Part shown: positions 1 through 64,000 of the stretch, piece after piece
Numbering within the stretch: the stretch's first letter is position 1
Layout of the letters: each line of letters opens with the position of its first letter
Assembly: GCA_903906305.1 (NCBI GenBank)
Contig: CAIVJR010000005.1
Coordinates: 83,667 to 147,666 of the forward strand
Reading direction: 5' to 3'
Source of the DNA: an uncultured bacterium
GTDB taxonomy: Bacteria > Patescibacteriota > Dojkabacteria > SC72
Length of the DNA stretch: 64,000 nucleotides
The notes under the pieces: generated by a model
The model's input: the letters and a program-made list of their open reading frames with translations, nothing else
Databases searched by the model: none
What the model was told of the DNA's origin: nothing
Program-made: the position numbers and the translations under genes

Positions 1-1
1 A

Positions 2-499
2 AAAAATCAACGTGATAAAAGCTATTCCTATCATTCCTAGTATCTGCCAAATGTTTAATCCCAGTACAGAAGGTATCTCTTTTAATATTCTAAAATCTTC
101 CAGGAAAAGCTTTTGCATACTTCCCAACTCACCAACCGAAAAAGAGAACATCATGGAGAAGTTTGATGTCTGAATGTTAAACAAAGTAACAATTATTATT
201 GTCATATATAGGTACGTCCACAGTAAATCTAAGAGATTGAGTAGATTGATATATGGTTTCTTTTCTTCAGATATTCTGCCTAAAACTTCAAGCGTTTTCT
301 TGAACAGAAAAAGTATGACAAAAATGAACACAAAGAAAAGAAGAGCAACCGTAACATATCTTAAGCTAAAGATGTTTTCAGCAACAACTCCATATTTGCT
401 ATTGGCGAGACTTAAAGCAATAAAGCCAAAAAAATAAAGGATGGTTCCTCCCTCTATAACATACTTTGATAATTTTAGAAAACTGGGAATTTTCAACAT
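2..499 (-). CDS. partial membrane protein of unknown function (C-terminus outside window)
   Basis: Hand translation shows the minus-strand frame open from ATG 497-499 to the left edge (MLKIPSFLKLSKYVIEGGTILYFFGFIALSLANS...VTVALLFFVFIFVILFLF...). It has several helix-length hydrophobic stretches. It is absent from the ORF track only because it has no stop in the window. Confidence 0.45.
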   Translation of the reverse strand, partial: MLKIPSFLKLSKYVIEGGTILYFFGFIALSLANSKYGVVAENIFSLRYVTVALLFFVFIFVILFLFKKTLEVLGRISEEKKPYINLLNLLDLLWTYLYMTIIIVTLFNIQTSNFSMMFSFSVGELGSMQKLFLEDFRILKEIPSVLGLNIWQILGMIGIAFITLIF

Positions 500-564
500 T
501 GCCCCCTTAATAAAATAACTGGGGCAGTTTTATTTTTTTAATTATACACCATGAGCCAGCTTAC

Positions 565-1197
565 TCAACATATACTCTTCCAACTCTCCCTCCCTATAAC
601 CATATGATCGAGTAGTTTCATCCCTACCAAATCCAAAGCTTTCCCTACCCTCTCTGTAACAGCAAAATCCTCATCACTAGGTAAAGGGTCTCCCGAAGGA
701 TGATTATGTGCCAATATAACAGAACTAGCATTAAGTTCTAATGCAGGAATAATAACATCCCTAGGAAGTAACCCAGCCCCATCCACAGTACCAATAGCTA
801 ATGTACGTTGTTCTAATAGCTCAAATCTAGAATTAAGAAATATCCCAACAATATATTCCTGTTTCTTCTTTTGCATATCCCTAAGCAAATAGTAAGCCTC
901 TTGAGAATTATGTACGCATACCTTTTCCTTACTCCCAAGATCATACAACCTCCTACCCAATTCAATACCAGAAAGAATCTTCATAGCCGTAGCCAAACCA
1001 ATGCCAAGGATATCAACAATATCATTCACATCAACATTACCATTCTTTTTGATAGATTTACGAATACGATATACCACAGATCTAGAGACAGACATAAAAT
1101 TATGTCCCTTAATACCAGAACCAATAATAATGGCTATTAATTCCATATCACTGAGGCTATCTATACCCCTTTCTAAATATTTTTCTCTTGGAAGCAT
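565..1197 (-). CDS. radC: RadC-like JAB/MPN domain protein
   Basis: JAB motif LAHNHPSGDPLPSDED and an N-terminal LSDMELIAIIIGSG. Start moved from TTG 1254 to ATG 1195-1197 (MLPREKYLERG...), a typical RadC N-terminus. Confidence 0.85.
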   Translation of the reverse strand: MLPREKYLERGIDSLSDMELIAIIIGSGIKGHNFMSVSRSVVYRIRKSIKKNGNVDVNDIVDILGIGLATAMKILSGIELGRRLYDLGSKEKVCVHNSQEAYYLLRDMQKKKQEYIVGIFLNSRFELLEQRTLAIGTVDGAGLLPRDVIIPALELNASSVILAHNHPSGDPLPSDEDFAVTERVGKALDLVGMKLLDHMVIGRESWKSIC

Positions 1198-1314
1198 ATA
1201 TATATCATAGAAGATATATATGAAATTATGATGAAATCCCCTCCTCACTATCAAATTGACTTCCTAATTCACCCTATATATACTGGATATAAGATAATCT
1301 TTTATCAAAAAATT

Positions 1315-1761
1315 ATGTCTGATACCCAAGATTTTGAAAGTTGTGCTCCAGAGGATCTTATAGAACAAGAAGGACCCAATCAAGGCAACATTAAGGATAT
1401 AGAGCTAGCAAGAATAGGCGCAGAAGCCGAGAATGAATCTAGGAGTCATAAAGTTAGAAACAAAATACTTGGTGAACTCGTACAGATTATTCCCGAACTT
1501 GAGGAAGACGGGCGTCATTTCCCAGCAGTGAGAGGAAATAACGAGGGAGAAAATGCAATGAGGAAAGAAGTTGAAAGAAGAGCAACTGAAAATGTCAAAG
1601 ATTTAGATATTGATCCAAAGACGAAAGAAGAGTTTCCAACGTGGGCAGTAGATGAATTTGATAAAAATGAAGATGACATGGAGGCAGCAAAGACCAAGGC
1701 AGATGAGATGGAAGCTAGGAAACCATTTGTCGAAGTTGCGAATATTTTGAAGAAAAAATAA
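1315..1761 (+). CDS. hypothetical acidic/Lys-rich protein
   Basis: ORF 1228..1761. The first 29 codons read like promoter DNA, so ATG 1315 (MSDTQDFESC...) is preferred. No recognisable motif. Confidence 0.4.
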   Translation: MSDTQDFESCAPEDLIEQEGPNQGNIKDIELARIGAEAENESRSHKVRNKILGELVQIIPELEEDGRHFPAVRGNNEGENAMRKEVERRATENVKDLDIDPKTKEEFPTWAVDEFDKNEDDMEAAKTKADEMEARKPFVEVANILKKK

Positions 1762-1784
1762 AACCCTTTCTACAATATTTAGGA

Positions 1785-3920
1785 TTACTCTGAACTCTTC
1801 TTTTTCTTCTTAGCCTTAAATGTCTTCTTTATATACTTACACTCCGGATAGTTACTACATCCAGTAAATGTTCTACCCCACTTACTCCTTCTCTCAACCA
1901 AAGGATGATTACACTCAGGACACTTCTCTTGCAAAAGAAGAGGAACCGTACCCTTACACTTAGGATAGTCCTTACAAGCCCAGAACTTACCATATTTACT
2001 ATTCTTTAACACCAATTCCCCACCACACTTAGGACACTTCTCAGGTCTAAGATATTTAGCAAAATCCAAACTCTCCTCATTCCCAGACAAATCCTTCATA
2101 CCCTTACACTCAGGGAACTTAGCACAACTAAGGAACTTACCATATCTACCAATACGTATAATCATCTCCCCACCACACTCAGGACACTTGTCCTCGGCCT
2201 TACCAAGTATTACAACATCTTCCTTTTTAACGTCTTTTTCAGCCTTAGCAATCTCTTCAACCAAAGGCTTGTATTGCTCATCCATAACTGGAGCATACTT
2301 CATCTTACCCGCAGCAATACCATCCAATTCAGCCTCAACCTTAGCAGTATATTTGTAATCTACCAACCTCTTAAAGTTATCTCTCAAGAAATTAGTAACA
2401 ATTCTACCAACATCTGTAGGAATCAAAGCCTTAGCTTCTTTAGTAATATATCCTCTCGCTTCAATAGTCGAAATGATGGTGGCATATGTAGAAGGCCTAC
2501 CAATCTCCAATGCCTCAAGTTTCTTAACCAATGATGCATCGGTATATCTAGCAGGAGGTTGAGTATATTTCTGTTCCTTAACAAACTTCTTCCATTTCAA
2601 TGAATCACCCTTCTCAATCTTGGAAATCTCTTGCAAATCATCTTCCACCTTACCAGTACCCAAAACCTTTCTAAAACCATCAAACAAAGTCATCTCACCA
2701 CCCAAAGTAAATACATATTCAGGTTTCTTCACATCCTTGTTAACAATGGAAACTGTTAAAATCTCTGCCTGTTTGTCTGTCATCTGACAAGAAACTACTC
2801 GCTTCCATATCAAGTCATACAATTTAGCCTCTGCACTACCAAACTGAGCTTCAATCTTCTCTCTAGTTACATTAATATCTGAAGGTCTGATTGCCTCGTG
2901 TGCTTCTTGTGCACCCTTGCTTCTAGTTTTGTAGTAATTAGGTGTAGCAGGTAAATATTCTTTACCATAGCTAGTACCAATTAACTCTCTAATGGAATCA
3001 ACAGCCTTACCACTAAGATTGAATGAGTCAGTTCTCATATATGTAATGTAGCCGGCTTGATACAGTATCTGAGCTATGGCCATGGTTCGCTTAGATGAAT
3101 ATCCTAAAACATTGTTAGCCGCCTGTTGAAGTGTAGATGTAGTAAATGGTGGATATGGATGCTTTTTAACCTTCTTAACAACTACATCTTTAACAATGTA
3201 ATCAGAAGATCCAAGTGTCTTTTCAATTCCCTCTACCTCATCTTTGTTTGTAGGAATATATTTCTTTCCATCCTTTTGAGCTAATTTTGCGTTTAATACG
3301 TTACCGCTTTCATCCTTAACCTCTACTCCGAAATCCCAATATTCCTCAGCTTTAAATGCTTCTCTCTCCTCTTCACGCTCAACAACCAATCTCAATGCAA
3401 CAGACTGTACTCTACCTGCAGAGAGACCATACCATATCTTCTTCCAAAGTAATTCTGAAAGCTTGTATCCTACCAATCTATCTAGTATTCTTCTTGCTTT
3501 CTGTGCTTCTACAAGGTTTTCATCAATCTCCAAAGGATGTTTAACAGCCTCTAGGATTGCATCCTTAGTGATTTCATTGAACATTACCCTCTTTGCATTC
3601 TTAGTCTTTAATACACTGTTTACATGCCATGCTATGGCCTCTCCTTCACGGTCAGGGTCCATTGCTAAGAAGACATTTCCATCTTTAGGAACTGCTCGTT
3701 TCAAGTCAGTGATTATCTTTCCCTTACCATATATTGTTTCAAACAAAGGCTCGTAGTTATGCTCAATATCTACTCCCAGTTTACTCTTAGGCAGGTCGAT
3801 AATATGGCCAACAGTGGCCATTACTTTGTAATCTGTACCTAAATACTTGTTAATGGTCTTCGCTTTTGCAGGAGACTCAACAATTAAAAGGTTTTTGTAT
3901 GATTTCTTTTTCTTTTCCAT
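1785..3920 (-). CDS. topA: DNA topoisomerase I
   Basis: Toprim N-terminus (LIVESPAKAKTI, DPDREGE), active-site Tyr region GYITYMRTDS, and three C-terminal C4 zinc ribbons (CPECGG..CAKFPECKG, CPKCGG..CKDYPKCKG, CPECNH..CSNYPECKY). Confidence 0.95.
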   Translation of the reverse strand: MEKKKKSYKNLLIVESPAKAKTINKYLGTDYKVMATVGHIIDLPKSKLGVDIEHNYEPLFETIYGKGKIITDLKRAVPKDGNVFLAMDPDREGEAIAWHVNSVLKTKNAKRVMFNEITKDAILEAVKHPLEIDENLVEAQKARRILDRLVGYKLSELLWKKIWYGLSAGRVQSVALRLVVEREEEREAFKAEEYWDFGVEVKDESGNVLNAKLAQKDGKKYIPTNKDEVEGIEKTLGSSDYIVKDVVVKKVKKHPYPPFTTSTLQQAANNVLGYSSKRTMAIAQILYQAGYITYMRTDSFNLSGKAVDSIRELIGTSYGKEYLPATPNYYKTRSKGAQEAHEAIRPSDINVTREKIEAQFGSAEAKLYDLIWKRVVSCQMTDKQAEILTVSIVNKDVKKPEYVFTLGGEMTLFDGFRKVLGTGKVEDDLQEISKIEKGDSLKWKKFVKEQKYTQPPARYTDASLVKKLEALEIGRPSTYATIISTIEARGYITKEAKALIPTDVGRIVTNFLRDNFKRLVDYKYTAKVEAELDGIAAGKMKYAPVMDEQYKPLVEEIAKAEKDVKKEDVVILGKAEDKCPECGGEMIIRIGRYGKFLSCAKFPECKGMKDLSGNEESLDFAKYLRPEKCPKCGGELVLKNSKYGKFWACKDYPKCKGTVPLLLQEKCPECNHPLVERRSKWGRTFTGCSNYPECKYIKKTFKAKKKKKSSE

Positions 3921-4044
3921 ATGCTTGCTTCTTAAAATACATTAAATTAATTAGTATTGTCAAACATGTATACAAAACCTATACGCTATTCTACCCTTTT
4001 TAATTATGTATACATTTTCACTTCGTTGTGTAAAATATCTTTTT

Positions 4045-4713
4045 CTAGAAACATTTAATCTGATCTCCCTCTATGCCTAAAACCTGCTTAAAATCTTCTT
4101 CACCTGCAATTATTCCCGCTCCTTGTTTAATCAGTGAGTGACACCCACGAGATGTAGATTTAAATATATCGCCTGGAATTACGTACACATCTCTATTAAA
4201 TTCTAAGGCCAGATTGGCTGTAACCAATGATCCACTCTGTATATCCGCTTCTATGACTACTGTCGTCTCTGATATCCCAGCAAGTATACGATTGCGCATA
4301 GGAAACATACCTTTGTGCATCTCAACCTTTCCGCCATATTCTGCCATTACCAATCCTTTTTCTGAGATATCCTCGTAGAGTTTAGCATTGCTAAGAGGAT
4401 ATATATTCCCTATACCCCCCGCTATGACTGCAATTGTGGGAATGCCCAACTCCAAACATCTTCTATGCCCCATTGTATCTATCCCTTCCGCCAATCCACT
4501 TACAATACATATATCCAAATCAATGAGGTATGGTTGAAGCAACATATCCAATACCTCCTTGCCATATCTTGTAGCTTTCCTAGTACCAACAATGGTTAAA
4601 CACCGCTTCTTCAGTAAATCCACATTCCCCTTACAATGCAATTGTTTAGGAGGCTTGTGTATCTCCTTTAAAAACCTTGGATATCTAGAATCACCCATAC
4701 ATATATATGACAT
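4045..4713 (-). CDS. dprA: DNA processing protein DprA (short, Rossmann core only)
   Basis: GLAEGIDTMGHRRCLE, PMRNRILAGIS and SGSLVTANLALEFNRDVYVIPG. The N-terminal SAM-like and C-terminal wHTH extensions are absent. Confidence 0.85.
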   Translation of the reverse strand: MSYICMGDSRYPRFLKEIHKPPKQLHCKGNVDLLKKRCLTIVGTRKATRYGKEVLDMLLQPYLIDLDICIVSGLAEGIDTMGHRRCLELGIPTIAVIAGGIGNIYPLSNAKLYEDISEKGLVMAEYGGKVEMHKGMFPMRNRILAGISETTVVIEADIQSGSLVTANLALEFNRDVYVIPGDIFKSTSRGCHSLIKQGAGIIAGEEDFKQVLGIEGDQIKCF

Positions 4714-4747
4714 ATGTAGAGTATGACAAAGAAAGATGAAATATTGA

Positions 4748-6751
4748 TTAAATCTTGCCGTTTTGAACCATCCAAGCTATCATTTCCTTCATAATCTTGA
4801 CGGCGTTGAGACTCTCACCACCATCTTCAAGGAATATACTAAAGGAATATTTAGGATTGTCATATGGGAAGAAACCACCTACCCATGCATGTGTATGCTC
4901 GTAGTTACCCTTTTTGTCTAATGCACCGAACTCTGCAGTACCAGTTTTAGCAGCTACAACAGTTCCTAAATTAGCCAATGAGGATATTGACGCCCTCTCC
5001 CCATTAACCGCAGACCACATACCCTCTTTTGCGATTTTAAAAGCTTCTTTCTTAGCAATATTGCTCTGTAATATTTCCACAGGAATTTCTACTTTGTTCC
5101 CCTCTTCATCCATGAAGTACTTTGCAATATGTGGTTTGTAGAGGGTTCCCTCGTTAGCGATTGCTCCCATCCAGTTAGACATCTGGATTGGAGTAACTAA
5201 ACCAATTCCTTGACCAATGACAGAGTTACATGAATCGCCCTCAGGATACCAGATGGGATCTAACCATGGACTGGTGGAATTAGCTAACATGAGCTTGTTT
5301 GCAGGAGATGGTACCCTTCCCGCCATCTCACCAGGTATATCTATCCCTGTAATTCTTCCAATTCCAAATTTGTCTAAGTAAGGTACTAGAGAATTCATAT
5401 CCCAATGCCTAATGAGTTCACAGAAATATATATTTGAGGAAACAGTAAGTGCACCAACAACATTTACAGTACCATATGCATGATTGTGATATTCCTGAAA
5501 TGAAGCACCATTGGAGAAGGTATAGTTGGAGGTACTGGTATATTGAGTATATTTAGTAATGGCACCAGCATCTAAAGCTGCAGTAGCTACCATTGTTTTG
5601 AATGTAGAGCCTGCAGGAACCTGTGCAGCTATGGATCTATTCATCAATGGATTAGCTTTGTCATTGAGAAGTTTTGAGTAGTCAGCAACTGATATCCCAC
5701 CAATGAACAAATTGTTGTCATATGTAGGATATGTAACCATGGCTAGGATTTCACCCGTATTAACATCTTGGATGATTCCTGCGCCTCCTGTGGCTTTAGA
5801 GTTACTTACGCCCGTCTGTAATGCTTCGTACAACTTATTTTGTATCGTCATATCCAATGTAAGGTACAGGTTCTTTCCAGAGATTGGAGTTTTGATTGTT
5901 AAACCCTCTTGTGATATCTTTTTACCCAATGAATCCACCTCCCAGACCATCTGTCCATCTTCTCCCGCGAGTTGTTCATCATATTCGCGTTCAAACCCTG
6001 TACGGCCAACTACGTCAGTAGAATTAAGATAGCCTATCGATTCTAAATCCTCAGCAGTCACGTCACCTGTATATCCAAGGATTGATGAAAGGACATTCTT
6101 GTATGGATATGAACGTTTACTCCCGTCATCTATATATATACCAGGTAAATTCTCAGTAGCAGCTTTAATTTGAATTATCTCCTCGTTGTTTAGATCTGAA
6201 GCAATGAGGATATCAGTGAAGTATGGGCTTTGCGCATGTATCTTTAACACTCGCTCTATTATTGACCCATATTCAACCTCCTTGTCATCAGAAACCTTCT
6301 TCCATCGCGTACCTAGTATACCCTCCAGGGTATCTGATGTACTTTGTAATTTCGCATTATCTACCTCTCCCTCTACCAAATATCTATCTATCATTACATA
6401 TAGCCCCACAGAAGCCACATTTTCGACAAGTTTAACGCCATTACGGTCAAACATAACCCCACGATATGCGGGGATACTCTCTTTCCTAATCTGGTTGTTC
6501 TCCGACTTTGCCAGCATCTCCTCTCCTTTTACAATCTGAAGTGAACTAAGTTGGAGAAAAAGCACAGTAAACAGTACAAAAAAGAGTATGAAGACAATCA
6601 AATAGTTCCACGGAGAGCCCTCTGAGTACCCCGGAGTTGATTTCCAAAGCTTCTTAGCACTCTCCTTAAGGTTAATCTCCTTTATGCCATTGATTCCCTT
6701 GACCTTCTTCTTGTTCTTTGATTGTATGCTTTTTGAAAATTTTAAATCCAT
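4748..6751 (-). CDS. mrdA: penicillin-binding protein 2 (elongasome transpeptidase)
   Basis: N-terminal TM anchor and transpeptidase motifs STFK, SSN and KTGT. Sits immediately downstream of mreBCD. Confidence 0.9.
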   Translation of the reverse strand: MDLKFSKSIQSKNKKKVKGINGIKEINLKESAKKLWKSTPGYSEGSPWNYLIVFILFFVLFTVLFLQLSSLQIVKGEEMLAKSENNQIRKESIPAYRGVMFDRNGVKLVENVASVGLYVMIDRYLVEGEVDNAKLQSTSDTLEGILGTRWKKVSDDKEVEYGSIIERVLKIHAQSPYFTDILIASDLNNEEIIQIKAATENLPGIYIDDGSKRSYPYKNVLSSILGYTGDVTAEDLESIGYLNSTDVVGRTGFEREYDEQLAGEDGQMVWEVDSLGKKISQEGLTIKTPISGKNLYLTLDMTIQNKLYEALQTGVSNSKATGGAGIIQDVNTGEILAMVTYPTYDNNLFIGGISVADYSKLLNDKANPLMNRSIAAQVPAGSTFKTMVATAALDAGAITKYTQYTSTSNYTFSNGASFQEYHNHAYGTVNVVGALTVSSNIYFCELIRHWDMNSLVPYLDKFGIGRITGIDIPGEMAGRVPSPANKLMLANSTSPWLDPIWYPEGDSCNSVIGQGIGLVTPIQMSNWMGAIANEGTLYKPHIAKYFMDEEGNKVEIPVEILQSNIAKKEAFKIAKEGMWSAVNGERASISSLANLGTVVAAKTGTAEFGALDKKGNYEHTHAWVGGFFPYDNPKYSFSIFLEDGGESLNAVKIMKEMIAWMVQNGKI

Positions 6752-6757
6752 TACTTC

Positions 6758-7252
6758 TTACAGTGATCTTAATTTCGTTCCCTCATCACGCTTTCTAAGC
6801 CTGCTCCATACCAAATCGAATACCACACAGAAAGCTATTGATGCTAATGCCTTAAGTACCATTCCACCTACCATTAACCCCGTTATGCTTACCCAATTGC
6901 CTGTAGAGATTAATTCGGGAACAAAAGCTAGCAAGAGGTAATATATGAATATGCAAAAGAATTTTACACTGTATCCCGGCAAGTTGTAATTGAGGGGAAC
7001 TAGTAATGAGATTCCAAGCATTAGCAAAAGAGATATGCCTGTAATTAGTAAGTTAGTGCCTAGAACATAGTGATATATCACATCGAGGACTACAGAACCC
7101 AAGACTGTAAAGAACAAGAGATATTTCCAATTAATTTTGTTAAACAAGGCAATATTTAACAGAAAGAAAAATCTAAAATTACTCAATGCCACTAAAAAGC
7201 CTTCTAAGAAGATGGTAAGAAAGCAGGTTAAAAGCACGTACAGTATTGGCAT
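6758..7252 (-). CDS. mreD: rod shape-determining protein MreD (putative)
   Basis: 164-aa polytopic membrane protein between mreC and mrdA. The call rests on position and hydrophobicity. Confidence 0.6.
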   Translation of the reverse strand: MPILYVLLTCFLTIFLEGFLVALSNFRFFFLLNIALFNKINWKYLLFFTVLGSVVLDVIYHYVLGTNLLITGISLLLMLGISLLVPLNYNLPGYSVKFFCIFIYYLLLAFVPELISTGNWVSITGLMVGGMVLKALASIAFCVVFDLVWSRLRKRDEGTKLRSL

Positions 7253-7269
7253 TATATCTATTTTACAAA

Positions 7270-8091
7270 TTATTCAACACGCACAAACACTTGCATTAGG
7301 TTGTCGTAATCCAAGATTGGGGAAACAAATGCAGTTTTGTATGTACTTGCGGGGTTACTTGAAAGTGCTACCACATATCCTAAGGCATAGAATCCTCCAA
7401 CTTTTGAGTCATTAATATATACCATGTCACCATCGACTACTTCGGAGTTCATGGCTATATTTTCAATCATTATACCCTCTGCAGAGCCACTAACTACCCC
7501 GCTACTTAGAATATTGGTATTAACGTTTCCATCCTGACCAACTTTAAGTACAACCACTTCCAAATGTGAATTCCCATCTGATGGTAACCTTACAGTGCTT
7601 CCCTTCAAGTCAACACTCGACACTATCCCAACAAAGATATTTCCGACAGTAACCACATCTCCCTGCTGTAATCCAGATTCACTTCCTTGATCAATGGCCA
7701 AAGTATCTACATTGTCATCTCGTAATGTATTGGCTAGTACATACTTTGCCTCCCTATTCCCCAACGCTATCTGTTTTTTTAATGCTTCATTCTCATTTTT
7801 AAGAATGACATAGTTGGAGTACTGGGCTTCCTTGTCGTATGAAGCTATTTTCAAGTCATTGAACTCTTTTCTAAAGTTTCCGAGATTAACGAATGTTTGG
7901 AAATATTCTTTAACCTTCGAACCTGCAATATTGGCTTGAAAAGATGTTGGTTCAAATACAAAAGAGAGTGCATTTCTCACACCTTTCATTCCACTTAACC
8001 CATCCAGAAGAAGAAGTGTAATCGCTAAAAGCAAAGAGAAATATACTACAATGTTGTTGTTTTGTCCTTTGGTAGTATTGTTTTTCATCAA
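7270..8091 (-). CDS. mreC: rod shape-determining protein MreC
   Basis: N-terminal TM, a coiled-coil segment, then a beta-barrel region (GDVVTVGNIFVGIVSSVDLKGSTVRLPSD). Downstream of mreB. Confidence 0.8.
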   Translation of the reverse strand: MMKNNTTKGQNNNIVVYFSLLLAITLLLLDGLSGMKGVRNALSFVFEPTSFQANIAGSKVKEYFQTFVNLGNFRKEFNDLKIASYDKEAQYSNYVILKNENEALKKQIALGNREAKYVLANTLRDDNVDTLAIDQGSESGLQQGDVVTVGNIFVGIVSSVDLKGSTVRLPSDGNSHLEVVVLKVGQDGNVNTNILSSGVVSGSAEGIMIENIAMNSEVVDGDMVYINDSKVGGFYALGYVVALSSNPASTYKTAFVSPILDYDNLMQVFVRVE

Positions 8092-8098
8092 AGTATTA

Positions 8099-9154
8099 TT
8101 AAACTAACTCATTCCAAGATCTTTGGACTCTTTCAAGTAGTTCGATGTGGTCTAACATCAATGCGGTTCCTCTTGCTACTGCTGAAAGCGGATCATCTAC
8201 TATTTTTACTGGAAGATTTAACTCCTCTGCCCAGAATGTATCCAATCCTTTTATCAATGCTCCACCACCTGTTAAATGTAATCCTGAGGTTAACAAATCT
8301 TTTAGTAATTCTGGTGGAGTATCTTCAATTGCATCTTTAACTGCTTCGGTAATCTGATATATGGAGGTCATGATGGCTTCTCTTACCTCTACACTACTAA
8401 GCTCGACTGTCTTTGGAAGTCCCGTTAGAAGATCCCTACCCTGTACAGACATCTTAGTTTCCTTTTTTAGTGGCATTGCTGAACCTATGGCAATTTTTAC
8501 GTCTTCAGCGCTTCGCTCACCTATGAGGACATTGTATTTTTCTCTTACATAGTTAACGATATCTTGATCCATTTCATCTCCCGCAATTCTCAAGGTATTA
8601 TCTACAACAATATCTCCAAGTGAGAATACTGCAATGTCAGAAGTACCTCCTCCAACATCTACAATCATACTTCCAGAGGCATCTTCTACCGGTAACCCTG
8701 CTCCAATGGCTGCTGCCATTGATTCTTCAACTATGAATACTTCTCTCGCTCCAGCTGTTTTTACCGCATCGATAACGGCTTGTCTTTCTACTTCAGTTAC
8801 CGAAGATGGGACGCCAACGATTACTCTTGGTCTTGGAAGTTTAAATGAATTTCCAAAGTAGGAATGTGCTCGGTGTATGAAGTGATGGATCATGGCTTGG
8901 GTAGTATCAAAGTCTGAGATAACTCCATCTTTGAGTGGTCTCACTGCTGCAATGTTTGCAGGGGTTCTACCAATCATTTGTCTAGCTTCTTTACCCACAG
9001 CGAGTACTGTTTTAGTTCTTTTGTCTATTGCCACAACTGAAGGTTCGGAGACTACGATGCCGTGGTTACGCATATATACCAAGGTATTTGCAGTACCCAA
9101 GTCAATTCCCAAATCATATGTTAGTAGTTCCCAGATTGAATCAAAAATTTTCAT
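8099..9154 (-). CDS. mreB: rod shape-determining actin homolog MreB (copy 1)
   Basis: DLGIDLGTANTLVY, DVGGGTSDIAV and LTGGGALIKGLD. Carries an N-terminal amphipathic extension MKIFDSIWELL. Confidence 0.95.
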   Translation of the reverse strand: MKIFDSIWELLTYDLGIDLGTANTLVYMRNHGIVVSEPSVVAIDKRTKTVLAVGKEARQMIGRTPANIAAVRPLKDGVISDFDTTQAMIHHFIHRAHSYFGNSFKLPRPRVIVGVPSSVTEVERQAVIDAVKTAGAREVFIVEESMAAAIGAGLPVEDASGSMIVDVGGGTSDIAVFSLGDIVVDNTLRIAGDEMDQDIVNYVREKYNVLIGERSAEDVKIAIGSAMPLKKETKMSVQGRDLLTGLPKTVELSSVEVREAIMTSIYQITEAVKDAIEDTPPELLKDLLTSGLHLTGGGALIKGLDTFWAEELNLPVKIVDDPLSAVARGTALMLDHIELLERVQRSWNELV

Positions 9155-9196
9155 AGACTGATAGTATACAACTAGATATCCTTGATTCTAACATGT

Positions 9197-9220
9197 AAAA
9201 AAAAAGAACACGAGTGTTCT
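9197..9220 (-). terminator. rho-independent terminator after rpmB
   Basis: Perfect hairpin AGAACAC-GA-GTGTTCT (9205-9220), followed on the minus strand by a 9-nt U run (A run 9197-9205 on plus). Confidence 0.7.
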
Positions 9221-9254
9221 TTTATATATTTTCACCTAATTTGAATTGAGGGAA

Positions 9255-9479
9255 TTATGCTTCTTTTTCTTCTACTCCCTTTTGTAATCTCTTGTAGCAT
9301 TTCATACATATAGTGACGTTTTTAACAACTCCGTCAACTTCTAAGTCTATACTTCTAAGATTTGGTTTAAACTGTCTAACAGTGTGTGGTGCCTTATATC
9401 TCCAACCCACTGAGTGCTTGTGTTGGATACTTCGACCTGCTATCGTAGATTTTGTACAAATAAAACATTCTTTTGACAT
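9255..9479 (-). CDS. rpmB: 50S ribosomal protein L28 (zinc-ribbon form)
   Basis: MSKECFICTKSTIAGRSIQHKHSVGWRYKAPHTVRQFKPNLR... with CxxC...CxxC. ATG 9477-9479 is preferred over the TTG at 9518. Confidence 0.85.
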   Translation of the reverse strand: MSKECFICTKSTIAGRSIQHKHSVGWRYKAPHTVRQFKPNLRSIDLEVDGVVKNVTICMKCYKRLQKGVEEKEA

Positions 9480-9549
9480 AACGGAGGTATTATAAACTAA
9501 AATCTGTTTTATTGTCAAAGATTTTGTGACATATATTATATAATAGATT

Positions 9550-10176
9550 ATGGAAGGTTTAAACGCAGAGACAATTTATTGGATTATACTTGCAGTTCCA
9601 ACTATACTTATTGCTTCTACAGTACACGAATATGCACATGGTTGGGCAGCTTACAAGCTTGGAGATCCTACTGCAAAAGCTGCTGGTAGACTTACATTAA
9701 ATCCACTTAAACATATCGACCCTATTGGTGCGTTATGTATGATTTTGTTTAGATTTGGGTGGAGTAAGCCGGTTCCAATTAATGAGTATAATTTTGAAAG
9801 ACGAGAAGTGGATACTGCACTCACTGCATTAGCTGGACCTGTATCTAATATATTGCTTGCACTATTAACCGCACTTGTTAATTTAATATTTAAGCCTGAT
9901 CCTAGTTCTATATTTGCAATCATATTAATGGTTTTTGCATCTATTAATATTTCATTGGCTGTATTCAATCTCCTCCCTATCCCACCTTTAGATGGACATA
10001 AGATAGTGAGAGCGTTGCTTCCAAAGAAGCTTAGGTATTACTGGGAGAAGCTAGAAAAGTTCTCTATCATTATAATTTTGATATTTATTTTGCCTATCTC
10101 TCCACTATCGGCCTGGACTTCTACCTTTTTAAGCGGCACCATAACGAAACTATTATCACTACTAGGTTTCTTATAG
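9550..10176 (+). CDS. site-2 protease family (peptidase M50) membrane metalloprotease
   Basis: HEYAHGWAAYKLGDPTA (HExxH), RLTLNPLKHIDPIG, NLLPIPPLDG, and several TM helices. Confidence 0.85.
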   Translation: MEGLNAETIYWIILAVPTILIASTVHEYAHGWAAYKLGDPTAKAAGRLTLNPLKHIDPIGALCMILFRFGWSKPVPINEYNFERREVDTALTALAGPVSNILLALLTALVNLIFKPDPSSIFAIILMVFASINISLAVFNLLPIPPLDGHKIVRALLPKKLRYYWEKLEKFSIIIILIFILPISPLSAWTSTFLSGTITKLLSLLGFL

Positions 10177-10358
10177 AATTTTGCTTACAGGCTCGTTCTT
10201 ATTTGCATACTATATATTTCAGTCATAAAATGTAGATGCTCTAGTGGGATGTAATAGAGGAATCATAGCTCTATATCCATAAAACGGGATTCCACACATC
10301 ATTTAACTCTGCGGAGTTGAATTGAGGAAACCCACTTGTATTACAGGGCTCTATGGCC

Positions 10359-11138
10359 TTACCCTGCTGGAGCATTCTCTAAGTCTATAGACGACTCTTG
10401 AGATTCTTTTCTCATGATATAGTCCACACAACCATATCCCCCATCTACAATGATGTTTGAACCCGTTATAAATGATGCCTTGGGACTAATTAGGAATGAA
10501 ACGACATTCGCTATCTCTGAGGGCTTCCCATTCCTTCCTAGAGGCGATAGATCCGCAGCTTCAAGTGATGATTCCGTAGCCATTTCAGTATTAATCCATC
10601 CTGGGGAAATGCTATTCACTCGAATTTTGTATTTGCCATAATTCAAAGCCAAACTCTGCGTTAGATTTATCAATGCCGCTTTGCTTGCAGAATATGACAT
10701 ACTTGAATACGATCCAGTCATTCCATCTGTACTTGCTATATTAACAATGCTCCCACCCTCTTCCATCTGATTGATCAACCTTACAGACGTTAACAAGATA
10801 GCATTAAGGTTAATATTTAATGTCTTGGCCCATATTTTGTAGTCAAATTTCTTGAAGTTTTCCATTTCAATAACTCCTGCGTTATTCACTACTACATTGA
10901 ATTTCACCTTTTTCAATTTCTCCAGCATCAATTCGACTTCTTTTTTCTTTTCCAAATCAAAGTACAATCCAGTGATATTAGGTTTAAGTTTTTGTACTAA
11001 TGCCTTGCTACTTTCACTTTCACTTCTGGATACACCATACACATAGTAGCCTTCTTTTACTAACTGCGTAGTAATAGCTGCCCCTATCCCTCGGGAAAAT
11101 CCAGTTATTAATGCTGTTTTTTGTGTTTGTTTTTTCAT
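10359..11138 (-). CDS. short-chain dehydrogenase/reductase (FabG-like)
   Basis: TGFSRGIGAAI cofactor motif, NNAG, and the YSASKAA catalytic Tyr/Lys. Confidence 0.85.
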   Translation of the reverse strand: MKKQTQKTALITGFSRGIGAAITTQLVKEGYYVYGVSRSESESSKALVQKLKPNITGLYFDLEKKKEVELMLEKLKKVKFNVVVNNAGVIEMENFKKFDYKIWAKTLNINLNAILLTSVRLINQMEEGGSIVNIASTDGMTGSYSSMSYSASKAALINLTQSLALNYGKYKIRVNSISPGWINTEMATESSLEAADLSPLGRNGKPSEIANVVSFLISPKASFITGSNIIVDGGYGCVDYIMRKESQESSIDLENAPAG

Positions 11139-11200
11139 TGTATATACAAATGGACGCTCAATATGGTATATAATACAGTATAAATTGAGATATCATAAAC

Positions 11201-12013
11201 ATGTCGTCCACTGAAACGGACAGATTACATACAATTCTTTTTAACTTCGGATTAGAAGAGGAAGAAGTAAAGATATTTGAGTTCTTACTCCAAAATGGTC
11301 CATCCACTGCTTCCCAGATTAGTAAAGGTACCTCTATCCCTAGAACAACCGTCTACAGACTCATCGAGAAATTAGTTCTTACACAGTTAGTTAAAGAGCT
11401 AGTTACCTCCCAAGGGAAAGCCTTTGAAGCAGGAAATGTTCAAGAGTTAAAAATAATTCTTCAACAAAGAGAAGATGAGTTAAGTAATCTGAAGAATTCT
11501 TTTAAAGAATTAGAAAAGATTACGCGAACAATGGCTACTCCAGAAATTGCGAAAACAAAGATCCTTTCGTACAAAGGATTGGATGGGTTAAAACAGATGA
11601 CATGGAATAGTAAGAATGCTAAGAACGAGCTTAGAATTATAGAGAAATCTACAATGAGTCAGTTTCTAGACTATGGTTTTAGCGAAAGAGCAAGAACCGA
11701 ATTTTTACTTAACAAAATACAAGTTAAAGAAATTACAAACGAGAAGGAGATACCTGCTTGGACAGAGATAAAGCAATTTGTTACAGACTACTGGAAGTGT
11801 AAATACATTCCTTCTTCCCTCTTTGAGGTTAAGTTTGAGATATTAATCTACAATGATGTATATGCGATGTATAACTACGAGAATAACGATATTGTAGGTG
11901 TAGAGATATATAACAAGCAATTGGCAGATATGCAGAGGCAACTCTTTGACTTCCTTTGGAGCAATGGACAAGAATTAAAGAAGTTAAATGATAATGGTAA
12001 AAGCTCCTTGTAA
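11201..12013 (+). CDS. TrmB-family transcriptional regulator
   Basis: N-terminal wHTH LGLEEEEVKIFEFLLQNGPSTASQISKGTSIPRTTVYRLIEKLV. Confidence 0.7.
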   Translation: MSSTETDRLHTILFNFGLEEEEVKIFEFLLQNGPSTASQISKGTSIPRTTVYRLIEKLVLTQLVKELVTSQGKAFEAGNVQELKIILQQREDELSNLKNSFKELEKITRTMATPEIAKTKILSYKGLDGLKQMTWNSKNAKNELRIIEKSTMSQFLDYGFSERARTEFLLNKIQVKEITNEKEIPAWTEIKQFVTDYWKCKYIPSSLFEVKFEILIYNDVYAMYNYENNDIVGVEIYNKQLADMQRQLFDFLWSNGQELKKLNDNGKSSL

Positions 12014-12067
12014 TGGCAATATACAGTTGTATATATTTTTCAAGTATAATATACTTACTGTCGTTAA

Positions 12068-12144
12068 GCCTAAGTAGCTCAGTTGGTCAGAGCAACTGTT
12101 TTGTAAACAGTAGGTCGAGAGTCCGAATCTCTCCTTGGGCTCCA
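12068..12144 (+). tRNA. tRNA-Thr (UGU)
   Basis: Cloverleaf GCCTAAG/TA/GCTC-AGTTGGTC-AGAGC/A/ACTGT-TTTGTAA-ACAGT/AGGTC/GAGAG-TCCGAAT-CTCTC/CTTGGGC/T-CCA. Confidence 0.9.
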
Positions 12145-12148
12145 TTAC

Positions 12149-12231
12149 GCAGAGGTGGCGGAGCGGTCAATCGCATTGGACTGTAAATCCAACGTCTTCG
12201 GACTACACAGGTTCAAATCCTGTCCTCTGCA
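12149..12231 (+). tRNA. tRNA-Tyr (GUA), long variable arm
   Basis: GCAGAGG...TTGGA-CTGTAAA-TCCAA, variable arm CGTCTTCGGACTAC, ACAGG-TTCAAAT-CCTGT, CCTCTGC-A. No encoded CCA. Confidence 0.9.
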
Positions 12232-12294
12232 TATGGATATATATCCTTTTATGTTCTAGAATAAACAAAGGATATAACTTTAGCCCAATTACAT

Positions 12295-13017
12295 ATGGAT
12301 TCTATCTTCCCTATCATCATCATGCTTCTCTTTGCTACTGCAGCTGTATTAGTAGTTGGAGGAGTAATATATCTAGTTACCCAGTTAGTTAAGAACAAGG
12401 ATTCAAAGGATACTAAACCATTGAATATAACTGTAAAGATGCTTTTTAAGATATACCTCTATGTTATCTCTTTCATATCTCTTGCTGTTTCCGTTATAGG
12501 TGGTACCATGCTCCTTAAAGCTGGTGCTTCATATGCATTTGGTATTTCATTTTCATATACCCTCTACTCTGCAAGTGATGCTTCTACGGATGTCGTAAAA
12601 GATCCAGATGTAGTCATTCCAGATTGCTACGAAGGTAACACCATGACATTTGGAGACAAGGTTGTGTGTTTTGATGAGGATACTAGAAAACAAGAATTAA
12701 TAACTGGTGCTACATTCTTTGTATCTATGATGATGATCTTTGGATTACACCAGTTTGCATTGAATAGGTTAGAAAAGAAATCTAAAACCCCATGGTTAAA
12801 GAAGATATATACCTTTGTATCATTGATTCTTTACAGTATTGTAGGTGTAATCATAATTCCTACAGCAATATATCAATTAGCTACTCACCTACTCTACAGA
12901 GTAAATGATGTAACACTGTATGATGCGCCTGGGACAACCATTGGGATATTAATAATGACATTACCACTTTGGATATTCTTCTTAGTAAAAACTACTAAGA
13001 TGAAAGATGAGGATTAA
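12295..13017 (+). CDS. polytopic membrane protein, unknown function (possibly DUF5671-like)
   Basis: Five or six hydrophobic helices. The KIYLYVISFISLAVSVIGG segment resembles that family as I remember it. Inserted between tRNA-Tyr and tRNA-Thr. Confidence 0.5.
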   Translation: MDSIFPIIIMLLFATAAVLVVGGVIYLVTQLVKNKDSKDTKPLNITVKMLFKIYLYVISFISLAVSVIGGTMLLKAGASYAFGISFSYTLYSASDASTDVVKDPDVVIPDCYEGNTMTFGDKVVCFDEDTRKQELITGATFFVSMMMIFGLHQFALNRLEKKSKTPWLKKIYTFVSLILYSIVGVIIIPTAIYQLATHLLYRVNDVTLYDAPGTTIGILIMTLPLWIFFLVKTTKMKDED

Positions 13018-13038
13018 TGTAGTATAATTTTCGCCAAT

Positions 13039-13115
13039 GCTGAATTAGCTCAGACGGTTAGAGCACATTCTTGGTAAGAATGAGGTCCTGAGTTCGACTC
13101 TCAGATTCAGCTCCA
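13039..13115 (+). tRNA. tRNA-Thr (GGU)
   Basis: GCTGAAT/TA/GCTC-AGACGGTT-AGAGC/A/CATTC-TTGGTAA-GAATG/AGGTC/CTGAG-TTCGACT-CTCAG/ATTCAGC/T-CCA. Confidence 0.9.
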
Positions 13116-13116
13116 T

Positions 13117-13956
13117 TTATACCACTCTCACATTTGGTATATCTGGGGAATCACTGTCTAAATATATCCCAGAGCTACTCGTATTTTTTACAACTCCCAT
13201 CATCTGTGCTCCCCATGTCCCATCATCATTCTGTTCTTTGCTAACCTGTAGCAATGCCCAAGAAAGATATCCCCTATCCGTACCTAATAAATTGTTTGAA
13301 CCTATCTCAAAGCTTTGAGCTGGAGTATTCCCATTATCAACAATATCAGAGCTTGTACCTGCAATAATTATTGGAATAACACAGTACATAGTATCTTTCT
13401 GCAATGGTATCTCCCTAGATTTAGACCCCTGTAAAGGCATTGCAAGATTGTCCAAAGTAATTCTATGCAGTATTTCCTCTCCTGTTTCAGTCTTTTCCTC
13501 TTTTTGTGTAAAAATAAAGGTATAAGGAAGAATATCTCCAACATTCTGCTTTCCACTTTCTTCAGACCAACTCATAAAAGTAACATCATCATCCGCAAAC
13601 ACTCCACCCTTGTAAGTTATTCGTACATTTGCTCCGCCAACATTCATAATTCCCCCTTCTCGTATAGCACGAGGATATTGCACATTTGGATCCTTTGAAT
13701 CTACTGCTCCCAGATAATCCCTAGAAACTGATACTGGATGACATTGTGCATCTCTTAAAGACTTCTTCTTTTCTACCAAAAATTTTTCAGCAGCATCTGT
13801 TCCAGCAGAATCAGTTTTAACGCCACAGGAGGATAATGCCACAGCACCTGCAATCACAGCCGTTGTTCTTAGTACACCCCTCAGGAACCTTCTTCTTTCT
13901 GGATTAAATGGTATACGCCCCTCCCCAGAATTACCTTCTTTTCCTTCTCCTCCCAT
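13117..13956 (-). CDS. hypothetical exported lipoprotein with Tat-like signal
   Basis: N-terminus ...NPERRRFLRGVLRTTAVIAGAVALSSCG contains a twin-arginine motif RRxFLR, an h-region and a lipobox-like LSSC. The rest has no recognisable motif. Confidence 0.55.
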   Translation of the reverse strand: MGGEGKEGNSGEGRIPFNPERRRFLRGVLRTTAVIAGAVALSSCGVKTDSAGTDAAEKFLVEKKKSLRDAQCHPVSVSRDYLGAVDSKDPNVQYPRAIREGGIMNVGGANVRITYKGGVFADDDVTFMSWSEESGKQNVGDILPYTFIFTQKEEKTETGEEILHRITLDNLAMPLQGSKSREIPLQKDTMYCVIPIIIAGTSSDIVDNGNTPAQSFEIGSNNLLGTDRGYLSWALLQVSKEQNDDGTWGAQMMGVVKNTSSSGIYLDSDSPDIPNVRVV

Positions 13957-14005
13957 ATGTATATATTTCTACTCAATTTACTTGCATAAGTATATCACAA
14001 ACCAT

Positions 14006-14034
14006 TTGACCTCTTACATATTTTCCCATATAAT
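14006..14034 (+). promoter_or_regulatory. sigma70-type promoter for rpmG-secE-nusG-rplKA
   Basis: TTGACC (14006-14011), 17 nt, TATAAT (14029-14034), 50 nt upstream of rpmG. Confidence 0.55.
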
Positions 14035-14084
14035 ACGCGTATATTTCCCAATATATACATTTTTAAATTGAATCCCTGAAGAAT

Positions 14085-14249
14085 ATGGCAAAAGTTAAAA
14101 GAGATCTCATCGCTTTGAAATGTACAGAATGTGATAGCAAGAACTACACTGATTACAAAACAAAGAATATAAAGGAGAAGATGGAAATGAAGAAGTATTG
14201 TCAGGTATGTCAAAAGCATACAGTGCATAAGGAGACCAAAATAAAATAG
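14085..14249 (+). CDS. rpmG: 50S ribosomal protein L33 (zinc-ribbon form)
   Basis: 54-aa ORF below the track cutoff, translated by hand: MAKVKRDLIALKCTECDSKNYTDYKTKNIKEKMEMKKYCQVCQKHTVHKETKIK. In the canonical position before tRNA-Trp and secE. Confidence 0.85.
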   Translation: MAKVKRDLIALKCTECDSKNYTDYKTKNIKEKMEMKKYCQVCQKHTVHKETKIK

Positions 14250-14269
14250 TCGCTCTTTGAATTAATTAC

Positions 14270-14346
14270 GGGCCCATAGTTTCAATTGGTTCAAACAGCG
14301 GTCTCCAAAACCGTTATTCCCTGTTCGAATCAGGGTGGGCCTGCCA
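14270..14346 (+). tRNA. tRNA-Trp (CCA)
   Basis: GGGCCCA...GCGGT-CTCCAAA-ACCGT...CCCTG-TTCGAAT-CAGGG-TGGGCCT-G-CCA. Confidence 0.9.
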
Positions 14347-14357
14347 GAAATACAAAA

Positions 14358-14537
14358 ATGAAAAACAACATATTTAAAAATATAATAAGTGAATTAAAGA
14401 AAACCAAGTGGCCTACATGGAAACAGGTAGGAATATTAACCATATATACCCTAGTTATATGTGGTATAATCACCCTGTTAATTCTTGGTTTAGACCTAGG
14501 ACTCTACAAAATTAGAGACTGGTTTCTTAATGTTTAA
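14358..14537 (+). CDS. secE: preprotein translocase subunit SecE
   Basis: 59-aa single-TM protein MKNNIFKNIISELKKTKWPTWKQVGILTIYTLVICG..., directly upstream of nusG. The track ORF 14286.. begins inside the tRNA at a TTG. Confidence 0.85.
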   Translation: MKNNIFKNIISELKKTKWPTWKQVGILTIYTLVICGIITLLILGLDLGLYKIRDWFLNV

Positions 14538-14547
14538 CTAAATAATA

Positions 14548-15153
14548 ATGACAAAAGAAGTAGAAGTAAAAAAAGAAGTTAAAGAAAAAGCAGTAAAAGT
14601 TCCTAAAGAAGTTGTGAAGAAAGAAAATCCAAATGCAAAGTGGTATGTTTTAAATATTAGAACTGGATACGAGAACAGTATTCAAAAGGAATTAAAGCAA
14701 AGAATTGAAGCTACAGGTATGGAAAATCAAATAGTTGATATCCTAGTCCCTACTCAAAAGAAAATCTTTGTTAAAAAAGGTAAACAAGAAGTTAAAGAAG
14801 AAAAGATATTCCCTGGATATGTATTAGTAAAGATGGAATTAGATACAAGAACATGGGATTTGGTTAAGAATACAGAAGGTGTAAGAGGTTTTGTTAAAAC
14901 AGAAAAATATCCTAAACCACTACCAGAATCAGAAGTAAGAGCAATTACCAAATTCATGGAAGTCGAAACTCCTTCATTCCAAACATCATTCAGTGTTGGA
15001 GAGGCAGTTAAGATTACAGAAGGTGCATTTGCAGACTTCATCGGAAGTGTACAGGATATTGATACTACAAAAGGAAAGATCACAGTCCTCATTTCTTTCC
15101 TTGGTAGAGAAGCACCTGTTGAATTAGATCTTACACAGGTAAGTAAACTTTAG
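14548..15153 (+). CDS. nusG: transcription termination/antitermination factor NusG
   Basis: NGN domain (KWYVLNIRTGYENSIQKEL), a C-terminal KOW (GEAVKITEGAFADFIGSVQDID), and synteny. Confidence 0.95.
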   Translation: MTKEVEVKKEVKEKAVKVPKEVVKKENPNAKWYVLNIRTGYENSIQKELKQRIEATGMENQIVDILVPTQKKIFVKKGKQEVKEEKIFPGYVLVKMELDTRTWDLVKNTEGVRGFVKTEKYPKPLPESEVRAITKFMEVETPSFQTSFSVGEAVKITEGAFADFIGSVQDIDTTKGKITVLISFLGREAPVELDLTQVSKL

Positions 15154-15169
15154 TTAAATATATATTGAT

Positions 15170-15595
15170 ATGGCAAAAATAGTAAAAAAAATAATTAAGA
15201 TAACTATACCCGCAGGCAAGGCAACAATGGCACCTCCAATAGGTCCAACTCTTGCTCCTTACGGTATCAATGCACAGGATTTCTGTGCACAGTTCAATGA
15301 AAAGACTAGAGAGAATGATGGTATATTAACACCAGTAATCTTAACAATCTATGAGGACAGAACATTTGGATTTGAATTAAAAACTCCTCCTACATCAGAA
15401 TTGATTAGAAGAGAATTACATATCAAGGCTGGATCTGCAAAACCAAACCTTGAGAAGGTTGGAAAACTTACCAAAGAACAGGTTTTGAAGATTGTTGAAG
15501 TAAAGATGCCAGATTTAAATACATCAGACCCAGAGCAAGCAGCAAAAATTATTGCTGGTACTGCAAAACAAATGGGTGTGGAAGTAGAACTTTAA
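15170..15595 (+). CDS. rplK: 50S ribosomal protein L11
   Basis: PAGKATMAPPIGPTLAPYGINAQDFCAQFN. Confidence 0.97.
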   Translation: MAKIVKKIIKITIPAGKATMAPPIGPTLAPYGINAQDFCAQFNEKTRENDGILTPVILTIYEDRTFGFELKTPPTSELIRRELHIKAGSAKPNLEKVGKLTKEQVLKIVEVKMPDLNTSDPEQAAKIIAGTAKQMGVEVEL

Positions 15596-15614
15596 TTACA
15601 AGAGATATACAAAT

Positions 15615-16301
15615 ATGAAAAGAGGAAAAAAATATATTAAGACAACAAAAGGATTAGACAGAGAACAGTCATATACTGTTGCAGAAGGTATTAAGAAAGT
15701 TAAGACCCTCTCCTACTCTAACTTTGTAGGTACATTAGAATTACATGTTGATGTTAAATTACCTAAGGACAGAGATCCTAAGTCAATCAAGGGAGCAATC
15801 TCTCTTCCTAATGCTAGTGGTAACAAGGTTGTTAGAGTTGCAGTATTTGCTACTCCTGACAAAGATGAGGCAGCAAAAGCAGCTGGTGCAGATTTAGTAG
15901 GTATGGAGCAATTGATGAAGGATATTAAGGCTGGAAAGATTGAATTTGATGTAGCTATTGCTACTCCTGCAGTTATGCCTAAGCTTGCAGTACTTGGTAA
16001 AGAGTTAGGCCCTAAAGGATTAATGCCAAGTCCTAAGAATGGTACAGTTACTGATGATATTGCAAAGGCTGTTTCTGAATACAAAAAAGGTAAACAGACA
16101 TTTGCATGTGATGACTCTGGAGTTATACATTTAAATGTAGGTAAATTAGATATGGATGATGCTAAATTGGTAGAAAATGTACACGCTGGCGTTACCTCTA
16201 TTGAAGAAGTATTAGGTAAACCTGTAGATCAGATTCTACAGAAGATGCATCTTGCTCCTACAATGGGTGCAAGTGTTAAGATATCCTACTCTAAAGCATA
16301 G
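15615..16301 (+). CDS. rplA: 50S ribosomal protein L1
   Basis: KRGKKY..., FVGTLELHVDVKL..., and synteny. Confidence 0.97.
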   Translation: MKRGKKYIKTTKGLDREQSYTVAEGIKKVKTLSYSNFVGTLELHVDVKLPKDRDPKSIKGAISLPNASGNKVVRVAVFATPDKDEAAKAAGADLVGMEQLMKDIKAGKIEFDVAIATPAVMPKLAVLGKELGPKGLMPSPKNGTVTDDIAKAVSEYKKGKQTFACDDSGVIHLNVGKLDMDDAKLVENVHAGVTSIEEVLGKPVDQILQKMHLAPTMGASVKISYSKA

Positions 16302-16323
16302 TAGATATTACATATTGTAAATG

Positions 16324-16353
16324 AAAGACCTCCGTAAGGGGGTCTTTTTGTTT
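16324..16353 (+). terminator. rho-independent terminator after rplA
   Basis: Stem AAAGACCTCC / GGGGGTCTTT with a GTAA loop, followed by a T run. Confidence 0.75.
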
Positions 16354-16360
16354 ATATATC

Positions 16361-16389
16361 TTCACAAGATGTATTCTATAGGATATAAT
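16361..16389 (+). promoter_or_regulatory. promoter of ORFan 16451
   Basis: TTCACA, 17 nt, TATAAT. The spacer ends in TTCTATAGGA (16374-16383), shared with the next cassette and the uvrA upstream region. Confidence 0.5.
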
Positions 16390-16450
16390 GTGAATGTCTT
16401 GTTGCTCTTAAGAAGTCTGAAAATCATTATAAAAAGGCGGAGAATACATC

Positions 16451-16807
16451 ATGTGTTATAAAGTAGGACAAGAATTAGTACTAAAGCTAATCGTTGCAAG
16501 AGAGTATGGCAATTGTGCACACTACACACAAGTGGGTGGACACGGTCCAGATTTTCTGGTCCTCCCAGACAAAACGATGAAAGCCTGCAATTCAGATCCC
16601 AACCTCTTTTATCATGAAAGAGAAGAATATGTTTTAATCCATGGAATTAAAATTCCGTTGGAATCGGGATTTGAAAAAGTAACTGATAACTCTCGAAAGG
16701 TTGTTTCAAAAGGTGCAAAGTTCTCTATCACCTTGATTCTTTACAAACAAACAGCCCCAGAAAAAGAATCTGCTACTTTCAGAATTAAGTCGGTTAGTCT
16801 GGCTTAA
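16451..16807 (+). CDS. hypothetical protein (ORFan inserted in the rplA-rplJ gap)
   Basis: 118-aa ORF with a GGAG about 9 nt upstream of the ATG and its own promoter. No recognisable motif. Confidence 0.5.
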   Translation: MCYKVGQELVLKLIVAREYGNCAHYTQVGGHGPDFLVLPDKTMKACNSDPNLFYHEREEYVLIHGIKIPLESGFEKVTDNSRKVVSKGAKFSITLILYKQTAPEKESATFRIKSVSLA

Positions 16808-16858
16808 CGTTACTCATTATTGAATTAGACTTTCTTAGGAACAAAATAGACAGAGGGT

Positions 16859-16934
16859 GCGCTAATAGTCGGATTACCTGAAGGTAACTCGAGAACCATT
16901 CAGGTTCACTATTATTAACAATATCTATTAGCGC
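16859..16934 (+). other. long-range inverted repeat / structured RNA element downstream of ORFan 1
   Basis: GCGCTAATAG (16859-16868) pairs with CTATTAGCGC (16925-16934). An inner stem is ACCTGAA (16876-16882) / TTCAGGT (16899-16905). An alternative partner, ACTATT at 16909-16914, exists. No U run. Confidence 0.4.
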
Positions 16935-16968
16935 GCTCTCAGCACCATCCTATTTATCACAATATATC

Positions 16969-16997
16969 TTTACAATTCCATTTCTATAGGATAGAAT
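16969..16997 (+). promoter_or_regulatory. promoter of ORFan 17066
   Basis: TTTACA, 17 nt, TAGAAT. The spacer again ends in TTCTATAGGA (16982-16991), and an ATATATCTT box precedes the -35 as in the first cassette. Confidence 0.5.
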
Positions 16998-17065
16998 ATC
17001 TAGGCAACAAGTATACCGTTGCACCTTTCAAACCAAAAGAATATCTGTAGTTAGGGAGAAACTTG

Positions 17066-17563
17066 ATGGACACAACAATTCTTGACGTTGAAAAATCCGT
17101 AGAACTAGAAACACAGCAAGAAATAGATTACTCTGGAAGTGACGGAGATCCGTTAATTCCATGGGAATGTCTATGTGAAGAACATCAAAGAAACAAAAAA
17201 TCCCACAGGTGGCACAAATCCTCCATGACCATAATCTCCGTAAGTGAGATTGATAAAAAGCATGTGAGAGTACATACTCCCAAGGGAGTATATATTTGCC
17301 GAATCACAAAATTCGACCAATATAAGGTTATAAGGGTTGTACGAACCAAAAAATCCTTTAAACCAAAAGATCCTCCCATTGAACTAGAAGATGAATTCCT
17401 CCCTGTCGTTATCGCCGAATGTGAGTTCTTGGAAGACAATTGGAAGGAGGTCCTTGCAGAGCAGAATCGGGAACAAAATCCCCAAGGAGAACAGCAAACA
17501 CTTAGAGTTATCTCTCCTGAAGCATTCAAAGCTGCAATGGACAAACGACAACCCAAAGCTTAA
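17066..17563 (+). CDS. hypothetical protein (second ORFan in the rplA-rplJ gap)
   Basis: The track ORF starts at TTG 17063. ATG 17066 is preceded by AGGGAG. Contains a Cys/His cluster WECLCEEHQRNKKSHRWH and has no recognisable family. Confidence 0.5.
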   Translation: MDTTILDVEKSVELETQQEIDYSGSDGDPLIPWECLCEEHQRNKKSHRWHKSSMTIISVSEIDKKHVRVHTPKGVYICRITKFDQYKVIRVVRTKKSFKPKDPPIELEDEFLPVVIAECEFLEDNWKEVLAEQNREQNPQGEQQTLRVISPEAFKAAMDKRQPKA

Positions 17564-17615
17564 GCCAAGGGTATTGTCTTCGTTTCGCAACCGTTATACT
17601 TGTTGAAAAAAGGAA

Positions 17616-17700
17616 GGTGGACCTAGTAATAGAATGTGATCTATAAAAGAAGCTGAGCTCTGCGCAGAGTTTCTTTTAAAAATCATTTCTTAGGTCCACC
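17616..17700 (+). other. long-range inverted repeat downstream of ORFan 2
   Basis: GGTGGACCTA (17616-17625) pairs with TAGGTCCACC (17691-17700). It encloses the palindrome CTCTGC/GCAGAG (17658-17669), followed by TTTCTTTT. Confidence 0.4.
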
Positions 17701-17716
17701 TGCACGTCCCCATCTA

Positions 17717-17745
17717 TTGACCCTACCCCATTCTACTGATATAAT
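17717..17745 (+). promoter_or_regulatory. sigma70-type promoter for rplJL
   Basis: TTGACC, 17 nt, TATAAT, 85 nt upstream of rplJ. Confidence 0.55.
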
Positions 17746-17769
17746 CCAAGCCATATATTAACCTAAGAA

Positions 17770-17793
17770 ACAAGGTATAGAATAAATCCTTGT
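17770..17793 (+). promoter_or_regulatory. hairpin in the rplJ 5' leader (possible L10-leader-type autoregulatory element)
   Basis: ACAAGG-N12-CCTTGT between the promoter and rplJ. Many bacteria carry an L10(L12)4-binding leader at this position. Confidence 0.3.
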
Positions 17794-17830
17794 GAGGTAA
17801 ATAGTGAATTCAATTAAATAAATAATAAAT

Positions 17831-18352
17831 ATGTCAAAAACACGTTCCCAAAAAACGGAGTTATTAGATGGATATAAAGAAATCCTTAAGAACAAGGTTG
17901 GATATCTTTTAATCAACTCTGAAAAGACAGATACTAAGACTGTAACAGGCCTTAAGATCCAGTTAAAAGGTGTAGGTGCTAACTACGAAGTAGTAAAGAA
18001 CAGTATCTTTAAAATAGCTCTACAAGAAACAGAGCAACCATTAAAAACACAAGAATTTGATGGACCTACAGCAATCATATTTTTTGATGAAGATCCTACA
18101 GCTCCTGCAAAATTAGTAAAAGAAGCACAAAAAGTTACCAAACTTTTTGAAGCAAGAGGTGGTGTATATGAAGGTGAATTTTTAACAGCAGAAAAGGTAA
18201 TGCAATTAGCAGATATTCCTTCAAGAGAAGTATTACTTGGTAAGTTACTGGGCACAATGGTCGCCCCACTCTCTGGCTTTATGAATGCCGTTACTGGCAA
18301 TGTCAGAGGTTTAACAATGGTTCTAAAGGGCATTTCTGAAAAGGATGCTTAA
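17831..18352 (+). CDS. rplJ: 50S ribosomal protein L10
   Basis: Length, position before rplL, and typical N-terminus (KTRSQKTELLDGYKEILKN). Confidence 0.93.
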   Translation: MSKTRSQKTELLDGYKEILKNKVGYLLINSEKTDTKTVTGLKIQLKGVGANYEVVKNSIFKIALQETEQPLKTQEFDGPTAIIFFDEDPTAPAKLVKEAQKVTKLFEARGGVYEGEFLTAEKVMQLADIPSREVLLGKLLGTMVAPLSGFMNAVTGNVRGLTMVLKGISEKDA

Positions 18353-18392
18353 GGACATAATTTAGTTATTTAATTTATACATATCTACAAAA

Positions 18393-18797
18393 ATGGCAGA
18401 CGAAGCAAAAACATTACCAGAGCTTTCAGAGAACGCAAAGAAAGTTATGGATATTGTAGAGAAGATGACAGTGCTTGAACTTGCAGACTTGGTCAAGGTT
18501 ATGGAAGACAAGTTTGGAGTAAGTGCAGCAGCACCAGTTGCAGTAGCAGCTGTAGCAGCAGCACCAGCAGAAGCAGCAGAAGAGAAAACAATGTTTAACA
18601 TTGTTCTCAAAGCAGCAGGTGCAAACAAGATCTCTGTTATCAAAGTTGTAAGAGAAATCACAGAACTTGGTCTCAAAGAAGCTAAGGATATGGTTGATGC
18701 AGCTCCTCAGACAGTCAAAGAAGGTGTCAAAAAGGAAGATGCAGAAGCTATCAAAGCAAAATTTGAAGAAGCAGGTGCAACTGTTGAATTACAATAA
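18393..18797 (+). CDS. rplL: 50S ribosomal protein L7/L12
   Basis: Ala-rich hinge ([21 protein letters not shown]) and C-terminal domain [20 protein letters not shown]...[13 protein letters not shown]. Confidence 0.97.
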
Positions 18798-18827
18798 TAG
18801 TTCTACAGAATTAGATCGTATGAAAAG

Positions 18828-18854
18828 GAGCCATAGCAATATGGCTCTTTTTTT
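18828..18854 (+). terminator. rho-independent terminator after rplL
   Basis: GAGCCATA-GCAA-TATGGCTC followed by T7. Confidence 0.8.
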
Positions 18855-18870
18855 ATTCATAGACTACCAA

Positions 18871-19074
18871 GGTCAGACCTAGGACAGTCCTCAATAATAT
18901 GTGATGCGCTTTTTTGTTGGATTGACGGACTTATCAGCCACTTTTTGTAGTTTGGTGCCATGCTAATTGGGCCTGTTTTTCTAATTATCTACACAGTACC
19001 CAATGTGCATTTGTCCTTACCTTCCATAGGTTTGTTGGGTTAATCGGTTGGGGAGGACTGACCTAGGTCAGTCC
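18871..19074. repeat. about 204-bp non-coding element bounded by 22-bp imperfect inverted repeats (MITE-like or structured RNA)
   Basis: Left arm GGTCAGACCTAGGACAGTCCTC (18871-18892). Right arm GAGGACTGACCTAGGTCAGTCC (19053-19074). The arms are 19/22 complementary, and 19055-19074 is itself a perfect 20-bp palindrome. The interior has no ORF and looks GC-richer than its flanks. Confidence 0.5.
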
Positions 19075-19104
19075 TTCGGGGTGTTAGATATTTATTAACT
19101 CCCA

Positions 19105-19134
19105 TCGACAAATACACCCCAAATTAAGTATAAT
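19105..19134 (+). promoter_or_regulatory. promoter of the 7TM/ATP-grasp operon
   Basis: TCGACA, 18 nt, TATAAT, 40 nt upstream of 19175. Confidence 0.45.
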
Positions 19135-19174
19135 CTAACCAGAATCTGCCTTAATTTAATACACATATATTTCA

Positions 19175-19849
19175 ATGACCTATACACCTTTTACTCAATG
19201 GATGATTACGACTGGAGTACCACAACAAGTATTGGAATTGCTACTAGCTGTAATGATTGTAGCAACAATTGTAAGCATAGCTAGATATATAATTGGATCT
19301 AAAACATATGGAATATATGCACCAATAATATTGGCAATCGCATACTCATATACAGGTTTAAGATATGGATTAGCAATAACCTTGATAGTGATTTTGACTA
19401 CCCTACTCTCATACACCATACTACGAAGAGTACGTATGCATTACATAGCTAGAATAGCAGTAAATTACTGTCTGTTAGCTATAATGTTAGTAGTCTTCTT
19501 CATAGTCATAGGACAATTTGGTTTTGGTTTAGACAATATGGCAAATATCTCTGGACTTGCAGCAATATCAATTGCAGCACTTTCAGACTTCTTCATAAAA
19601 CAATATGTAAAGAAATCATTTAAATCTTCTGTCTTGATCCTCTTTAGCACTGTTTTCATTGCCACACTCGGATGGTTTGTCATAACCCGAGATGTCATAA
19701 CAACATATTTCTTAAACAACCTTTGGATTGTTCCAATCTTAATCATATTGAATATCCTCATTGGGCAGTTTACTGGCCTTAGAATCAAAGATCTCTTTAG
19801 ATTTAAATCAGTTATTCAGAATAAGGATAAAGATAATGTTCAGAAATAG
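19175..19849 (+). CDS. 7-TM membrane protein of the type usually fused to an inactive transglutaminase (7TM_transglut-like)
   Basis: Polytopic. IGSKTYGIYAPIILAIAYSYTG resembles the family signature as I recall it. First gene of the ATP-grasp operon, the known partner context. Confidence 0.6.
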   Translation: MTYTPFTQWMITTGVPQQVLELLLAVMIVATIVSIARYIIGSKTYGIYAPIILAIAYSYTGLRYGLAITLIVILTTLLSYTILRRVRMHYIARIAVNYCLLAIMLVVFFIVIGQFGFGLDNMANISGLAAISIAALSDFFIKQYVKKSFKSSVLILFSTVFIATLGWFVITRDVITTYFLNNLWIVPILIILNILIGQFTGLRIKDLFRFKSVIQNKDKDNVQK

Positions 19850-21293
19850 GATAAAAGATGTATTAGGACTAAACAGACGTAATCAAGAATACGTTCGTCC
19901 ATACAACCACCCAAAATCTAAAGCGTTAGCAGATAATAAGATTGCTACAAAAAAGCTTCTTGCAAAGGAAGGTATCAACACATCTGAGGTATACAAACTC
20001 ATTAAAAATCGTAAACAACTAGCCTTCTTAGATTGGGAATCATTACCAAAAAGTTTTGTAATCAAACCTAATCAAGGTACTGGTGGAAATGGAATTCTAG
20101 TAATCTATGGTAGAAAGAGGGGCGAATTAGCATGGATAAGGCCAGGCGGAGAAGTATTAAGTAAAAAAGATCTCTCCTTACACATTGAGAATATCCTCGA
20201 AGGAAGATTTTCAATGGGTGAAAGAAGCGATATCGCAATAATTGAAGAAAGAGTTAGAACTGATTCATTCCTAAAACAATACTCATACAAAGGTGTACCC
20301 GATATTAGAATCATATGTTTCAATCTCGTCCCCATTATGGCAATGATGCGAATACCTACCAAACGATCCAACGGTACTGCAAATCTACATTCTGGAGCTA
20401 TATGTACCGGTATAGACATAGCAACAGGCATAACCACCTACTCTATGCATATGAATAGCAAATCATTGTTGAGCGATACATATGAGATGATAGATAATAC
20501 TCAAGATTTGAAGATTAACAAAAAGCTTTCAGGTGTTCAGATACCTGATTGGGACAAGATCTTGGATATTGCAGTAAGATGCCAAAGAGCAAGTAAGCTT
20601 GGCTATACAGGTGTCGATATAGCATTAGACGCAGACAAAGGCCCTATCGTTTTTGAATTAAATGCTAGACCTGGCCTTGGAATCCAAGTCGCAAATCAAG
20701 CGGGTTTAAGATGGAGATTAGAAAAAGTAAAAGGATTGGAAGTGAAGAGTATTAAACACGGTATAAGGGTAGCGAAGAATCTGTTTGGTGGAGAAGTAGA
20801 AGACAGTATTGAAGCTATTAGTGGAAGAAAGGTTGTTAACATCAACGAGAAAATAACCCTGTATTACAAATCATACAAAGAAGGTAGCAAAAATGAGAAT
20901 AAAGACAGAGAGATTACTACCGCATTTGTAGATACAGGAGCTATAACCTCCCGTATCTCTCGAAGCTATGTATCCAGAATGGGATATTTCGAAACCATGA
21001 GACAGTTTGACTATCTAAAATGCCCTAAGAACTTCCTCGCTTTTAAGGATGCACAAGAATACATAGACGAATATAGTAAAAACATGACAGAGGATGCATA
21101 CATCATACGTTTAGCTAAAATCTTTGAGGATGGGCAAATAGTTGTCCGACCTGTTATCATTGTTAAAGTAAGAATATCAGGCGAAATACGTGATCTTGAA
21201 ATGATCGTAACTGAAGATAGTACACACTCTGTCACATTAGGAAGAAACGACCTCAGAGACTATTTAATTGATACAAGTAAAACATTTAAATAA
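19836..21293 (+). CDS. alpha-L-glutamate-ligase-related ATP-grasp enzyme fused to a C-terminal retropepsin-like aspartic protease
   Basis: ATG 19836 (MFRNRIKDVLGLNRRNQEYVRPYNHP...) overlaps the upstream gene by 14 nt. ATP-grasp core (VIKPNQGTGGNGI, GYTGVDIALD, FELNARPG). C-terminal FVDTGAITS, VVRPVIIV and VTLGRNDLRDYLID form a DTGA protease module. Confidence 0.7.
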   Translation: MFRNRIKDVLGLNRRNQEYVRPYNHPKSKALADNKIATKKLLAKEGINTSEVYKLIKNRKQLAFLDWESLPKSFVIKPNQGTGGNGILVIYGRKRGELAWIRPGGEVLSKKDLSLHIENILEGRFSMGERSDIAIIEERVRTDSFLKQYSYKGVPDIRIICFNLVPIMAMMRIPTKRSNGTANLHSGAICTGIDIATGITTYSMHMNSKSLLSDTYEMIDNTQDLKINKKLSGVQIPDWDKILDIAVRCQRASKLGYTGVDIALDADKGPIVFELNARPGLGIQVANQAGLRWRLEKVKGLEVKSIKHGIRVAKNLFGGEVEDSIEAISGRKVVNINEKITLYYKSYKEGSKNENKDREITTAFVDTGAITSRISRSYVSRMGYFETMRQFDYLKCPKNFLAFKDAQEYIDEYSKNMTEDAYIIRLAKIFEDGQIVVRPVIIVKVRISGEIRDLEMIVTEDSTHSVTLGRNDLRDYLIDTSKTFK

Positions 21294-22282
21294 TGAAAAC
21301 ATACGAAGAATATCTAAAAGAAGCAGGAAATGTCCATTTAGCATACTATGTCGAAGCTGCTGACATCTTAGGAATCAAATATTCCATCGTTGTTAGAAGC
21401 CTAATTGCAAAGTTCGAAGTTGAAGACAAGCATTGGTTCATTATAAATACTGTTACACCCCTAACCTCCTCCCCAAGTGCTACCATTTCAAAACGAAAGA
21501 ACCTTACCAATATGGTATTAAGCTCATATGGTGTAGATGTCCCAAAGCAAGAGGGATTAACAAGCCCCATTGATGCTATAAAATTCTTTAATAAGTATAA
21601 AAACATAGTCATAAAGCCTGCTCAACAGCTTGGTGGAAAAGGTATTACCCTACTTCCAGAGACAGAAGACCAGGTTATATCTGCTTTCAACGAAGCATTC
21701 GAGAAAGATAGATCAAAAGGAGAAATTAAGGTATTGGGAGAAGAATTCATCAAAGGAGAAAACTATCGATTCTTAGTAGTTGGCGAAAACGTTGTTGGAA
21801 TAGTATGGAGAAAGGCCCCAATAGTTATCGGCAATAGCAAAAATACTATAAGAGAACTAATTGATACATCAAACAAAGAGCGTAGCCTCCTCGTTCTCAA
21901 ATCTATTCCCATAGATTCAGAAGTACAAACTAGATTAAAAAATGCTGACCTCACATTAGATTCAATTCCAGACGAAGGCCAAGTTATAACCCTTAGATAC
22001 AATTGTAATCTGACTACTGGTGGTACTACAGAAGAGTGTGCTTCCATTGTAGATCCATACTACAAGGAGCTCGCTGTAAAGGCCGTTAAGGCTCTTGATT
22101 TAGAATTCGGGGGTGTAGATATCATTGCAGAGGATATAACTAAACCAGGGAAGTGTGGAATTAATGAAATCAACTACAATCCTGGATTAAGATTACATTA
22201 CAAAGCTGACAAGGGTGAGAAGGTTAAGGTCGCTGTCCCTATTATGGAATATATTAGAGATAAGTATACAAATAAATTATAA
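21293..22282 (+). CDS. ATP-grasp ligase, cyanophycin-synthetase G-domain-like
   Basis: IKPAQQLGGKGIT, GENYRFLVVGENVVG, RYNCNLTTGGTTEEC, GGVDIIAEDITKP and EINYNPGL. Start shares 1 nt with the upstream stop (TAATG). Confidence 0.65.
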   Translation: MKTYEEYLKEAGNVHLAYYVEAADILGIKYSIVVRSLIAKFEVEDKHWFIINTVTPLTSSPSATISKRKNLTNMVLSSYGVDVPKQEGLTSPIDAIKFFNKYKNIVIKPAQQLGGKGITLLPETEDQVISAFNEAFEKDRSKGEIKVLGEEFIKGENYRFLVVGENVVGIVWRKAPIVIGNSKNTIRELIDTSNKERSLLVLKSIPIDSEVQTRLKNADLTLDSIPDEGQVITLRYNCNLTTGGTTEECASIVDPYYKELAVKAVKALDLEFGGVDIIAEDITKPGKCGINEINYNPGLRLHYKADKGEKVKVAVPIMEYIRDKYTNKL

Positions 22283-22292
22283 GATAAACATT

Positions 22293-23984
22293 ATGAGTAA
22301 CGTGCAAGTATTACAAGGCCTAAATCTAGATTCAGAGATATCTGTCATAAAAATTAATGTACATAAGACCGATACTATCGTTAGATATCTTGAACTTCTT
22401 AAAAATTTTCACCCAATATTCATGCGTGAATACAAATTTGAAAATGACATCTTAAGCATTCACACAATGATAACCTCGTTGTGGAGAGAACTTGGAGAAA
22501 TAATAATCAAACTTTCAGAAGGAAAGATCGATTACGAAGAAGCAAGAAAACACACTCTTGAAGAAGTCCTTAAACAACGAGTAGCCTCTATGTCTACTAT
22601 TCCTCTAATCTTTTTTGCAAACAAAATGAAATATGAGGTAACACCAACGCTATTAGAAGACGAAAGGATAAAATACAATACAGGGCCCAATAGAATATAT
22701 ACTTTAGGCGTAGGTCGTAATTCCCAAATTATATATTCTATATCCTCTAGTAAAGATTCTAAAGAAGCAAAAGAAATTCAAAGAGATAAATATCTTACAA
22801 ACCTTATGATTCAGCGATTAGGTCTCCCTATTCCAAAATGGCAAGTCCTAGACAATATATCACAGATTGAAGAAGTCTGGAGTAGCTATGAAAAACCTGT
22901 CGTCATAAAACCAACAGGTCTTACAGGTGGGCATGGTGTTGTAGTTGGTATAGAAACGCTAGAGAAAGCAAAGGAGGCATTTAAATTTGCAAAAGAAGCA
23001 ACTCAGGATAGAATCAGAGAAGAATGGCAGCAAAAGATCATGATACAAGAACAAATCTCAGGTGAAGATTACAGGCTTCTCGTTATAAATGGCCATCTAG
23101 AAATCGCAACCAAGCGTATTCCAGCCTTCATCATAGGAGATGGCAAGCATACAATTGAAGAATTGATCGATATAACCAATACAGATCCTCGAAGAGATGT
23201 TACTAACCCTACTCATACATTAAAACCTATTAAGATTGATGATCCTCTAAAGTCATATATCAAAGATCAGAAATTAACCCTTACCTCTATTCCTAAGAAA
23301 GAGCAGAAAGTTAATGTGAGAAAGGTTGCAAGCATGAGCCAAGGCGGCATAACCGAAGATTTTACGGATAAGGTAAGCCCAGAAATTAAAGCAATTGTAG
23401 AGAGCATCGCATCATCGATTCATGCATTTACTCTAGGGGTCGATGTCATGTGTAAAGATCTTTCCAAACCATTAACAAAAGACAACGGTGCAATACTAGA
23501 AGTGAACACAATGCCTGAAGCATATCTTAATACCTATCCTGTCATTGGTGAATCCCGAGAATACGTATTCGACAAATATATAAAAGCTCTTTTAGAAGGC
23601 AATAACACAAAGCAGATAGTAATTGTAGGTAATAGCACAGAAGATGTACCTACTCTACTAAGAAAGAAATCGATCTTTGGATCATACCTCAAACAAGATG
23701 CCGTTATCGGAGAATACAAAGATGGAGAGATTAGAATTAATGGGTTGGATATAAATAAGGGCCTAGAGAAATGGAAAGCAATAGAAGGCCTTAAAGTAAA
23801 TGCATCTTTAGATGCAATGATCATACATCATAGAAATGTAGAAGAGGTTAGAGAAACAGGCTTAGGATTTAATAAAATTGACCTTTTAATGGTAGAATCT
23901 AAATATTTTGAAGATAGAGAATTTAAAAAAGCTATCCGAAGATACCAAATGAAAGGATTAATATCTAAAATAAAGAAATTCTAA
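22293..23984 (+). CDS. cyanophycin-synthetase-like protein (N + ATP-grasp domains; M domain reduced to a degenerate stub)
   Basis: ATG 22293 (MSNVQVLQGLNLDS...). CphA-like order: N-domain, then STIPLIFFANKM...LGVGRNSQIIYSISSSKDSKEAKEIQRDKYLTNLMIQRLGLPIPK, then VIKPTGLTGGHGV, GEDYRLLVINGHL, RKVASMSQGGITEDFTD and LEVNTMPE. The C-terminal ~130 aa begin QIVIVGNSTEDVPT where a Mur-ligase P-loop would sit. Confidence 0.65.
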   Translation: MSNVQVLQGLNLDSEISVIKINVHKTDTIVRYLELLKNFHPIFMREYKFENDILSIHTMITSLWRELGEIIIKLSEGKIDYEEARKHTLEEVLKQRVASMSTIPLIFFANKMKYEVTPTLLEDERIKYNTGPNRIYTLGVGRNSQIIYSISSSKDSKEAKEIQRDKYLTNLMIQRLGLPIPKWQVLDNISQIEEVWSSYEKPVVIKPTGLTGGHGVVVGIETLEKAKEAFKFAKEATQDRIREEWQQKIMIQEQISGEDYRLLVINGHLEIATKRIPAFIIGDGKHTIEELIDITNTDPRRDVTNPTHTLKPIKIDDPLKSYIKDQKLTLTSIPKKEQKVNVRKVASMSQGGITEDFTDKVSPEIKAIVESIASSIHAFTLGVDVMCKDLSKPLTKDNGAILEVNTMPEAYLNTYPVIGESREYVFDKYIKALLEGNNTKQIVIVGNSTEDVPTLLRKKSIFGSYLKQDAVIGEYKDGEIRINGLDINKGLEKWKAIEGLKVNASLDAMIIHHRNVEEVRETGLGFNKIDLLMVESKYFEDREFKKAIRRYQMKGLISKIKKF

Positions 23985-23985
23985 T

Positions 23986-24933
23986 ATGAAATACCTCATC
24001 ATAGACAAAAGACAGCGTGTAGAAGTAGCTACAATGGGTGAAATACCTACAGGATCAGCAAGATTAGTAGAAGAATTAGATAAAAAAAATATTCCTCATG
24101 ATTTTGCATATAACGATGAAATAGAGTTCTTGTTTCATAATGGTTCCACGGTTATAAAAGTGGCAGGACATGACGTAACAGAGTACAGCAACATCATTCT
24201 TAGAGGTCATTCCTTAGGTGACGAACGTGAGTATCAATACAAGAGATTCATCATAGACTACGTTGATCAATATAATAGAGACAACCCAGAAAAAAAAGTG
24301 ATCATTCAGAATTCTAAGGCAATCAAGAATCTTCCATATTACAATAAGATAGCCTTTGCAATGCTATGTTCAAAAAATAACCTCCCCTACTTTAATACAT
24401 ATTTCCATACCAATGGGGAATATTTAAAAGATAGAGATATGTTAAAGGAATATCCATTGATTATCAAAGAATACTCGGGAATGAATAGAACTGAAATGAT
24501 TGAGGGTAAAGAGAAGATCAAGAAGAATGTGTTTAAATTAGAGAAAGATGAGGATTACAAGCAAGAAAATCTTGATGGACAAGATCTTTCCCATTTCTTC
24601 ATACAGGAATTTTCTGATGCTGGTGAAGATTACAGAATATTTGTTAAGTTAGGGAAAGTAATAGCCGGATGGAAAAGAAAGGCTGTTAATGGCTTTATGA
24701 CTGTAAGCAAGGGTGAGTACGAGATGTACAATACTCCTAACGAGGAGATAACTGAGATTGCTGAGAAGATGGCATCCGTATTAGAAGCTGACTTTATGGC
24801 CGTAGACTTTATGTATATGAATGGGAAGGCATGTATACAAGAGATAAGCTTCCATCCTGGATATAAGGCATATGAGACTAAGATTGAGGGAGAGCCAGTG
24901 AATATAGCTGAAGCTATAGTTACTGCTTTTTAA
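23986..24933 (+). CDS. RimK-like ATP-grasp ligase
   Basis: LIIKEYSGMNR, GEDYRIFVKLGKVIAGWKRKA, ADFMAVDFMYMNGKACIQEISFHPG. Starts 1 nt after the upstream stop. Confidence 0.6.
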   Translation: MKYLIIDKRQRVEVATMGEIPTGSARLVEELDKKNIPHDFAYNDEIEFLFHNGSTVIKVAGHDVTEYSNIILRGHSLGDEREYQYKRFIIDYVDQYNRDNPEKKVIIQNSKAIKNLPYYNKIAFAMLCSKNNLPYFNTYFHTNGEYLKDRDMLKEYPLIIKEYSGMNRTEMIEGKEKIKKNVFKLEKDEDYKQENLDGQDLSHFFIQEFSDAGEDYRIFVKLGKVIAGWKRKAVNGFMTVSKGEYEMYNTPNEEITEIAEKMASVLEADFMAVDFMYMNGKACIQEISFHPGYKAYETKIEGEPVNIAEAIVTAF

Positions 24934-27211
24934 GTCCTAGCTTCTCAAACATATTATTACTATCACCATTGTGATCATGTATTGCTTGGGCTTTGTATCT
25001 AGGTAGGACGAATATAAACTTACTTCCCTTACCTATTTCACTCTCTACTCGAATATCACCACCCATCTTACGTATAAGGTTGAAGGTTACGAATAATCCC
25101 AAACCAGTACCACCAGGTCTTACAATCTCTAGCTTCTCACCAACCTCTATGCTGGAGTTAATGTGATTCCCTGCCCTAAAGAATTTCTGTCCCAACTTAG
25201 GTAGCTCCTCTGCACTAATACCATAACCAGTATCAATAATGGATACTTCTACCCAGTTATCATCAAATCTATTCTCTATGGTCACACTACCTCTCTCTGT
25301 ATACTTAACAGCATTACTTATTAGGTTGTTCAATATCTCTACCACTCTAGCCCTATCTGCATATACATGAGGAGTATCTAATTGCATATTATTAATAATT
25401 GGAAGATCTTTTTCCATAGCATCTCTCTCATTCCCATGTATAGCCATATCTACCTCATTCTTAATATCTACCTCTTCAGGATCTATGACTATCTTATCCC
25501 CCTCTAATTTAGCACTACTCAGTAATGTATTAATTAGTTTTATTTCATTCTCTACAGCCATCTTAATCCTATCTACATACCTCTTGTATGCTTCAGGATC
25601 ACTCTGTATATCCCCTGTGAACTTCTCTAAGAGCTGTGCATTGAGTTTAACTATGGTAGCAGGTGTTCTTAACTCATGTCCCATTATATCAATCATATCG
25701 TTCTCTTTCTTACGAGCTTCCTGTAGTTCTTGAATCTTAACCTGAAGTTCTGCCGTCTGCGCATCAACCTTATATTGAAGGGTCTGATTGAAGGATTGAA
25801 GCTGCTTGTAAAGAAGGGCCTTATTAACAGAAATATGGAACTGGCTATATATACGATCCCAAAGATCTAATTCATCAATCTTGTACATCTGATTATTAGG
25901 TAGGTCTTGTATGAAAAGAACCCCTATTAGCTCACTCCCAGATACAATTGGATAGACTATTTGAATTTTAGATAACTCTAACAGATACAACAAATTAGAA
26001 TACTCTCGATATTCTAATGCATCTTTGTTACTCAAATACTCTAGCTCAGATCTGGAAAGAGATTTTAATCTTCCTACTGTAGTCGTTTCTTTATTCCAAT
26101 ACACTGGAATCTCTACAAAAATTTTATTAAGGTTTTCTATCTTCCAATCTCCATGAGTAAAACGATATGATTTTGTATTAACAGAGTCGTAAAGATATAT
26201 TTGAGCTTTGTTTGCAGAAGTATTTTGGCATATATAGCTCAAAGTCTTGTTACATATATCAGAAAGTTCTTGCTCAAAGTTAAGAAGTTTAATAAAGCCT
26301 TCACCCTTGTTTCTAAGGATCTGTTTTTCTGACAGGAAAATGTTGGCAACAGCATCTATAACTATTTTAAAAATAAGTGCTAACAAAAACGCAATTATGT
26401 AAAACAATATTTTAGGAATTTCCAACTGCTCAATTAGTGGGAAAACAACTACCAAAGAAACTACAAATACGATAGATGGAATAATGTAGAGAGATAAACT
26501 TCGCAAAATACCCCGTATCACAATCCCAAATCGTTGGAACCGTGTCTGTGTTAGACCATACGAAATAATAAGGTTTGCGATTGAGAATACCACAGGCCCA
26601 AACCAAATATATTCATAAACACCAAAGTATGGAGCTATGATATTAGCAGGGAAAGAACCCACTACTGTTAAAACATTTCCTATAATTAGATATTTTTGCT
26701 GTTCTTTCTCTATAAATGATAATGCTTTATACCCTCTTAAAGTTTTGTAAACATTAACTGCAAATACGATTGTTAACCATGCCATCCAGACCAGATATGC
26801 TTTACCAACTATTATATAGTTATTCCCTTCTAAGACAATTCTTTCTATAAAATTGTTTGTAAAGAATATTTCGTAAAGGAGAAAAAGAAATCCCCCTACT
26901 ACAAACAGAGCAAATAATAAATTGATCTTCTTTCTACGAAGATAATACGTAGAGAAAATATAATGGAACAGACCAATTGATATTGATGATAAATAGATAA
27001 TATCCGCCCAAAGTTTAGCGGTACTTAATGTATCTGTTAATAGAAAAGATACTGTTGAGAAAGCCCAAACCGGTCCAGCTATTATTCCCAAAATTCCTAA
27101 GAAAAAATATGCCTTGTTCTTTGGTTCTTTGAGAAAGGTAACTAAAGGCCCTATTAAGGAGGTAAACCCTAGTATTACAACAAACATATATAAAGTGTTA
27201 TCCCATATCAT
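24920..27211 (-). CDS. sensor histidine kinase with N-terminal multi-TM sensor and GAF-like domain (orphan)
   Basis: About 8 N-terminal TM helices, a coiled coil, H-box MGHELRTPAT, N-box LNNLISNAVKYT, G1 DTGYGI and G2 GGTGLGL. No response regulator in the window. Confidence 0.9.
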   Translation of the reverse strand: MIWDNTLYMFVVILGFTSLIGPLVTFLKEPKNKAYFFLGILGIIAGPVWAFSTVSFLLTDTLSTAKLWADIIYLSSISIGLFHYIFSTYYLRRKKINLLFALFVVGGFLFLLYEIFFTNNFIERIVLEGNNYIIVGKAYLVWMAWLTIVFAVNVYKTLRGYKALSFIEKEQQKYLIIGNVLTVVGSFPANIIAPYFGVYEYIWFGPVVFSIANLIISYGLTQTRFQRFGIVIRGILRSLSLYIIPSIVFVVSLVVVFPLIEQLEIPKILFYIIAFLLALIFKIVIDAVANIFLSEKQILRNKGEGFIKLLNFEQELSDICNKTLSYICQNTSANKAQIYLYDSVNTKSYRFTHGDWKIENLNKIFVEIPVYWNKETTTVGRLKSLSRSELEYLSNKDALEYREYSNLLYLLELSKIQIVYPIVSGSELIGVLFIQDLPNNQMYKIDELDLWDRIYSQFHISVNKALLYKQLQSFNQTLQYKVDAQTAELQVKIQELQEARKKENDMIDIMGHELRTPATIVKLNAQLLEKFTGDIQSDPEAYKRYVDRIKMAVENEIKLINTLLSSAKLEGDKIVIDPEEVDIKNEVDMAIHGNERDAMEKDLPIINNMQLDTPHVYADRARVVEILNNLISNAVKYTERGSVTIENRFDDNWVEVSIIDTGYGISAEELPKLGQKFFRAGNHINSSIEVGEKLEIVRPGGTGLGLFVTFNLIRKMGGDIRVESEIGKGSKFIFVLPRYKAQAIHDHNGDSNNMFEKLGLKKQ

Positions 27212-28700
27212 TGTTCTTTGGCAGTTTTAATTCAAAAAATCTTGTTAAACTCATTTTCCTCTCTTCGTATGGTGGGTAATAAGAGCCTTCAATTCCTGTT
27301 AGCTCCAAGGTTTTCATTCCTGTCTTCCTTAGATCTTGAGCGATCTTTGGTGCTAGCTTCTTAGTTATTGCCCCAGCCTTCTTTGCCCCCATTAGATATC
27401 CCCAGAAACTGTTAAAACCTAATTTTTTTCTAACTTCAGCTAGAAGTTCATACTGCATAGTCGAAGATGGCGAAAAGAGTTGATTGATAAACGAAATCCC
27501 ATTTTTTTCTTTAATACTATATTCTGTATCTCCCAACTTAACATTTTTCTCAAAATTTTCTTTCTTTGTGAAGAAAATTGTCTTCAACATGCTCCCTGTA
27601 GAAAGATCAACTTGCATTCCAGGATCCAATGTACAATCTTGAAAAAGTCCTCCTGGTTTAACTCTTTTAACCATCTCGTCTACGACCTCAAAGTGAGTCT
27701 TCTCATCAAAATAGTTTATCCCGTTATCCGAAAATACAAAATGGTATGTATCATCACCCTTCTGCATAGATTCCAGAGCTGTTTCAAAATATATCGTTAC
27801 CCCCTCAAAATTCTTTTCTTTTTGCCCACTATCCAAAACAATTCGTGTAGGGATACCTCGCAAGGTTAACAACGTAGCTGCACAAATAACAGATTGAAGA
27901 GAGTTATCGGCAGAATGAAACTCAATTTTCTTTCCAGTCTCTTTAAGAGCCTCGTACATTAATGCTGTTGTGATGCCCGCACCGGTACATAATTCCTTAA
28001 CTTTGATTACTTCTTCTCCAGGAAAAGCCTCTTTCATATGATCTCTTGCCTTGGGAGCCATAATCCTTTCTAAACGATATGATTCATAGGCCAAAAGTTT
28101 GTTTAATATCCCTTCAATATTTGATTCCTCCCAATGCATAGATCTTTCCGTACTTTCATCTACGCCATTAGAAAAAAGTTTAGTTGTTTCTTTAAGTAAT
28201 TTTGGTATTAATTGATTAGACATTATTCGAATAGTTGCAGGAGCAAAAACAAATGGATTTTTTGGGTTCATGTATTCCCATTCAGCATAATTGGCATACT
28301 TTTTATGCACATCCATAAAAACAGGGACAAACTCATTTTGAGCATCTCGGACTTCAGCACTTATCTCTGTTGGAATCTTAATATACAAACCGTATTCGTC
28401 TGATCCTAACATCTTTAAATCAAGATCTTTTGGATCCTGAAGGTTAGAAATTTGGGCGTTTTCTTCATTTGTAGCTATTTGTGTCAAATAATTTGTTAAT
28501 GAAGGTAATTGCGAGATATTCTCTTCTGACTGTATTGGCTCATCTGCTGGGACTACAACTTCAGTAGTTACTGGAACGTTTGAAATTTCTTCCTGGGGTG
28601 GTTGCAAAGGAGAATTGGTTTCAACTTGCAAAGACATACCTTCACTCTCTAGTGGTGGTTTGTTATCCATTCTTATTTGGGCAATATTATGTATATACAT
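27198..28700 (-). CDS. hypothetical protein with class I SAM-methyltransferase-like core and a P/Q/E-rich N-terminal region
   Basis: ELCTGAGITTALMYEAL (motif I-like), IEFHSADNS, and VKRVKPGGLFQD (post-III/IV-like). The N-terminal ~110 aa are low complexity. An alternative start is ATG 28670. Confidence 0.5.
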   Translation of the reverse strand: MYIHNIAQIRMDNKPPLESEGMSLQVETNSPLQPPQEEISNVPVTTEVVVPADEPIQSEENISQLPSLTNYLTQIATNEENAQISNLQDPKDLDLKMLGSDEYGLYIKIPTEISAEVRDAQNEFVPVFMDVHKKYANYAEWEYMNPKNPFVFAPATIRIMSNQLIPKLLKETTKLFSNGVDESTERSMHWEESNIEGILNKLLAYESYRLERIMAPKARDHMKEAFPGEEVIKVKELCTGAGITTALMYEALKETGKKIEFHSADNSLQSVICAATLLTLRGIPTRIVLDSGQKEKNFEGVTIYFETALESMQKGDDTYHFVFSDNGINYFDEKTHFEVVDEMVKRVKPGGLFQDCTLDPGMQVDLSTGSMLKTIFFTKKENFEKNVKLGDTEYSIKEKNGISFINQLFSPSSTMQYELLAEVRKKLGFNSFWGYLMGAKKAGAITKKLAPKIAQDLRKTGMKTLELTGIEGSYYPPYEERKMSLTRFFELKLPKNNDMG

Positions 28701-28723
28701 GATAGCACAAAAACTTGATCTGA

Positions 28724-29893
28724 CTATATCCCCGCCTTCTCAAATATTTCTAACCATTTATCTTTGTTTGGTACGTTATTTGGCATAGGTAATAACCCAT
28801 CCTCTACCCATTCACACTGTTTAAATGTAATCTTTCCCGCATACAATTGGTTATACAATCTAGGATTCTCTTCCAATTTCTTCTTAACTTTTCTAAATCC
28901 TCTAAAATATGCAATATCTTTACAATATATTCCTCGATCATGTGTATCCCCCAATCCTCTTTTAACACTATATGTAACATCAAATGCAGAATACTTAGGT
29001 AAAACAGCCAAAAGAACATTGTAAAGCTCTCTAAAGGAAAGATCTTCACCTAGATATACAGCCCATGTTAATGCTGCTTTGTTCTTCAACCATTTCTCTG
29101 TAAGAAGACCCATATTACTCTCATTCCATGTAGCCAAACCCTCCTCAACATCCAAATATTCAGGAAGATTAGCATTACTCAAAGCATTGAACCCACATTT
29201 CATACCATTTTCCGCTCTTAAAGCATGGGTCCCAACCTCGTGTACTAAAGTTTTTCGTAATTTGAAATTACTTCTTTCAATATTGGAATCCACCAAAATC
29301 TCTTTTCGTTTAATACCAAGCTTAATTCCATTTTTTGAAATATTTGCAGATTCATTTACAGTCCAACCATCTAACCCTAGCTCTCTGAAAGTAATGTCAA
29401 ATACTTTTTCAATATCATCATGATACAAAATCTTCCTCCTATTTATATCATCCTCCTTTACCACGTTGTAGTTATCTAACTTTCCTCTCAGTACCCTAGC
29501 CGCATTCCTAAATAGCTTGTCACTAGGTTTACCATACCTATGTACAGAAATATCAGTAACCTCTTCGTTATTACCAACCGCATACATAAGGTCGCTGGCT
29601 TCCTTTTTTGAATCAATTAACTGAAGGTAGAAATCAGAAATGCGAGGATCCACATCAACAATCTCTTTAACATTAGAAAGTTTCTTCAATATCTCTTTGT
29701 TATTATTCTTTACAATCCTGTATTCAAATACCGGATTGTATATCTCGCTATTAAAGAATTTCTTCTTCTCTGCTTCTAAGTTTGTAGGTGTAAATACTAA
29801 TGCAGTCGGTATCCTCAAATCACCAAGTAGCTTAGTAACTTCATCAAGCCTTAATGTCTTCTTTTTTCTAGCAAATATTTCCATGGGATACAT
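28724..29893 (-). CDS. DUF1704 / MATCAP-family zinc carboxypeptidase-like protein
   Basis: HEVGTH (HExxH) followed by YLDVEEGLATWNE (the family QEGLA motif) and KRGLGDTHDRGIYCKDIAYFRG. Confidence 0.65.
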   Translation of the reverse strand: MYPMEIFARKKKTLRLDEVTKLLGDLRIPTALVFTPTNLEAEKKKFFNSEIYNPVFEYRIVKNNNKEILKKLSNVKEIVDVDPRISDFYLQLIDSKKEASDLMYAVGNNEEVTDISVHRYGKPSDKLFRNAARVLRGKLDNYNVVKEDDINRRKILYHDDIEKVFDITFRELGLDGWTVNESANISKNGIKLGIKRKEILVDSNIERSNFKLRKTLVHEVGTHALRAENGMKCGFNALSNANLPEYLDVEEGLATWNESNMGLLTEKWLKNKAALTWAVYLGEDLSFRELYNVLLAVLPKYSAFDVTYSVKRGLGDTHDRGIYCKDIAYFRGFRKVKKKLEENPRLYNQLYAGKITFKQCEWVEDGLLPMPNNVPNKDKWLEIFEKAGI

Positions 29894-29917
29894 TATATAT
29901 GTTAGAGAAGATTAAAA

Positions 29918-30937
29918 CTATCTCCTAAAATCTCTGTTAAATGAGAACTTCCTTGAGCCCTCTTCTATGAGGTCTAAAGCAATACCAGTACCTTTTACTA
30001 CACAAAAAAGAGGATCATCTGCGACATGAGCAGGCACACCTGTAGCACGAGAGAAAAGTTTGTCTAAATTTCTTAGCAAGGATGTACCACCACTCATGAC
30101 CATACCACGATCCATAATGTCAGCAGATAGCTCTGGAGGAGTCTTTTCTAATACTGCTTGTATACTCTTAATTATACTCCTCAATGGCCACTCTACAGCT
30201 TTAGCAATATCATTGGAATTAACAATTACTGATTTAGGCATACCAGCTCCAACATCTCTTCCCCTTACTTCCATCTCCCTTGGATCTTTTACCTCTAATG
30301 CACTCCCTATCTTTATCTTTATCTTCTCAGCTGTCTGTTCACCAATTAAAAGGCCTTTCTTTTTACGCATGTATGAGATTATGGCCTCATTAATAGCGTC
30401 ACCTGCTACTCTTAGAGATTCATATTCTACTACTCCGTCAAGGGATATAACCGCGACTTCGGTGGTACCACCACCCATATTTATAATCATATTTCCAGAT
30501 GATGTATTTATTGGCATCTCCGCACCCAATGCAGCTAACAGAGGTTCTGGGAGTAATGTAACATTCCTTGCACCAACCGCATTTGCAGCTTTAAGTACAG
30601 CTCTTTCTTCTACAGAAGTAATACCTGCAGGTACACTAATTACAACATCAGGTTTGAAAAATCTTCCTTTTCCCAATGCTTTGTCAAAGAAGTATCTAAG
30701 TAAAGCTTCAGTTACTCGAGAATCAGCTATGACACCATTACGAAGAGGTCTTTTGGCAACGATATTATCTGGAGTCTTACCAATCATTTCTTTAGCTTCC
30801 ATACCTACAGCTATGACAGTGAAGTTGTTTACATCTATGGCCACAACGGTAGGTTCAGTTAAGACAATCCCTTCCCCTTGGACAAATACAACTGAGTTAG
30901 CTGTTCCTAGGTCTATACCTAATTTCTTTACAAACAT
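29918..30937 (-). CDS. MreB-like actin homolog (copy 2, paralog)
   Basis: LGIDLGTANSVVF, NMGGGTTEVAV and MSGGTSLLRNLD. Shorter N-terminus than copy 1. Confidence 0.9.
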   Translation of the reverse strand: MFVKKLGIDLGTANSVVFVQGEGIVLTEPTVVAIDVNNFTVIAVGMEAKEMIGKTPDNIVAKRPLRNGVIADSRVTEALLRYFFDKALGKGRFFKPDVVISVPAGITSVEERAVLKAANAVGARNVTLLPEPLLAALGAEMPINTSSGNMIINMGGGTTEVAVISLDGVVEYESLRVAGDAINEAIISYMRKKKGLLIGEQTAEKIKIKIGSALEVKDPREMEVRGRDVGAGMPKSVIVNSNDIAKAVEWPLRSIIKSIQAVLEKTPPELSADIMDRGMVMSGGTSLLRNLDKLFSRATGVPAHVADDPLFCVVKGTGIALDLIEEGSRKFSFNRDFRR

Positions 30938-30975
30938 ATGAATTAGCTTCCAATACTACAAGTTATCTACTATCC

Positions 30976-31977
30976 TTAAAATTTCAACTTCATTGCCTCT
31001 TTCATCTGACCAGCAACACCAGTTGCTATACCGGCTACCTTAACACTTCCCTCTAATGCTTTCTTCATCAATTCTTCTTTCATACCTTCAGCTTCTCTTC
31101 TTCTCTCTCTAATTGGAGTTAAGAACTCATTCATAACTTCAAACAATCTTTCTTTAACTTCTACATCCTTTATAGTTCCATTCCTGTATCTCTCTTTCAT
31201 AGCCTCAACTTCTTCAATATCCTTGTCGAACAGATCTAGGTATGTAAATGCAACATTGCCTTCAATCTTACCAGGGTCTGTAGCATGAATTCTTGCAGGA
31301 TCGGTATATACCTTAAATACTTTCTTTCTTAATTCCTCTTCTGTATCAGCAAGATATATTCCATTGTTTAAACTCTTCCCCATCTTTGCATTGCCATCAA
31401 TCCCTGGTACATTAGCCTCAACACCAAACAGAGCCTGAGGTTGGTGTAATATATCTGTCTTGTATGTACTGTTAAACTTTCTTGCCAATACTCTAGTATC
31501 TTCAATCATTGGAGCCTGATCCTTACCCACTGGAACTAAGTCTGCATTAACACAAAGAATATCTGCAGCCTGATGTATTGGATATATGAAGAAGCCCAAA
31601 GGAGTAGAAACTTCCATCCCCTTTTGAGCCATTTCTGTTTTAATTGTTGGATTATGCTGAATCTGTTGTACGGTTGCAAAATTGGCAAGATATATGAATA
31701 TCTCATGGATAGCAGGAACTTCGCTCTGTATAAATATGGTAGCTTTGTTGAAATCAATCCCAGCAGCATAGTAGTCACAAAGGAGTTCTTCAATATTTTC
31801 TCTAACCTTACCCGGATTATCAAAGTTATCTGTCAATGCCTGCACATTCGCTATCTCAATATACTCCTCATATTCATCCTGTAATTTCGCCCTACTTTGT
31901 AAAGACCCAAAATAGTGGCCTATGTGCAACTGACCTGTAGGTCTGTCCCCCGTTAGAATTCTTTTCTTTACTTCCAT
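30976..31977 (-). CDS. trpS: tryptophanyl-tRNA synthetase
   Basis: ILTGDRPTGQLHIGHYFGSL (HIGH) and KMGKSLNN (KMSKS). Confidence 0.93.
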   Translation of the reverse strand: MEVKKRILTGDRPTGQLHIGHYFGSLQSRAKLQDEYEEYIEIANVQALTDNFDNPGKVRENIEELLCDYYAAGIDFNKATIFIQSEVPAIHEIFIYLANFATVQQIQHNPTIKTEMAQKGMEVSTPLGFFIYPIHQAADILCVNADLVPVGKDQAPMIEDTRVLARKFNSTYKTDILHQPQALFGVEANVPGIDGNAKMGKSLNNGIYLADTEEELRKKVFKVYTDPARIHATDPGKIEGNVAFTYLDLFDKDIEEVEAMKERYRNGTIKDVEVKERLFEVMNEFLTPIRERRREAEGMKEELMKKALEGSVKVAGIATGVAGQMKEAMKLKF

Positions 31978-32009
31978 AGTTTACATTCTAACAAACTTCG
32001 TACCCATTA

Positions 32010-32018
32010 TGCTATACT
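32010..32018 (+). promoter_or_regulatory. extended -10 element placed 6 nt before the PEGA gene ATG (leaderless candidate)
   Basis: TG-C-TATACT at 32010-32018, then 6 nt, then ATG 32025. Confidence 0.35.
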
Positions 32019-32024
32019 CTTGGC

Positions 32025-33563
32025 ATGAAAACGTCTCCCAAGACCAAAGTTAAATCACATATTGGCTCAGTCCTCTACCCAATATTGTACACCTTAATAC
32101 TCTTTTTAGTTGCCTCAAGCATATATTTCTATGCTAATGGGTATAGATTGGATATTTTTAAGCAAGAAATAACTCAGAATGGTGTAATAACCGTTGAAAG
32201 TTCCCCATTTGGAGCAGATGTATATGTAAATGAAAAGTTAGTTGGAAAAACACCCAAAAGCACAAGCGTAAAGATTGGTACATACCATATTACTGTAAAA
32301 AAAGATGGATATTTTAACTGGGAAAAAGATATTGATATATTAGAAGGCAAATCTACTCCCATATTTCCTTGGTTAATTAAACAAAATCCTAAATATACTA
32401 CCCTATGGACATCCACAGGTTCAATTGAAAAATATTGGATTAATGAAGGAAACAACCACGTAGTATTCCTAACTAAAGAGATAGACGGATATATACTTTG
32501 GGAATATACATTAAACCCTGCGCTATGGGATTTCACTACAAATCCATCAGAAATATTGAAATTGGATAACAATGATGTTGATATAACTATGTCCCCTAGT
32601 GGTTTGCAAGTCATATTAAAAACATCAACAGATTCTACAAGCCAATACTATATCCTTAATACGCAAGTACTTTCCCAACTCTCAAACCTCAGGGCTCTAA
32701 ATATCGACGCATCAAAAGCATACGAAATCACGTGGTCAAATGACAACAGCTATTTGATCATCGAGTCGACTGACGGGATCTATTCATATGATATAAGAAT
32801 TAACCAATTGACCACATTAGTGGAAAAGTTGGAATCAAAAGAATATATATGGACCACCGATGAACAAGGATTCTTCTACATTGTAGAGCCTTCAAAAACC
32901 CAACTCACAGACCTCCACTCATACAATTTAAAACAAACAAACCTCAATGGATCCAATCCCAAATATATCATTGAAAACTTCTACTTCTACAAAACAGATA
33001 AATACCTCGAACAATACAGGACCAGTGGGTTTACATATACAGAATTTGCATCGTCCCCCGAAGGAACATTCTCTGCAGGAGAAATCACTAATGTTAATGT
33101 AAATCAACAAGCTCAAGGAGTATATATCAAAACTACTTTGGCTACATATTGGTTCAATATTCAAACCCAGAAATTCATGATGATTTCTGCCTACCCGGCA
33201 CAGTTCATAGCCTTTAACCATGACCATGAGCGCTTAATATTCACAGATGATAATCAGCTTGGAATATTTACCTTTGCTAAAACAGAAGGAGACCACACTG
33301 TAGACATAGGCTCTCAGAAAGTTAAGAATATCGCGGATATATCTCAATCCTCTAGTTACAAATGGCTTACAGACTCCCTAAACATCACCTATTTGCATGA
33401 AGGAATAATATATATTTCGGATGTAGATGGAGATAACAAAACCTATATTACAAAGCCTTCTAATTTGCTAGATTTCTTAATTAGAAATTCAAACAACACC
33501 CTACTCACATTCACCAAGGATGAGGAGAACAAACTTTCAATCACAGAGTTAGAAATTCACTAG
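32025..33563 (+). CDS. PEGA domain protein with N-terminal TM anchor and a repeat-rich (beta-propeller-like) ectodomain
   Basis: FGADVYVNEKLVGKTPKSTSVKIGTYHITVKKDGY is a PEGA motif. N-terminal TM helix. Confidence 0.7.
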   Translation: MKTSPKTKVKSHIGSVLYPILYTLILFLVASSIYFYANGYRLDIFKQEITQNGVITVESSPFGADVYVNEKLVGKTPKSTSVKIGTYHITVKKDGYFNWEKDIDILEGKSTPIFPWLIKQNPKYTTLWTSTGSIEKYWINEGNNHVVFLTKEIDGYILWEYTLNPALWDFTTNPSEILKLDNNDVDITMSPSGLQVILKTSTDSTSQYYILNTQVLSQLSNLRALNIDASKAYEITWSNDNSYLIIESTDGIYSYDIRINQLTTLVEKLESKEYIWTTDEQGFFYIVEPSKTQLTDLHSYNLKQTNLNGSNPKYIIENFYFYKTDKYLEQYRTSGFTYTEFASSPEGTFSAGEITNVNVNQQAQGVYIKTTLATYWFNIQTQKFMMISAYPAQFIAFNHDHERLIFTDDNQLGIFTFAKTEGDHTVDIGSQKVKNIADISQSSSYKWLTDSLNITYLHEGIIYISDVDGDNKTYITKPSNLLDFLIRNSNNTLLTFTKDEENKLSITELEIH

Positions 33564-33565
33564 AA

Positions 33566-33640
33566 CGCACCTGGCCGGAGTCGGACCGACAACCTACACG
33601 TTAGGAGTGTGTTGCTCTATCCAGATTGAGCTACAGGTGC
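33566..33640 (-). tRNA. tRNA-Arg (CCU)
   Basis: Reverse complement GCACCTG/TA/GCTC-AATCTGGAT-AGAGC/A/ACACA-CTCCTAA-CGTGT/AGGTT/GTCGG-TCCGACT-CCGGC/CAGGTGC/G. No CCA. Confidence 0.85.
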
Positions 33641-33733
33641 TTATTTACAAACTAAGCTTAACACAAATATATCACATTTCCAATGGAATTTCATTTTTCT
33701 ATAGGATTATATATATAGCTTTTCCATGGTATA

Positions 33734-36595
33734 ATGTACGTTGCAATGAAACAAGAATATATAAAAATAAGGGGTGCAAGAGAGAATAACCTTCAGAATA
33801 TATCGCTTGATATCCCTAAGAACAAATTAGTAGTCATAACTGGAGTCTCCGGTAGTGGTAAATCCTCCTTAGCCTTTGATACATTGTACGCAGAAGGTCA
33901 AAGAAGATATGTAGAATCTCTCTCGTCCTATGCAAGGCAGTTTCTAGGCGTTATGAAGAAGCCTGATGTAGATTCCATAGAAGGACTCTCCCCTGCCATC
34001 TCAATCGATCAGAAGACCGCAGGATCCAATCCTAGATCTACCGTAGGAACTATCACAGAGATATATAGTTACCTTCGATTACTGTATGGAAATATTGGCA
34101 TCGCCCATTGTCCAAACTGTCATACACCAGTTGAAGCTCAGACTATACAAGAAATAACACAAAAAGTACTCGATCATATCAAAGGTTCTACCAAGAAGTT
34201 CCAAGTGGTTTCACCATTGATAAAGAACCGTAAGGGAGAGTTTTCTTCACTCTTTGAGAAGTTGCTAGCACGAGGGTTTCTCAGAATAATCGTTGATGGT
34301 AATACATATATGCTTGATGATATCGAAAATATCAAGCTTGATGAGAACAAAAAACACGATTTAGACCTCGTAATAGACCGATTAGATGGCAAAAGTGTAG
34401 AACAAAAACGTTTAACAGACGCCATAGAGCTTGCGGTAGCGCAATCTAAGGGTGAAGTTAAAGTATTAGTAGAAGGTGAAGAGCCCCTATTCTTCTCAGA
34501 AAACAACACTTGTCCAACTTGTGGTATATCATACCCTAAAATAGCTCCAGCCAGCTTCTCATTTAACGCTCCAGAAGGCGCATGCCCAAAGTGTGCAGGA
34601 TTAGGAATACTAAAAGAATTAGATATAAATCTACTCTACAACCCGAATTTGACCATATCAGAGGGTGGAATCTTCCCATGGAGTAATAGAACAAGCAAAG
34701 ACTCATGGACATTAAAGATCCTACAAAGTGTAGCAGTAGAACATCATTTTGATCTAAAGACACCAATTAAGAAATATCCTCAAGAGATATTTGACCTCAT
34801 CTTCTACGGAAAAGGCGCAAAAGAAACATATACCATACAGTACACCAATAGATTTGGTAGAACCAAAATCTATGATGCTGAATATGAAGGCGTAATCAAT
34901 GAATTAAACCGAAGATACAAAGAAACCTCTTCGGACTATTCAAGGCTCGAGACCGAGAAGTACATGGTAGAAAGAGTTTGTGATGCATGTAATGGTAAAA
35001 GACTAAAGCCATATACATTAGCAGTAACTATCAATGAAAAGAATATAGATGAGATAACCAATACACCAATTAACGAGTTGATCGAGTTCTTTGGTTCAAT
35101 TGAGCTAAAAGGCAACAAAGCAGAGATAGCAAAGCCAATTATTAAGGAAGTCCTCTCCAGATTAAACTTCCTAACTAATGTTGGTTTGGACTATTTAACC
35201 CTTTCTAGAAAAGCTACCACTCTTTCAGGTGGTGAATCACAAAGAATACGATTAGCATCACAAATTGGTACTGGACTCACAGGAGTCCTTTACGTACTTG
35301 ACGAACCTTCAATTGGATTACATCAAAGAGATGTATCAAAGTTGATAAAATCACTCGAGAACCTGCGCGATACCGGCAATTCTGTCATAGTGGTTGAACA
35401 CGACGAAGAAACTATAAGATGTGCAGATTGGGTAGTCGATATAGGCCCTAATGCAGGTAAGCATGGAGGTAAGGTAGTAGCAGAAGGTACTATAGATGAT
35501 ATCAAGCATAGTGGTTCTCTCACTGCTAAGTATATCAAGAAAGAGCTCTCCGTCGGGAAGAGTCTCAAGAAAAGTACAAGATCAGACACAAAGAACATGT
35601 TAAAACTCACAGGACTCACCACTCACAATCTTAAGGATGTAAATCTAGAAATCCCGTTAAACCAATTCATCTGTATAACTGGTGTTTCTGGCAGTGGGAA
35701 GTCTTCATTGATAAACGACACACTCTATCCAGTACTGATGAATAAAGTTATGCATTCAAAACAACAGGAAGGATCATACAAATCAATCGAGGGAGTGGAG
35801 AAAATTAATCAGATTATTGATATCGACCAATCGCCTATAGGCCGAACCCCGAGGTCAAATCCAGCTACTTACACAGGAGTATTTACTGCAATTAGAGATA
35901 TATTTGCTAATACCAAGGAGGCTAAAGCCAGAGGATATGGAACCAATAGATTTAGCTTCAATGTTAAGGGTGGAAGATGTGAGAAATGCCAAGGAGATGG
36001 TCAGATCAAAGTTGAAATGCAATTCTTACCTGATATGTATGTAACTTGCGATGCATGTAATGGGAAAAGATATAACGATGAGGCATTGCAGGTTGATTAT
36101 AAGGGAAAGAATATATCCGATGTCTTAAATATGACAGTTGAAGACGCATTGGAGTTCTTCAAGAACATTCCTTCTATATATAGAAAGCTTGCAGTATTGA
36201 ATGAAGTAGGCCTTGGATACATACAATTAGGTCAATCTGCACTCACTCTATCTGGTGGAGAATCTCAAAGAATCAAGTTAGCAAAAGAATTATCCAAAAT
36301 GTCTCGTGGCCATACCATGTACATATTGGATGAACCTACAACTGGGTTGCATTATCATGATATTGATAAGCTACTTACCCTACTTAAGGGATTAGTTGAT
36401 AAAGGCCATACTGTAATGTGCGTGGAACATAACTTAGATATCATAAAGTTCGCAGATTGGATCGTGGATCTTGGTCCTGAGGGTGGAGACAAGGGTGGTT
36501 ACATTGTAGCCGAAGGTACTGTCGAGGATGTGATGAAAAATCCTAAGAGTTGGACAGGAAAGTATCTTAAGAAATATCTAGAAAATTTAGAATAG
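33734..36595 (+). CDS. uvrA: excinuclease ABC subunit A
   Basis: Two Walker A sites (GVSGSGKSS x2), LSGGESQR signatures, and zinc-finger CxxC pairs. Alternative start ATG 33746 (MKQEYIKIRGARENNL). Confidence 0.96.
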   Translation: MYVAMKQEYIKIRGARENNLQNISLDIPKNKLVVITGVSGSGKSSLAFDTLYAEGQRRYVESLSSYARQFLGVMKKPDVDSIEGLSPAISIDQKTAGSNPRSTVGTITEIYSYLRLLYGNIGIAHCPNCHTPVEAQTIQEITQKVLDHIKGSTKKFQVVSPLIKNRKGEFSSLFEKLLARGFLRIIVDGNTYMLDDIENIKLDENKKHDLDLVIDRLDGKSVEQKRLTDAIELAVAQSKGEVKVLVEGEEPLFFSENNTCPTCGISYPKIAPASFSFNAPEGACPKCAGLGILKELDINLLYNPNLTISEGGIFPWSNRTSKDSWTLKILQSVAVEHHFDLKTPIKKYPQEIFDLIFYGKGAKETYTIQYTNRFGRTKIYDAEYEGVINELNRRYKETSSDYSRLETEKYMVERVCDACNGKRLKPYTLAVTINEKNIDEITNTPINELIEFFGSIELKGNKAEIAKPIIKEVLSRLNFLTNVGLDYLTLSRKATTLSGGESQRIRLASQIGTGLTGVLYVLDEPSIGLHQRDVSKLIKSLENLRDTGNSVIVVEHDEETIRCADWVVDIGPNAGKHGGKVVAEGTIDDIKHSGSLTAKYIKKELSVGKSLKKSTRSDTKNMLKLTGLTTHNLKDVNLEIPLNQFICITGVSGSGKSSLINDTLYPVLMNKVMHSKQQEGSYKSIEGVEKINQIIDIDQSPIGRTPRSNPATYTGVFTAIRDIFANTKEAKARGYGTNRFSFNVKGGRCEKCQGDGQIKVEMQFLPDMYVTCDACNGKRYNDEALQVDYKGKNISDVLNMTVEDALEFFKNIPSIYRKLAVLNEVGLGYIQLGQSALTLSGGESQRIKLAKELSKMSRGHTMYILDEPTTGLHYHDIDKLLTLLKGLVDKGHTVMCVEHNLDIIKFADWIVDLGPEGGDKGGYIVAEGTVEDVMKNPKSWTGKYLKKYLENLE

Positions 36596-36806
36596 TGAAA
36601 CCTTAGGGCCCGTTTTGGGTCAGAAATACTACGGGTCTGAAAAAGTAGACAGGGGTAAATAATAGGTACATCAGAAGTAAACCCATATCCCAAAACAGAA
36701 ATCTTACTAGAATCTCGCGTTATGGAAATTCGATAGCACCTCATCAGCATGGTCAATTTGAACAGTTTGAGGGTTTGAGAAAATAGTGAATTTCGCTTAG
36801 TTTCAC

Positions 36807-38291
<1,485 letters not shown>

Positions 38292-38307
38292 CTATTTATT
38301 CATTAAT

Positions 38308-39684
38308 TTAAACAATCTTAGGCCCAAATCCCCAATGATGGGCTGCTTTGGCCAATGCGGTATCTGGATGTTCAATAATCCACTGCTCCATATTTCCTCT
38401 GCCTAACGCTACATCCTTTGCCTGTATTACGGCTTCTACACCTGCTTCAATGCCCCATGGATGTCCTAAGACTCCACCACCTACTTGGATTACAATATCT
38501 TCACCTAATTGATACAGCGCTTCAGGAATAGTACCTGGATGTAATCCACCTGAAGCTACATGCCATACGGGTTTCATTCCATACCAGTTCTGTCCTAATG
38601 TCATACTCGTCTCTGGAGTAATATCCAACTGCAAAGTATCTCTAATGAGTTTTGGCTCACCATAATTTTCCATTTTCCCTACAGGAGCTCCACCATGAAG
38701 CGAGTCTACACCTAACATTCTCATGATTTTAGCAGTTACTACCATGGACATAGAAAAGTCTTTGATTTCGCCTCTGTCATACACCCCAGGACCAGACTCT
38801 CTGTCAAAAAGGCTGTGCATCGCCCTATGTGCATGTATTGCCAACCCTGGATTGTGCATCCTCATTGTCTGGATTGCACTAAATCCAGTAGTAACAATAT
38901 CCATCATCATCCATCTCCCTCCCTGTGCCTTTATCTTATCTGCCCTCTGTATCATCACATCTAGATTGGAATGCGTCACATTACATAGGTAGAATTTCTT
39001 TTTCCCCGTCTTCCTTTCTACCTCTCTTTGCACCTTATGTATCAGCTCACATCGATCATCAAAGGTATTGAATGGTAGACTAGTTAGATTTTCATCGTCC
39101 TTAATACCATGATATTCTGCATTTGCAGCAGTAAAAAGTATCTCTGCTAATTTTGCCTGTTCTTTGGCTGTACGTCCTACTTTTGGTTTTGGAACAGTAC
39201 AGAGCAATGGTCCTTCTTCGACTTGTAATAGCTCTCGCATACCCCAAATACCAAACTGTGGACCTTGGAATGCTTGAATAATGCACTTTGGGAAACGAAT
39301 ATCTAAACATCGAAATGCCTTGAGCATCTTCATTCCATCGATATTTCCTACTACTCCTGCCAATATTCCAGACATATTGTCATATTCAAATAGCTCTTTT
39401 TTGTAAGCAATCTTAAACGTCTTGGTATTGTGATCTAAATCAAATGCTATGGCCTTAAGCTTCTCTGCCATCCTTACGCCTGAATCTCGACCAGAATATA
39501 TCTCTGTCCATGTACCAGTAGAGCTTTCTGCAGCACATGCTGCTACTACATCTTCAAATTTCTCCATACCAATACCATCTGCAAGCTCAATATCGAGATA
39601 TGTAATGATGTAATTCTCATCAGGATTCTTAGGTTTCCACCCCTTTGGGGCGATGTAACCGTTGTGTGTAGCTCCAATAACCAT
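38308..39684 (-). CDS. rbcL: ribulose-1,5-bisphosphate carboxylase large subunit, form II/III or III-like
   Basis: GTWTE, KPKVGRTAKE, GIKDDENL (carbamyl-Lys region), HAHRAMH, GGAPVGKMEN, ASGGLHPG and GGGVLGHPWG. The catalytic motifs appear intact. Confidence 0.85.
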   Translation of the reverse strand: MVIGATHNGYIAPKGWKPKNPDENYIITYLDIELADGIGMEKFEDVVAACAAESSTGTWTEIYSGRDSGVRMAEKLKAIAFDLDHNTKTFKIAYKKELFEYDNMSGILAGVVGNIDGMKMLKAFRCLDIRFPKCIIQAFQGPQFGIWGMRELLQVEEGPLLCTVPKPKVGRTAKEQAKLAEILFTAANAEYHGIKDDENLTSLPFNTFDDRCELIHKVQREVERKTGKKKFYLCNVTHSNLDVMIQRADKIKAQGGRWMMMDIVTTGFSAIQTMRMHNPGLAIHAHRAMHSLFDRESGPGVYDRGEIKDFSMSMVVTAKIMRMLGVDSLHGGAPVGKMENYGEPKLIRDTLQLDITPETSMTLGQNWYGMKPVWHVASGGLHPGTIPEALYQLGEDIVIQVGGGVLGHPWGIEAGVEAVIQAKDVALGRGNMEQWIIEHPDTALAKAAHHWGFGPKIV

Positions 39685-39735
39685 AGGGGCAATATGTTTA
39701 ATTAGATATATACATATTAGAGGAGAACGATTAGT

Positions 39736-39764
39736 TTGTAAATCACACGAAAGAACAATATAAT
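39736..39764 (+). promoter_or_regulatory. promoter placed for a leaderless rlmN transcript
   Basis: TTGTAA, 17 nt, TATAAT, then 6 nt, then ATG 39771. Confidence 0.45.
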
Positions 39765-39770
39765 GGGCAT

Positions 39771-40772
39771 ATGTTTAAAAGATTCCTTAAGAACAACAAT
39801 GTGCAGGGTTACAGAATTCAACAGCTGTATGACCAGTACTTCAAACAGGTGATTTCCTCATGGGATGAGCTTACTAATTGGCCTAAAGATCTAAGAGAAA
39901 AGCTTAAGGCAGAGGTTCCTTTTACTGAATTAGAGAATTTTACTGAATTCCCCTCTTCTGATCACAAGACTATAAAGGTATTGGCAAATACCAAGGAAGG
40001 TTTTCCTGTTGAGAGTGTGTTAATGCGCAACAAAGACCGTATTACCGTGTGTATTAGCTGTATGAGTGGTTGTCCTGTGGGTTGTAAATTTTGTGCTACT
40101 GGGAGAATGGGTTTAAACAAGAGCCTCTCTACTCACGAAATTATGGACCAGATTATGTATTTCCAAAGGAAGTTGAAAGCTACCGGTGAGAAGATTACCA
40201 ATATCGTGTATATGGGCATGGGCGAGCCTCTACTCAATTTAAAACATGTTTCTGAGTCTATCAATTTGCTAACAGATAGCAATGTTATGGCAATGAGTGC
40301 TAGAAGGATTACAGTATCTACTTCTGGATATATTCCTCAATTGGAAGAGTTTTTGAAGAAGGATATGGGTGTTAATCTTGCTATTAGTCTTCATGCTCCC
40401 AATCAAAAGCTTCGTGAGAAGCTTATGCCTACCGTTGCGAAGTTAAATCCTTTAGACAAGCTAATGGAGGTATTGATTAAGGATCAGAAGAAAAGAAACA
40501 AGAAGATTACATATGAGTATTTAATGCTTAAAGATATTACTGATACTCCCGAGTGTGCTAAGGAATTAGCTAAGTTACTCAAGAATCAGATTGTACTTGT
40601 TAACCTTATTAACTTTAACAAGGTTAATGGTATTGCCTACGAACCTAGTACTAGAAAAAGGATTGAGGGATTCCAAGCGGTATTGGATAGTAGAGGGATT
40701 ACTAATACATTAAGATATTCGTATGGAAGTGATATAAAGGGAGCTTGTGGGCAGTTATCAAGTCTCTCGTAG
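39771..40772 (+). CDS. rlmN: 23S rRNA/tRNA (adenine-C2)-methyltransferase RlmN (radical SAM)
   Basis: CISCMSGCPVGCKFCATG (CxxxCxxC), GMGEPLLN, and the C-terminal catalytic Cys region GACGQL. Confidence 0.9.
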   Translation: MFKRFLKNNNVQGYRIQQLYDQYFKQVISSWDELTNWPKDLREKLKAEVPFTELENFTEFPSSDHKTIKVLANTKEGFPVESVLMRNKDRITVCISCMSGCPVGCKFCATGRMGLNKSLSTHEIMDQIMYFQRKLKATGEKITNIVYMGMGEPLLNLKHVSESINLLTDSNVMAMSARRITVSTSGYIPQLEEFLKKDMGVNLAISLHAPNQKLREKLMPTVAKLNPLDKLMEVLIKDQKKRNKKITYEYLMLKDITDTPECAKELAKLLKNQIVLVNLINFNKVNGIAYEPSTRKRIEGFQAVLDSRGITNTLRYSYGSDIKGACGQLSSLS

Positions 40773-40779
40773 GGTCCGA

Positions 40780-41424
40780 CTAATTTTCAACGACCTGGAT
40801 TACAACTCCATTTACATAATAATCGTCATCAGGATGTATTAAAATAGGAGGATATTTTTCTGCTTCCGTAGATTCGCTAAGAAGTGTTATCCTATCCGTC
40901 TCTTTTCTAAAACGTTTAATGTTAGCCGCACCATCAATAATGGACAATACAATATTGTTATCCTCTGGAACCTTTGATGAATCGATAATTACGTAATCCC
41001 CATTTTTAATACCTTCAGAATCGCCTATTTGTGCAATATTCATAGAATCACCCACGGCTCTTAATGAAAAGTAATTTTCTTGGTTTCTTTCATTTCCATT
41101 AAATAATTTTTTTGAAACCTTTAAATACCCCTCAAGGTTTTCTTCTGCAATTAAAGTCGCCATACCACAATTAGCAGCGCCATAGATTGGTATATTTAGG
41201 AATATATCATTCTCAACATTTACAGGAAGAATCGATCTTATCCCACTTTCATCCCCTTTAAAGGTAATATAACCTTGCAAAACTAAAGCATCCAGATGAT
41301 ATTTAACACTTTGCCTATGATTTAACCCAATTTTTTCCCCTATTTCAGACAGCGTAGTTTCAAATAGGCCATTAGGATAAATAAGTCCTAATAGCATTTT
41401 CTGATATTTGTTCATATCTAACAT
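40780..41424 (-). CDS. lexA: LexA-like repressor (wHTH + S24 peptidase)
   Basis: N-terminal wHTH. IPIYGAANCGMATLIAEENLEGYL (cleavage-site region), AVGDSM (Ser), NGDYVIID, and ANIKRF (Lys). Confidence 0.8.
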   Translation of the reverse strand: MLDMNKYQKMLLGLIYPNGLFETTLSEIGEKIGLNHRQSVKYHLDALVLQGYITFKGDESGIRSILPVNVENDIFLNIPIYGAANCGMATLIAEENLEGYLKVSKKLFNGNERNQENYFSLRAVGDSMNIAQIGDSEGIKNGDYVIIDSSKVPEDNNIVLSIIDGAANIKRFRKETDRITLLSESTEAEKYPPILIHPDDDYYVNGVVIQVVEN

Positions 41425-41437
41425 TCTACCTGAAAGA

Positions 41438-41450
41438 TTACATTCTGTAA
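41438..41450. promoter_or_regulatory. palindrome TTACA-N3-TGTAA just upstream of lexA (candidate operator)
   Basis: TTACATTCTGTAA lies 14-26 nt upstream of the lexA ATG (41424). This is only a sequence observation. Confidence 0.3.
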
Positions 41451-41636
41451 ATAGGCGTCATAAAGTACTTTACACCTCTTGGAAATTGATATACAATATC
41501 CTTATAGTTAAATTATAAAAGAAAGGCAAATGGTTAATGAGAGCGAAAAATAAAGGCCCCCACCAAAGTGAGAGCCATTACACCAAATAATAGTATATAA
41601 GCAATTAAAAATTTTGCAACTTAATTTCAGTTATTT

Positions 41637-41936
41637 ATGGCTATGGGAACAATTAGGAACATAACAAAAACAAAAAAAGAATCTTCGGCTAGAAATGAGT
41701 CTGAGATAAAAGGCTATCTTTATTATTTAAATAACGATAGTAATACTTTTTATTATGCTGATAAACCAGGAATGGCAAGACAGCATAAAGAAGGAGACAG
41801 ATACTTTTCTGTCGGAAAGAAAACAAAACCAGAAGCTTTTTGGAAGCAATCAGTTAACAATGAATGGTTTTTGCAAACGGAACCAAACGCAAGCGAAGAA
41901 GATAACTTATTAAATCTCGACGATTATGAAAACTAA
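41637..41936 (+). CDS. hypothetical protein
   Basis: 99-aa ORF divergent from lexA. Overlaps the next gene by 11 nt. No recognisable motif. Confidence 0.4.
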   Translation: MAMGTIRNITKTKKESSARNESEIKGYLYYLNNDSNTFYYADKPGMARQHKEGDRYFSVGKKTKPEAFWKQSVNNEWFLQTEPNASEEDNLLNLDDYEN

Positions 41937-42168
41937 CGCTCACTTAATGAAACACCCTGGCGGTGGATGGGAAGGAAAGAAAGAGGGATCTCAAAGAGCT
42001 TCAGTTGTAAGAGAAACAAAATACGAAGCTGAAAAAGCAATGAAAGAGATTCTTAAAAACCAAGGTGGGGGTGAATTAAGAATTCACAACCTAAAAAATG
42101 TAATAATTGATAGTGATACAGTAGCTCCTGCAAAGGATCCTAATCCTCCTAAGGATACTGTCTATTAA
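41926..42168 (+). CDS. DUF2188-like small protein
   Basis: HLMKHPGGGWEGKKEGSQRASVVRETKYEAEKAMKEILKNQGGGELRIHN fits the DUF2188 pattern (GGW..K.eG..ra...f.tk.eA...A...a.......l.iH) as I recall it. Confidence 0.5.
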   Translation: MKTNAHLMKHPGGGWEGKKEGSQRASVVRETKYEAEKAMKEILKNQGGGELRIHNLKNVIIDSDTVAPAKDPNPPKDTVY

Positions 42169-42211
42169 TTGATATACGTAGTTACGCAACGGGACTTGAT
42201 GTCATTTACTA

Positions 42212-42288
42212 TGGTCGGGGTGACTCGACTTGAACGAGCGACCTCTACGTCCCGAACGTAGCGTTCTAGCCAACTGAACTACACCCCG
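42212..42288 (-). tRNA. tRNA-Pro (CGG)
   Basis: Reverse complement CGGGGTG/TA/GTTC-AGTTGGCT-AGAAC/G/CTACG-TTCGGGA-CGTAG/AGGTC/GCTCG-TTCAAGT-CGAGT/CACCCCG/A-CCA. Confidence 0.9.
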
Positions 42289-42295
42289 TACTCAT

Positions 42296-44083
42296 TTACA
42301 TCTCATCCACCACCCCTATACCAAGTAGTTCTAGCCCATTCTTCATCGTTAGCATTGTAGCCTGTACGATTGCTAGTAGGGATGCTCTATCCTTTTCTGG
42401 AGCTTCTAATACAGAAACCTGCTGATAGAAATTGTTAAAAGATTGTGCAAGATCAAAGATATACTGGGATAATATTGAAGGTGAGTAGTTTATACCTGAG
42501 CTAAGCAATACATACTTAGATTTGCTAAGCATCTCACCCAAGCTCTTCACTGCGGCGTTATCGAGGATATCTTCACCAATGTCTCCACCATTTTCCAATT
42601 CCGTATTGTTTTTTAGCAAAGATTTACACCTTGCATACACATACAAAAGATATGGACCCGTATCCCCATCAAAACTCAAAGCCTTAGTAGAATCAAACAC
42701 AATATCGCTGCCTACTCCAACCTTAAGAAATGCATATTTAATAGCTGCAATAGCTATTTTAAGGCTCTTTTCCTCAATACCCTCAGTAACCCTACCATTC
42801 TCCTTCATCATCTCCATAGCCTGCTGTGCAGTAGTATCAATTAGGGTTTCTGCACCTGCTGTACCCTTACGACTGGACATCTTCTTACCATCAACAGACT
42901 TGATTAAGCCATGAGGAATATGTGTAGTCTTCTCTGCCAAATCTTTATCTATCTTACTCAACGCATCCAATACCACCTTGAAATATCCCGCTTGCTCTTT
43001 ACCCGTGATGATAATGGACTCCTCGTAGTCAATAAGTTCATGCTTCTTAAATGCCAATCCCAAATCCTTAGCCTCATATGTTGGAATACCAAATTTGTTT
43101 ACAAAAACCCTTGTATGAAGACCTTTTGATTCATCACCTTCATATATGACAGCACCCGCATCCTTCTTAAATACTGTCTCCATATTCTTCATAACCATAT
43201 CCAAGCCAATGCTACTAGTCTCGCTTTCTAAGAAGTAATAGTCGAACTTAGTACCTAATTTCTTGTATATGGTTTCAAAATATTCCATACACCACTCCTT
43301 ACCCTTGAGGTACTTCTCCTTGATCTCTTCTTTTTCGTATAACCCAAAGTCCTTTTCAGGTAATTCTGGTACACACAATGAGAATATGTAGTAATTTAGG
43401 TTATCAATCTCTTCCTGTGCTTGCGCATCTTCCTTCCCATCGTAATACTCGCTACCTAATACATATGCCTCACCTAAATACTTAACCCTGCTGGGTAATT
43501 CCAACGATTCTAAGCTATTAAACTCCTTACCTTCTTCTCCCATTTTCTTCTCCAAACCCCACAATGTTTTAGCAACATGTAATCCAACATCTCCCTGATA
43601 TATGGCTCGCTTTACATCGGCTCCTAGCGCCTCCTGTAGGCGCGCATAGGACTCTCCAACTATGTTGGTATATAGATGACCCACATGGAGTATTTTGAAT
43701 GGATTAGGATCGGTATATTCAATTACAATCTTCTTTCCTTTTTTAACATCTAGCTTGAAGTAATCATCCTTCTGTTTAAGAATTTCTTTAACCTCATTCA
43801 TGAGATATGTATTTGAAAGGTAGAAGTTGATGAATCCTGGACCTGCTATTTCTACTTTCTCAATCTCTGTACCCTTTTCAAAGCTATCTACAATAGTTTG
43901 GGCTACCTCTCTTGGAGATTTCTTTAATTCTCCTGCAAGCTGCATCGCAATATTTGAAGTATATTCACCATGTGTTGGATTGTCTGTACCTGATACCTGG
44001 ATTCTTTCTCTGCCAAAACTACTGTTTAAGCTTAGAACTCCTTTCTCTAACCTCTCTTGTATGGTTTGAACTATATCCATCAT
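42296..44083 (-). CDS. argS: arginyl-tRNA synthetase
   Basis: HVGHLYTNIVGESYARL (HIGH-like), KMSSRKG (KMSKS-like), and the C-terminal anticodon-binding domain ending ...LGIGVVDEM. Confidence 0.93.
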   Translation of the reverse strand: MMDIVQTIQERLEKGVLSLNSSFGRERIQVSGTDNPTHGEYTSNIAMQLAGELKKSPREVAQTIVDSFEKGTEIEKVEIAGPGFINFYLSNTYLMNEVKEILKQKDDYFKLDVKKGKKIVIEYTDPNPFKILHVGHLYTNIVGESYARLQEALGADVKRAIYQGDVGLHVAKTLWGLEKKMGEEGKEFNSLESLELPSRVKYLGEAYVLGSEYYDGKEDAQAQEEIDNLNYYIFSLCVPELPEKDFGLYEKEEIKEKYLKGKEWCMEYFETIYKKLGTKFDYYFLESETSSIGLDMVMKNMETVFKKDAGAVIYEGDESKGLHTRVFVNKFGIPTYEAKDLGLAFKKHELIDYEESIIITGKEQAGYFKVVLDALSKIDKDLAEKTTHIPHGLIKSVDGKKMSSRKGTAGAETLIDTTAQQAMEMMKENGRVTEGIEEKSLKIAIAAIKYAFLKVGVGSDIVFDSTKALSFDGDTGPYLLYVYARCKSLLKNNTELENGGDIGEDILDNAAVKSLGEMLSKSKYVLLSSGINYSPSILSQYIFDLAQSFNNFYQQVSVLEAPEKDRASLLAIVQATMLTMKNGLELLGIGVVDEM

Positions 44084-44103
44084 ATTGTAAATATATTTTA
44101 AAA

Positions 44104-44177
44104 CGCACTCGGGGGGAGTCGAACCCGCAACCGTCGGTTCCGAAGACCGATGCTCTATCCAGTTGAGCTACGAGTGC
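44104..44177 (-). tRNA. tRNA-Arg (UCG)
   Basis: Reverse complement GCACTCG/TA/GCTC-AACTGGAT-AGAGC/A/TCGGT-CTTCGGA-ACCGA/CGGTT/GCGGG-TTCGACT-CCCCC/CGAGTGC/G. One C.C mismatch in the T stem. No CCA. Confidence 0.8.
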
Positions 44178-44185
44178 ATATTAGT

Positions 44186-44262
44186 TGGCGTACCTGGCCG
44201 GATTCGAACCGACAACCGTTGATTCCGCAAACCAATGCTCTATCCAATTGAGCTACAGGTAC
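44186..44262 (-). tRNA. tRNA-Arg (GCG)
   Basis: Reverse complement GTACCTG/TA/GCTC-AATTGGAT-AGAGC/A/TTGGT-TTGCGGA-ATCAA/CGGTT/GTCGG-TTCGAAT-CCGGC/CAGGTAC/G-CCA. Confidence 0.85.
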
Positions 44263-44308
44263 AAAAGAGCTATTTATACAGCCATTCTATCATATATTCT
44301 TACTCTTT

Positions 44309-45127
44309 TTAAAATGTAAATACAATATTACCTTCTTGGTACGTTACCAAATGTTGTACGTTGTGCTTTTCGAAAATATTGATTGTTTCACTGTGTGGAT
44401 GTCCGAAAGTATTGTCTGTACCACAGCTACAAATTGCAATCGATGGGAAAATCTCGCTGAGAAACATATCACTCGTAGCCGATCTTGAACAGTGATGCCC
44501 TGCTTTCAAAATATCAACCTGGTTTACTAAATTATTCTCAAGTAAATATTCTTCCGCCTCATATCCAGCGTCCCCCATTAACAAAATCTTCGAATCCTTT
44601 ATCTTAACATCTAAAACAATTGAGTCTTCATTTACATTTTGATGGCAATTAACGTCAAGAGGATATATCGCAGAAGCTGAGATATCACTATATGTGAGCT
44701 TCCAGTCATCATTTAGGTCATACAGAATGTTTTCGTAGTTAGTTTCAATATATTCCCAGTCTTTAGATTCAAAACATTGAGAGGCGTACACGATTGTACC
44801 TACTTTGTAATTATTCAGGATACTAAACAAACCTTGAATATGGTCATCATGGGAATGGGATAATACAACCACCTCTATAGTTCGATCATTGGCTGGCATG
44901 TATTTAGGCAATTCAAACAATATGGATGTATCTGCTCCAGTATCTACCAACATTTGAAAACTACCATGCTGAATTAGGGTTGCATCTCCTTGTCCAATGT
45001 TAAGAAAAACAAGAGAAGGTGTTGCTGAGGCTTGCATAGTACAAAGCCTGTAGATGGCGATAGCTAGTGAAAGAGTTAAGATGAAATTCTTAACTAGAAA
45101 TTTTAAGATAGAAATTATGACTTTCAT
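44309..45127 (-). CDS. comEC: ComEC/Rec2 C-terminal metallo-beta-lactamase domain protein (separate ORF)
   Basis: LNIGQGDATLIQ and VLSHSHDDHIQG (HxHxDH). An N-terminal hydrophobic helix. Overlaps the upstream comEC part by 38 nt in another frame. Confidence 0.8.
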   Translation of the reverse strand: MKVIISILKFLVKNFILTLSLAIAIYRLCTMQASATPSLVFLNIGQGDATLIQHGSFQMLVDTGADTSILFELPKYMPANDRTIEVVVLSHSHDDHIQGLFSILNNYKVGTIVYASQCFESKDWEYIETNYENILYDLNDDWKLTYSDISASAIYPLDVNCHQNVNEDSIVLDVKIKDSKILLMGDAGYEAEEYLLENNLVNQVDILKAGHHCSRSATSDMFLSEIFPSIAICSCGTDNTFGHPHSETINIFEKHNVQHLVTYQEGNIVFTF

Positions 45128-46799
45128 CTTCTACAGGATAGAAATATATAGAAAGGAATATTAAAAGTACGCACATCACTATGGGAATAATAATTCCAAC
45201 TTTTTCTAATTCCCAATATCCCCACCCAACCTTACCTATCAAATTTACTACAAGTTCGAAATATTTGAGTTGAATGTTGGAGGCTTCGAATAATAGAACT
45301 GATAGTAAGGGGAAAAGTTTTAAAGATATTAATCCAAATATTCCTAAGAACATGGTGCTCTCTACGACTGGTAATATGAGGCAATTAGCTACCACTGCCC
45401 ATATTGATACCGTTCCGAATGTATATATCGTTATGGGCAATGTAGTAAGCGTACAACTCAATGTAGTAAGCAATGTATCTTCAACAAAACCATTACTTTT
45501 CTTGAATACCTTCTTCCATATATTGCTTAATGCAGGTTGGAGATATACCAAGCCTAATGTTGCCACTACAGAGAGTCGAAAGCCTACATTAAAGACAATC
45601 TTTGGATCAATGAGAACAAATATGAACGCGGCTAACGGCAAGGATATATGTATCGTATTCTTCTTCCCCAAGATCATAGCTACAAGAGCTATACTGGTCA
45701 TTATGCAGGCTCTCACTATGGATGGAGACAGTCCTGAAAGAATACAGAAGCCCCAAATCAAAAACAGGAGTAAGAACAACCGTATCTTTAATGGAAGAAA
45801 CTTTAGAAGCTTACTTCCTGCCAATATTAATATCGTTATATTGTACCCTGAAGCTGCTACGATATGGCTTACCCCAGCCATCCGCACGTTGCTATCGAAT
45901 TTTTCACTGAATAGCCTATCCTGTCCAAAGATTATTCCCATCATTAAAGATGATTGTGGCTCCTTAAGGTTTTGAGAAATAATATTGTTAAGTTTTTGTT
46001 TAAAATCTACCAATATATTTTGCAAAACAAAGCCTTCTCTTTTTCCGCTACAATCAATTTCAGGAAACTCCATCAAAAGGTAAATGTTATTGTTTTTTAG
46101 ATAGTCTTTGTAGTTAAAATCTTCGAAACTTTCAGGTATTTTAAACAAACCCTTTATGTTACACACTTCCCTTACCCTTGGATTTTGATATTTTTTAATC
46201 TTTATCAAGAACTTTTGGCTTTCCTTTTTAATCACACTCTCTCCTATCGATATATCTGAAGCGGGTTTTACTTCGATTGTATTGTAATTTGCCTTCTCTG
46301 TAATTTCAGATGTTACAATTGCGTCAAAAGTAGCCCATTGGTCTGTGAAACTTGCCGACACAGCATCATTTCTCTTTTCTTGCTTAATCATAGGAGCCAA
46401 TCTGATTGCAGAGAATACTGTTATCAGGACTAACAGATTAATTAGGTTCAAAAAGTGCAACAATTTTCTACATGTACTTTTTCTCTTTTTTGACTGATTT
46501 GAATTGGCAGATATGTTTCTCAGATGTTTTGATATCAAAAACAGAATAATTACTACCCCAAAAGTTAGTAAAATATGTCTCATGGAGATATGGATGTTTA
46601 TGTTTCTCAGAAGAGTGATGACCAAAATATTCAAAACGATATATGAGATGGAAATGAAAATAATTTTGAAATCGATCACATAGTGGATGAATCCACCTAC
46701 CCTTTTTCCCACATGGACGATTTTAGTCTTAAAAGAGTGAAACATACTATATACAGATATTATCTTTAAATTTGTCATATGTTGCTTGACCAATTCCAC
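45090..46799 (-). CDS. comEC: ComEC/Rec2 DNA-uptake channel, N-terminal OB + competence (TM) domains
   Basis: Polytopic core with GVSHIVAASGYNITIL and PSIVRACIM. The likely true start is an internal Met (46778 or 46745), which would avoid overlap with comEA. Confidence 0.8.
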   Translation of the reverse strand: MELVKQHMTNLKIISVYSMFHSFKTKIVHVGKRVGGFIHYVIDFKIIFISISYIVLNILVITLLRNINIHISMRHILLTFGVVIILFLISKHLRNISANSNQSKKRKSTCRKLLHFLNLINLLVLITVFSAIRLAPMIKQEKRNDAVSASFTDQWATFDAIVTSEITEKANYNTIEVKPASDISIGESVIKKESQKFLIKIKKYQNPRVREVCNIKGLFKIPESFEDFNYKDYLKNNNIYLLMEFPEIDCSGKREGFVLQNILVDFKQKLNNIISQNLKEPQSSLMMGIIFGQDRLFSEKFDSNVRMAGVSHIVAASGYNITILILAGSKLLKFLPLKIRLFLLLFLIWGFCILSGLSPSIVRACIMTSIALVAMILGKKNTIHISLPLAAFIFVLIDPKIVFNVGFRLSVVATLGLVYLQPALSNIWKKVFKKSNGFVEDTLLTTLSCTLTTLPITIYTFGTVSIWAVVANCLILPVVESTMFLGIFGLISLKLFPLLSVLLFEASNIQLKYFELVVNLIGKVGWGYWELEKVGIIIPIVMCVLLIFLSIYFYPVEDESHNFYLKISS

Positions 46800-47421
46800 T
46801 AACTTTGAGTAGATCCGAGACTAAGTTATAGGGTCGACTATCTATTATCTTTTGAGCCGTTGATGGTCCTATTCCATCAAGACTATCTAACTCTGTTATT
46901 GATGCTGTGTTGATATTAACGCAACTGTTTTCTACAGGGTTGTTCGTTATATCCTCTTCTGGCGTGACATTTTCTTCAGGGTTTTGAGGAGCAATCTCCT
47001 CCTCCTTTAAAGTGAACGGTTTTAATTCACACAGAAGTTCCTCTTTAGAAGGTATATATATCTTCTGATTATTTACTAAAACCTTAGATAGATTTATGCT
47101 CCTTGCTACATATTCTAACGAGGTATTTGTATTAAAACCCCCAGCCTTTTTTACAGCATCAATCACTCGGTCCCCTGGGTTAAAACAATACACTCCTGGA
47201 GTCCTGAGAGCCCCACTAATATCTATGAAGATACTACATTGTGTATTTACAACTTCGGGTTCTGGGCATACGTTATGCTCAACTTGGTAGAATTTCTCTT
47301 CCTTTAAACTTTGTTCTACTGTACTTAGGTTTGGAAAGATATATTTAAGTAAAAAGAAGCCTCCTAAAAGACCTATTACAAGACTACCTATACATAGAAA
47401 GATGATTTTTCTTGATGACAT
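46747..47421 (-). CDS. comEA: ComEA DNA receptor (TM + SLBB + helix-hairpin-helix)
   Basis: GVYCFNPGDRVIDAVKKAGG (SLBB) and INTASITELDSLDGIGPSTAQKIIDSRPY (HhH). Confidence 0.85.
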   Translation of the reverse strand: MSSRKIIFLCIGSLVIGLLGGFFLLKYIFPNLSTVEQSLKEEKFYQVEHNVCPEPEVVNTQCSIFIDISGALRTPGVYCFNPGDRVIDAVKKAGGFNTNTSLEYVARSINLSKVLVNNQKIYIPSKEELLCELKPFTLKEEEIAPQNPEENVTPEEDITNNPVENSCVNINTASITELDSLDGIGPSTAQKIIDSRPYNLVSDLLKVSGIGQATYDKFKDNICI

Positions 47422-47455
47422 ATATCAAATATATCAACAAGATATGAATCTTCGG

Positions 47456-48118
47456 TTAATTTTCCAATATCTGAACAGATACTAGTTTTACATCATTTAC
47501 TGGTTTATCATTTTTGTCTGTTTCAACCTTCTCTATGGAGTCAACAACTGCGAATCCTTTAGTTACGATACCGAAGATTGTGTATTTACCATCCATATAT
47601 TCCGAGTTCTCTGCAGGTATATTGCCAGATGTGATGAAGAACTGAGAACCGTTGGTATCTGCTCCAGAGTTTGCCATGCCTACTACATATGGGCCATATT
47701 TTCTCTCTGTGATTTCATTTTTAACATAGTAGCCTGGTCCACCAGTACCTGTTCCAGTAGGATCTCCGGTTTGTATGACGAAGTTCTTAATTACTCTATG
47801 GAAGATCATATCTTCGTAGAAGTTTTTACCCGTTAAGAACAAGAAGCTATTTACTGTTAATGGGGTTTCTTTCTCTAAGAGATCAATGGTTATATCTCCT
47901 ACTGATGTTTTTAATACTGCTTTGTAATCTATGTTTTTCTCCATGACTTGTTCTGATTGCGTGTATGATGCTTTGGTAAGATCAGATAGTCCTGAATCCA
48001 TACTTAGAAGCCCACCACTCTTAGTTAAATACAGGCCTAATACACATGCAAGAAGTAATCCTACCACTAGGAATAGTATTTTCTTGTTGTCTTTTAATAC
48101 GTCTTTTACTCCGCTCAT
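47456..48118 (-). CDS. membrane-anchored cyclophilin-type peptidyl-prolyl isomerase
   Basis: N-terminal TM helix. FHRVIKNFVIQTGDPTGTGTGGPGY and MANSGADTNGSQFFIT. Confidence 0.9.
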   Translation of the reverse strand: MSGVKDVLKDNKKILFLVVGLLLACVLGLYLTKSGGLLSMDSGLSDLTKASYTQSEQVMEKNIDYKAVLKTSVGDITIDLLEKETPLTVNSFLFLTGKNFYEDMIFHRVIKNFVIQTGDPTGTGTGGPGYYVKNEITERKYGPYVVGMANSGADTNGSQFFITSGNIPAENSEYMDGKYTIFGIVTKGFAVVDSIEKVETDKNDKPVNDVKLVSVQILEN

Positions 48119-48163
48119 ATGTATATATACTATACAGTACCGATATTAAATTGCCAAGATTAC

Positions 48164-51100
48164 TTATATTGGAGCCGGTGGTGGTGGTGGTGGTGGTTCT
48201 GGTCCCTCGGGAGTACCACTACCTACCCACCAGAACCCTTTCTTTGCACCACCGCTATCAAACCATTGCCCATGTCTCATTAATTGATCAATTGTTGGGC
48301 CACTGGATACATAGTCTACTTGTACCTGGCTTAAATATGGCGTTACATTACTATCCCAGCTTGTAAATATCGTTTTGTATTGTACATACTGGGCGCTACT
48401 CGCGAATGATATATTTTCATTTGATGAATTTTTTAGATATCCCGTAGATGATCTTAGGTCATCTATCCACATATTTCTTCCTTCATTTCCATCATTTAAT
48501 CTAAATGTTAAGAGATTGGTTGCGTCTACCTGATTAGATATGGTTCTGTTTTTTACTGGTATATATTCTTTTTGCCATTTAAATACGTCTGCATTTACGG
48601 TATATCCCCCTGATGGGAATGTTGATCCACTATCCCATGAGGATACTGCTACTGCACCTGTACTTAGGTTTACTGTAGAGACTGTTCCTTGAGCTATGTA
48701 TTCAGTTCCATCATAGTTTTCTTTGATTATGACTTTGTCTCCTGCATAGAGTTCGCTTCCGAGTGATGGTAAACCATACTTGGTTGCATCGATATTGAAT
48801 GCATAGTCTCCGGAACCTGTGATGAGGTTACCACTGGCTAGTGATGCTCCAAATGTTACTGTTATATTGTGTGTTCGAAGACCTACCTCATATGCTTGGC
48901 GGATTTCGTCAGCAGTACGTGGTGTATTGTCAATTCGAATTTCATCCATTGATCCATTAAAAAATCTTCCCGCCACAGTTGGGTCATTGCCAATAATAAC
49001 CGCCGTAGCAGTAGTATTGGGAGCCCCAATAGAAGAATCTACTCCCGCTAATTGTCCATCTATATACATCCTAGCATCTGTTGTTCCATTCACCAAAACA
49101 GCGAAGTGATGCCATTGGCCATCGGTAACTGACTGTGGAGACAGAATATCTATTACATTCATAGTACCTCCTGAACTGGTTCTGAAGGATAACTGCCCTG
49201 TGGTTATCCAAGTAGCCAACCACCAGTTTCTGGCTGTTGTAGATGTATTCTTGGTAATAATTCCTTTGTAATCAGAGGTTGTTGTTGTTTTTAGCCAACC
49301 GGAGATTGTAAAGGTTGTTAAATCGAATGAAGTTGATGTCCCTAAGTTAATAATGTCACTTGTCCCGTTAAAGGTCCTTGCTCCACCTAATTTTCCACTA
49401 CTAGTATATGTCGTTCCTGTAGGAGTTCCGTTATTACTTCCTGTAACATTCTGTATATATGCTCCACTTCCCCCTATCTCATCCATATGCCAAAGGCCTA
49501 CGGTATTGATATCTGATTGAGAGTTTGCAAATGCTGATTCCCCCCATGTAGCAGATAGGTATGTACCTGGCCTATCACTTGCTACATTTATAGCCATAGT
49601 ATTCTTAGTAGAGAGGTTTATAGTATTAAGTGTTTGATTAATATATGAATCTCTACCTAATTTATATGATTCTGCTATTTCATTTGCAGTACGAGCAATG
49701 TTTGAGATACGAACTTCGTCCAATGAGCCTTGGTAATATTCCGCTGTCCCAAAATTTCCCAAAGATAGTTCACTTGGAACTCCTGCTCCATAGGTATATC
49801 CCGTAAGTGATTGAACCAAAATTCCATTTGCATATAACTTATAATTCCCTGAAGTATCTACTGTTGCCGCTATATGAGTCCAAGTATTAAGTGGTGGAAT
49901 GTAGGATGATTTATTTTGGGCCGAACCATGAAGTTGAAGAGATCCATCAGTAGCATGCATATATAACATCCAGTTGTAGACAGTTGCAGATCGATTAACA
50001 ACAAGATCTTGATAACCCGTATATCTTGAAGGATTTATCCAAGTTTCTACTGTTAATTCTTGTCCATTTGTCCTATTAAATGCACTAGTGGAGGCACGTA
50101 TATAGTCACTTGAGCCATTAAAACTCCTTGCCCCTCCCACCTTTCCTGCATTAGTATATGTAGTACCAGTTGGAGTTGCATTGTTTGATACAGTTCCACC
50201 AGTATATGTAGAAGGATAGCGTATGATGACAATACCAGATCCTCCAGAGGCACCCGCAGCACCATTCCAACCACCACCACCTCCTCCTCCAGTGTTTGCC
50301 GTACCTGCAGTAGCTGCGGTAGGTGTACTGTTCCCTCCTGAACCACCACCACCTGTTCCACCATTTGGAGTATCAGGATTTCCGAATTGTCCAAAACTAC
50401 CACCACCACCTCCTCCGTATGTAACTGCAGTTCCTGAAATTGAATTGGATACTCCATTACCACCATTACTTCCACCACCAGTAAGTCCATCTGATCCTTG
50501 ACCACTTGCCCCACCACCACCACCAGCGCCATAGTTAATAGAGGCGTTTCCTATTCCACCAGCAGAACCTTGCCCCGCAGTACCAGAAGAACGAGATGTT
50601 GTTCCAGATCTGGATCCACCACCAGAACCTCCGTTAGCTCCAGTAGCATTAGTTGCATTTCCACCATAACCACCACCAACAGCTGTCACAGTAAGGAATG
50701 AGCTATTTCCACCACTAGTATTAGCAGCTCCGCCATTTCCTACAACAACAGTATTATTACCTGCACTAACAGATACGGAAGATGAATATAGTACGCCACC
50801 AGCACCACCACCTCCACCTCCACCAGTAGCAGCTGCAGTTCCACCGCCACCACCACCGGCAACGGCTAACACTTCAACATTACCTGCCCCATTAGCTACA
50901 AATGTACCACCCGAGGTAAAGGTGTGAGTTATATATCCTACGGAATACGATACTGTACCTCCTGTTGCAAATGGAATTGGCGTTATCGTGGAATCCTTTA
51001 AATAGGCTCCAGTACCACTTCGTTCATCTAGATGCCATAATCCAACAGTATTTGAATCAACGGAATATGCGCCATTAGATAATCTCGTAGCTCCAGTACC

Positions 51101-54100
51101 TTCTGTCTTGAAACTACTTAATTTTTGAGATATTGTGCTACTTTTATTCATAATCCCTTTAGTATAGTCAGAAGCAATAGTTGAAGCTGACAAAGCAGTA
51201 TTAAAAATACGAACCTCATCTATAACACCATTGAAGAAATATGAAGCAGTTCCACCATACGCCCCTATTCTTTCCCCAGTTTGTCCAACTCTTAATGTTT
51301 GAGTATATGCCTTACTCGCAGCTAATATCCCATTAACATAAACTCTTTTATTACTTCCATCGTATGTGCAGGCTATATGGTTCCAAGCGTTATTCTTTAC
51401 ATACGTGCTGGTTATGAATGTTAGATCATCCATTGCTGCAGCAGTATTAAATGTTCTAAAATAGAATGTATCTGCAGCTGTAAAGAAACAAGAGTATTGA
51501 GTATTTACAGACCCTTTTTCAAATATAAAACCATTTTGATTAAAATTCGCAGAATATACCCATGATTCAATTGTTAAATTTGTAACATCAAAAACCCCTG
51601 AGCTTGGAATTTCAATATAGTTATTACTTCCATTAAAACCTCTGGCACTTTCAGATTTCCCATTTACGTATGATGCTCCTACTGGTGTAGCATCTTCAGA
51701 TGTAACACCACCTATATTTACAGTAGGATATCGTATAACAACAATACCAGATCCTCCAGAAGCTCCTGCTGCACCATTCCAACCACCACCACCTCCTCCA
51801 CCTGTATTTGCAGCACCCGCAGTAGCCGCGGTAGGTGTACTATTTCCTCCAGAGCCACCACCACCTGTTCCACCGTTTGGAGTTGTAGGATTTCCATACT
51901 GACCAAAACTACCCCCACCACCTCCACCGTATGTAACTGCAGTTCCAGTAATTGAATTAGATACTCCATTGCCACCATTACTTCCTCCACCAGTAAGTCC
52001 ATCTGATCCTTGAGCACTTGCACCACCCCCACCACCGGCGCCATAGTTAATAGAGGCATTTCCAATTCCTCCAGCATAACCTTGTCCCGAAGTTCCCGAA
52101 GAACGAGATACATTTCCAGATGCAGAGCCACCACCGCTTCCACCATTGGCCCCTAATGTGTTACTCGCATTACCACCATAGCCACCACCAACCGCATTTA
52201 AAGAGAGGAATGAACTATTCCCTCCACTTGCATTTGCACTTCCGCCAGATCCAACAACTACAGCATTATTACCTGCACTAATAGCTGTAGAAGCTGAGTA
52301 AAGGACACCACCCGCACCACCACCACCTCCTCCGCCAGTCGCAGCTGCCGTTCCACCACCACCACCACCGGCAACAACAAGGACTTCTACTGTGCCTGGT
52401 TGGCTAGCTGTGAAGGTTCCACCCGATGTAAATGTATGTATCGTATATCCTCCAGAATATGTTACTGTCCCTCCGGTACCAAATGGAACTGGTGTTGTCG
52501 CAACATCCTTAAGATATGCCCCAGATCCATTGGCTTCATCCATTGGCCAATAGGCTACTAATCCAGGATCAGTAGTACTATACAAATATGGATTATCAAA
52601 ACTATACTCAGGATAGTCACTCCCTAATTTAGTCTTAGCTGTCCACCCACTTGTAGTAGAAGAATCCCTTCCTGTTGTACTTGCAAAATTCGTTAGAGTA
52701 CCATTGCAAGCTATACCACAAGTACCAGCAGATATTGCTGTAGTTCCACTCAATTCATTGAACTTCCAATGCGCTAATAGTCCTGTAGAGCTATATGGTG
52801 TTTCAAAATCAGATACAGTGTAATTTGAAGCTATCTCTGACCCTGATAGTACCCTGTTATATATCTGTATGTTGTCTATGCTTCCATCAACGTAACTTGT
52901 ACCGTTATTATATTTACCGATAGTCAAAAGATTTGTACCTGCATCTAATCCAGTTATTCCTACTGTACTAACCGGACTATTAGCATCTTCCACACCGTTA
53001 ATATATAGTCTGAGTCCTGTAGCACTATTGGCTGTAAATGTAGCACATACATGTTGCCATGCACCTGTGGTAGCACTATTGGTAGCACCCTCTATAAAGG
53101 CAGCTGCACTATTTTGTCCTACCCATATCTTGTACATATTGGTACGTCCACTTACCTGGCCTACAATATCCTTAACCAACATTATTCCACTCCATGTACT
53201 ATTATCTACCTTTGACCAGATCATACTGTCTCCAGTCATTGTATCGTTGTTTACCCATGCACATGTAGAGAATGAGGTTAGGGCATCTACAGTTGCAATA
53301 TCTCCTACATTTACATAATCATCATTTCCATCAAACATTAATGCACCATCATTGTATGAGGTCCAGTTACTCCATGTACTGTTGTCTGTACTTGTTCTGT
53401 ATTGGAATTCTATATTTCCAGATTGGTAGTTAGAGAGAATTTCATTAGCAGAAAGGGCACGGGAATATATACGGGTAGAATCAATCATACCTTGGAAATA
53501 ATATTCGTAACTGGCCAGTCCTAATCTTCCGATTTGCAAGACTCCAGCGTTTGCAGTAATAGGACTTGCAAGAGATCCTGTGGTACCTTGTAATACACCA
53601 TTTACATAAAGTAGCATTGTTGTACCATCCCAAGTGCCAACTAAATGATACCAATTTCCAGCAGAGATTACAGCTGAGCCTGTTGCCTGTTTAAAAGATC
53701 CACCTTGATAAATTCTGAAATATACTCTGTTATTATAAACTAATAAGTCATAATGTCCCTCTGCCTGATCTGTTGTTCCTTTCGAAACTATAACACTCGT
53801 TTGTGCACCGGAAAAAGAAGGAAACCCTGTCGGTTCAATCCAAGCTTCAATAGATAAAGCCGTCGTTGGATCAAGCCTACTATCACTACCAGCAGTAACA
53901 TAATCATTACTCCCATCAAACATTACTGCCCCACTTCCCCATCTTCGGTTATTCGCTGTCCATCCTGTCCCTACAGCAGCATCTTGTCCAGTAGTAGTCA
54001 TATTGGTTAAAGTACCATTACATGATGTACCACATGTACCACCACTTACAGCTGTAATACCACTTGTTTCATTGAAATTCCATTGAGCTACCATACCAGT

Positions 54101-56038
54101 AGTACTGTATGGTGTTTCTCCATTACCAGTATTAACACCAGAAGCTAACCAAGACATAGTCATACCTGAGGCAGCCGAACCAAAATCTATGGAAGAGGAA
54201 ATATATTCTGCATATGGAGAAACATTACCACCCGGAGTGTTAGGAGTTGTTAGATATCTCACTATAACACCCCCATTCCCTCCTAATCCCAACGATGCGC
54301 CAGTAGCCATTCCACCACCACCACCACCTGAGAAACTGGCACCACTACCACCACCAGTTTGACCAAAACCAGCACCCCCTGGACCACCAGTGGCAAAAAA
54401 TGAGTTTCCACCACCACCGCCACCATAGTAAGTTGCTGTGCCACTAATCGAAGAAAGATAGCCTGCTCCACCTGCTCCACCTGCTCCCGAGTTTCCAGCC
54501 GCACCCGCAGCACTTGCACCACCACCGCCACCTGCGGAATATGGACTAGCACAACCATATCCAGATCCGCCAGCATTACCTTGTCCAGCTGTACCACTAG
54601 CGCCACCTCCTACTTGTGGCGCACCACCACCAGATCCACCCGTTTTAGGAGCAACCGTTACAGAACAGCTGTTACTACTACCACCACCACCTCCACCATA
54701 CCCAGTTATTGTTCCAAAAACAGAATTTCCTCCATTTGTTTCCGCAGCTCCACCAGCACCACCGGTAACTGTAACAGGAGATGTGGTAACTGCGTATGAG
54801 GCATTGTACACAACACCACCACCACCGCCACCACCACCGTAGGTTCCACCACCACCACCTCCTCCTCCAACAACAAGAGCTTCAACATTCCTACTAGAAG
54901 GACACGACAATGTTGTTGTACCTGTTGAAAATGTATGAATAGTATATCCACCAGAATATGTTATGGTTCCACCCGTACAGTCAGTTAAAACTTCAGCGCT
55001 TTGTTTAATTTGTACTTTAGGTCCCGCTACACTCTCAGTTTTATTAAACACCCCACCACTAAAATCAGTAGTATCATCATGTACAATACTCGGGTCTATT
55101 CTTATGGGATATACCCTATTTGGATCCAACAGCCACTCAGAACTGACTGTAACTTTAGCCTCATAGTTCTCGGCCTTGATTTCATTTATTGTTAAACCAA
55201 CCTCGTATGTCTTGTTACCAGCATCATCTACTGCATAACTAGGTAGGAAATGTGCTAGATACTTACCATTACCATTAACAAAATAGTAAACTTCCGAGCT
55301 CTTTCCATCTACTGTAAACCAACCTTTCTTTAATACCACACCATCATCCACCTTCAAATCAAATACAAACTCATTTAATGGCAACTTACATCCCTCATCA
55401 CAACTATTTCTGTATGCTTCCAAGTCATTTATGACTATCTCTTCCTTCAAACCCAATCCCTTCAATACCTGATATTCCAAATCTACACCATCTGCAACAC
55501 CTTGATTGACTATAGTTTGCTTGGAAATAATTTGATCACCCTCATTTTCCCCTATTTCTCGACCCATTTCAGTAAGTACTGTGGAGGTCTTAATTTCCTC
55601 TGTTCCTAAAATGTCTGCAACTTTCTGTACCTCTTCATCTTGTTGAGCTTTCCCATCTGCCTTAGTTTCACTGAAATCTATGCCTTGCAAAGACATCTCG
55701 ATGCCTGACTTCTTCTTCGGTGTGAATATGCTAGCTATTTTTGTGAAAATGTTTTTCTTTTCTTCTGATGAAAATGGATTATCATTTGAAGTTTTTGCTT
55801 CAAACCTAATCCATTGCCCCTCAGGATTTTCTTTATCTCCAAACTGTACTTCGAAAGTAGGATTTTCATTTGCAAACAGTGCCACACCTTCAGAATTGGT
55901 AAGAATCTTGTCATTGGGTCTTACTCTAACCGCAAGAAAGTAGAAAAGAAGAGTGCCAATTAAAAGCACTATTAAAGGTACTAAATAGTAGAGATCTTTC
56001 TTTTGTTGGGCAGTCAATCGCATGATAAATACTAACAT
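48164..56038 (-). CDS. giant (2624 aa) surface/secreted protein: signal anchor, 3 glycine-rich modules, at least 5 LamG/ConA-like modules, poly-Pro C-terminus
   Basis: N-terminal KKDLYYLVPLIVLLIGTLLFYFLAV. Gly-rich modules start GGT(I/V)(T/S)YS.GY(T/I)(I/T)HTF..G and end GG.G(V/I)(I/V)(V/I)RY. LamG hallmarks are repeated (F(D/N)G..DY, W.H(L/V/I/F), LY(V/I/A)NG, ID(E/S/N)(V/I/T)RI). C-terminus PEGPEPPPPPPPAPI. An alternative start is ATG 56023 (MRLTAQQKK). Confidence 0.8.
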   Translation of the reverse strand: MLVFIMRLTAQQKKDLYYLVPLIVLLIGTLLFYFLAVRVRPNDKILTNSEGVALFANENPTFEVQFGDKENPEGQWIRFEAKTSNDNPFSSEEKKNIFTKIASIFTPKKKSGIEMSLQGIDFSETKADGKAQQDEEVQKVADILGTEEIKTSTVLTEMGREIGENEGDQIISKQTIVNQGVADGVDLEYQVLKGLGLKEEIVINDLEAYRNSCDEGCKLPLNEFVFDLKVDDGVVLKKGWFTVDGKSSEVYYFVNGNGKYLAHFLPSYAVDDAGNKTYEVGLTINEIKAENYEAKVTVSSEWLLDPNRVYPIRIDPSIVHDDTTDFSGGVFNKTESVAGPKVQIKQSAEVLTDCTGGTITYSGGYTIHTFSTGTTTLSCPSSRNVEALVVGGGGGGGGTYGGGGGGGGVVYNASYAVTTSPVTVTGGAGGAAETNGGNSVFGTITGYGGGGGGSSNSCSVTVAPKTGGSGGGAPQVGGGASGTAGQGNAGGSGYGCASPYSAGGGGGASAAGAAGNSGAGGAGGAGYLSSISGTATYYGGGGGGNSFFATGGPGGAGFGQTGGGSGASFSGGGGGGMATGASLGLGGNGGVIVRYLTTPNTPGGNVSPYAEYISSSIDFGSAASGMTMSWLASGVNTGNGETPYSTTGMVAQWNFNETSGITAVSGGTCGTSCNGTLTNMTTTGQDAAVGTGWTANNRRWGSGAVMFDGSNDYVTAGSDSRLDPTTALSIEAWIEPTGFPSFSGAQTSVIVSKGTTDQAEGHYDLLVYNNRVYFRIYQGGSFKQATGSAVISAGNWYHLVGTWDGTTMLLYVNGVLQGTTGSLASPITANAGVLQIGRLGLASYEYYFQGMIDSTRIYSRALSANEILSNYQSGNIEFQYRTSTDNSTWSNWTSYNDGALMFDGNDDYVNVGDIATVDALTSFSTCAWVNNDTMTGDSMIWSKVDNSTWSGIMLVKDIVGQVSGRTNMYKIWVGQNSAAAFIEGATNSATTGAWQHVCATFTANSATGLRLYINGVEDANSPVSTVGITGLDAGTNLLTIGKYNNGTSYVDGSIDNIQIYNRVLSGSEIASNYTVSDFETPYSSTGLLAHWKFNELSGTTAISAGTCGIACNGTLTNFASTTGRDSSTTSGWTAKTKLGSDYPEYSFDNPYLYSTTDPGLVAYWPMDEANGSGAYLKDVATTPVPFGTGGTVTYSGGYTIHTFTSGGTFTASQPGTVEVLVVAGGGGGGTAAATGGGGGGGAGGVLYSASTAISAGNNAVVVGSGGSANASGGNSSFLSLNAVGGGYGGNASNTLGANGGSGGGSASGNVSRSSGTSGQGYAGGIGNASINYGAGGGGGASAQGSDGLTGGGSNGGNGVSNSITGTAVTYGGGGGGSFGQYGNPTTPNGGTGGGGSGGNSTPTAATAGAANTGGGGGGGWNGAAGASGGSGIVVIRYPTVNIGGVTSEDATPVGASYVNGKSESARGFNGSNNYIEIPSSGVFDVTNLTIESWVYSANFNQNGFIFEKGSVNTQYSCFFTAADTFYFRTFNTAAAMDDLTFITSTYVKNNAWNHIACTYDGSNKRVYVNGILAASKAYTQTLRVGQTGERIGAYGGTASYFFNGVIDEVRIFNTALSASTIASDYTKGIMNKSSTISQKLSSFKTEGTGATRLSNGAYSVDSNTVGLWHLDERSGTGAYLKDSTITPIPFATGGTVSYSVGYITHTFTSGGTFVANGAGNVEVLAVAGGGGGGTAAATGGGGGGGAGGVLYSSSVSVSAGNNTVVVGNGGAANTSGGNSSFLTVTAVGGGYGGNATNATGANGGSGGGSRSGTTSRSSGTAGQGSAGGIGNASINYGAGGGGGASGQGSDGLTGGGSNGGNGVSNSISGTAVTYGGGGGGSFGQFGNPDTPNGGTGGGGSGGNSTPTAATAGTANTGGGGGGGWNGAAGASGGSGIVIIRYPSTYTGGTVSNNATPTGTTYTNAGKVGGARSFNGSSDYIRASTSAFNRTNGQELTVETWINPSRYTGYQDLVVNRSATVYNWMLYMHATDGSLQLHGSAQNKSSYIPPLNTWTHIAATVDTSGNYKLYANGILVQSLTGYTYGAGVPSELSLGNFGTAEYYQGSLDEVRISNIARTANEIAESYKLGRDSYINQTLNTINLSTKNTMAINVASDRPGTYLSATWGESAFANSQSDINTVGLWHMDEIGGSGAYIQNVTGSNNGTPTGTTYTSSGKLGGARTFNGTSDIINLGTSTSFDLTTFTISGWLKTTTTSDYKGIITKNTSTTARNWWLATWITTGQLSFRTSSGGTMNVIDILSPQSVTDGQWHHFAVLVNGTTDARMYIDGQLAGVDSSIGAPNTTATAVIIGNDPTVAGRFFNGSMDEIRIDNTPRTADEIRQAYEVGLRTHNITVTFGASLASGNLITGSGDYAFNIDATKYGLPSLGSELYAGDKVIIKENYDGTEYIAQGTVSTVNLSTGAVAVSSWDSGSTFPSGGYTVNADVFKWQKEYIPVKNRTISNQVDATNLLTFRLNDGNEGRNMWIDDLRSSTGYLKNSSNENISFASSAQYVQYKTIFTSWDSNVTPYLSQVQVDYVSSGPTIDQLMRHGQWFDSGGAKKGFWWVGSGTPEGPEPPPPPPPAPI
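50213..50962 (-). repeat. glycine-rich module 3 (near-identical to module 2; about 1.5-kb period)
   Basis: GGTVSYSVGYITHTFTSGGTF...VEVLAVAGGGGGGTAAATGGGGGGGAGGVLYS...GSGIVIIRYP. Long identical stretches are shared with module 2. Confidence 0.8.
51725..52477 (-). repeat. glycine-rich module 2 (near-identical to module 3)
   Basis: GGTVTYSGGYTIHTFTSGGTF...VEVLVVAGGGGGGTAAATGGGGGGGAGGVLYS...GSGIVVIRYP. Confidence 0.8.
54250..54977 (-). repeat. glycine-rich module 1 of giant protein 1 (diverged copy)
   Basis: GGTITYSGGYTIHTFSTG...VEALVVGGGGGGGG...GGNGGVIVRYLT, read from the DNA at these coordinates. Confidence 0.7.
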
Positions 56039-56070
56039 ATACCAGAGGGTATTTGTAGGTTATTTTGCTA

Positions 56071-56099
56071 TTGATTTGCGACCAGAATACGACTATAAT
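56071..56099 (+). promoter_or_regulatory. promoter placed for a leaderless fic transcript
   Basis: TTGATT, 17 nt, TATAAT (56094-56099), then 6 nt, then ATG 56106. Confidence 0.4.
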
Positions 56100-56105
56100 A
56101 TGACT

Positions 56106-57131
56106 ATGTTTAATCCCCAATATACAATTACAAACAAGCTCGCTACCAACATGCGAAAGGTTGGGGAGATTATTGGATTTCTTAATTCTCAAGCACTTTC
56201 TGATACCGTCCTTATGACCATGACCTCTGAAGCAAGAGCTTTGTCCTCATTCTCCTCAACTCAGATAGAGGGGAACCCCCTACCACTTACCGATGTAAAA
56301 AGAATTATTAAGTCTCAACCAGCAATAATTAAAGATACAGAGAGAGAGGTTCTGAACTACAATAAAGCGATATTAGTTCTAGATAAACAGATCAAAGATG
56401 GTGGTATTGGAAAACTTTCAAATCCATTCATATGTAATATCCAAAAAATAGTCATAGATGGACTTCTAAGTAATTCATACAAAGGTAAGTACAGGAATGA
56501 ACCTGTTTTTGTAAATGATCCAGTGAAGAGGGAGACTGTATATCTGCCTCCCGATGCAAATGATGTAGAACCTCTCATGACTGATCTAATTAACTTTGTT
56601 AATTCTCAAGAGAAAGAGATCGATCCTTTAATTATAGCTGGGATATTTCATAGGCAAGCGGTGATTATCCACCCATTCATGGATGGAAATGGTAGAACTA
56701 CAAGATTAATTACAAAGACTTTACTAGCTAAACTAGGCATAAATACATTTCCTCTTTTTAGTTTTGAAAACTATTACAACAGTAATGTAACCCGGTATTT
56801 TGAAAAGGTTGGGGTATTAGGAAACTATTACGATATAGTGGATCAAATTGATTTTACAGAATGGTTAGAATATTTTACAGAAGGTATCCTAGATGAATTG
56901 AACCGAGTAATATCAAAATTCCCACAGTACATGGAGAGGTTAGAACCACATCATAAAAAAATTCTTGAATATATTCATGAACACGGGTCAATCACAACTA
57001 GAGAATACGCTCAGATTACATCAAGAGCCAAAGCAACAAGAATTCAAGATTTTAAAAAGCTTACTGATATGGGGTTGATTAAGTCTGTAGGTATAGGCAA
57101 AGCTACCTACTACATTCTTAAAACTGAATAG
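56106..57131 (+). CDS. Fic/DOC family protein (class II, N-terminal inhibitory motif) with C-terminal wHTH
   Basis: Fic motif HPFMDGNGRTTR. Upstream auto-inhibitory-type motif STQIEGN ([ST]xxxE[GN]). C-terminal HTH-like GSITTREYAQITSRAKATRIQDFKKL. The ATGs at 56100 and 56106 are both possible; the track start at 56022 overlaps the divergent gene. Confidence 0.85.
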   Translation: MFNPQYTITNKLATNMRKVGEIIGFLNSQALSDTVLMTMTSEARALSSFSSTQIEGNPLPLTDVKRIIKSQPAIIKDTEREVLNYNKAILVLDKQIKDGGIGKLSNPFICNIQKIVIDGLLSNSYKGKYRNEPVFVNDPVKRETVYLPPDANDVEPLMTDLINFVNSQEKEIDPLIIAGIFHRQAVIIHPFMDGNGRTTRLITKTLLAKLGINTFPLFSFENYYNSNVTRYFEKVGVLGNYYDIVDQIDFTEWLEYFTEGILDELNRVISKFPQYMERLEPHHKKILEYIHEHGSITTREYAQITSRAKATRIQDFKKLTDMGLIKSVGIGKATYYILKTE

Positions 57132-57137
57132 TTATTT

Positions 57138-60100
57138 CTATAACGACCTGTTATATGTAATCGCAATATCACCTATCCTCACATAGTTATCACTCAATGA
57201 CGACATCCTCATTATGAATACGCATGTATCTCCTGCCACTGCACATTCATTTAGATCTGTTCCTGCAATAGTACTTGATGTCCAAACTCCTGCGGAGGAT
57301 GATACTCCTGCTGCAAATGTTCCATCAACTGTTACAGAATCTTCCTTGTAGATATACATATCAACCTTATTGTTGGTATCACTTGTTGATTCTGTAGTAT
57401 AGTTAAGTTTTACTCCTCCAGTGCTACCCCATCCATTGAAATCGGATGGTAATGTAAATCTTACACGTAAGTCATAGTCGTTTAAGGAAAGAGCTGCACT
57501 ACTCCATTCATAATAGTTCATGGAGTTAGATGATGATCCTGTATTGTCAGAGGTCATTGCCCCTACGTTATCTGTCCCATCTCCTGAGAGTACGGCACCT
57601 GCATATTCTGCAGAGAGTGTAACCTTTCTTGCAATATCACCTAATGGCATCCATTCTATACCATCGTTTGAGAATTCTATCGTATTATCGGTTGCATTAT
57701 ATCTTATACTCCCCTGGTCTCCTGTTGTTCCTAGGGTTATGCTTCCTCCTGCAATAGCGACATCCCCTGCTAAGGTCATATCTCCTTCTGAACTTACTAC
57801 CATCATATCTACACTATTGGTTTGTAGTTTGAGGAGATTTCCTCCTGTCCCCATCTTGTTTACCCATATACTATTCGTATTGTTTCCCCCATCTATCTGA
57901 GCTGCATTAGGTGCAATGTTTACTGAATATTCACTGGTTCTTAAATCAATTGCTGCACTTCCTAATATCACATCTAATTTAAGTTTCTGTGCTTTTCCAC
58001 TGTTGTTGTACAGTCTTACGGTATTTGCATCTGTTATCTGGATCTTGAATCCGGATGAATATGTAAAGGTAATATTCTCTAACTGTGGTTGGTAACTTAG
58101 GTTTGTGGTTGTAAAGATTACTCTGTACTGCATATATGCATTTGGTGTACTTGCTACTGGACTTCCTGTATTTGTAGAAAGTAGTTTCTCTGCTTCTACA
58201 TTGTCTAAGTAGATGGTATTACTGCTTGTAGAGAAGTTGGTTAATCGTATCTTGGTTATGGCATCTCTACTACCTACTGCTATATCTGATATATCCCAAT
58301 ATATCTTCTGCCATACATTGGCTGTATCGATTGTAATATCTTCGTACTGATCTGCTCCTGTGCTTTCTCCCATCCCTATTCTTATGGTATTACCTGCTTG
58401 GGAGGCTCTTACCCAAAGGGTTACATAGTCGTAGTTGGTTAGGTTAGCTGCAGCTATGGTTGATTCCATATATCCTCCATTGGTACTGCTAGTTACCTTA
58501 GTTAGGTTAGTACCTAGTGGTTCTACCTCATCTTCAAAACCATATATTGATGGCCGTGTTATATCTCCTTCCGCTACTGTTGCATTGGTTCCTGTCCAAT
58601 CTGTATGGGTATCGGCTCCTTGCAGTGTTGTGTAGTTAGTACCTGAAGTACTTGGTTTCCACGATTCCCATGTTCCATCGGTTGGATCATTGGTTGCTCC
58701 ACTTCTGGTTTGTACAGATATTTTTCCATATGTATTTAATGATGCATCCCACTTTAGGTTGTCATATGATTGGGCATTGGTTGTAGATACTACAGGACTA
58801 TTATATATTCCATATGGGGTTTGGTTTCTATATCGAACTATAACAACACCCGAACCGCCAGCTCCTGCACCACCATATCCATTGCTTCCACCTCCTCCAC
58901 CACCAGTATTTGCAGTTCCTGGATAGCCAACATACATACCTCCATCTCCACCTCCTCCTACGCCACCAGCTCCTCCACTACCTGTTGTATCTGCACCACC
59001 ACCACCTCCTCCTGCATAATAGGTTGAAATTCCCGAAATACTGTATGCTGATCCTGCACCACCAGCACCACTATGTGTAGTACTTGCAGGCAAGTATCCT
59101 CCACCGGCTGCACCACCTCCACCAGAGCTAGGATATGGAGCAGCGATAACATTTGTATTTCCTCCTGCATATCCCTGACCTGCCGTACCAGTTCCACCAT
59201 TGGCAGGATTAACTGTTGATGTTCTACCACCACCACCACCGGAGCCACCATTTTGAGCAGCCTCTGGACCCGTCGTGTCATTAGTACCACCTCTACCACC
59301 ACCTATGGCAGTTAGAGAACCAAAAACAGAATTACCACCTTGAGTTGGTGAAGCTCCACCCGCACCTCCAGCTCCTACAGTTACTGTTATTGGAGATGCC
59401 GTCGTTGCTGCATATGAAGCATTGTATAACAAACCACCAGCACCACCACCTCCAGCTTTTCCACCACCACCACCTGCTACTACCAATACTTCTACATTAG
59501 CTGTAGTTGTTGGTGTAAATGTTCCAGAAGATGTAAATGTATGAACTGTATATCCACCTGGATATGGCATAGTAGTTCTAGGATTTAATCCATTGGTATC
59601 TGTATATGTTATTGTTCCCCCTATTCCGATCACTGCAGGATTTAGATTACTTGCGTTTATGCTTGTCCTAATAACTCCACCTGCAGCCGCATCACTCCAT
59701 TGATTAGAAAGATTCTGTGTTACATTGTTATCTGCCCCCGTTACTTCTACCCATTTGTTTAATGTTGTATCAAATACCCATCCATTAGCTACTAGATTGT
59801 ATGTATTTTGACCATGTACTACCTCTAAGTAACTACCATTAGCTATAACATCGTTTGAGTTAGTAAATAGTCCATTTACTGAAGCATCATCTAATTCCAT
59901 CTGCGACAGTCCCCATTTAGATATATATATTGCTGTTTTGTTAGATGATCCTCTAGCTATCTCAAATTTTACCTTGTAGTTCTTGTCTGATGTTGGGAAT
60001 ATGAATGAATATTCATATTCTGGTAATGATCCCAACGTATTCGTTTGTATGAGTGTTCCTGTTACATAGTTAGCACCGTTATCATTTGATGCAGAGACTG

Positions 60101-63100
60101 TGATACTACTTGATGGATCACTTCCATCTATACTTGCAGTCATCCATAGGAAGGCTCGGTTGGTACTTTCTGCGAAGGTTGTTACATTAGAATAGTATGT
60201 TCCTGTACTGTTATTTCCATTAGAATCTACTCCCATTAAGGCTCCACTACTTCCAATATCTCCTGCGAATACAGGATAGTATCTACCCGATAGTGTTTCG
60301 ATGTTGTTTGTACTTGTACTTGGATCTGTTGCTGTAGTATATGCATTTAATCTTGTACTTGATGTTAGATCTATTTTAGATATTCCTCCTCCTTCTGTTC
60401 CTACATACATGTATTTACTATCTGGGGTTACTAGTATGTCTCTAATATCATTGCTTGTTCCACTTAATTGGTTGTATGTATCTGCAGATGTATGTGAGCC
60501 TTTGAGAGCTCTAAGACCATCTTCATATTGTGATTTGATTTGAGCAGAAGTTAATACAGTGCCAGTTACCATTGGTTCATCTATTATTCCTGCAAAGTAT
60601 ACGCTTGGAGTTCCAAGGGAGATACGACTTCCAATGGTAAAACGTTCCGTATTATCTATAAATGCAGCAGCGGGGACACCAGTTTGAGATGCTACTTCTA
60701 CTCCATTTACATACAATCTCATTACCGACCCATCATAGCTACCAACAACATTGTACCAAGTATTTGCGGTTGGAATAGCACCCGTAGCAGTTACAGTATA
60801 GCTGGTCCCATTGTATGTTGTGAATGCTAAATTCTGGCCGGAAGTATAGAACTGGTATGTATAATATGGAGCAGTTCCTCCATCACCCTTCCCAAGGATC
60901 TGCTTCGTACCCGCAACATTTGCGGGGTTTATCCAAGCAGAAACAGTAACATTTCCAGTGATATCTGTCTTTGTTACTCCTCCGCATGTGGCATCAGTAC
61001 AGTATAGATATTCATCTGTTCCATTGAAGTCTACTGCCTTACCTCTTACTCCAGAGACTGCGTCATTGCTATCTATATTTACTGCTGTTAATGCATTTGC
61101 CTTTGTGGATACATCTTCATTATCTGCACTTGTATTATCATAATTTAATGGCCACATTCCTCTAATATCCCCTACCATTTGTTCAGAGATATAGTCTTTG
61201 GTATAGTATTTTACAGAGCCCGTAGCTTCAACTGAACCATCTGCTAGATTACCTTTTCCCTGTACCTCTTGAATTACAGAAACACCTGCGGCAGTACCAA
61301 CATAAAGAGTATTTGATTTCCCGTCTACTATAGAGGTTCCTTCTGTAACCCTTAAGTTCTTAATTTGGTTGACGCTTGTAACTCCTAATATCGCCAACTT
61401 CCAAGCACTAGCTCCTTGGAAATAGTAACCGTTATTTTGTACAGTCCAAGTAGCGTCAGAGGATATAGATGCAGGATTATAGTAGGAATATAAAGCACTG
61501 TTATTTCCTGTATCGTCATTTCCAGCAATATATAAAACATTATTACTTGTCAAAACAGCCTTGCTTGTCCAGAGGACATTGGCATGCTGAGTCCCATTCC
61601 AAACATCTGCCTTTGTACCTTGTGTCTTATTTATAACCGTAACCGCCCCATCCACTCCCGTATCCCCTGTAGCCACAGCTACAAATTGTTTTGGAGATAC
61701 AGTACCTGTAGCGGTCCACGTATAACAATAATTATAAGAAGACGAGTAAAGATAAGTAGCATTAGCACTCCCCATATCTGCTTCAAAATTAGTGTTTGTC
61801 CTACCAACTCTAGGTTGCGCAGAAGACGCTTCAAAAAACCAATCAACACAATCGGCTTGGCTACTTGGGACACCACTAGAAGTAGCTCTCCTACCAACAT
61901 GACTCATGGTAACAATAGGCGTATTGTCAAATTTATATGGGAAGTTTACGAATTCTGCTATATCTTGCGAGTTATCTCCTTGTATATATCCCCACCCACT
62001 CACAGTCATCTCTTGTGTAGGTTGATTTGGTATAACAGCAGCAGAAACATCATTAACCTCATTGCTAATAATAGATACAGACGTATTAACAAGTGTATAG
62101 CCACTTCCAATATCTCTTCCACCAATACCTGTGCTTCCGCTAAACCTATATGTTCCACCATTAGAAATATCTATAGCAGAATCATTAACAAAGCTAATCT
62201 CTTGATATCCATTATCAGCAGCACTTGTATTACTTACAACATATAATTGCCCATTTAGTACATCCATTGCATTTATAGTTCTACCCGTATTTGCACTTAA
62301 CATCTTACCTCCAGCATAAGCAGCATTATTTGAAGCAAACTTCATCCATACTCTTTGAGTATCTACATCAACAATAGTTACATAGATATATGAAGCATCA
62401 GTACTACCAATGATTACAGATCTCTCTGGGAACTCCCTCTTACTACCCCTGTCATTAGCAGTAGTAGGCTCTATAATCCAGCTTGCAATTCTAAACTTGT
62501 CCCCATTCTTGTAATCACTTCTTACAGGCTTAACGGTTATACTGCTCCCGGAGCAGCTTCCTGATACAAATGCATACGAAGAACCAAATGCAAGATTAGC
62601 ACCAGAAGCCGTACAAGTACCATCTGAAGAAACAATATTAGCAGTAATACCCGTTGTAGTAGTACCAGTAATAGTCAAATCAATATATCCATGTTCAGAA
62701 CCAGTACCATATACACCGGATACACCAATTAAACTACCATTGTAGGAAGTAGTAAGATTAGAGGTTGTTTGAAGTGATACACCCTTGTACCAATTAGGAT
62801 CTACACCAACATCTACTAATGTCTCTGGAGTAGAATCTTGATCCTGTAGTCCAGATTGAGTTCTGTCATAGTACTTACTAGTTAGGAGTGTAGCTGTAGC
62901 AGAACCTAGATATCTGTTACCTGCAATATCCAACATACTGCTATCTATGGTTATTCCACCCCACACACCAGCCTTTTTAGCATCAGAGTCCACACCAATG
63001 GTTGAGTTAGTACTATCAATCTTCAGTGAATCTACAAAGTTATCAAACATTACTGTCTGAGATTGATTACTCTCTAAGTATCCTCTTCTCTCAGCATCTG

Positions 63101-64000
63101 ACATTGCTGTGTAATCATTTGCTAACTGATTGTAGATATCTCTGTATACGTTTTCATCATAGCTGACATTGAGATACATATCTGCGGTTACTTTGTTCTG
63201 TGCATCAAATACCATCTTTACATATCCAGAACCTGCATCAGCTATTGATGTAACAACACCTAACAATCCATTGGTTTGGGTTGTCCCAGAAGATGAATGA
63301 CCTTGTCCTGCTACTGTAGAGGAGTAAATATAGTCGCCACGAGAACTAGAGGCTGCATTATCTAGATTTACATCTACTACACCTTCAAATGCTACTAAGC
63401 ACGCATCTCCGTTGTCACATACTCCATCTTTATCTACATCTCCATTTAGTTCCACTCCTTGTACAACTCCTAGCGCTCCTTGGAGGCCTGGCACTGTGGT
63501 TGTAGTGAATGCTCCATTAGTAGATGAGTCTACAGTGACTAACGATCTTTCAGTTACTATACCTCCTGAGTTATTTATCAATACTGCTCCTAGACCCTTT
63601 CCTGAGGTTATGGTTCCTGATACATACAGGTTTCCATCTGCATCTAGGTACATCTTTTCTACACTGTTATTCATCACAGAGAGTAGCTTTGATGATGGGT
63701 TAGTAAATGCTGTAGAAGTATTGAATTGGAATGCGATTGCATCTTCACCATCTGCTACATGCGATACTGCTAAGCCATTTACAAAACCACCACCACTACT
63801 TCCAGCTCCTGTAGATGCTACTACTTCTAGTCTTAAATATTCATTCCCTCCAGAGTAGTTATACAGCCTTACGTTATTGGCGTCATACATAACTATTCTG
63901 TATCCACTGTTGTATGCAAGAGAAATACTTTCTAACTGTGGTTGATATGACAGATTTGTTGTTGTAAAGATTACTCTGTACTGTAAGTATTGATTTGGGG
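57138..64000 (-). CDS. giant surface/secreted protein 2 (over 2287 aa; N-terminus outside window) with LamG and glycine-rich modules
   Basis: Hand translation shows the frame stays open upstream of the track start (63890) to the window edge: ...PNQYLQYRVIFTTTNLSYQPQLESISLAYNSGYRIVMYDANNVRLYN... It has a LamG module (GKAVDFNGTDEYLYC...WYNVVGSYDGSVMRLYVNGVEVAS...YFAGIIDEP) and a Gly-rich module. Confidence 0.8.
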   Translation of the reverse strand, partial: PNQYLQYRVIFTTTNLSYQPQLESISLAYNSGYRIVMYDANNVRLYNYSGGNEYLRLEVVASTGAGSSGGGFVNGLAVSHVADGEDAIAFQFNTSTAFTNPSSKLLSVMNNSVEKMYLDADGNLYVSGTITSGKGLGAVLINNSGGIVTERSLVTVDSSTNGAFTTTTVPGLQGALGVVQGVELNGDVDKDGVCDNGDACLVAFEGVVDVNLDNAASSSRGDYIYSSTVAGQGHSSSGTTQTNGLLGVVTSIADAGSGYVKMVFDAQNKVTADMYLNVSYDENVYRDIYNQLANDYTAMSDAERRGYLESNQSQTVMFDNFVDSLKIDSTNSTIGVDSDAKKAGVWGGITIDSSMLDIAGNRYLGSATATLLTSKYYDRTQSGLQDQDSTPETLVDVGVDPNWYKGVSLQTTSNLTTSYNGSLIGVSGVYGTGSEHGYIDLTITGTTTTGITANIVSSDGTCTASGANLAFGSSYAFVSGSCSGSSITVKPVRSDYKNGDKFRIASWIIEPTTANDRGSKREFPERSVIIGSTDASYIYVTIVDVDTQRVWMKFASNNAAYAGGKMLSANTGRTINAMDVLNGQLYVVSNTSAADNGYQEISFVNDSAIDISNGGTYRFSGSTGIGGRDIGSGYTLVNTSVSIISNEVNDVSAAVIPNQPTQEMTVSGWGYIQGDNSQDIAEFVNFPYKFDNTPIVTMSHVGRRATSSGVPSSQADCVDWFFEASSAQPRVGRTNTNFEADMGSANATYLYSSSYNYCYTWTATGTVSPKQFVAVATGDTGVDGAVTVINKTQGTKADVWNGTQHANVLWTSKAVLTSNNVLYIAGNDDTGNNSALYSYYNPASISSDATWTVQNNGYYFQGASAWKLAILGVTSVNQIKNLRVTEGTSIVDGKSNTLYVGTAAGVSVIQEVQGKGNLADGSVEATGSVKYYTKDYISEQMVGDIRGMWPLNYDNTSADNEDVSTKANALTAVNIDSNDAVSGVRGKAVDFNGTDEYLYCTDATCGGVTKTDITGNVTVSAWINPANVAGTKQILGKGDGGTAPYYTYQFYTSGQNLAFTTYNGTSYTVTATGAIPTANTWYNVVGSYDGSVMRLYVNGVEVASQTGVPAAAFIDNTERFTIGSRISLGTPSVYFAGIIDEPMVTGTVLTSAQIKSQYEDGLRALKGSHTSADTYNQLSGTSNDIRDILVTPDSKYMYVGTEGGGISKIDLTSSTRLNAYTTATDPSTSTNNIETLSGRYYPVFAGDIGSSGALMGVDSNGNNSTGTYYSNVTTFAESTNRAFLWMTASIDGSDPSSSITVSASNDNGANYVTGTLIQTNTLGSLPEYEYSFIFPTSDKNYKVKFEIARGSSNKTAIYISKWGLSQMELDDASVNGLFTNSNDVIANGSYLEVVHGQNTYNLVANGWVFDTTLNKWVEVTGADNNVTQNLSNQWSDAAAGGVIRTSINASNLNPAVIGIGGTITYTDTNGLNPRTTMPYPGGYTVHTFTSSGTFTPTTTANVEVLVVAGGGGGKAGGGGAGGLLYNASYAATTASPITVTVGAGGAGGASPTQGGNSVFGSLTAIGGGRGGTNDTTGPEAAQNGGSGGGGGRTSTVNPANGGTGTAGQGYAGGNTNVIAAPYPSSGGGGAAGGGYLPASTTHSGAGGAGSAYSISGISTYYAGGGGGGADTTGSGGAGGVGGGGDGGMYVGYPGTANTGGGGGGSNGYGGAGAGGSGVVIVRYRNQTPYGIYNSPVVSTTNAQSYDNLKWDASLNTYGKISVQTRSGATNDPTDGTWESWKPSTSGTNYTTLQGADTHTDWTGTNATVAEGDITRPSIYGFEDEVEPLGTNLTKVTSSTNGGYMESTIAAANLTNYDYVTLWVRASQAGNTIRIGMGESTGADQYEDITIDTANVWQKIYWDISDIAVGSRDAITKIRLTNFSTSSNTIYLDNVEAEKLLSTNTGSPVASTPNAYMQYRVIFTTTNLSYQPQLENITFTYSSGFKIQITDANTVRLYNNSGKAQKLKLDVILGSAAIDLRTSEYSVNIAPNAAQIDGGNNTNSIWVNKMGTGGNLLKLQTNSVDMMVVSSEGDMTLAGDVAIAGGSITLGTTGDQGSIRYNATDNTIEFSNDGIEWMPLGDIARKVTLSAEYAGAVLSGDGTDNVGAMTSDNTGSSSNSMNYYEWSSAALSLNDYDLRVRFTLPSDFNGWGSTGGVKLNYTTESTSDTNNKVDMYIYKEDSVTVDGTFAAGVSSSAGVWTSSTIAGTDLNECAVAGDTCVFIMRMSSLSDNYVRIGDIAITYNRSL
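58824..59621 (-). repeat. glycine-rich module in giant protein 2
   Basis: GGTITYTDTNG...GGYTVHTFTSSGTFTPTTTANVEVLVVAGGGGGKAGGGGAGGLLYN...GSGVVIVRYRN. Confidence 0.7.

Follow-up and report, generated by a model that had tools for sequence, protein, structure and literature searches.

A two-gene slot with divergent alleles between rplA and rplJ of Dojkabacteria

Why should two small genes, each with a promoter box of its own and each followed by a large palindrome, stand between rplA and rplJ, within a gene cluster that ranks among the best conserved in bacteria? The question is raised by a 64-kb stretch of DNA (the window) from Candidatus Dojkabacteria (WS6), of the candidate phyla radiation (CPR), in which the rplA-rplJ gap of the rplKAJL cluster was initially annotated as containing two inserted cassettes of a family suggested to be mobile or regulated. 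A literature search found this locus described nowhere. We favor a different reading, to which we give about an even chance: that the gap is a locus-specific, lineage-wide accessory-gene slot rather than a recent mobile-cassette insertion, and that hairpin-plus-promoter modules insulate it and aid the exchange of its genes.

Layout of the gap and its predicted promoters

All features described here lie on the plus strand. The slot is bounded by two conserved genes, rplA (L1; 15615..16301 in the list of open reading frames) and rplJ (L10; 17831..18352); L1 shares 83 to 97% amino acid identity with its counterparts in close relatives, and the rplA homologue of locus L001 is annotated with Pfam Ribosomal_L1. 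Behind rplA a terminator scan placed a canonical intrinsic terminator of rplKA (16323..16353; 11-bp stem and T-run), whose hairpin (16323-16348, followed by the T-run) is kept in all relatives. There follow a first unit of promoter, Shine-Dalgarno sequence (SD) and open reading frame with its palindrome (E1), a second such unit with its palindrome (E2), and the promoter and leader of rplJ. Terminator, boxes, SDs, stems, and rplJ promoter were all found where the initial annotation had them, and this anatomy bears out its description of two self-contained, modular units with one common promoter architecture. Competence-type genes, DprA and a ComEA-like gene, occur in the same 64-kb window.

The predicted promoter of slot 1 (P1 box, 16354..16389) consists of a -35 element TTCACA (16361-16366), a 17-nt spacer ending TTCTATAGGA, and a -10 element TATAAT (16384-16389), agreeing with the sigma-70 consensus at 11 of 12 positions, and that of slot 2 (P2 box, 16962..16997) of TTTACA (16969-16974), a 17-nt spacer, and TAGAAT (16992-16997), agreeing at 10 of 12. 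The two boxes form a 36-nt direct repeat with 78% identity, both are sigma-70-type promoter sequences with a conserved CTATAGGATA box, and the pattern ATATATCTTYACA-N7-TTCTATAGGATAKAAT has two exact matches in 64 kb and none in 100 shuffles, which upholds the near-identical architecture first ascribed to them. The putative rplJ promoter (17717..17745), conserved at 95 to 100% in relatives, reads TTGACC-17-TATAAT with an extended -10 TG (TTGACC-17-TGnTATAAT; 11 of 12), so that rplJ does have a near-consensus promoter sequence of its own, as had been claimed. Its leader (17746..17830) contains a hairpin, ACAAGG..CCTTGT, that is nearly invariant in the clade, and is probably the L10 autoregulatory site; Rfam returned nothing above gathering score in the whole window except tRNAs, and between 16280 and 17850 no relevant match at E <= 10, neither to L10_leader (RF00557) nor to any rRNA model. 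CTATAGG was also considered as a T7-like promoter, a reading that was dropped since the site has the -35/17/-10 geometry of sigma-70 promoters and there is no phage context.

The promoter boxes are kept in all close relatives with complete loci, at two copies per complete locus, always on the gene strand and, across 868 kb of Dojkabacteria DNA, confined to the rplA-rplJ gap. The P2 box is 93 to 100% identical among relatives whose rplA differs by 20%, and an exact-match scan of metagenomes with this box gave matches at the rplA-rplJ locus only. Also retained, across relatives whose slot-1 alleles are unrelated, is a motif in the 5'UTR of the slot-1 transcript, TGTCTTGTTGCTCTTAAG (16395..16412). 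Viral contigs yielded no match to the box or to either protein, and a phage origin was rejected on that ground.

Palindromic elements and the slot-2 UTR duplex

E1 (16849..16944) opens with a conserved GACAGAG lead-in and is closed by a 16-bp outer stem (16853-16868/16925-16940) that includes G-U pairs and, within it, a perfect 10-bp run (16859-16868/16925-16934). E2 (17615..17701) is an extended hairpin with a perfect 11-bp basal stem (17615-17625/17691-17701), a 5-nt bulge, a conserved AGAAUGUGAU/AUCAUUUCU helix, and an apex formed by the perfect, spacer-less palindrome CTCTGCGCAGAG (17658-17669). The elements span 85 to 95 nt in the window and 80 to 110 nt overall; about 28 nt separate E1 from the -35 of P2, and 15 nt separate E2 from that of rplJ. 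Both are far more stable than expected by chance, with minimum free energies of -39.5 kcal/mol (z -7.1) for E1 and -39.0 kcal/mol (z -6.3) for E2 and, in each case, 0/200 shuffles as stable. All 16 variants of E1 fold alike, and 12 variants of E2, representing about seven sequence types, have a common architecture, structure thus being conserved while sequence and length vary.

The arms covary. In E1, 81.9% of cells were paired versus 72.3% in shuffles, and double-sided changes numbered 30 versus 11; neither value was reached in any of 500 shuffles, and an arm-swap test also supported the arms. The E2 alignment made by MAFFT was too poor for column-wise covariation, and the arm-swap test used instead gave -39.9 kcal/mol for cognate arms versus -24.4 kcal/mol for noncognate arms; the apex is palindromic through its center in every variant. 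The long-range stems noted at the outset are, by these measures, structurally conserved elements whose sequences change.

The two-slot layout is common to all close relatives (8 loci from genomes or Logan and 11 from metagenomes), and of 46 Dojkabacteria gaps 17 have a related hairpin whose 3' arm ends in the TTGAC of the rplJ -35. Within this clade of Dojkabacteria the slot is ancestral, and more distant lineages also have the hairpin-plus-promoter module, so that an insertion is not supported; the relatives carry the two gene families at the same place and with the same flanking elements, not as ordinary genes elsewhere without the elements. Nor is a mobile family supported, since within the 868 kb box and hairpins occur at this locus only. 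The gap of L049 contains an E-type hairpin and no open reading frame, and minimal gaps (L048, L050, and L053) contain a terminator and a promoter only. Because the 3' arm ends in the rplJ -35 at 17 loci and the L049 hairpin stands without a gene, it seems that a hairpin goes with the promoter downstream of it and not with the gene upstream.

In size, imperfect palindromy, and intergenic site, the elements resemble ERIC or Correia-type repeats, and they might accordingly be taken for selfish elements of the MITE, REP, or ERIC kind that landed here by chance. This is extremely improbable, for at 17 distant Dojkabacteria loci they keep a fixed position with respect to promoters, and a search that covered the 64-kb window and, in flanks of about 10 kb, some 800 kb from 47 Dojkabacteria genomes found no further copy.

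The outer stems of E1 and E2 have no U-tract, whereas canonical terminators follow rplA and rplL in this genome, so simple intrinsic termination by a whole element is doubtful. E1 encloses, beside a hairpin at 16869-16892, a second, short GC hairpin (16893-16907) with a T-rich tail, flagged as terminator-like by the terminator scan, and in most E2 variants a short GC hairpin at the apex is followed by a U-rich strand. A Rho-loading site after the hairpins was not supported, because the C-rich tract after E1 is unremarkable, ranking in the top 5% of windows, and the 76-nt core of E1 is not a tRNA or tRNA-like structure by either ARAGORN or Rfam. Folding energies are without strand bias, the plus strand being better in 9/16 and 8/14 variants, and G-U pairs are few. 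Without such asymmetry, roles in RNA and in DNA are not separable, and together with the palindromic apex of E2 it means that a DNA-level role fits as well as an RNA-level one.

We propose that each hairpin forms one composite module with the promoter just downstream of it (E1 with P2, E2 with the rplJ promoter), in which the hairpin would stop or process upstream transcripts and shield their 3' ends, and strong accessory promoters would thereby be kept from disturbing the autoregulated rplJL unit. The hairpins could instead be cis-regulatory RNA of the stalk operon, acting on read-through RNA as RNase III sites or as sites for L10, L12, or another protein and so setting the expression of rplJL, with the open reading frames as passengers in a long leader. 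That 17 of 46 gaps have an E-type hairpin tied to the region of the rplJ promoter, in L049 without a gene, accords with such a role, as do the bulged inner helix of E2 and distant relatives, conserved in sequence as a protein site would be ([AT]AGA[AT]TG ... CAUCAU/UUC), and the complementarity of the E2 3' arm to the rplJ leader (10 nt perfect, or 26 nt at 73%). Long, nearly perfect helices such as these are also typical RNase III substrates. We nevertheless consider this alternative rather unlikely: lying upstream of or overlapping the near-consensus -35 of rplJ, the hairpins would be absent from transcripts of that promoter, and the Rfam searches gave no L10_leader or rRNA match at E <= 10. 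Mimicry of the 23S GTPase-associated center was rejected, the likeness, judged by inspection only, consisting of short words (UAGAAGC, GUAAUAG, and AUCAUUU) that are not conserved and stand in differing structural contexts.

A second conserved pairing would join the two ends of the slot-2 message. A 5'UTR segment (17005..17018), which also contributes arm (5') and loop to a local hairpin (GCAAC...GTTGC), is complementary to a 3'UTR segment (17592..17605), the pair forming an inverted repeat (I9) of 14 nt at 93%. An uninterrupted duplex of 11 to 15 bp is present in 14/14 complete variants, in at least five sequence versions with compensatory changes. RNAduplex gave noisy z-scores across such long loops, and a contiguous-run test was used instead, in which the mean run was 11.7 for cognate versus 8.0 for noncognate pairs. 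The duplex takes up the first ~20 nt of the 5'UTR, leaving the SD uncovered, and the predicted pairing of the 5'-terminal region with the 3'UTR probably serves message stability. Pairing between 5' and 3'UTRs is reported for icaR of Staphylococcus aureus (PMC3868564) and hbs of Bacillus subtilis (PMC5737220). The slot-2 message is like these in that part of its 3'UTR is complementary to its own 5'UTR, a match kept here by compensatory change, and it differs from both in that its duplex, predicted from sequence, co-occurs with a large downstream palindrome. The icaR duplex engages its Shine-Dalgarno site, whereas that of slot 2 occupies the start of the 5'UTR.

Slot genes and the assortment of their alleles

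The slot-1 gene, ORF1 (16451..16807), encodes 118 amino acids and has the SD GGAG (16439-16442) 8 nt before its ATG (16451), and the slot-2 gene, ORF2 (17066..17563), a type-A allele, has AGGGAG (17053-17058) 7 nt before its ATG (17066). Both SDs and the length of ORF1 are as initially annotated; the 166 amino acids given for ORF2 imply a start at TTG 17063, which is less likely than the 165-residue product from the ATG because the homologues begin MDT. ORF1 belongs to a family of about 110 to 120 amino acids, found in Dojkabacteria only and amounting to only 13 clusters among 5.8 billion proteins, with one homologue at 82% identity (P0001) and others at 29 to 41% at the same slot. The family of ORF2, also restricted to Dojkabacteria, comprises only 2 clusters among 1.84 billion representatives; its full-length homologues are 91%, 80%, and 28% identical, and type-A and Cys-rich type-B alleles have central and C-terminal motifs in common. 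The two ORFans of the initial annotation are thus not isolated one-offs but members of small, lineage-restricted families, in each of which divergent alleles take one another's place within the slot. In the Cys/His cluster noticed in ORF2 (CLCEEH..HRWH), C35, C37, H47, and H50 are kept in two close homologues and H40 is not. The two slot families are unrelated to each other (profile-profile probability 0.3%). Sequence searches of Pfam, PHROG, PADLOC, and PDB with both proteins and 34 family members returned nothing significant, and AlphaFold2, run on shallow alignments, produced no usable model for either (pLDDT 35.5 and 36.4).

Both are real genes under purifying selection: dN/dS is 0.08 to 0.13 for ORF1 and 0.09 to 0.14 for ORF2 in the comparisons of the window alleles, and spans 0.08 to 0.20 over the two families, compared with 0.05 to 0.12 for rplA and rplJ. 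The notion that they are simply fast evolving was rejected, since dN/dS is as low as that of rplA and rplJ and their dS is discordant with that of the flanking genes. Between the window and L008, dS is 1.19 for ORF1 and 0.30 for rplA; between the window and L004, it is 0.64 for ORF2 and 1.02 for rplA. Backbones with 92 to 100% identical L1 carry deeply divergent slot alleles that assort independently, and alleles at 30% identity occur on backbones whose L1 is 94% identical. The identity profile along the gap resolves into four independently varying blocks between linkers of 40 to 130 nt that are 93 to 100% conserved, with module boundaries at the feet of the hairpins.

Contigs of one metagenome can carry different allele combinations (Ga0209373 and Ga0209800), and strain-chimeric assembly at the conserved linkers could be the source of some of this mosaic pattern. 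That it accounts for the assortment as a whole, contigs having switched strains at linkers among genes that are fast diverging and vertically inherited, is very unlikely. Several variants do coexist in the same metagenomes, and the linkers are comparable in length with assembler k-mers, but identical combinations turned up again in assemblies and sources independent of one another (L001=L002=L003, L009=L096, L010=L095, the window=L007, and L090=L093). Allele dS both above and below that of the flanking genes is poorly explained by faster drift or by one-point chimeras, and the 30%-identical alleles on nearly identical backbones likewise argue against an artifact.

Our preferred reading is that the divergent alleles of slot 1, E1, slot 2, and E2 would be swapped independently between strains by recombination in the linkers, the P1 box with the 5'UTR motif, AAAGACAGAGAG, the P2 box, and the rplJ promoter and leader serving, with conserved rplA and rplJ, as putative homology arms. 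The slot proteins may have a strain-specific role under balancing selection. Exchange might, alternatively, be site specific, with E1 and E2 acting in DNA as folded-hairpin (cruciform or single-strand) recombination sites in the manner of attC. Arms that covary as sequence drifts, the lack of strand asymmetry, the small number of G-U pairs, and module boundaries at the hairpin feet are all compatible with this, as is the apex palindrome of E2, present in about four independent sequence classes when a self-complementary 4-nt center is expected in about 1/16 per class. We judge it unlikely, however, because no tyrosine recombinase was found among 20 mid-sized open reading frames scanned in the 64-kb window, the element ends lack RYYYAAC/GTTRRRY core sites, each unit has its own promoter box, unlike integron cassettes, the elements are confined to one locus, and linkers of 40 to 130 nt have the length that ordinary homologous recombination requires. 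A bolder proposal, which we hold to be quite improbable, is that of a dedicated exchange locus at which the palindromes, not homology, steer the swaps and at which balanced ancient alleles, coexpressed with L11/L1/L10/L12, act on or protect the ribosomal stalk; were it true, the proteins might, for example, confer immunity to ribosome-targeting toxins or phage factors or mediate strain recognition in episymbiont-like bacteria.

Under the preferred reading of an accessory-gene slot, two protein families occurring almost nowhere else, under purifying selection, apparently highly expressed, and represented by divergent alleles in co-occurring strains, bear a signature that points to strain-level interactions in organisms not yet grown alone. 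The large covarying palindromes and the UTR duplex are candidate regulatory elements in a phylum whose gene expression signals have been little studied, and the slot is well suited to telling Dojkabacteria strains apart in metagenomes.

Comparison with known systems

Like integron cassettes with their attC sites, the slot has small genes in tandem, each followed by an imperfect palindrome conserved in structure and not in sequence, and a gene content that varies between close relatives. It differs in that the E elements have no R'/R'' core sites, the ends of E1 reading GACAGAG.../...CTCTCAGC and those of E2 AGGTGGACC.../...GGTCCACCT rather than RYYYAAC ... GTTRRRY. Integron cassettes are generally promoterless, whereas each unit here has its own conserved promoter box; slot number and position are fixed, and the alleles of each slot come from one protein family. 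No Phage_integrase Pfam match occurred among the 20 mid-sized window open reading frames scanned, and in relatives the slot is flanked by ribosomal and housekeeping genes.

The agr specificity groups and the pneumococcal capsule locus (dexB-aliA) are polymorphic loci exchanged by homologous recombination between conserved flanks. The slot shares with them deeply divergent alleles under purifying selection, an allele history incongruent with that of the flanks, and the coexistence of alleles in populations. It is much smaller, with two genes of about 0.35 to 0.5 kb, its flanks are ribosomal-protein genes, and its internal conserved regulatory linkers would allow reassortment below the level of the locus.

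By analogy, the slot resembles the promoter-early stem-loop (PeSL) cassettes of T4-like phages (Arbiol et al. 2010, PMC2839356; Comeau et al. 2014, PMC4122927), in which stem-loops upstream of or overlapping the -35 have terminator activity and ORFans are shuffled. Both combine a strong sigma-70-type promoter with a stable stem-loop at the -35, here the predicted, near-consensus P1, P2, and rplJ promoters and the hairpins that end in TTGAC at 17 distant loci, and in both these motifs separate small ORFan genes of a hyperplastic region that has conserved core genes on either side. Conserved motifs provide PeSLs, and would provide the slot, with points of homology at which close relatives swap unrelated genes, and the mosaic identity profile, discordant dS, and allele combinations of the slot are those of swapped, flanked ORFans. 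The PeSL stem-loop is a terminator or attenuator of upstream transcription, a function that the Dojkabacteria hairpins would share, and mini-circles and terminator activity are known for PeSLs, the slot being described from its sequence. There are some 50 dispersed PeSL copies, versus two or three modules at a single Dojkabacteria locus (each locus has two boxes and two hairpins, and the rest of the 868 kb has neither), and the Dojkabacteria hairpins are much larger (80 to 110 nt, with several helices) and variable in sequence, only boxes and short linkers being conserved. PeSLs belong to phages and the slot to the rplKAJL cluster of a bacterial chromosome, and it would thus represent a cellular, CPR counterpart of promoter/stem-loop shuffling modules so far known from T4-like phages.

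Organization and distribution of the rplA-rplJ spacer

The genes surrounding this locus are arranged in the order rpmG, tRNA-Trp, secE, nusG, rplK, rplA, a 1.53-kb spacer, rplJ, and rplL, all on the plus strand. A terminator scan places the canonical terminator of rplA at 16323-16348 (+). It is followed by a 36-nt promoter box, P1 (16354-16389, +; TTCACA-17-TATAAT), and ORF1 (118 aa; ATG at 16451, +), then by a second 36-nt box, P2 (16962-16997, +; TTTACA-17-TAGAAT), and ORF2 (165 aa; ATG at 17066, +), both ORFs having a Shine-Dalgarno sequence 7 to 8 nt 5' of the start; we call the positions of these two genes slot 1 and slot 2. A single pattern fits both boxes (sequence, CYATRGRRTAKAAT), with two matches in 64 kb and none in 100 shuffles. 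Large palindromic hairpins, E1 and E2, precede P2 and the rplJ promoter (17717-17745, +; TTGACC-17-TATAAT with an extended -10), respectively. Their long-range stems are perfect over 10 bp and 11 bp, and their folding energies are -39.5 and -39.0 kcal/mol (z-scores, -7.1 and -6.3). Perfect inverted repeats reaching 10 bp or more number 16 in the window (5 to 12 in shuffles); four of them fall within this 1.5 kb, and of the repeats only E1 and E2 are GC-rich.

All of the promoters, Shine-Dalgarno sites, ORFs, stems, rplA terminator, and rplJ promoter listed in the initial annotation are present, and its description of modular, self-contained units holds. Two details differ slightly: the second ORF, given there as 166 aa, is more likely 165 aa, and of the two stems described as perfect over 10 bp, the first is so and the second is longer by one pair. 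The P1 spacer (16363-16377) is also complementary to the Shine-Dalgarno/start region of ORF1 (16441-16455; 15 nt, 93%), which may be chance and would be relevant only to transcripts reading through from rplA.

With the L1 protein as the query, a search of species-representative genomes assigned the window to “Candidatus Dojkabacteria” (WS6, Patescibacteria/CPR) and yielded 47 Dojkabacteria loci, with rplA-rplJ spacers of 122 to 2,782 bp. Eight loci are close relatives (L1 at least 83% identical), and 11 metagenome contigs were retrieved because they contain the P2 box and leader without a mismatch. All of these loci and contigs share one layout: terminator, P1 box, a conserved 5' untranslated region (5'UTR) motif, slot-1 ORF, AAAGACAGAGAG, and E1, followed by P2 box, ATATCTAGGCAAC, slot-2 ORF, E2, and the rplJ promoter and leader. 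Across 868 kb of Dojkabacteria sequence, every copy of the promoter box lies in the rplA-rplJ locus, two per complete locus and each in the orientation of the genes. No E1/E2-type hairpin was found outside this locus in the Dojkabacteria sequence searched, and viral contigs searched for the promoter box and for the ORF1 and ORF2 proteins contained none. Because box and hairpins are confined to a single locus, and box and proteins are absent from those viral contigs, the units are neither a dispersed nor a phage-borne cassette family. The earlier suggestion of inserted cassettes forming a mobile family is not supported, given a layout common to all close relatives and the restriction of its parts to one site.

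Other genes occupy the same gap. Between the rplA terminator and P1, L013 (5685-6450), L092, and L094 carry about 600 bp of extra DNA with two overlapping minus-strand ORFs of 93 to 103 aa (MADYTNRLQVG...) and 96 to 111 aa (ending ...GGHSGSKKVYK). The layout of this pair resembles that of a toxin-antitoxin pair, and neither ORF has a Pfam match at an E value of ≤0.001. More distant Dojkabacteria have a 434-aa ORF (L052), a 211-aa ORF (L014), or four ORFs (L028), while L024, L039, L044, L045, and L056 encode proteins of 326 to 329 aa with an N-terminal glycine motif, GGSGHIGN, which by eye look like NAD-dependent epimerase/dehydratases. In these distant lineages the gap seems to serve as a hotspot for insertions in general. 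Distant lineages also have a third small family (56 to 94 aa; Cys-rich N terminus, C terminus ...EGLAPI), located immediately 5' of the E hairpin (L015 at 5685-7060, L022, L016 to L018, L035, L038, and L041).

Beyond rplL, the window continues at 18800-24933 with a terminator and then, in place of rpoB, with a cluster of 7TM-transglutaminase/ATP-grasp genes. L001 has two additional ORFs, of 121 aa and 286 aa (8285-9552), between rplL and this cluster, so the 3' side of rplL is another variable spot. Elsewhere in the window are a RuBisCO large-subunit homologue (38308-39684, -) and two giant ORFs of 2,624 aa (48164-56038, -) and 2,250 aa (57138-63890, -), the latter with Laminin_G_3 and glycine-rich domains, flanking a Fic-domain gene (56022-57131, +). 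The strongest C-over-G windows of the plus strand fall in the 50- to 59-kb region.

Protein families and probable allele exchange

Single-sequence searches found only two database relatives of ORF1 and two close relatives of ORF2. Among 5.8 billion proteins, a profile built from 18 slot-1 proteins reached 13 clusters, whose members are all about 110 to 120 aa; for ORF2, a profile run exhaustively against 1.84 billion representatives added one full-length relative (28% identical). In all-against-all comparisons, slot-1 proteins are joined through a chain of weak similarities and slot-2 proteins by central K/R-I/V-x-T-K-E/K-G and C-terminal L-x-I-I-P motifs, with CxxC...CxxC at the N terminus of many slot-2 alleles as well; the two families showed no relationship to each other. 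Neither family matched Pfam, PHROG, PADLOC, or the PDB, and AlphaFold2 pLDDT values were 35.5 and 36.4. Since dN/dS inside allele classes (0.08 to 0.20) matches that of rplA and rplJ (0.05 to 0.12), these ratios argue that ORF1 and ORF2 are translated and constrained.

In both slots, alleles on backbones with 92 to 100% identical L1 are only 30 to 40% identical or undetectably related, and the two slots assort independently: the window carries types 1A and 2A, L008 1A and 2X, L091 1C' and 2A, L004 1B and 2A, L009 1B' and 2B, L089 1C and 2B'', L010 1C and 2A', and L011 1C and 2C. Allele dS departs from that of flanking genes both upward (ORF1, window versus L008, 1.19; rplA, 0.30) and downward (ORF2, window versus L004, 0.64; rplA, 1.02). 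In a sliding identity profile the slot-1 ORF, E1, the slot-2 ORF together with the UTR duplex around it, and E2 stand out as four blocks that vary independently. The linkers separating them are 93 to 100% identical, exceeding the neighboring ribosomal genes (about 80% between the window and L004). E1 types reassort relative to ORF1 and ORF2 alike. Metagenomes Ga0209373 and Ga0209800 each contain four different versions, although strain-chimeric assembly at the conserved linkers is possible; five allele combinations were found again in independent assemblies. The sequence comparisons indicate that slot alleles are exchanged between strains and are not merely diverging. The window also encodes a natural-transformation-type gene set, comprising RadC-like (565-1254, -), DprA (DNA_processg_A; 4045-4713, -), and ComEA-like (HHH_3 and SLBB; 46747-47421, -) proteins, and we infer that DprA and the ComEA-like protein would fit with uptake of DNA and its use in homologous replacement.

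The UTR duplex that varies with slot 2 would pair nucleotides about +8 to +22 of the 5'UTR with a stretch 9 to 42 nt past the stop codon (an inverted repeat at 17005-17018 and 17592-17605, +, in the window). It is uninterrupted over 11 to 15 bp in 14 of 14 complete variants and exists in at least five versions (CAACAAGUAUA, CAAACUCACCA, CAGGUCUACCGA, CAAACUUACCA, and CAAGCUUACCG), some separated by single compensatory pairs. By inspection, comparable complementary segments surround type-B genes of the distant lineages L026, L032, and L046.

Covarying hairpins and the promoters that follow them

The E1 outer stem, with a conserved GAGAG start and CUCUC end, spans 14 to 20 bp in all 16 variants. 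In a plain MAFFT alignment, 81.9% of E1 cells are paired, versus 72.3 ± 1.3% in shuffles and 38 to 50% when slid, with 30 double-sided changes versus 11.2 ± 2.5; none of 500 shuffles attained either observed value. Within E1 of the window, a short hairpin with a T-rich tract after it is terminator-like, and most variants have this feature too. E2 forms the same extended hairpin in 12 of 12 variants of about seven sequence types, consisting of a basal stem, a 5' bulge, a sequence-conserved helix (AGAAUGUGAU/AUCAUUUCU), and an apical helix. Cognate halves were favored over non-cognate ones in arm-swap tests of both E1 (-25.1 versus -17.6 kcal/mol) and E2 (-39.9 versus -24.4 ± 7.1 kcal/mol), and covariation of the stems, which the initial annotation had proposed as a check, is thereby borne out.

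In every class, the apex of E2 reads as a perfect palindrome across its center (for example, CTCTGCGCAGAG, ATACTCAGCTGAGTAT, AAAAACTACGCGTAGTTTTT, and TCTACGCGCGTAGA), and relatives differ there by symmetric substitutions. Both hairpins fold equally on the plus and minus strands and contain few G-U pairs. With these properties, the palindromes could act at the RNA level, in rplJL regulation, or at the DNA level, in a structure-specific role. An Rfam search with the E1/E2 region gave no family match. The E2 3' arm (17686-17695) is perfectly complementary over 10 nt to the conserved rplJ leader (17761-17770), extending to 26 nt at 73% (17670-17695 versus 17761-17786), and because of this complementarity the two could pair alternatively on any read-through transcript.

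An element ARGAGAGR...YCTCTCTTGAC lies 111 to 118 nt upstream of the rplJ start in 17 of 46 Dojkabacteria spacers, its 3' arm running into the -35 box of TTGACC-17-TATAAT, and it has an inner motif, GUAGAUUG...CAUCAU, in common with E1 and E2. L049 has terminator, hairpin, and promoter without an ORF, L021 retains just a 22-codon remnant of the EGLAPI family, and the shortest spacers (L048, L050, and L053) have terminator and promoter alone. The 3' arm ending in the -35 box, the ORF-less L049, and the L021 remnant together argue that the recurring unit is hairpin plus promoter, the hairpin going with the promoter downstream. In this genus two such units (E1 with P2 and E2 with the rplJ promoter) come after P1 and the terminator of rplA. 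Identity across the rplJ promoter and its 85-nt leader (17717-17830) is 95 to 100% between relatives with rplA and rplJ coding sequences only about 80% identical, which suggests strong constraint; L10 autoregulation probably acts at the leader, and the Rfam L10_leader model had no match there.

A model for the locus and comparison with known systems

The best fit to these observations is a locus-specific hyperplastic mini-region. According to this model, strong putative promoters would drive small accessory genes, and large hairpins directly before the next promoter would stop, process, or cap transcripts arriving from upstream, shielding the autoregulated rplJL unit. Conserved regulatory linkers and flanking ribosomal genes would supply the homology for allele replacement. 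For the integron, MITE, L10-leader, and tRNA-like readings, a defining feature is missing in each case from the sequence examined.

The promoter/stem-loop (PeSL) cassettes of T4-like phages offer the comparison. According to two reports (PMC2839356; PMC4122927), these pair sigma-70 promoters with stem-loops that overlap the -35 box or lie 5' of it, the stem-loops show terminator activity, and recombination shuffles ORFans. The rplA-rplJ region falls outside the PeSL family, being a chromosomal feature confined to one locus rather than carried by a phage, with much larger stems that vary; what it has in common with that system is modules of putative promoter and stem-loop among which small genes appear to be swapped.

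Follow-up and report, generated by a model that had tools for sequence, protein, structure and literature searches.

A conserved Dojkabacteria cluster of ATP-grasp ligases and peptidases that may build and trim an amino-acid chain at the membrane

What might a bacterium make with a row of ATP-grasp ligases, a fused protease, and a small membrane protein? The question is raised by a 64,000-nucleotide stretch of DNA from an uncultured member of the Dojkabacteria (contig CAIVJR010000005.1; here, the window), in which five plus-strand open reading frames, g1 to g5, lie tightly packed at positions 19175 to 24933. The reading that we favor, and hold tentatively, is that these five genes and a convergent gene for a MATCAP-type carboxypeptidase form one conserved module, an enlarged, cytoplasm-facing relative of RimK-RimB and RloABC that builds and trims an amino-acid chain.

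Organization and conservation of the cluster

The gene order was observed directly, and the main features are as follows.

18828-18847: terminator hairpin that closes rplL, ahead of the promoter-like site
19105-19134, plus: promoter-like site TCGACA-N18-TATAAT, with the g1 start codon 41 nt downstream
19175-19849, plus: g1, 224 aa, 7TM_transglut/RloB family, polytopic (about 7 TM), without a transglutaminase domain
19836-21293, plus: g2, 485 aa, starting at ATG 19836 and overlapping g1 by 14 nt
19848-20744, plus: g2 ATP-grasp domain, RloC/TIGR02291-like (Pfam ATPgrasp_ST)
20829-21275, plus: g2 C-terminal retropepsin-like domain, a divergent PF05618 of the RimB/RloA type
20931-20939, plus: retropepsin motif DTG of g2 (aa 366-368)
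21293-22282, plus: g3, 329 aa, stand-alone ATP-grasp ligase of the CphA G-domain/GshAB C-terminal/Ngg clade, whose ATG uses the A of the g2 TAA
22293-23984, plus: g4, 563 aa, starting at ATG 22293, 10 nt after g3; CphA2-like, with an N-G-truncated M layout
22293-22697, plus: g4 N domain, CphA-type (about aa 1-135)
22698-23582, plus: g4 G domain, the ATP-grasp core (about aa 136-430)
23583-23981, plus: g4 M-domain stub, truncated to 133 aa (aa 431-563)
23625-23654, plus: degenerate P-loop VGNSTEDVPT in the M stub (aa 445-454)
23986-24933, plus: g5, 315 aa, 1 nt after g4; divergent RimK-family ATP-grasp with E-I-S replacing the E-x-N metal site
28724-29893, minus: MATCAP/QEGLA-type zinc carboxypeptidase, 389 aa, the sixth conserved partner
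29918-30937, minus: MreB paralogue (MreB2), directly upstream of the MATCAP gene on the same strand

The mechanical list of open reading frames gives g2 an upstream TTG start; ATG 19836 was taken from direct reading of the junctions, which bore out the coupling described in the initial annotation (a 14-nt overlap, a 1-nt TAATG overlap, and gaps of 10 nt and 1 nt). The TCGACA-N18-TATAAT promoter proposed there was also found, with the top score of the regional scan (11/12). Promoter-like sites across the region total 22 against 24.5 expected, a number not above chance, and support for this site comes instead from the conservation of its hexamers between species: TCGACA...(G)TATAAT recurs at the equivalent place in 9/15 orthologous loci.

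A survey of related genomes, a check that the initial annotation had proposed, found the five-gene block co-located wherever the flanks of a Dojkabacteria locus reach far enough. The order rplL > g1-g5 < MATCAP < MreB2 is identical in 21/21 GTDB loci and 15/15 metagenomic loci with enough flank, the proteins of the block being 48 to 88% identical; such constancy is far beyond chance. The five genes were thus correctly recognized at the outset, but the sixth partner on the minus strand was missed. The MATCAP gene is convergent to g5 throughout these loci and mostly adjacent to it or slightly overlapping; in a few loci, the two are separated by one small gene or by a few hundred bases. MreB2 (72 to 88% identity) follows it in every Dojkabacteria locus with flank; it is a conserved neighbor and possibly a member of the system.

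In distant metagenomic relatives, the g1 homologue lies immediately upstream of the ligase-retropepsin fusion gene in 62/67 loci, and 37 of the 47 loci with enough flank (79%) carry one to four further ATP-grasp genes directly downstream. The ligase expansion, which the initial annotation described but did not know as a published version of the triad, is common in distant relatives and not peculiar to the window; only the CphA2-like g4 and the separate MATCAP gene are lineage specific. Natural fusions extend further: P0179 joins ATP-grasp, retropepsin, and MATCAP domains beside a 7TM gene, and in one relative the ligase-retropepsin is fused to a YdjC sugar deacetylase. Some of the ligase relatives also match the TTL Pfam model.

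Domain identities and catalytic motifs

The membrane protein g1 matches the 7TM_transglut model PF14402 (E = 1.8e-16 in the family scan) and covers only positions 311 to 507 of the 508-position RloB model. It is, as first described, a small polytopic protein of a kind normally fused to an inactive transglutaminase, and that domain is absent.

The g2 orthologues are 65 to 97% identical and all about 485 aa long; the AF2 model has a pLDDT of 87. No signal peptide is present, and we therefore place the fused protease in the cytoplasm. The ATP-grasp domain matches TIGR02291, as initially called, at 2.1e-86 (289.8 bits, slightly below the cutoff of 314.2) and PF14397 at 1.5e-64, and K77, D261, E274, and N276 are invariant among 40 sequences. 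Foldseek matched RimK/ArgX at an rmsd of about 4 Å, as well as the RimK-RpsF complex. The RimK model TIGR00768 gave 48 bits where its cutoff is 143, and on these profile scores the ligase belongs to the RloC type, not the RimK type.

The retropepsin module of g2 falls below threshold in a direct Pfam scan. Its profile, however, has 88 matches in 1.84 billion proteins, and 44 of the 55 relatives selected from these for Pfam scanning are PF05618; in the PDB, the profile scores best against the RloA structures 9G59 and 9G58 (E = 0.013 and 0.022), followed by 2PMA and DDI1. D366 and T367 are invariant across 22 Dojkabacteria orthologues, D366, T367, and G368 are at least 90% conserved when distant fusions are included, and D[TS]G is retained in 66/67 distant fusions. 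By this transitive profile search the domain is proven to be a retropepsin, in agreement with the initial annotation. Family precedent and conserved Arg residues, including the Arg of the RPV motif, lead us to infer an acidic specificity.

CphA-type cores had been proposed for g3 and g4, and the family scans concur. The former matches CphA models at 4e-60 (positions 167 to 471 of 871), GshAB at 3e-49, and Ngg at 2e-39, and it is 32% identical to the G domains of both CphA1 and g4. For g4, the corresponding values are 4e-73, 7e-46, and 7e-32, with PDB sequence matches to CphA1 (2.6e-41) and CphA2 (8e-40). With the AF2 model of g4, Foldseek ranks CphA2 7ta5 first (E = 4.9e-32 over 593 aligned columns), at 20 to 21% sequence identity, and hhalign places g4 35-536 collinearly on CphA 78-563 (probability 100), with GNSTEDVPT opposite GTNGKTT of CphA. 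Both comparisons agree with the N domain, the M stub of about 130 aa, and the degenerate P-loop recognized at first sight. An HxxEH motif was sought and is absent from g4, as is the N-domain Cx19HxxEH from all 36 family members. Public annotation of g4 orthologues as “cyanophycin synthetase” is unsupported, given a bit score of 247 where the cutoff is 877, the dead P-loop, and the Rlo-type partners.

Each of g2, g3, and g4 has conserved Lys, Asp, and E-x-N motifs, and g5 deviates (E-x-S). This last protein matches PF08443 at 6.4e-8, above cutoff, and TIGR00768 at 1.5e-12, below cutoff, consistent with its description as RimK-like. When it is aligned to RimK 7qyr, Ser occupies the position of the Asn metal ligand, as in 19/20 orthologues. 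Because of this substitution and the missing Gly-rich loop, g5 may be inactive, and it may be regulatory. The four ligases counted initially are thus four ATP-grasp genes, but not four established activities.

The MATCAP gene matches PF08014 (1.4e-26) and TIGR02421 (9e-33). Its HEVGTH (aa 218-223) and EEGLA (aa 250-254), both invariant in 16 orthologues, match HExxxH and EEG, the motifs reported as catalytic in TMCP1/MATCAP, an enzyme that deglutamylates as well (PMC10499314).

What the cluster may make

The analysis shows which domains are present, which catalytic motifs and gene order are conserved, and which domains occur fused; from these parts, we infer the product chemistry, the acceptor, and the role of the membrane protein. 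Our working hypothesis is the membrane-docked building and trimming of a probably acidic amino-acid chain. The 7-TM protein would anchor the machinery at the membrane, where presentation of an acceptor and export of a product are both conceivable. The RloC-like ATP-grasp of g2 and the further ligases would use ATP to activate a carboxylate as an acyl-phosphate and then add an amino acid, jointly making an oligomeric or polymeric chain, most likely rich in Glu/Asp. The chain would grow from the C-terminal carboxylate of an acceptor, which might be a protein tail, a free peptide, or a precursor of the envelope. Combining a CphA-type N domain with a dead M stub in the manner of cyanophycin synthetase 2, g4 is the candidate repetitive polymerase; g3 and g5 might add or prepare other units. 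The retropepsin, an aspartic endopeptidase expected to dimerize, would cut within the chain, and the carboxypeptidase would trim from its C-terminus, together limiting its length or recycling it.

Precedents exist for several of these steps. RimK produces poly-alpha-Glu tails. In CphA2, the G domain alone is catalytic and polymerizes repeatedly (PMC10273328). RimB and RloA cleave Glu runs of at least 8, and the absence of RloA is compensated when RloB or RloC is lost as well (PMC12239564); the ligase and membrane protein therefore make something that needs processing by the protease. For RloC itself, the ligase chemistry is a prediction, and a nonpeptide carboxylate is an equally conceivable substrate of the ligases. 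The initial annotation, which had suggested stepwise assembly and trimming, had the anatomy right, and its suggestion is still the best reading, although as a functional claim it is a hypothesis. It is strengthened because MATCAP is conserved next door, ATP-grasp, retropepsin, and MATCAP occur as a triple fusion, and relatives carry extra ligases.

A less probable version places the chain in the envelope. Here the ligases would extend a membrane-bound precursor with amino acids, the precursor being either a carboxylated glycopolymer or peptidoglycan (at its stem peptide or cross-bridge). The 7-TM protein would present this precursor and both peptidases would shorten the peptide that was added, tuning wall structure and cell shape. 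The MreB paralogue beside MATCAP in all Dojkabacteria loci, the YdjC fusion, and the cell-shape, beta-lactam, and hypo-osmotic defects of P. aeruginosa rlo mutants (PMC12239564) point this way. So does a class A penicillin-binding protein that 23 distant loci encode downstream of the ligases in the same orientation; among these loci, the fusion proteins are only 39 to 100% identical (median, 58%). On the other hand, such adjacency may be gene order inherited within one or two lineages, as YebC-RuvC lies upstream in most of the 23 loci; the cluster contains neither genes of the Mur or Fem type nor a lipid-carrier enzyme, and the g4 N domain favors a polymer over a short bridge.

It is unlikely that sequential ligases instead make a defined soluble di- to pentapeptide, an osmolyte or thiol-like compound comparable to glutathione or N-acetylglutaminylglutamine amide, for export by the 7-TM protein. 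The clade that g3 and g4 share with the GshAB C-terminal ligase and Ngg, and the osmotic stress link of the Rlo system, fit this idea. The two peptidases, whose precedents are polymers and protein tails, would then be hard to account for, g4 retains the CphA N domain and overall CphA2 layout, and family scans found no GNAT, amidotransferase, or gamma-glutamyl-cysteine ligase in the cluster.

Slightly less probable still is RimK-like modification of the C-terminus of S6 or the neighboring L7/L12, with the retropepsin in the role of RimB. Genes rplJ-rplL directly precede the cluster in Dojkabacteria, L10 and L7/L12 adjoin it in about a dozen distant loci, the cytoplasmic fusion parallels the RimK-RimB complex, and RimK and RimK-RpsF are among the g2 Foldseek matches. 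However, the most constant partner is a membrane protein, g2 is RloC-type, and no CphA-like ligase is known to act on a ribosomal protein. Acidic C-termini were sought in L7/L12 and MreB2, and neither is acidic, which also counts against our working hypothesis: L7/L12 ends in VEL-Q/A/E/K without a conserved acidic tail, and the MreB2 tail is basic.

Ordinary cyanophycin metabolism, with g4 as CphA1 or CphA2 storing nitrogen as poly(Asp-Arg), is very improbable despite the name given to some orthologues and the CphA1 and CphA2 entries that head the sequence and fold comparisons with g4, since the stub lacks the P-loop Lys/Thr and Arg attachment is therefore impossible, the bit score and the 20 to 21% identity are low, Cx19HxxEH is missing in 36/36 family members, neither the cluster nor its surroundings showed a cyanophycinase, and the partner genes are Rlo-type.

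Comparison with known systems

The GshAB C-terminal ligase and Ngg, which extend the alpha-carboxylate of an amino acid or peptide, belong to the same ATP-grasp clade as g3 and g4, whose scores lie far under the cutoffs of those families and whose cluster lacks their gamma-glutamyl-cysteine ligase or GNAT domain. CphA1 is collinear with g4 over N, G, and the first part of M, and its G-domain large-loop motif S/T-x-G-G-x-T is common to g3 and g4; in g4, however, M is cut to 133 aa, the P-loop is destroyed, and the N-domain peptidase motif Cx19HxxEH is absent. CphA2 (PDB 7TA5, 8FXH, and 8FXI; N 1-158, G 159-486, M 487-636) is the best structural match, with the same layout, an inactive truncated M, similar domain sizes, and a whole-length alignment, but g4 is distant in sequence and sits in a noncyanobacterial host and an Rlo-type operon, with no CphA1 or cyanophycinase seen.

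The eukaryotic tubulin-tail enzymes (TTL/TTLL and MATCAP/TMCP) likewise pair an ATP-grasp amino-acid ligase with an HExxxH/EEG zinc carboxypeptidase, and a cytoskeletal gene, MreB, adjoins MATCAP in Dojkabacteria. Unlike them, the present cluster is bacterial and comes with a retropepsin and a membrane partner; MreB2 has a basic tail. In RimK-RimB, too, a cytoplasmic ATP-grasp, the poly-alpha-glutamate ligase of ribosomal protein S6, is coupled physically to a product-trimming PF05618 aspartic protease, and g5 and g2 resemble RimK in fold and motifs; that pair has no membrane partner, though, and both g5 and g2 score far under the RimK family cutoff.

RloABC shares the three families, namely, 7TM_transglut, the TIGR02291/ATPgrasp_ST ligase, and the PF05618 retropepsin, and no PDB entry matches the g2 C-terminal profile better than its RloA crystal structures. 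The initial annotation knew this triad as a prediction without a defined product. The product is still undefined, but rloABC of P. aeruginosa has since been studied genetically and structurally (Lormand et al., mBio 2025; PMC12239564). There, RloB carries a periplasmic inactive transglutaminase domain that g1 lacks, RloA is secreted whereas the g2 protease is ligase fused and cytoplasmic, and 96% of RloB matches are reported to come from Proteobacteria whereas the present host is a patescibacterium; the Dojkabacteria cluster adds three ATP-grasp ligases and a MATCAP-type carboxypeptidase. We view it as an enlarged, previously undescribed relative of the Pseudomonas Rlo stress-tolerance system that is conserved in Dojkabacteria.

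Gene cluster downstream of rplL and its conservation

The initial annotation had proposed a run of five plus-strand genes (here g1 to g5), and the ORF listing, with the junctions read directly, confirms that all five are real. They converge on a MATCAP/QEGLA-type zinc carboxypeptidase gene, which lies next to a gene for an MreB paralogue (MreB2).

Genes of the cluster and its surroundings
8099-9154, minus strand: second MreB paralogue; the two paralogues are 43-46% identical
19175-19849, plus strand: g1, 224 aa, seven-transmembrane (7TM) protein
19836-21293, plus strand: g2, 485 aa, ligase-retropepsin fusion; overlaps g1 by 14 nt
21293-22282, plus strand: g3, 329 aa, ATP-grasp ligase; its ATG and the g2 TAA have one base in common
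22293-23984, plus strand: g4, 563 aa, ATP-grasp ligase; 10-nt gap after g3
23986-24933, plus strand: g5, 315 aa, RimK-like; 1-nt gap after g4
24920-27211, minus strand: sensor histidine kinase with 7TM N-terminal region, HisKA and HATPase
27198-28700, minus strand: 500-aa protein of no family, weak methyltransferase match
28724-29893, minus strand: MATCAP/QEGLA gene (PF08014, E 1.4e-26)
29918-30937, minus strand: MreB2, immediately 5' of MATCAP in all Dojkabacteria loci

The ATG at 19836 is consistent with every orthologue as the start of g2. Upstream, rplL is closed by a hairpin terminator (18828-18847), and the best-scoring promoter-like site of the region is TCGACA-N18-TATAAT at 19105-19134, in a scan in which the total count of such sites was not above chance. 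Of 15 orthologous loci, 9 have this site at the identical place; with proteins that are only 50 to 70% identical between these loci, the recurrence is a phylogenetic footprint. The G+C content of the cluster is ∼36% throughout, and no foreign-DNA signature was seen in the G+C of the region.

The rplL-g1 spacer (18798-19174) measures 377 nt in the window versus ∼120 to 150 nt in most orthologous loci. Searches of the spacer for repeats and known RNA families (Rfam) returned nothing above threshold; two near-palindromic 23-mers in inverted orientation, aggtcagacctaggacagtcctc (18870-18892) and gaggactgacctaggtcagtcct (19055-19077), complementary at 20 of 23 positions, were overlooked by the automated repeat search and may represent a small inserted element. 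A leader motif, AATCTGCC (19144-19151), located 25 to 45 nt 5' of the g1 start codon, is also present in orthologous loci L001, L008, L011, L023, and L024, and its counterpart in L003 and L020 is AATCTGCTC. The motif matches no Rfam family and could serve in regulation or mark the start of transcription.

Orthologues of g2 from “Candidatus Dojkabacteria” (WS6, Patescibacteria) are 65 to 97% identical, and all are ∼485 aa long. On long contigs, rplJ-rplL is followed by genes for the 7TM protein, the fusion, and proteins of 328, 563 to 569, and 317 aa, and then by convergent MATCAP and MreB genes. This order is kept in 21/21 Dojkabacteria species loci of the genome collection (tblastn synteny table) and in 15/15 Dojkabacteria-type metagenomic loci with enough flank; the co-location in related genomes that the initial annotation had asked about is thus found in every Dojkabacteria locus with enough flank.

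Identity of window proteins to genome-collection loci
g1: 51-68%
g2: 59-69%
g3: 51-67%
g4: 48-61%
g5: 58-73%
MATCAP: 58-68%
L7/L12: 70-86%

Judged by these identities, with L7/L12 alongside, the sequences of the cluster are conserved at about the level of housekeeping genes. Such conservation in very small genomes suggests that the cluster is probably important for the biology of the host. The histidine kinase and 500-aa protein genes, which overlap each other by 14 nt and run in the same direction as MATCAP and MreB2, were rejected as parts of the system because they are found between g5 and MATCAP in this genome only; no response regulator was seen near the kinase.

Elsewhere in the window, the ∼1.5 kb between rplA and rplJ (16302-17830) hold two ORFs (118 and 166 aa), and orthologous loci have other small ORFs there (75 to 101 aa in L001 and L003); this interval is a variable insert within an otherwise conserved ribosomal protein cluster. 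Two giant minus-strand ORFs (48164-56038, 2,624 aa; 57138-63890, 2,250 aa) lie in a stretch with a G+C content of 0.42 to 0.43 in places versus ∼0.36 elsewhere.

Domain composition of the five proteins

ATP-grasp ligases convert a carboxylate to an acyl-phosphate, to which an amine is then attached. The absence of their catalytic residues would have counted against the initial annotation, but the Lys/Asp/E-x-N set was found in g2, g3, and g4.

The g1 product is a 7TM_transglut protein (PF14402, E 1.8e-16, 60.8 bits). It aligns to positions 311 to 507 only of the 508-position model of RloB, the protein of the Pseudomonas aeruginosa rloABC operon in which an inactive transglutaminase domain is joined to 7 TM helices; its score of 36 bits is far from the cutoff of 900. 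Since the alignment is confined to the C-terminal 7-TM portion, g1 has this portion and lacks the transglutaminase domain.

The N-terminal domain of g2 is an ATP-grasp resembling RloC and belongs to PF14397 (ATPgrasp_ST; 218 bits versus a cutoff of 31, E 1.5e-64); its TIGR02291 score of 289.8 bits (E 2e-86) falls slightly under the cutoff of 314.2, and its score for the RimK family (TIGR00768) is 48.3 bits, below the cutoff of 143.4. The ATP-grasp residues K77, D261, E274, and N276 are invariant, and the AF2 model (pLDDT 87) superposes with RimK and ArgX at ∼4 Å (Foldseek). The C-terminal domain (approximately aa 330 to 485) gave only subthreshold aspartic-protease matches in a direct Pfam scan (PF05618, E 0.043), and phmmer of whole g2 against the PDB found no aspartic-protease match. 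The assignment was settled by a profile built on this domain alone, which retrieved only 88 relatives from 1.84 billion representative proteins. A Pfam scan of 55 of these relatives put 44 in PF05618, the best at E 3.7e-55, and showed a fused ATPgrasp_ST domain in 20; the top PDB matches of the profile are 9G59 and 9G58, crystal structures of the retropepsin RloA, followed by 2PMA and DDI1. The DTG motif (aa 366 to 368) is invariant in 22 Dojkabacteria orthologues and is ≥90% conserved when distant fusions are included. On the strength of the PF05618 relatives, the RloA match, and the retained DTG, the fused retropepsin claimed at the outset is correct. Retropepsins of the PF05618 type pair as homodimers whose active site lies at the interface. 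In the AF2 model, this domain is mostly beta (pLDDT 81 to 93) with two inserted helices; whole-chain Foldseek, in which the ATP-grasp domain dominates, returned ATP-grasp structures only and so leaves the retropepsin fold unscored by itself. The g2 N terminus, MFRNRIKDVLGLNRRNQ, is not a signal peptide, and the retropepsin is a C-terminal fusion to a cytoplasmic ligase, not a separate secreted protein.

The G domain of cyanophycin synthetase (CphA) extends the C-terminal carboxylate of the polymer. The g3 product, a stand-alone ligase with conserved ATP-grasp motifs (IKP...GVDII...EIN), shows 32% identity both to the G domain of CphA1 and to that of g4. In g4, the ATP-grasp residues K206, D384, E403, and N405 are present and conserved, and the best sequence matches are CphA1 (2.6e-41) and CphA2 (8e-40). 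Its AF2 model has a pLDDT of 78 (>85 in the N domain and C-terminal stub); the best Foldseek match is CphA2 (7ta5, E 4.9e-32), with 593 alignment columns between chains of 563 and 585 residues, and 8fxi and 8fxh also match. Residues 35 to 536 are collinear with the CphA set in hhalign, which places the CphA P-loop GTNGKTT opposite GNSTEDVPT, and g4 ends ∼110 aa into the M domain. The CphA1 family score is 247 bits, far from the cutoff of 877, and there is no active M domain. The Cx19HxxEH site, at which the N domain generates primers in 83% of CphA1 enzymes (PMC9262961), is also missing: HxxEH was not found in the first 170 residues of 36/36 g4 family members, in a search whose control set had the motif in two of three bona fide CphA1 sequences. 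From a comparison with the CphA2 domain bounds (PMC10273328), we conclude that g4 has the CphA2 layout (N, G, and a truncated, inactive M), at only 20 to 21% identity to CphA2; the local alignments begin past D212, one of the substrate-contacting residues of StCphA2 (T163, D212, and R308). CphA2 polymerizes beta-Asp-Arg; its G domain is the sole active site and works repetitively (PMC10273328).

A protein 100% identical to g4 exists in public assemblies. Because the M domain is dead and the score is far under the CphA cutoff, neither public name for g4 fits, and “cyanophycin synthetase” and “D-alanine-D-alanine ligase-like ATP-grasp enzyme” are unreliable for these genes; orthologues so named include P0220, P0248, and P0209.

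RimK, whose acceptor is ribosomal protein S6, adds alpha-linked Glu at a protein C terminus. The g5 product is a divergent member of its family (TIGR00768, 47.5 bits, under the cutoff of 143.4) without a Gly-rich loop; its metal site reads E-I-S in place of E-x-N, where 19/20 orthologues have Ser and the remaining one has Gly. In the distant locus L036, the RimK-like gene encodes the canonical E-V-N. The g5 protein might have weak activity or a regulatory role.

MATCAP linkage and distant relatives

The MATCAP gene product scores 93.8 bits for PF08014 (cutoff, 27) and 114 bits for TIGR02421, under the cutoff of 338, and its HEVGTH and EEGLA motifs are invariant across 16 orthologues. An HExxxH zinc motif and an EEG third ligand are the catalytic motifs of TMCP1/MATCAP, and MATCAP/TMCP enzymes take off C-terminal residues, Glu included (PMC10499314). 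One of the two MreB paralogues adjoins MreC; the other is MreB2, in which a basic tail, FSFN(R/K)(D/E)FRR, is conserved. MreB2 and L7/L12 were considered as acceptors and rejected, as neither has an acidic C terminus (they end in FSFNRDFRR and VEL-x, respectively).

The domain search also found remoter fusion proteins, whose loci start with a transglutaminase-less 7TM gene. Two of them, both encoded directly after a 7TM_transglut gene, carry a third domain.

Three-domain fusions
L035, 731-3481: P0179, 916 aa, ATP-grasp + retropepsin + MATCAP
L036, 1159-3225: P0150, 688 aa, ATP-grasp + retropepsin + YdjC-like deacetylase

Genes for a CphA-G-like ligase and a RimK-like ligase lie downstream of P0150. 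A 52-aa ORF in L036, considered as a possible precursor or carrier, was rejected; its sequence is similar to the N terminus of the following g3-like gene, and a split gene is the probable explanation. A metagenome scan added ∼65 further distant loci with g2 at 36 to 48% identity, and gene order and small operons suggest that these contigs are of Patescibacterial origin. The D[TS]G motif is retained in 66/67 distant fusions.

Neighbors from unbiased clustering around 67 distant loci
7TM gene directly upstream of the fusion: 62/67 loci
One to four extra ATP-grasp genes directly 3' of the fusion, same strand: 37/47 loci with ≥2.5 kb downstream
RimK-like ligase, ∼303 aa: 41 loci
CphA-G-like ligase, ∼320 aa: 21 loci
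502-aa ATP-grasp: 8 loci

Given the 37 of 47 loci, extra ligases are the rule in the fusion family. Dojkabacteria and a single sister lineage (L030 and L052) are the only groups in which an N-G-M' gene 4 and a separate MATCAP gene were seen; for g4, this restriction holds within a GTDB scan for relatives by two peptide patterns. In 23 distant loci, the ligases are followed on the same strand by a class A penicillin-binding protein (transglycosylase and transpeptidase), an adjacency that could reflect inherited gene order or a cell-wall link. These loci include L055, L056, L061, L063, L065, L077 to L079, L088, and L094 to L097, and YebC and RuvC are mostly upstream in them.

Possible product and comparison with known systems

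The protease-ligase fusion, the linkage to MATCAP by gene order and by fusion, and up to four co-transcribed extra ligases, one of them laid out like a polymerase, narrow the chemistry down to making an amino-acid chain and trimming it. What we observed are identities, motifs, linkage, and fusions; we infer the product, the acceptor, and what the 7-TM protein does. The most economical model, which we favor tentatively, is that ligases docked at the membrane would make an amino-acid chain, probably acidic, whose length an endopeptidase and a carboxypeptidase would hold in check.

An envelope precursor as the acceptor would agree with the adjacency of MreB2 and PBP1A, the YdjC fusion, and the rlo phenotypes, and we rate it as unlikely. 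A small soluble peptide as the product seems improbable to us, and we would give the tailing of ribosomal proteins quite a low probability. True cyanophycin synthesis is very improbable, its CphA1 form being excluded by the dead M domain of g4.

A bolder version of the favored chain-building model is speculative: Patescibacteria might make an unknown nonribosomal amino-acid heteropolymer or peptide tail with up to four or five ATP-grasp ligases cooperating at a dedicated 7-TM protein, and an endo- and an exopeptidase would remodel it dynamically. Such a system would parallel, in bacteria, the ligase/carboxypeptidase code of tubulin tails, possibly with the machinery for cell shape or the cell wall (MreB2 and PBP1A) as its target, and with g4 as a CphA2-like polymerase for a noncyanophycin polymer.

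The Patescibacterial versions present, in a richer and more constrained form, the puzzle of what Rlo/TIGR02291 ligase systems make; in Pseudomonas, these systems influence cell shape, biofilms, and tolerance of antibiotics. The cluster is a compact gene set suited to heterologous reconstitution, gives the MATCAP family a bacterial functional context, and would place a CphA2-like protein outside cyanophycin metabolism; no cyanophycinase was seen near it. In the literature searched, which did not include the 2009 comparative paper, we found no description of a Patescibacterial multiligase version, of the MATCAP linkage, or of a CphA2-like gene in such a context; nothing relevant was found on DUF1704, on MATCAP together with ATP-grasp enzymes of bacteria, or on cyanophycin in Dojkabacteria or Patescibacteria.

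The nearest described system is rloABC, in which loss of RloA is toxic and is relieved by loss of RloB or of the ATP-grasp ligase RloC; RloA and RimB cleave runs of at least eight Glu (PMC12239564). Whereas RloA is a separate PF05618 retropepsin with a signal peptide, the retropepsin of the window is fused, cytoplasmic, and without one. Because two of the three defining features of rloABC, the transglutaminase domain and the separate secreted protease, are missing in the window, its cluster is a relative and not a member. The cluster resembles RimK-RimB in coupling a ligase and a protease in the cytoplasm, and with the eukaryotic TTL(L)/MATCAP pair it shares the combination of an ATP-grasp ligase and a MATCAP carboxypeptidase.

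Follow-up and report, generated by a model that had tools for sequence, protein, structure and literature searches.

A MATCAP/DUF1704-family metallocarboxypeptidase gene of Dojkabacteria and its association with ATP-grasp ligase genes

Main finding

The minus-strand gene at 28724..29893 of the window, by which we mean the whole 64,000 nt stretch analyzed here (contig CAIVJR010000005.1 of assembly GCA_903906305.1, positions 83,667 to 147,666, from an uncultured bacterium of the Dojkabacteria lineage SC72), encodes a bona fide member of the MATCAP/DUF1704 family, as established by HMM search, motifs and predicted fold. Across microbes the conserved partner of this family is the peptide-building ATP-grasp ligases and not the adjoining MreB gene, the link to MreB being confined to Dojkabacteria. 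We moderately favor a reading in which the 386–389 aa zinc-type (HExxxH/EEG) metallocarboxypeptidase is active and cytoplasmic and forms the peptidase arm of a convergently transcribed, expanded Rlo/RimK-like ligase module. The enzyme most likely trims C-terminal, probably acidic, residues off the product of the ligases.

The peptidase and its family

The 389-aa ORF matches the Pfam family PF08014 (MATCAP) with 93.8 bits against a cut-off of 27 (E=1.4e-26), residues 45-369 aligning with profile positions 2-338 of 365, and the DUF1704/MATCAP assignment made in a preliminary description of the locus is thereby confirmed. The sequences singled out in that description, HEVGTH (residues 218-223), EEGLATWNE (residues 250-258) and KRGLGDTHDRGIYCKDIAYFRG, are all present in the product. 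Its statement of the family hallmark as HExxH plus QEGLA has to be amended, although the family itself stands: the correct family motif is HExxxH, as described for TMCP1 (PMC10499314), and the window protein carries EEGLA, as human MATCAP does. The active-site motif is intact, with H218-E219-x3-H223 and E250-E251-G-L-A as the metal and catalytic residues. The EEG(LA) segment, about 31 residues past HExxxH and aligned to that of human MATCAP, is the putative source of the third metal ligand. In a phmmer alignment with human MATCAP (7z5g, E=5.5e-9) HEVGTH is paired with HEIGTH and EEGLA with EEGLA, and downstream KRG..DT and KD..Y motifs are common to both proteins. HExxxH is invariant in 28 Dojkabacteria orthologues and in a diverse 53-sequence alignment; the other motif residues are likewise invariant across the 28 orthologues, as are E251 and G252 among the diverse representatives. 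The true start is likely Met4 at 29884, which is the start of all 386-aa orthologues and would give the window protein the same length.

An AF2 model of the peptidase (pLDDT 83.3, pTM 0.82) was compared with the PDB using Foldseek, and the first five ranks were all human MATCAP (E 2e-8 to 7e-8, probability 1.00, TM 0.53-0.62), with about 18% identity in the structural alignment. M3 and M32 peptidases followed at E >= 0.017. The structural comparison proposed earlier thus agrees with the HMM result. Among NCBIfam models the best match is TIGR02421, the proteobacterial QEGLA-motif equivalog (E=8.9e-33), and since its 114 bits fall below the cut-off of 338.65 and the protein has EEGLA instead of QEGLA, the peptidase belongs to the superfamily yet lies outside that equivalog. 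The TIGR02421 family description presumably names an ATP-grasp neighbor. No signal peptide was detected in the peptidase, which is therefore probably cytoplasmic. To our knowledge no prokaryotic MATCAP/DUF1704 protein has an experimentally established function.

Layout of the locus

Upstream of the peptidase gene on the same strand is mreB2 (29918..30937). The spacing of 24 nt reported for the two genes holds for the longest MATCAP ORF and becomes 33 nt with the Met4 start. Co-transcription of mreB2 and the MATCAP gene, like the operon structure referred to throughout, is deduced from short spacers. A promoter and terminator scan of the window gave fewer sites than shuffled sequence, its sole notable match, ahead of the 7TM gene described below, being promoter-like (11/12, 19105-19134).

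As had been described, the minus-strand gene string (end at 24920) runs 14 nt into the 3' end of a ligase operon with four ATP-grasp genes, the last of which, the plus-strand RimK-like gene, stops at 24933. The MATCAP gene had also been placed back-to-back with this operon; the ends are convergent, but two genes lie between them. These make up a lineage-specific insert (24920..28700, minus strand) and encode, by Pfam, a 500-aa protein with a weak methyltransferase match (27198..28700, minus strand) and a 7TM HisKA sensor histidine kinase (24920..27211, minus strand). Neither gene gave a tblastn match in any other sampled locus, and other Dojkabacteria hold different inserts at the same position (an HD protein, small ORFs, a DprA-like gene, or ThiF and FeeM). 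In the window, 3.8 kb separate the peptidase gene from the ligase operon, which is encoded on the other strand, and both facts count against a partnership with the ligases.

The ligase operon

From its sequence matches the operon would be an expanded Rlo/RimK-like module, composed of a 7TM protein, a RloC-like ligase joined to a retropepsin, two ligases resembling the G domain of cyanophycin synthetase and one RimK-like ligase, all on the plus strand. The first gene (19175..19849) encodes a RloB-like seven-transmembrane protein of 224 aa (7TM_transglut; PF14402, 60.8 bits). The RloB model NF052267 aligns with it over positions 311-507 of 508 only, at 36 bits against a cut-off of 900; the protein corresponds to the 7TM part alone and is missing the inactive-transglutaminase ectodomain of Pseudomonas RloB.

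The second gene (19761..21293, with a likely true start at ATG 19836 that leaves a 14-nt overlap with the 7TM gene) encodes a RloC-like ligase of the ATPgrasp_ST or alpha-L-glutamate-ligase-like type. It matches PF14397 with 218 bits (cut-off 31.4) and falls just below the cut-off of TIGR02291 (289.8 against 314.2 bits). Its C-terminal part (~20766..21290) is a RloA/RimB-type retropepsin-like domain with the DTG motif FVDTGAITSR. A profile of this domain searched against PDB sequences found the RloA structures 9g59 (E=1.8e-6) and 9g58 (E=1.3e-5) and also 2pma, while Pfam aspartyl-protease families gave weak matches, none above threshold. The D-T of DTG and the G of IGR are invariant in 12 orthologues. 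Since the ligase carries the retropepsin at its C-terminus and no signal peptide was found in the fusion protein, this domain is not a secreted RloA, and its location resembles that of the cytoplasmic RimB.

The two genes that follow encode ligases related to cyanophycin synthetase. The product of 21293..22282 resembles the G (ATP-grasp) domain and the GshB-type domain (residues 21-321 against positions 167-471 of the cyanophycin synthetase model NF010623, 204 bits) and also matches the C-terminal domain of GshAB and the NAGGN synthetase model. The product of 22215..23984 has N and G domains and no Mur-ligase-like M domain (residues 160-556 against NF010623 positions 183-567, 247 bits); its likely true start at 22293 gives 563 aa, and orthologues have 555-569 aa. 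The last gene (23986..24933) encodes a RimK-like ligase that reaches the Pfam domain level (PF08443, 32.9 bits, cut-off 21) and stays below the RimK family cut-offs of TIGR00768 (47.5 against 143.4 bits) and PRK10446. None of the four window ligases matched the TTL family PF03133 at E <= 0.01. As such, the analogy previously drawn with the eukaryotic TTL/MATCAP pair is valid on the peptidase side only.

Peptidase and ligase genes across genomes

Genomes were scanned with the single pattern HEIGTH[VIA][LF]R, derived from a 20-sequence alignment, and the resulting sample of 80 loci is biased in that this one pattern misses the proteobacterial HEIETH/QEGLA clade, for which a tblastn search of a plasmid collection compensated in part. 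The conserved neighborhood is evident first within Dojkabacteria. In 19 of 20 informative loci the MATCAP gene and the ligase operon face each other tail-to-tail, often across fewer than 30 nt, although the proteins have diverged by 32-66% and the inserts vary, and in most Dojkabacteria the RimK-like gene is the direct tail-to-tail neighbor of the MATCAP gene. In one Dojkabacteria locus (L019) no ligase cluster was found within 10 kb of the MATCAP gene.

In several other lineages the two enzyme families are joined in one protein. Single ATPgrasp_ST::MATCAP proteins are represented by six cluster representatives at 50% identity, and uninterrupted fusion ORFs of 766-783 aa occur in eight independent genomes; a further ATPgrasp_ST-MATCAP junction (L063) is truncated by the contig end. 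A 7TM_transglut gene is directly upstream of the fusion in seven loci (L050, L067, L070, L072, L076, L078 and L080), and fusions preceded by a 7TM gene were seen in Gracilibacteria, Peribacteria, Altimarinota and others. Ligases of other types are paired with the family as well. A RimK gene (PF08443, 115.7 bits) lies directly downstream of the MATCAP homologue in the Woesearchaeota locus L032, with a similar arrangement in L025 and L058, and Sinorhizobium pSymA carries an FGase-MATCAP-GshB-like operon. Two apparent fusions, of 903 aa in Methanosarcina (L044) and 663 aa in Micromonospora (L079), were rejected as ORF over-extensions in GC-rich DNA.

The archaeal homologues present another picture: in around 40 of 45 sampled loci their neighbors are housekeeping genes (Pth2, RNase HII, CorA, HtpX) and no ligase gene is close by, and therefore the family is not always dependent on a linked ligase. 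This would fit a stand-alone housekeeping peptidase, active for example in peptide turnover, whose position beside mreB2 and the ligases in Dojkabacteria is inherited synteny devoid of functional meaning. The entire uvrA-PEGA-trpS-mreB2-MATCAP-ligases-rplL-rplJ block is indeed syntenic across Dojkabacteria, and the peptidase is encoded on the strand opposite to the ligases, with a hotspot of unrelated insertions in the spacer that separates them. However, we regard this explanation as unlikely, given that the same ligase family, ATPgrasp_ST, is fused to MATCAP in multiple unrelated lineages and that RimK-like and GshB-like ligases are independently paired with it elsewhere, neither of which is expected of an unlinked housekeeping enzyme.

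A literature search found no discussion of prokaryotic MATCAP gene neighborhoods. Iyer et al. 2009 reportedly defined ATPgrasp_ST and 7TM_transglut and may already record the DUF1704 link.

Comparison with known systems

Among the closest known relatives are the human tubulin carboxypeptidases and deglutamylases MATCAP/TMCP1 (KIAA0895L) and TMCP2 (KIAA0895), which have PF08014, HExxxH with EEG(LA) and the predicted fold in common with the window peptidase. Eukaryotic members are metal-dependent carboxypeptidases that act on C-terminal Tyr, Phe or Glu of acidic tails and shorten polyglutamate chains from the C-terminus (PMC10499314). The window enzyme would be expected to share the chemistry known from these eukaryotic members (PMC10499314), taking residues off the C-terminal end of acidic tails. 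The setting differs, in that the window organism has no microtubules and the locus has no TTL/TTLL-family ligase; the partners are instead RloC-like, cyanophycin-synthetase-G-like and RimK-like ATP-grasp enzymes.

The RloA-RloB-RloC system of Pseudomonas aeruginosa resembles the window in encoding together a 7TM_transglut protein, an ATPgrasp_ST/TIGR02291-like ligase and a RloA/RimB-like retropepsin (PMC12239564), and the logic of a ligase opposed by a peptidase would be common to both. Unlike RloB, the window 7TM protein is without the inactive-transglutaminase domain, and unlike the secreted RloA, the window retropepsin is attached to its ligase and without a signal peptide. The window adds three ATP-grasp ligases and a MATCAP-type carboxypeptidase to this set. 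The text of the Rlo paper (PMC12239564) contains no match for 'QEGLA'.

In the RimK-RimB (with or without RimA) system, polyglutamylation of ribosomal protein S6 is governed by an ATP-grasp alpha-L-glutamate ligase, which lengthens the C-terminus with Glu, and a cytoplasmic retropepsin, which takes the Glu off again. The window has a RimK-like gene, yet the protein is far under the family cut-off and no link of the locus to RpsF was found; conversely, the Rim system is without the MATCAP-type exopeptidase and the membrane component of the window module. The QEGLA-motif proteins of TIGR02421 are of the same superfamily as the window peptidase and are likewise found beside an ATP-grasp (GshB-like) gene, as in Sinorhizobium pSymA. 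They differ in often having an N-terminal extension or a fused FGase domain and in pairing with GshB-like and not ATPgrasp_ST ligases. The ATPgrasp_ST::MATCAP fusions, with both enzyme families and the upstream 7TM gene, are a minimal version of the module, whereas in Dojkabacteria the peptidase is a separate convergent gene, the ligase is fused to the retropepsin and three further ligases are present.

Proposed mechanism

We infer that the enzymes are active, what kind of product the ligases make and that the peptidase opposes them. The four ligases would add alpha-linked residues, probably acidic ones (Glu/Asp-rich), to a C-terminal carboxylate, the retropepsin domain would make internal cuts in long chains, and the MATCAP-like enzyme would take one residue at a time off the C-terminus, by which chain length could be set or the product recycled. 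RloA and RimB retropepsins cleave runs of at least 8 Glu, and deletion of RloB or RloC makes up for the loss of RloA, such that the peptidase counteracts the product of the ligase (PMC12239564). Specificity for Glu/Asp in the window module is extrapolated from distant relatives, the peptidase and the ligase scoring under the TIGR02421 and TIGR02291 equivalog cut-offs, respectively. The acceptor may be a free peptide, a molecule associated with the membrane or the envelope, or some protein apart from MreB.

In a variant of the ligase-peptidase partnership the ligases would build neither a protein tail nor a cytoplasmic polyamino acid but a peptide that decorates a glycopolymer of the cell envelope or a lipid-linked precursor. 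Transfer of this product across the membrane, or its anchoring there, would fall to the 7TM protein, and the MreB2 and PEGA neighbors would reflect an envelope theme. Pfam defines PF14397 as 'sugar-transfer associated ATP-grasp', the 7TM membrane protein is the most constant partner, and Pseudomonas rlo mutants have osmotic, morphology and beta-lactam phenotypes (PMC12239564). In several Dojkabacteria the ligase operon encloses genes for a GT4 glycosyltransferase, an alpha/beta hydrolase and a C45/AAT-type acyltransferase, and in several a Wzy_C-like membrane protein gene adjoins the MATCAP gene. However, the glycosyltransferase-type inserts occur in a subset of loci only, the Wzy_C match is just under the Pfam cut-off (30.8 against 31.7 bits), and the peptidase and both fused peptidase domains are without signal peptides and are fused to cytoplasmic ligases. 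We consider this variant distinctly unlikely.

The MreB2 question

The product of 29918..30937 is a full MreB by PF06723 (435 bits) and NF010539 (440.5 bits, cut-off 293), with 43% identity to MreB1 (8099..9154, minus strand). MreB1 is linked to mreC-(mreD)-PBP2 and has around 10 extra N-terminal residues (MKIFDSIWELL...), where MreB2 begins MFVKKLGIDLG. The preliminary description was therefore right in noting a second MreB without the N-terminal extension. The tailing cycle of ligases and peptidase that it proposed is supported as to the ATP-grasp partnership, by the fusions, the recurrent 7TM operons and the Dojkabacteria loci, and is not supported as to MreB.

Directly upstream of the MATCAP gene, mreB2 is found in 14 of the 20 informative Dojkabacteria loci. 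A Wzy_C-like gene splits the pair in five (L012-L015 and L017), and in L022, where the contig extends only ~730 nt upstream, the ORF directly upstream is one other than mreB2. Within the uvrA-PEGA-trpS-mreB2 block the adjacency of mreB2 is conserved no better than that of the plainly unrelated trpS, PEGA and uvrA. No MreB gene adjoins a MATCAP homologue in any of the 61 non-Dojkabacteria loci, all fusion-bearing loci included. MreB2 orthologues end in basic or neutral segments of varying sequence and length (FSFNRDFRR, FVFEKKLS, FTKEISS, YLGANG, NLHIN); acidic or conserved ends, which would be a sign of a tailing substrate, were found in none, in contrast to the acidic tails of RpsF and tubulin. 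MreB2 is a syntenic neighbor and at most a candidate member of the system. A cycle like that of the tubulin code, in which the ligases and the MATCAP-like enzyme would add to and remove from the MreB2 C-terminus, could draw on the close upstream position of this distinct paralogue and on the cytoskeletal polymer that is the substrate of eukaryotic MATCAP (PMC10499314), but with the above findings and no TTL-family ligase among the four it is extremely improbable.

Implications

The result gives no support to a bacterial 'MreB code'. The wider notion of a reversible C-terminal 'tail code' on proteins of Dojkabacteria and the fusion-bearing lineages, with ATP-grasp enzymes adding and MATCAP-type enzymes removing residues on, for example, MreB2, a ribosomal protein or the 7TM partner, seems to us very unlikely; if true, it would give the tubulin code's eraser side a forerunner in prokaryotes, one linked to a writer even before eukaryotes.

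The Pseudomonas RloB/RloC system affects osmotic tolerance, morphology, biofilm and antibiotic resistance (PMC12239564). Repeated fusion or pairing of the RloC-type ligase and the 7TM protein with MATCAP offers a testable model, in which a ligase-built acidic chain is trimmed by an endo- and an exopeptidase, and the Dojkabacteria version adds a RimB/RloA-type retropepsin and three more ligases to the pairing. The small CPR or fusion proteins would be tractable reagents for such a model. The family that includes the eukaryotic tubulin detyrosinase/deglutamylase is already coupled to ATP-grasp amidoligases in prokaryotes, which bears on the origin of the tubulin code.

Assignment of the peptidase to the MATCAP family

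The 389-aa protein encoded at 28724..29893 on the minus strand scored 93.8 bits against Pfam PF08014 (MATCAP, formerly DUF1704; gathering score 27), and a phmmer search of PDB sequences gave human MATCAP as the sole match (7z5g, E=5.5e-9; 7z6s, E=2.7e-8). Aligned motifs of the two proteins are HEVGTH/HEIGTH, EEGLA/EEGLA, KRGLGDT/KRGQTDT and KDIAY/KDQVY. When an AlphaFold2 model (pLDDT 83, pTM 0.82) was compared with the PDB using Foldseek, the best five matches were human MATCAP chains (E 2e-8 to 7e-8, TM 0.53-0.62), while the runners-up, M3 and M32 peptidases, were weaker by six orders of magnitude. The DUF1704/MATCAP assignment made in the preliminary description is thus upheld by both HMM score and predicted structure.

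In 28 orthologues from Dojkabacteria, and likewise across 53 aligned diverse representatives, residues H218, E219, H223, E251 and G252 are unchanged, and nearly all full-length representatives carry HExxxH followed about 31 residues on by (E/Q)EGLA. The metal site of TMCP1/MATCAP consists of HExxxH and an EEG motif (PMC10499314). Both motifs had been recognized previously, although the first has the form HExxxH, not HExxH, and the second reads EEGLA in this protein, not QEGLA. These data show an intact MATCAP-type active-site motif and a MATCAP-type predicted fold. Against TIGR02421, the proteobacterial QEGLA model, the protein scored 114 bits, well under the equivalog cut-off of 339. The gene adds a member to a family that is known and already annotated; public records list orthologues as ‘DUF1704 domain-containing’ or ‘tyrosine/phenylalanine carboxypeptidase domain-containing protein’.

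Gene order in the window

The window is from a Candidatus Dojkabacteria (WS6, CPR) bacterium, the name that the nearest homologues of the peptidase bear. The peptidase gene is third in a tight minus-strand string that starts with trpS (30976..31977) and mreB2 (29918..30937) and continues with genes for a 500-aa methyltransferase-like protein (27198..28700) and a 7TM HisKA sensor kinase (24920..27211); the four junctions are, in order, spacers of 38, 24 and 23 nt and a 14-nt overlap of the last two genes. Convergent with this string, downstream of rplJ-rplL on the plus strand, are genes for a 224-aa 7TM_transglut protein (19175..19849), a 510-aa ATPgrasp_ST protein (19761..21293), two cyanophycin-synthetase-like ATP-grasp proteins (329 aa, 21293..22282; 589 aa, 22215..23984) and a RimK-like ATP-grasp protein (23986..24933). 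The kinase and RimK-like genes overlap by 14 nt at their stop codons. Coordinates, distances and sequence motifs reported earlier were all correct. Judged by their spacing, the genes of each string may be co-transcribed. The top sigma-70-like match in the region (19105..19134, plus strand; TCGACA, 18 nt, TATAAT; 11/12) lies 40 nt 5' of the 7TM gene and is consistent with a putative promoter of the ligase operon's own after rplL.

Elsewhere in the window, one in-frame TAA (37944..37946) stands at codon 111 of the prolyl-tRNA synthetase gene (36807..38276, minus), where relatives encode Glu or Pro; a single substitution turns GAA into TAA, and the remainder of the 489-aa frame is intact. The gene may be a pseudogene, or the stop codon may reflect a population variant or a mistake in sequencing or assembly. 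At 38308..39684 (minus) lies a gene for a homologue of the RuBisCO large subunit (PF00016 and PF02788), which occupies the same position in other Dojkabacteria loci (L001, L002 and L088). The G+C content is raised, to about 0.43 as opposed to about 0.36 elsewhere, in a stretch with two giant ORFs (48164..56038, 2624 aa; 57138..63890, 2250 aa; both minus).

Composition of the ligase operon

As judged from its encoded proteins, the predicted ligase operon is a Rlo/RimK-like module in expanded form. Its 7TM protein matches the transmembrane half of Pseudomonas RloB (NF052267 positions 311-507) but, unlike RloB, is without a transglutaminase ectodomain. The 510-aa protein resembles the ligase RloC (PF14397, 218 bits; TIGR02291 ‘alpha-L-glutamate ligase-like’, 290 bits, cut-off 314) and has a second domain in its last ~175 residues, in which the D-T of D-T-G and the G of I-G-R are unchanged in 12 orthologues. 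The profile of this domain matches the RloA orthologue structures 9G59 (E=1.8e-6) and 9G58 (1.3e-5), deposited with the mBio Rlo paper (PMC12239564), and also 2PMA. What had been noted as another protease in the operon is this RimB/RloA-type retropepsin-like domain fused to the lead ligase. The 329-aa and 589-aa proteins match the cyanophycin synthetase ATP-grasp G domain (204 and 247 bits), the latter reaching into part of the N domain as well; the Mur-ligase-like M domain is absent from both.

RloA and RimB cut glutamate runs of 8 or more, RloC is similar to RimK, and deletion of either rloB or rloC relieves the severe defects of triple rloA mutants, so that the protease counteracts the product of the ligase and membrane protein (PMC12239564). 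The text of that paper has zero occurrences of ‘QEGLA’.

Conservation within Dojkabacteria

Using tblastn and ORF clustering, 23 further Dojkabacteria loci (L001-L023 and L088; MATCAP identity 32-91%) were mapped. The usual order is uvrA(-) PEGA(-) trpS(+) mreB2(+) MATCAP(+) RimK-like(-) CphA-like(-) CphA-like(-) ATPgrasp_ST::retropepsin(-) 7TM(-) rplL(-) rplJ(-). The convergent ligase operon lies within 4 kb of the MATCAP gene in 19 of the 20 loci informative downstream; in most, the RimK-like stop is a few to ~30 nt from the MATCAP stop, and in L019 the operon is absent within 10 kb. On the other side, mreB2 directly adjoins the MATCAP gene in 14 of the 20 loci informative upstream; in five (L012-L015 and L017) a single Wzy_C-like gene lies between the two, and in L022 they are not adjacent. 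Both linkages are similarly conserved within the class, as are those of the clearly unrelated trpS, PEGA and uvrA. Within-class synteny cannot tell the ligase link from the mreB2 link.

The spacer between MATCAP gene and ligase operon is an insertion hotspot for unrelated genes, with contents varying even between close relatives. That of the window (24920..28700, minus) holds the kinase and the 500-aa protein, which have no match in any other locus mapped. Other inserts (L001 11252-13024; L002 11153-11836; L016 1265-1993; L088 11435-15339) comprise an HD protein, three small ORFs, a DprA-like gene, and ThiF with a FeeM-like N-acyl amino acid synthase, the last pair in an 87%-identical relative. 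One Dojkabacteria subgroup (L012 5136-6398, 8568-10814, 12492-13469; also L011, L013-L015, L017) carries a Wzy_C-like membrane protein between mreB2 and the MATCAP gene, and its ligase operon has taken up genes for an alpha/beta hydrolase, a GT4 glycosyltransferase and a C45/AAT-type acyltransferase; this hints at a cell-envelope connection.

Association with ATP-grasp ligases in other lineages

Searched exhaustively with HMMER, 1.84 billion cluster representatives yielded 1551 relatives at E<=1e-3, and six of the best 150 are single polypeptides with N-terminal ATPgrasp_ST and C-terminal MATCAP domains (P0185, P0186, P0245, P0246, P0262 and truncated P0181). Genome loci drawn with one peptide pattern numbered at least 80, with 61 of those listed being non-Dojkabacteria. 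Lineage counts that use record titles, several of which seem unreliable, should be read with care. ‘Binchicken’/TPA MAG titles (L005, L007, L010, L016, L018, L019, many of L024-L084) look taxonomically off: Dojkabacteria-syntenic contigs are titled ‘uncultured Candidatus Saccharibacteria’ and contigs grouping with Woesearchaeota/Nanoarchaeota ‘uncultured Methanosarcinales’.

Unbroken fusion ORFs of 766-783 aa occur in eight of the 61 (L050, L067, L070, L072, L074, L076, L078, L080), and in L063 the junction is cut by the contig end. By title these nine are Gracilibacteria, Peribacteria, Altimarinota, a gammaproteobacterial MAG and other bacteria; they make up nine of the 15 bacterial loci among the non-Dojkabacteria loci listed, and seven have a 7TM_transglut gene directly upstream on the same strand. 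The ligase family fused to MATCAP in these other phyla is the one heading the window's ligase operon. No discussion of prokaryotic MATCAP neighbourhoods was found in the literature searched; Iyer et al. 2009, where the ATPgrasp_ST ligase and 7TM families were reportedly defined, may already record the link.

Among the ~45 archaeal loci listed, mainly Woesearchaeota and Nanoarchaeota, a RimK-like gene directly adjoins the peptidase gene in three (L025; L032, PF08443 115.7 bits; L058), and L026 has a weak RimK-like match ~4 kb downstream. The others neighbour Pth2, RNase HII, CorA, HtpX and similar genes, contexts that favour an unlinked housekeeping peptidase with inherited synteny; the ATPgrasp_ST::MATCAP fusions argue against this reading, which we consider unlikely.

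The proteobacterial clade was sampled by tblastn of a plasmid and chromid collection (115 records). Sinorhizobium meliloti pSymA (L086 5406-9207) encodes, in order, an N-formylglutamate amidohydrolase (FGase), a 628-aa MATCAP protein and a GshB-type ATP-grasp protein (PF02955, 172 bits). A Vibrio sp. HDW18 plasmid (L085 6116-8107) encodes a 663-aa FGase::MATCAP fusion; both cases link a proteobacterial QEGLA protein to FGase. A Pseudoalteromonas record has the MATCAP gene without such partners. In Photobacterium damselae, QEGLA gene RS17025, induced 27-fold at low salinity (PMC10308900), and GshB-annotated RS17020 are consecutive locus tags. Taken with the fusions, the RimK-like and GshB-like neighbours indicate that MATCAP-family peptidases repeatedly occur beside, or fused to, members of no fewer than three different ATP-grasp amidoligase families.

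Functional interpretation

The ligase/peptidase link proposed earlier holds as conserved pairing and fusion of MATCAP peptidases with ATP-grasp ligases, alongside the retropepsin fused to the lead ligase, but not with the MreB paralog as partner. MreB2 is a genuine second MreB (43% identity to the mreB-mreC-(mreD)-PBP2-linked copy, 8099..9154, minus) and, as described, lacks that copy's N-terminal extension (MKIFDSIWELL); its tie to the peptidase is class-level synteny, nothing more.

The same partnership could instead make an envelope-glycopolymer-peptide product. This version, to which we give slightly less credence than to the housekeeping reading, is favoured by the genes inserted in certain Dojkabacteria (GT4, alpha/beta hydrolase, AAT and Wzy_C-like), by the definition of PF14397 as ‘sugar-transfer associated’ and by the phenotypes of rlo mutants (PMC12239564). 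That a protein-tail cycle acts on MreB2 is very improbable, since MreB is found in none of the 61 non-Dojkabacteria loci listed, the mreB2-MATCAP pair is split in one out of four Dojkabacteria loci, the final 8-10 MreB2 residues vary in length and sequence among orthologues and are basic or neutral, unlike the acidic tails on which RimK and the tubulin enzymes act, and none of the window's four ligases is of the TTL family, which confines the analogy drawn with TTL/MATCAP to the peptidase side.

A functional partnership of MATCAP peptidase and ATP-grasp ligases is the reading we somewhat favour, with much less confidence in any particular substrate. ATP-grasp enzymes of the RimK, CphA-G and GshB types activate a C-terminal or alpha-carboxylate and then attach an amino acid. 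MATCAP/TMCP enzymes take off C-terminal residues and shorten polyglutamate chains (PMC10499314). By analogy, the four ligases would build an alpha-linked chain, probably Glu/Asp-rich, on an acceptor; the retropepsin domain would cleave long chains internally, the MATCAP-like enzyme may trim from the C-terminus, setting length or recycling product, and the 7TM protein may be anchor, sensor or exporter. In fusion-bearing lineages the MATCAP domain appears to stand where the retropepsin does in Pseudomonas. The system is of the RimK/RimB-Rlo kind, and what is new in it is the retropepsin-ligase fusion, three extra ligases and a MATCAP-type exopeptidase.
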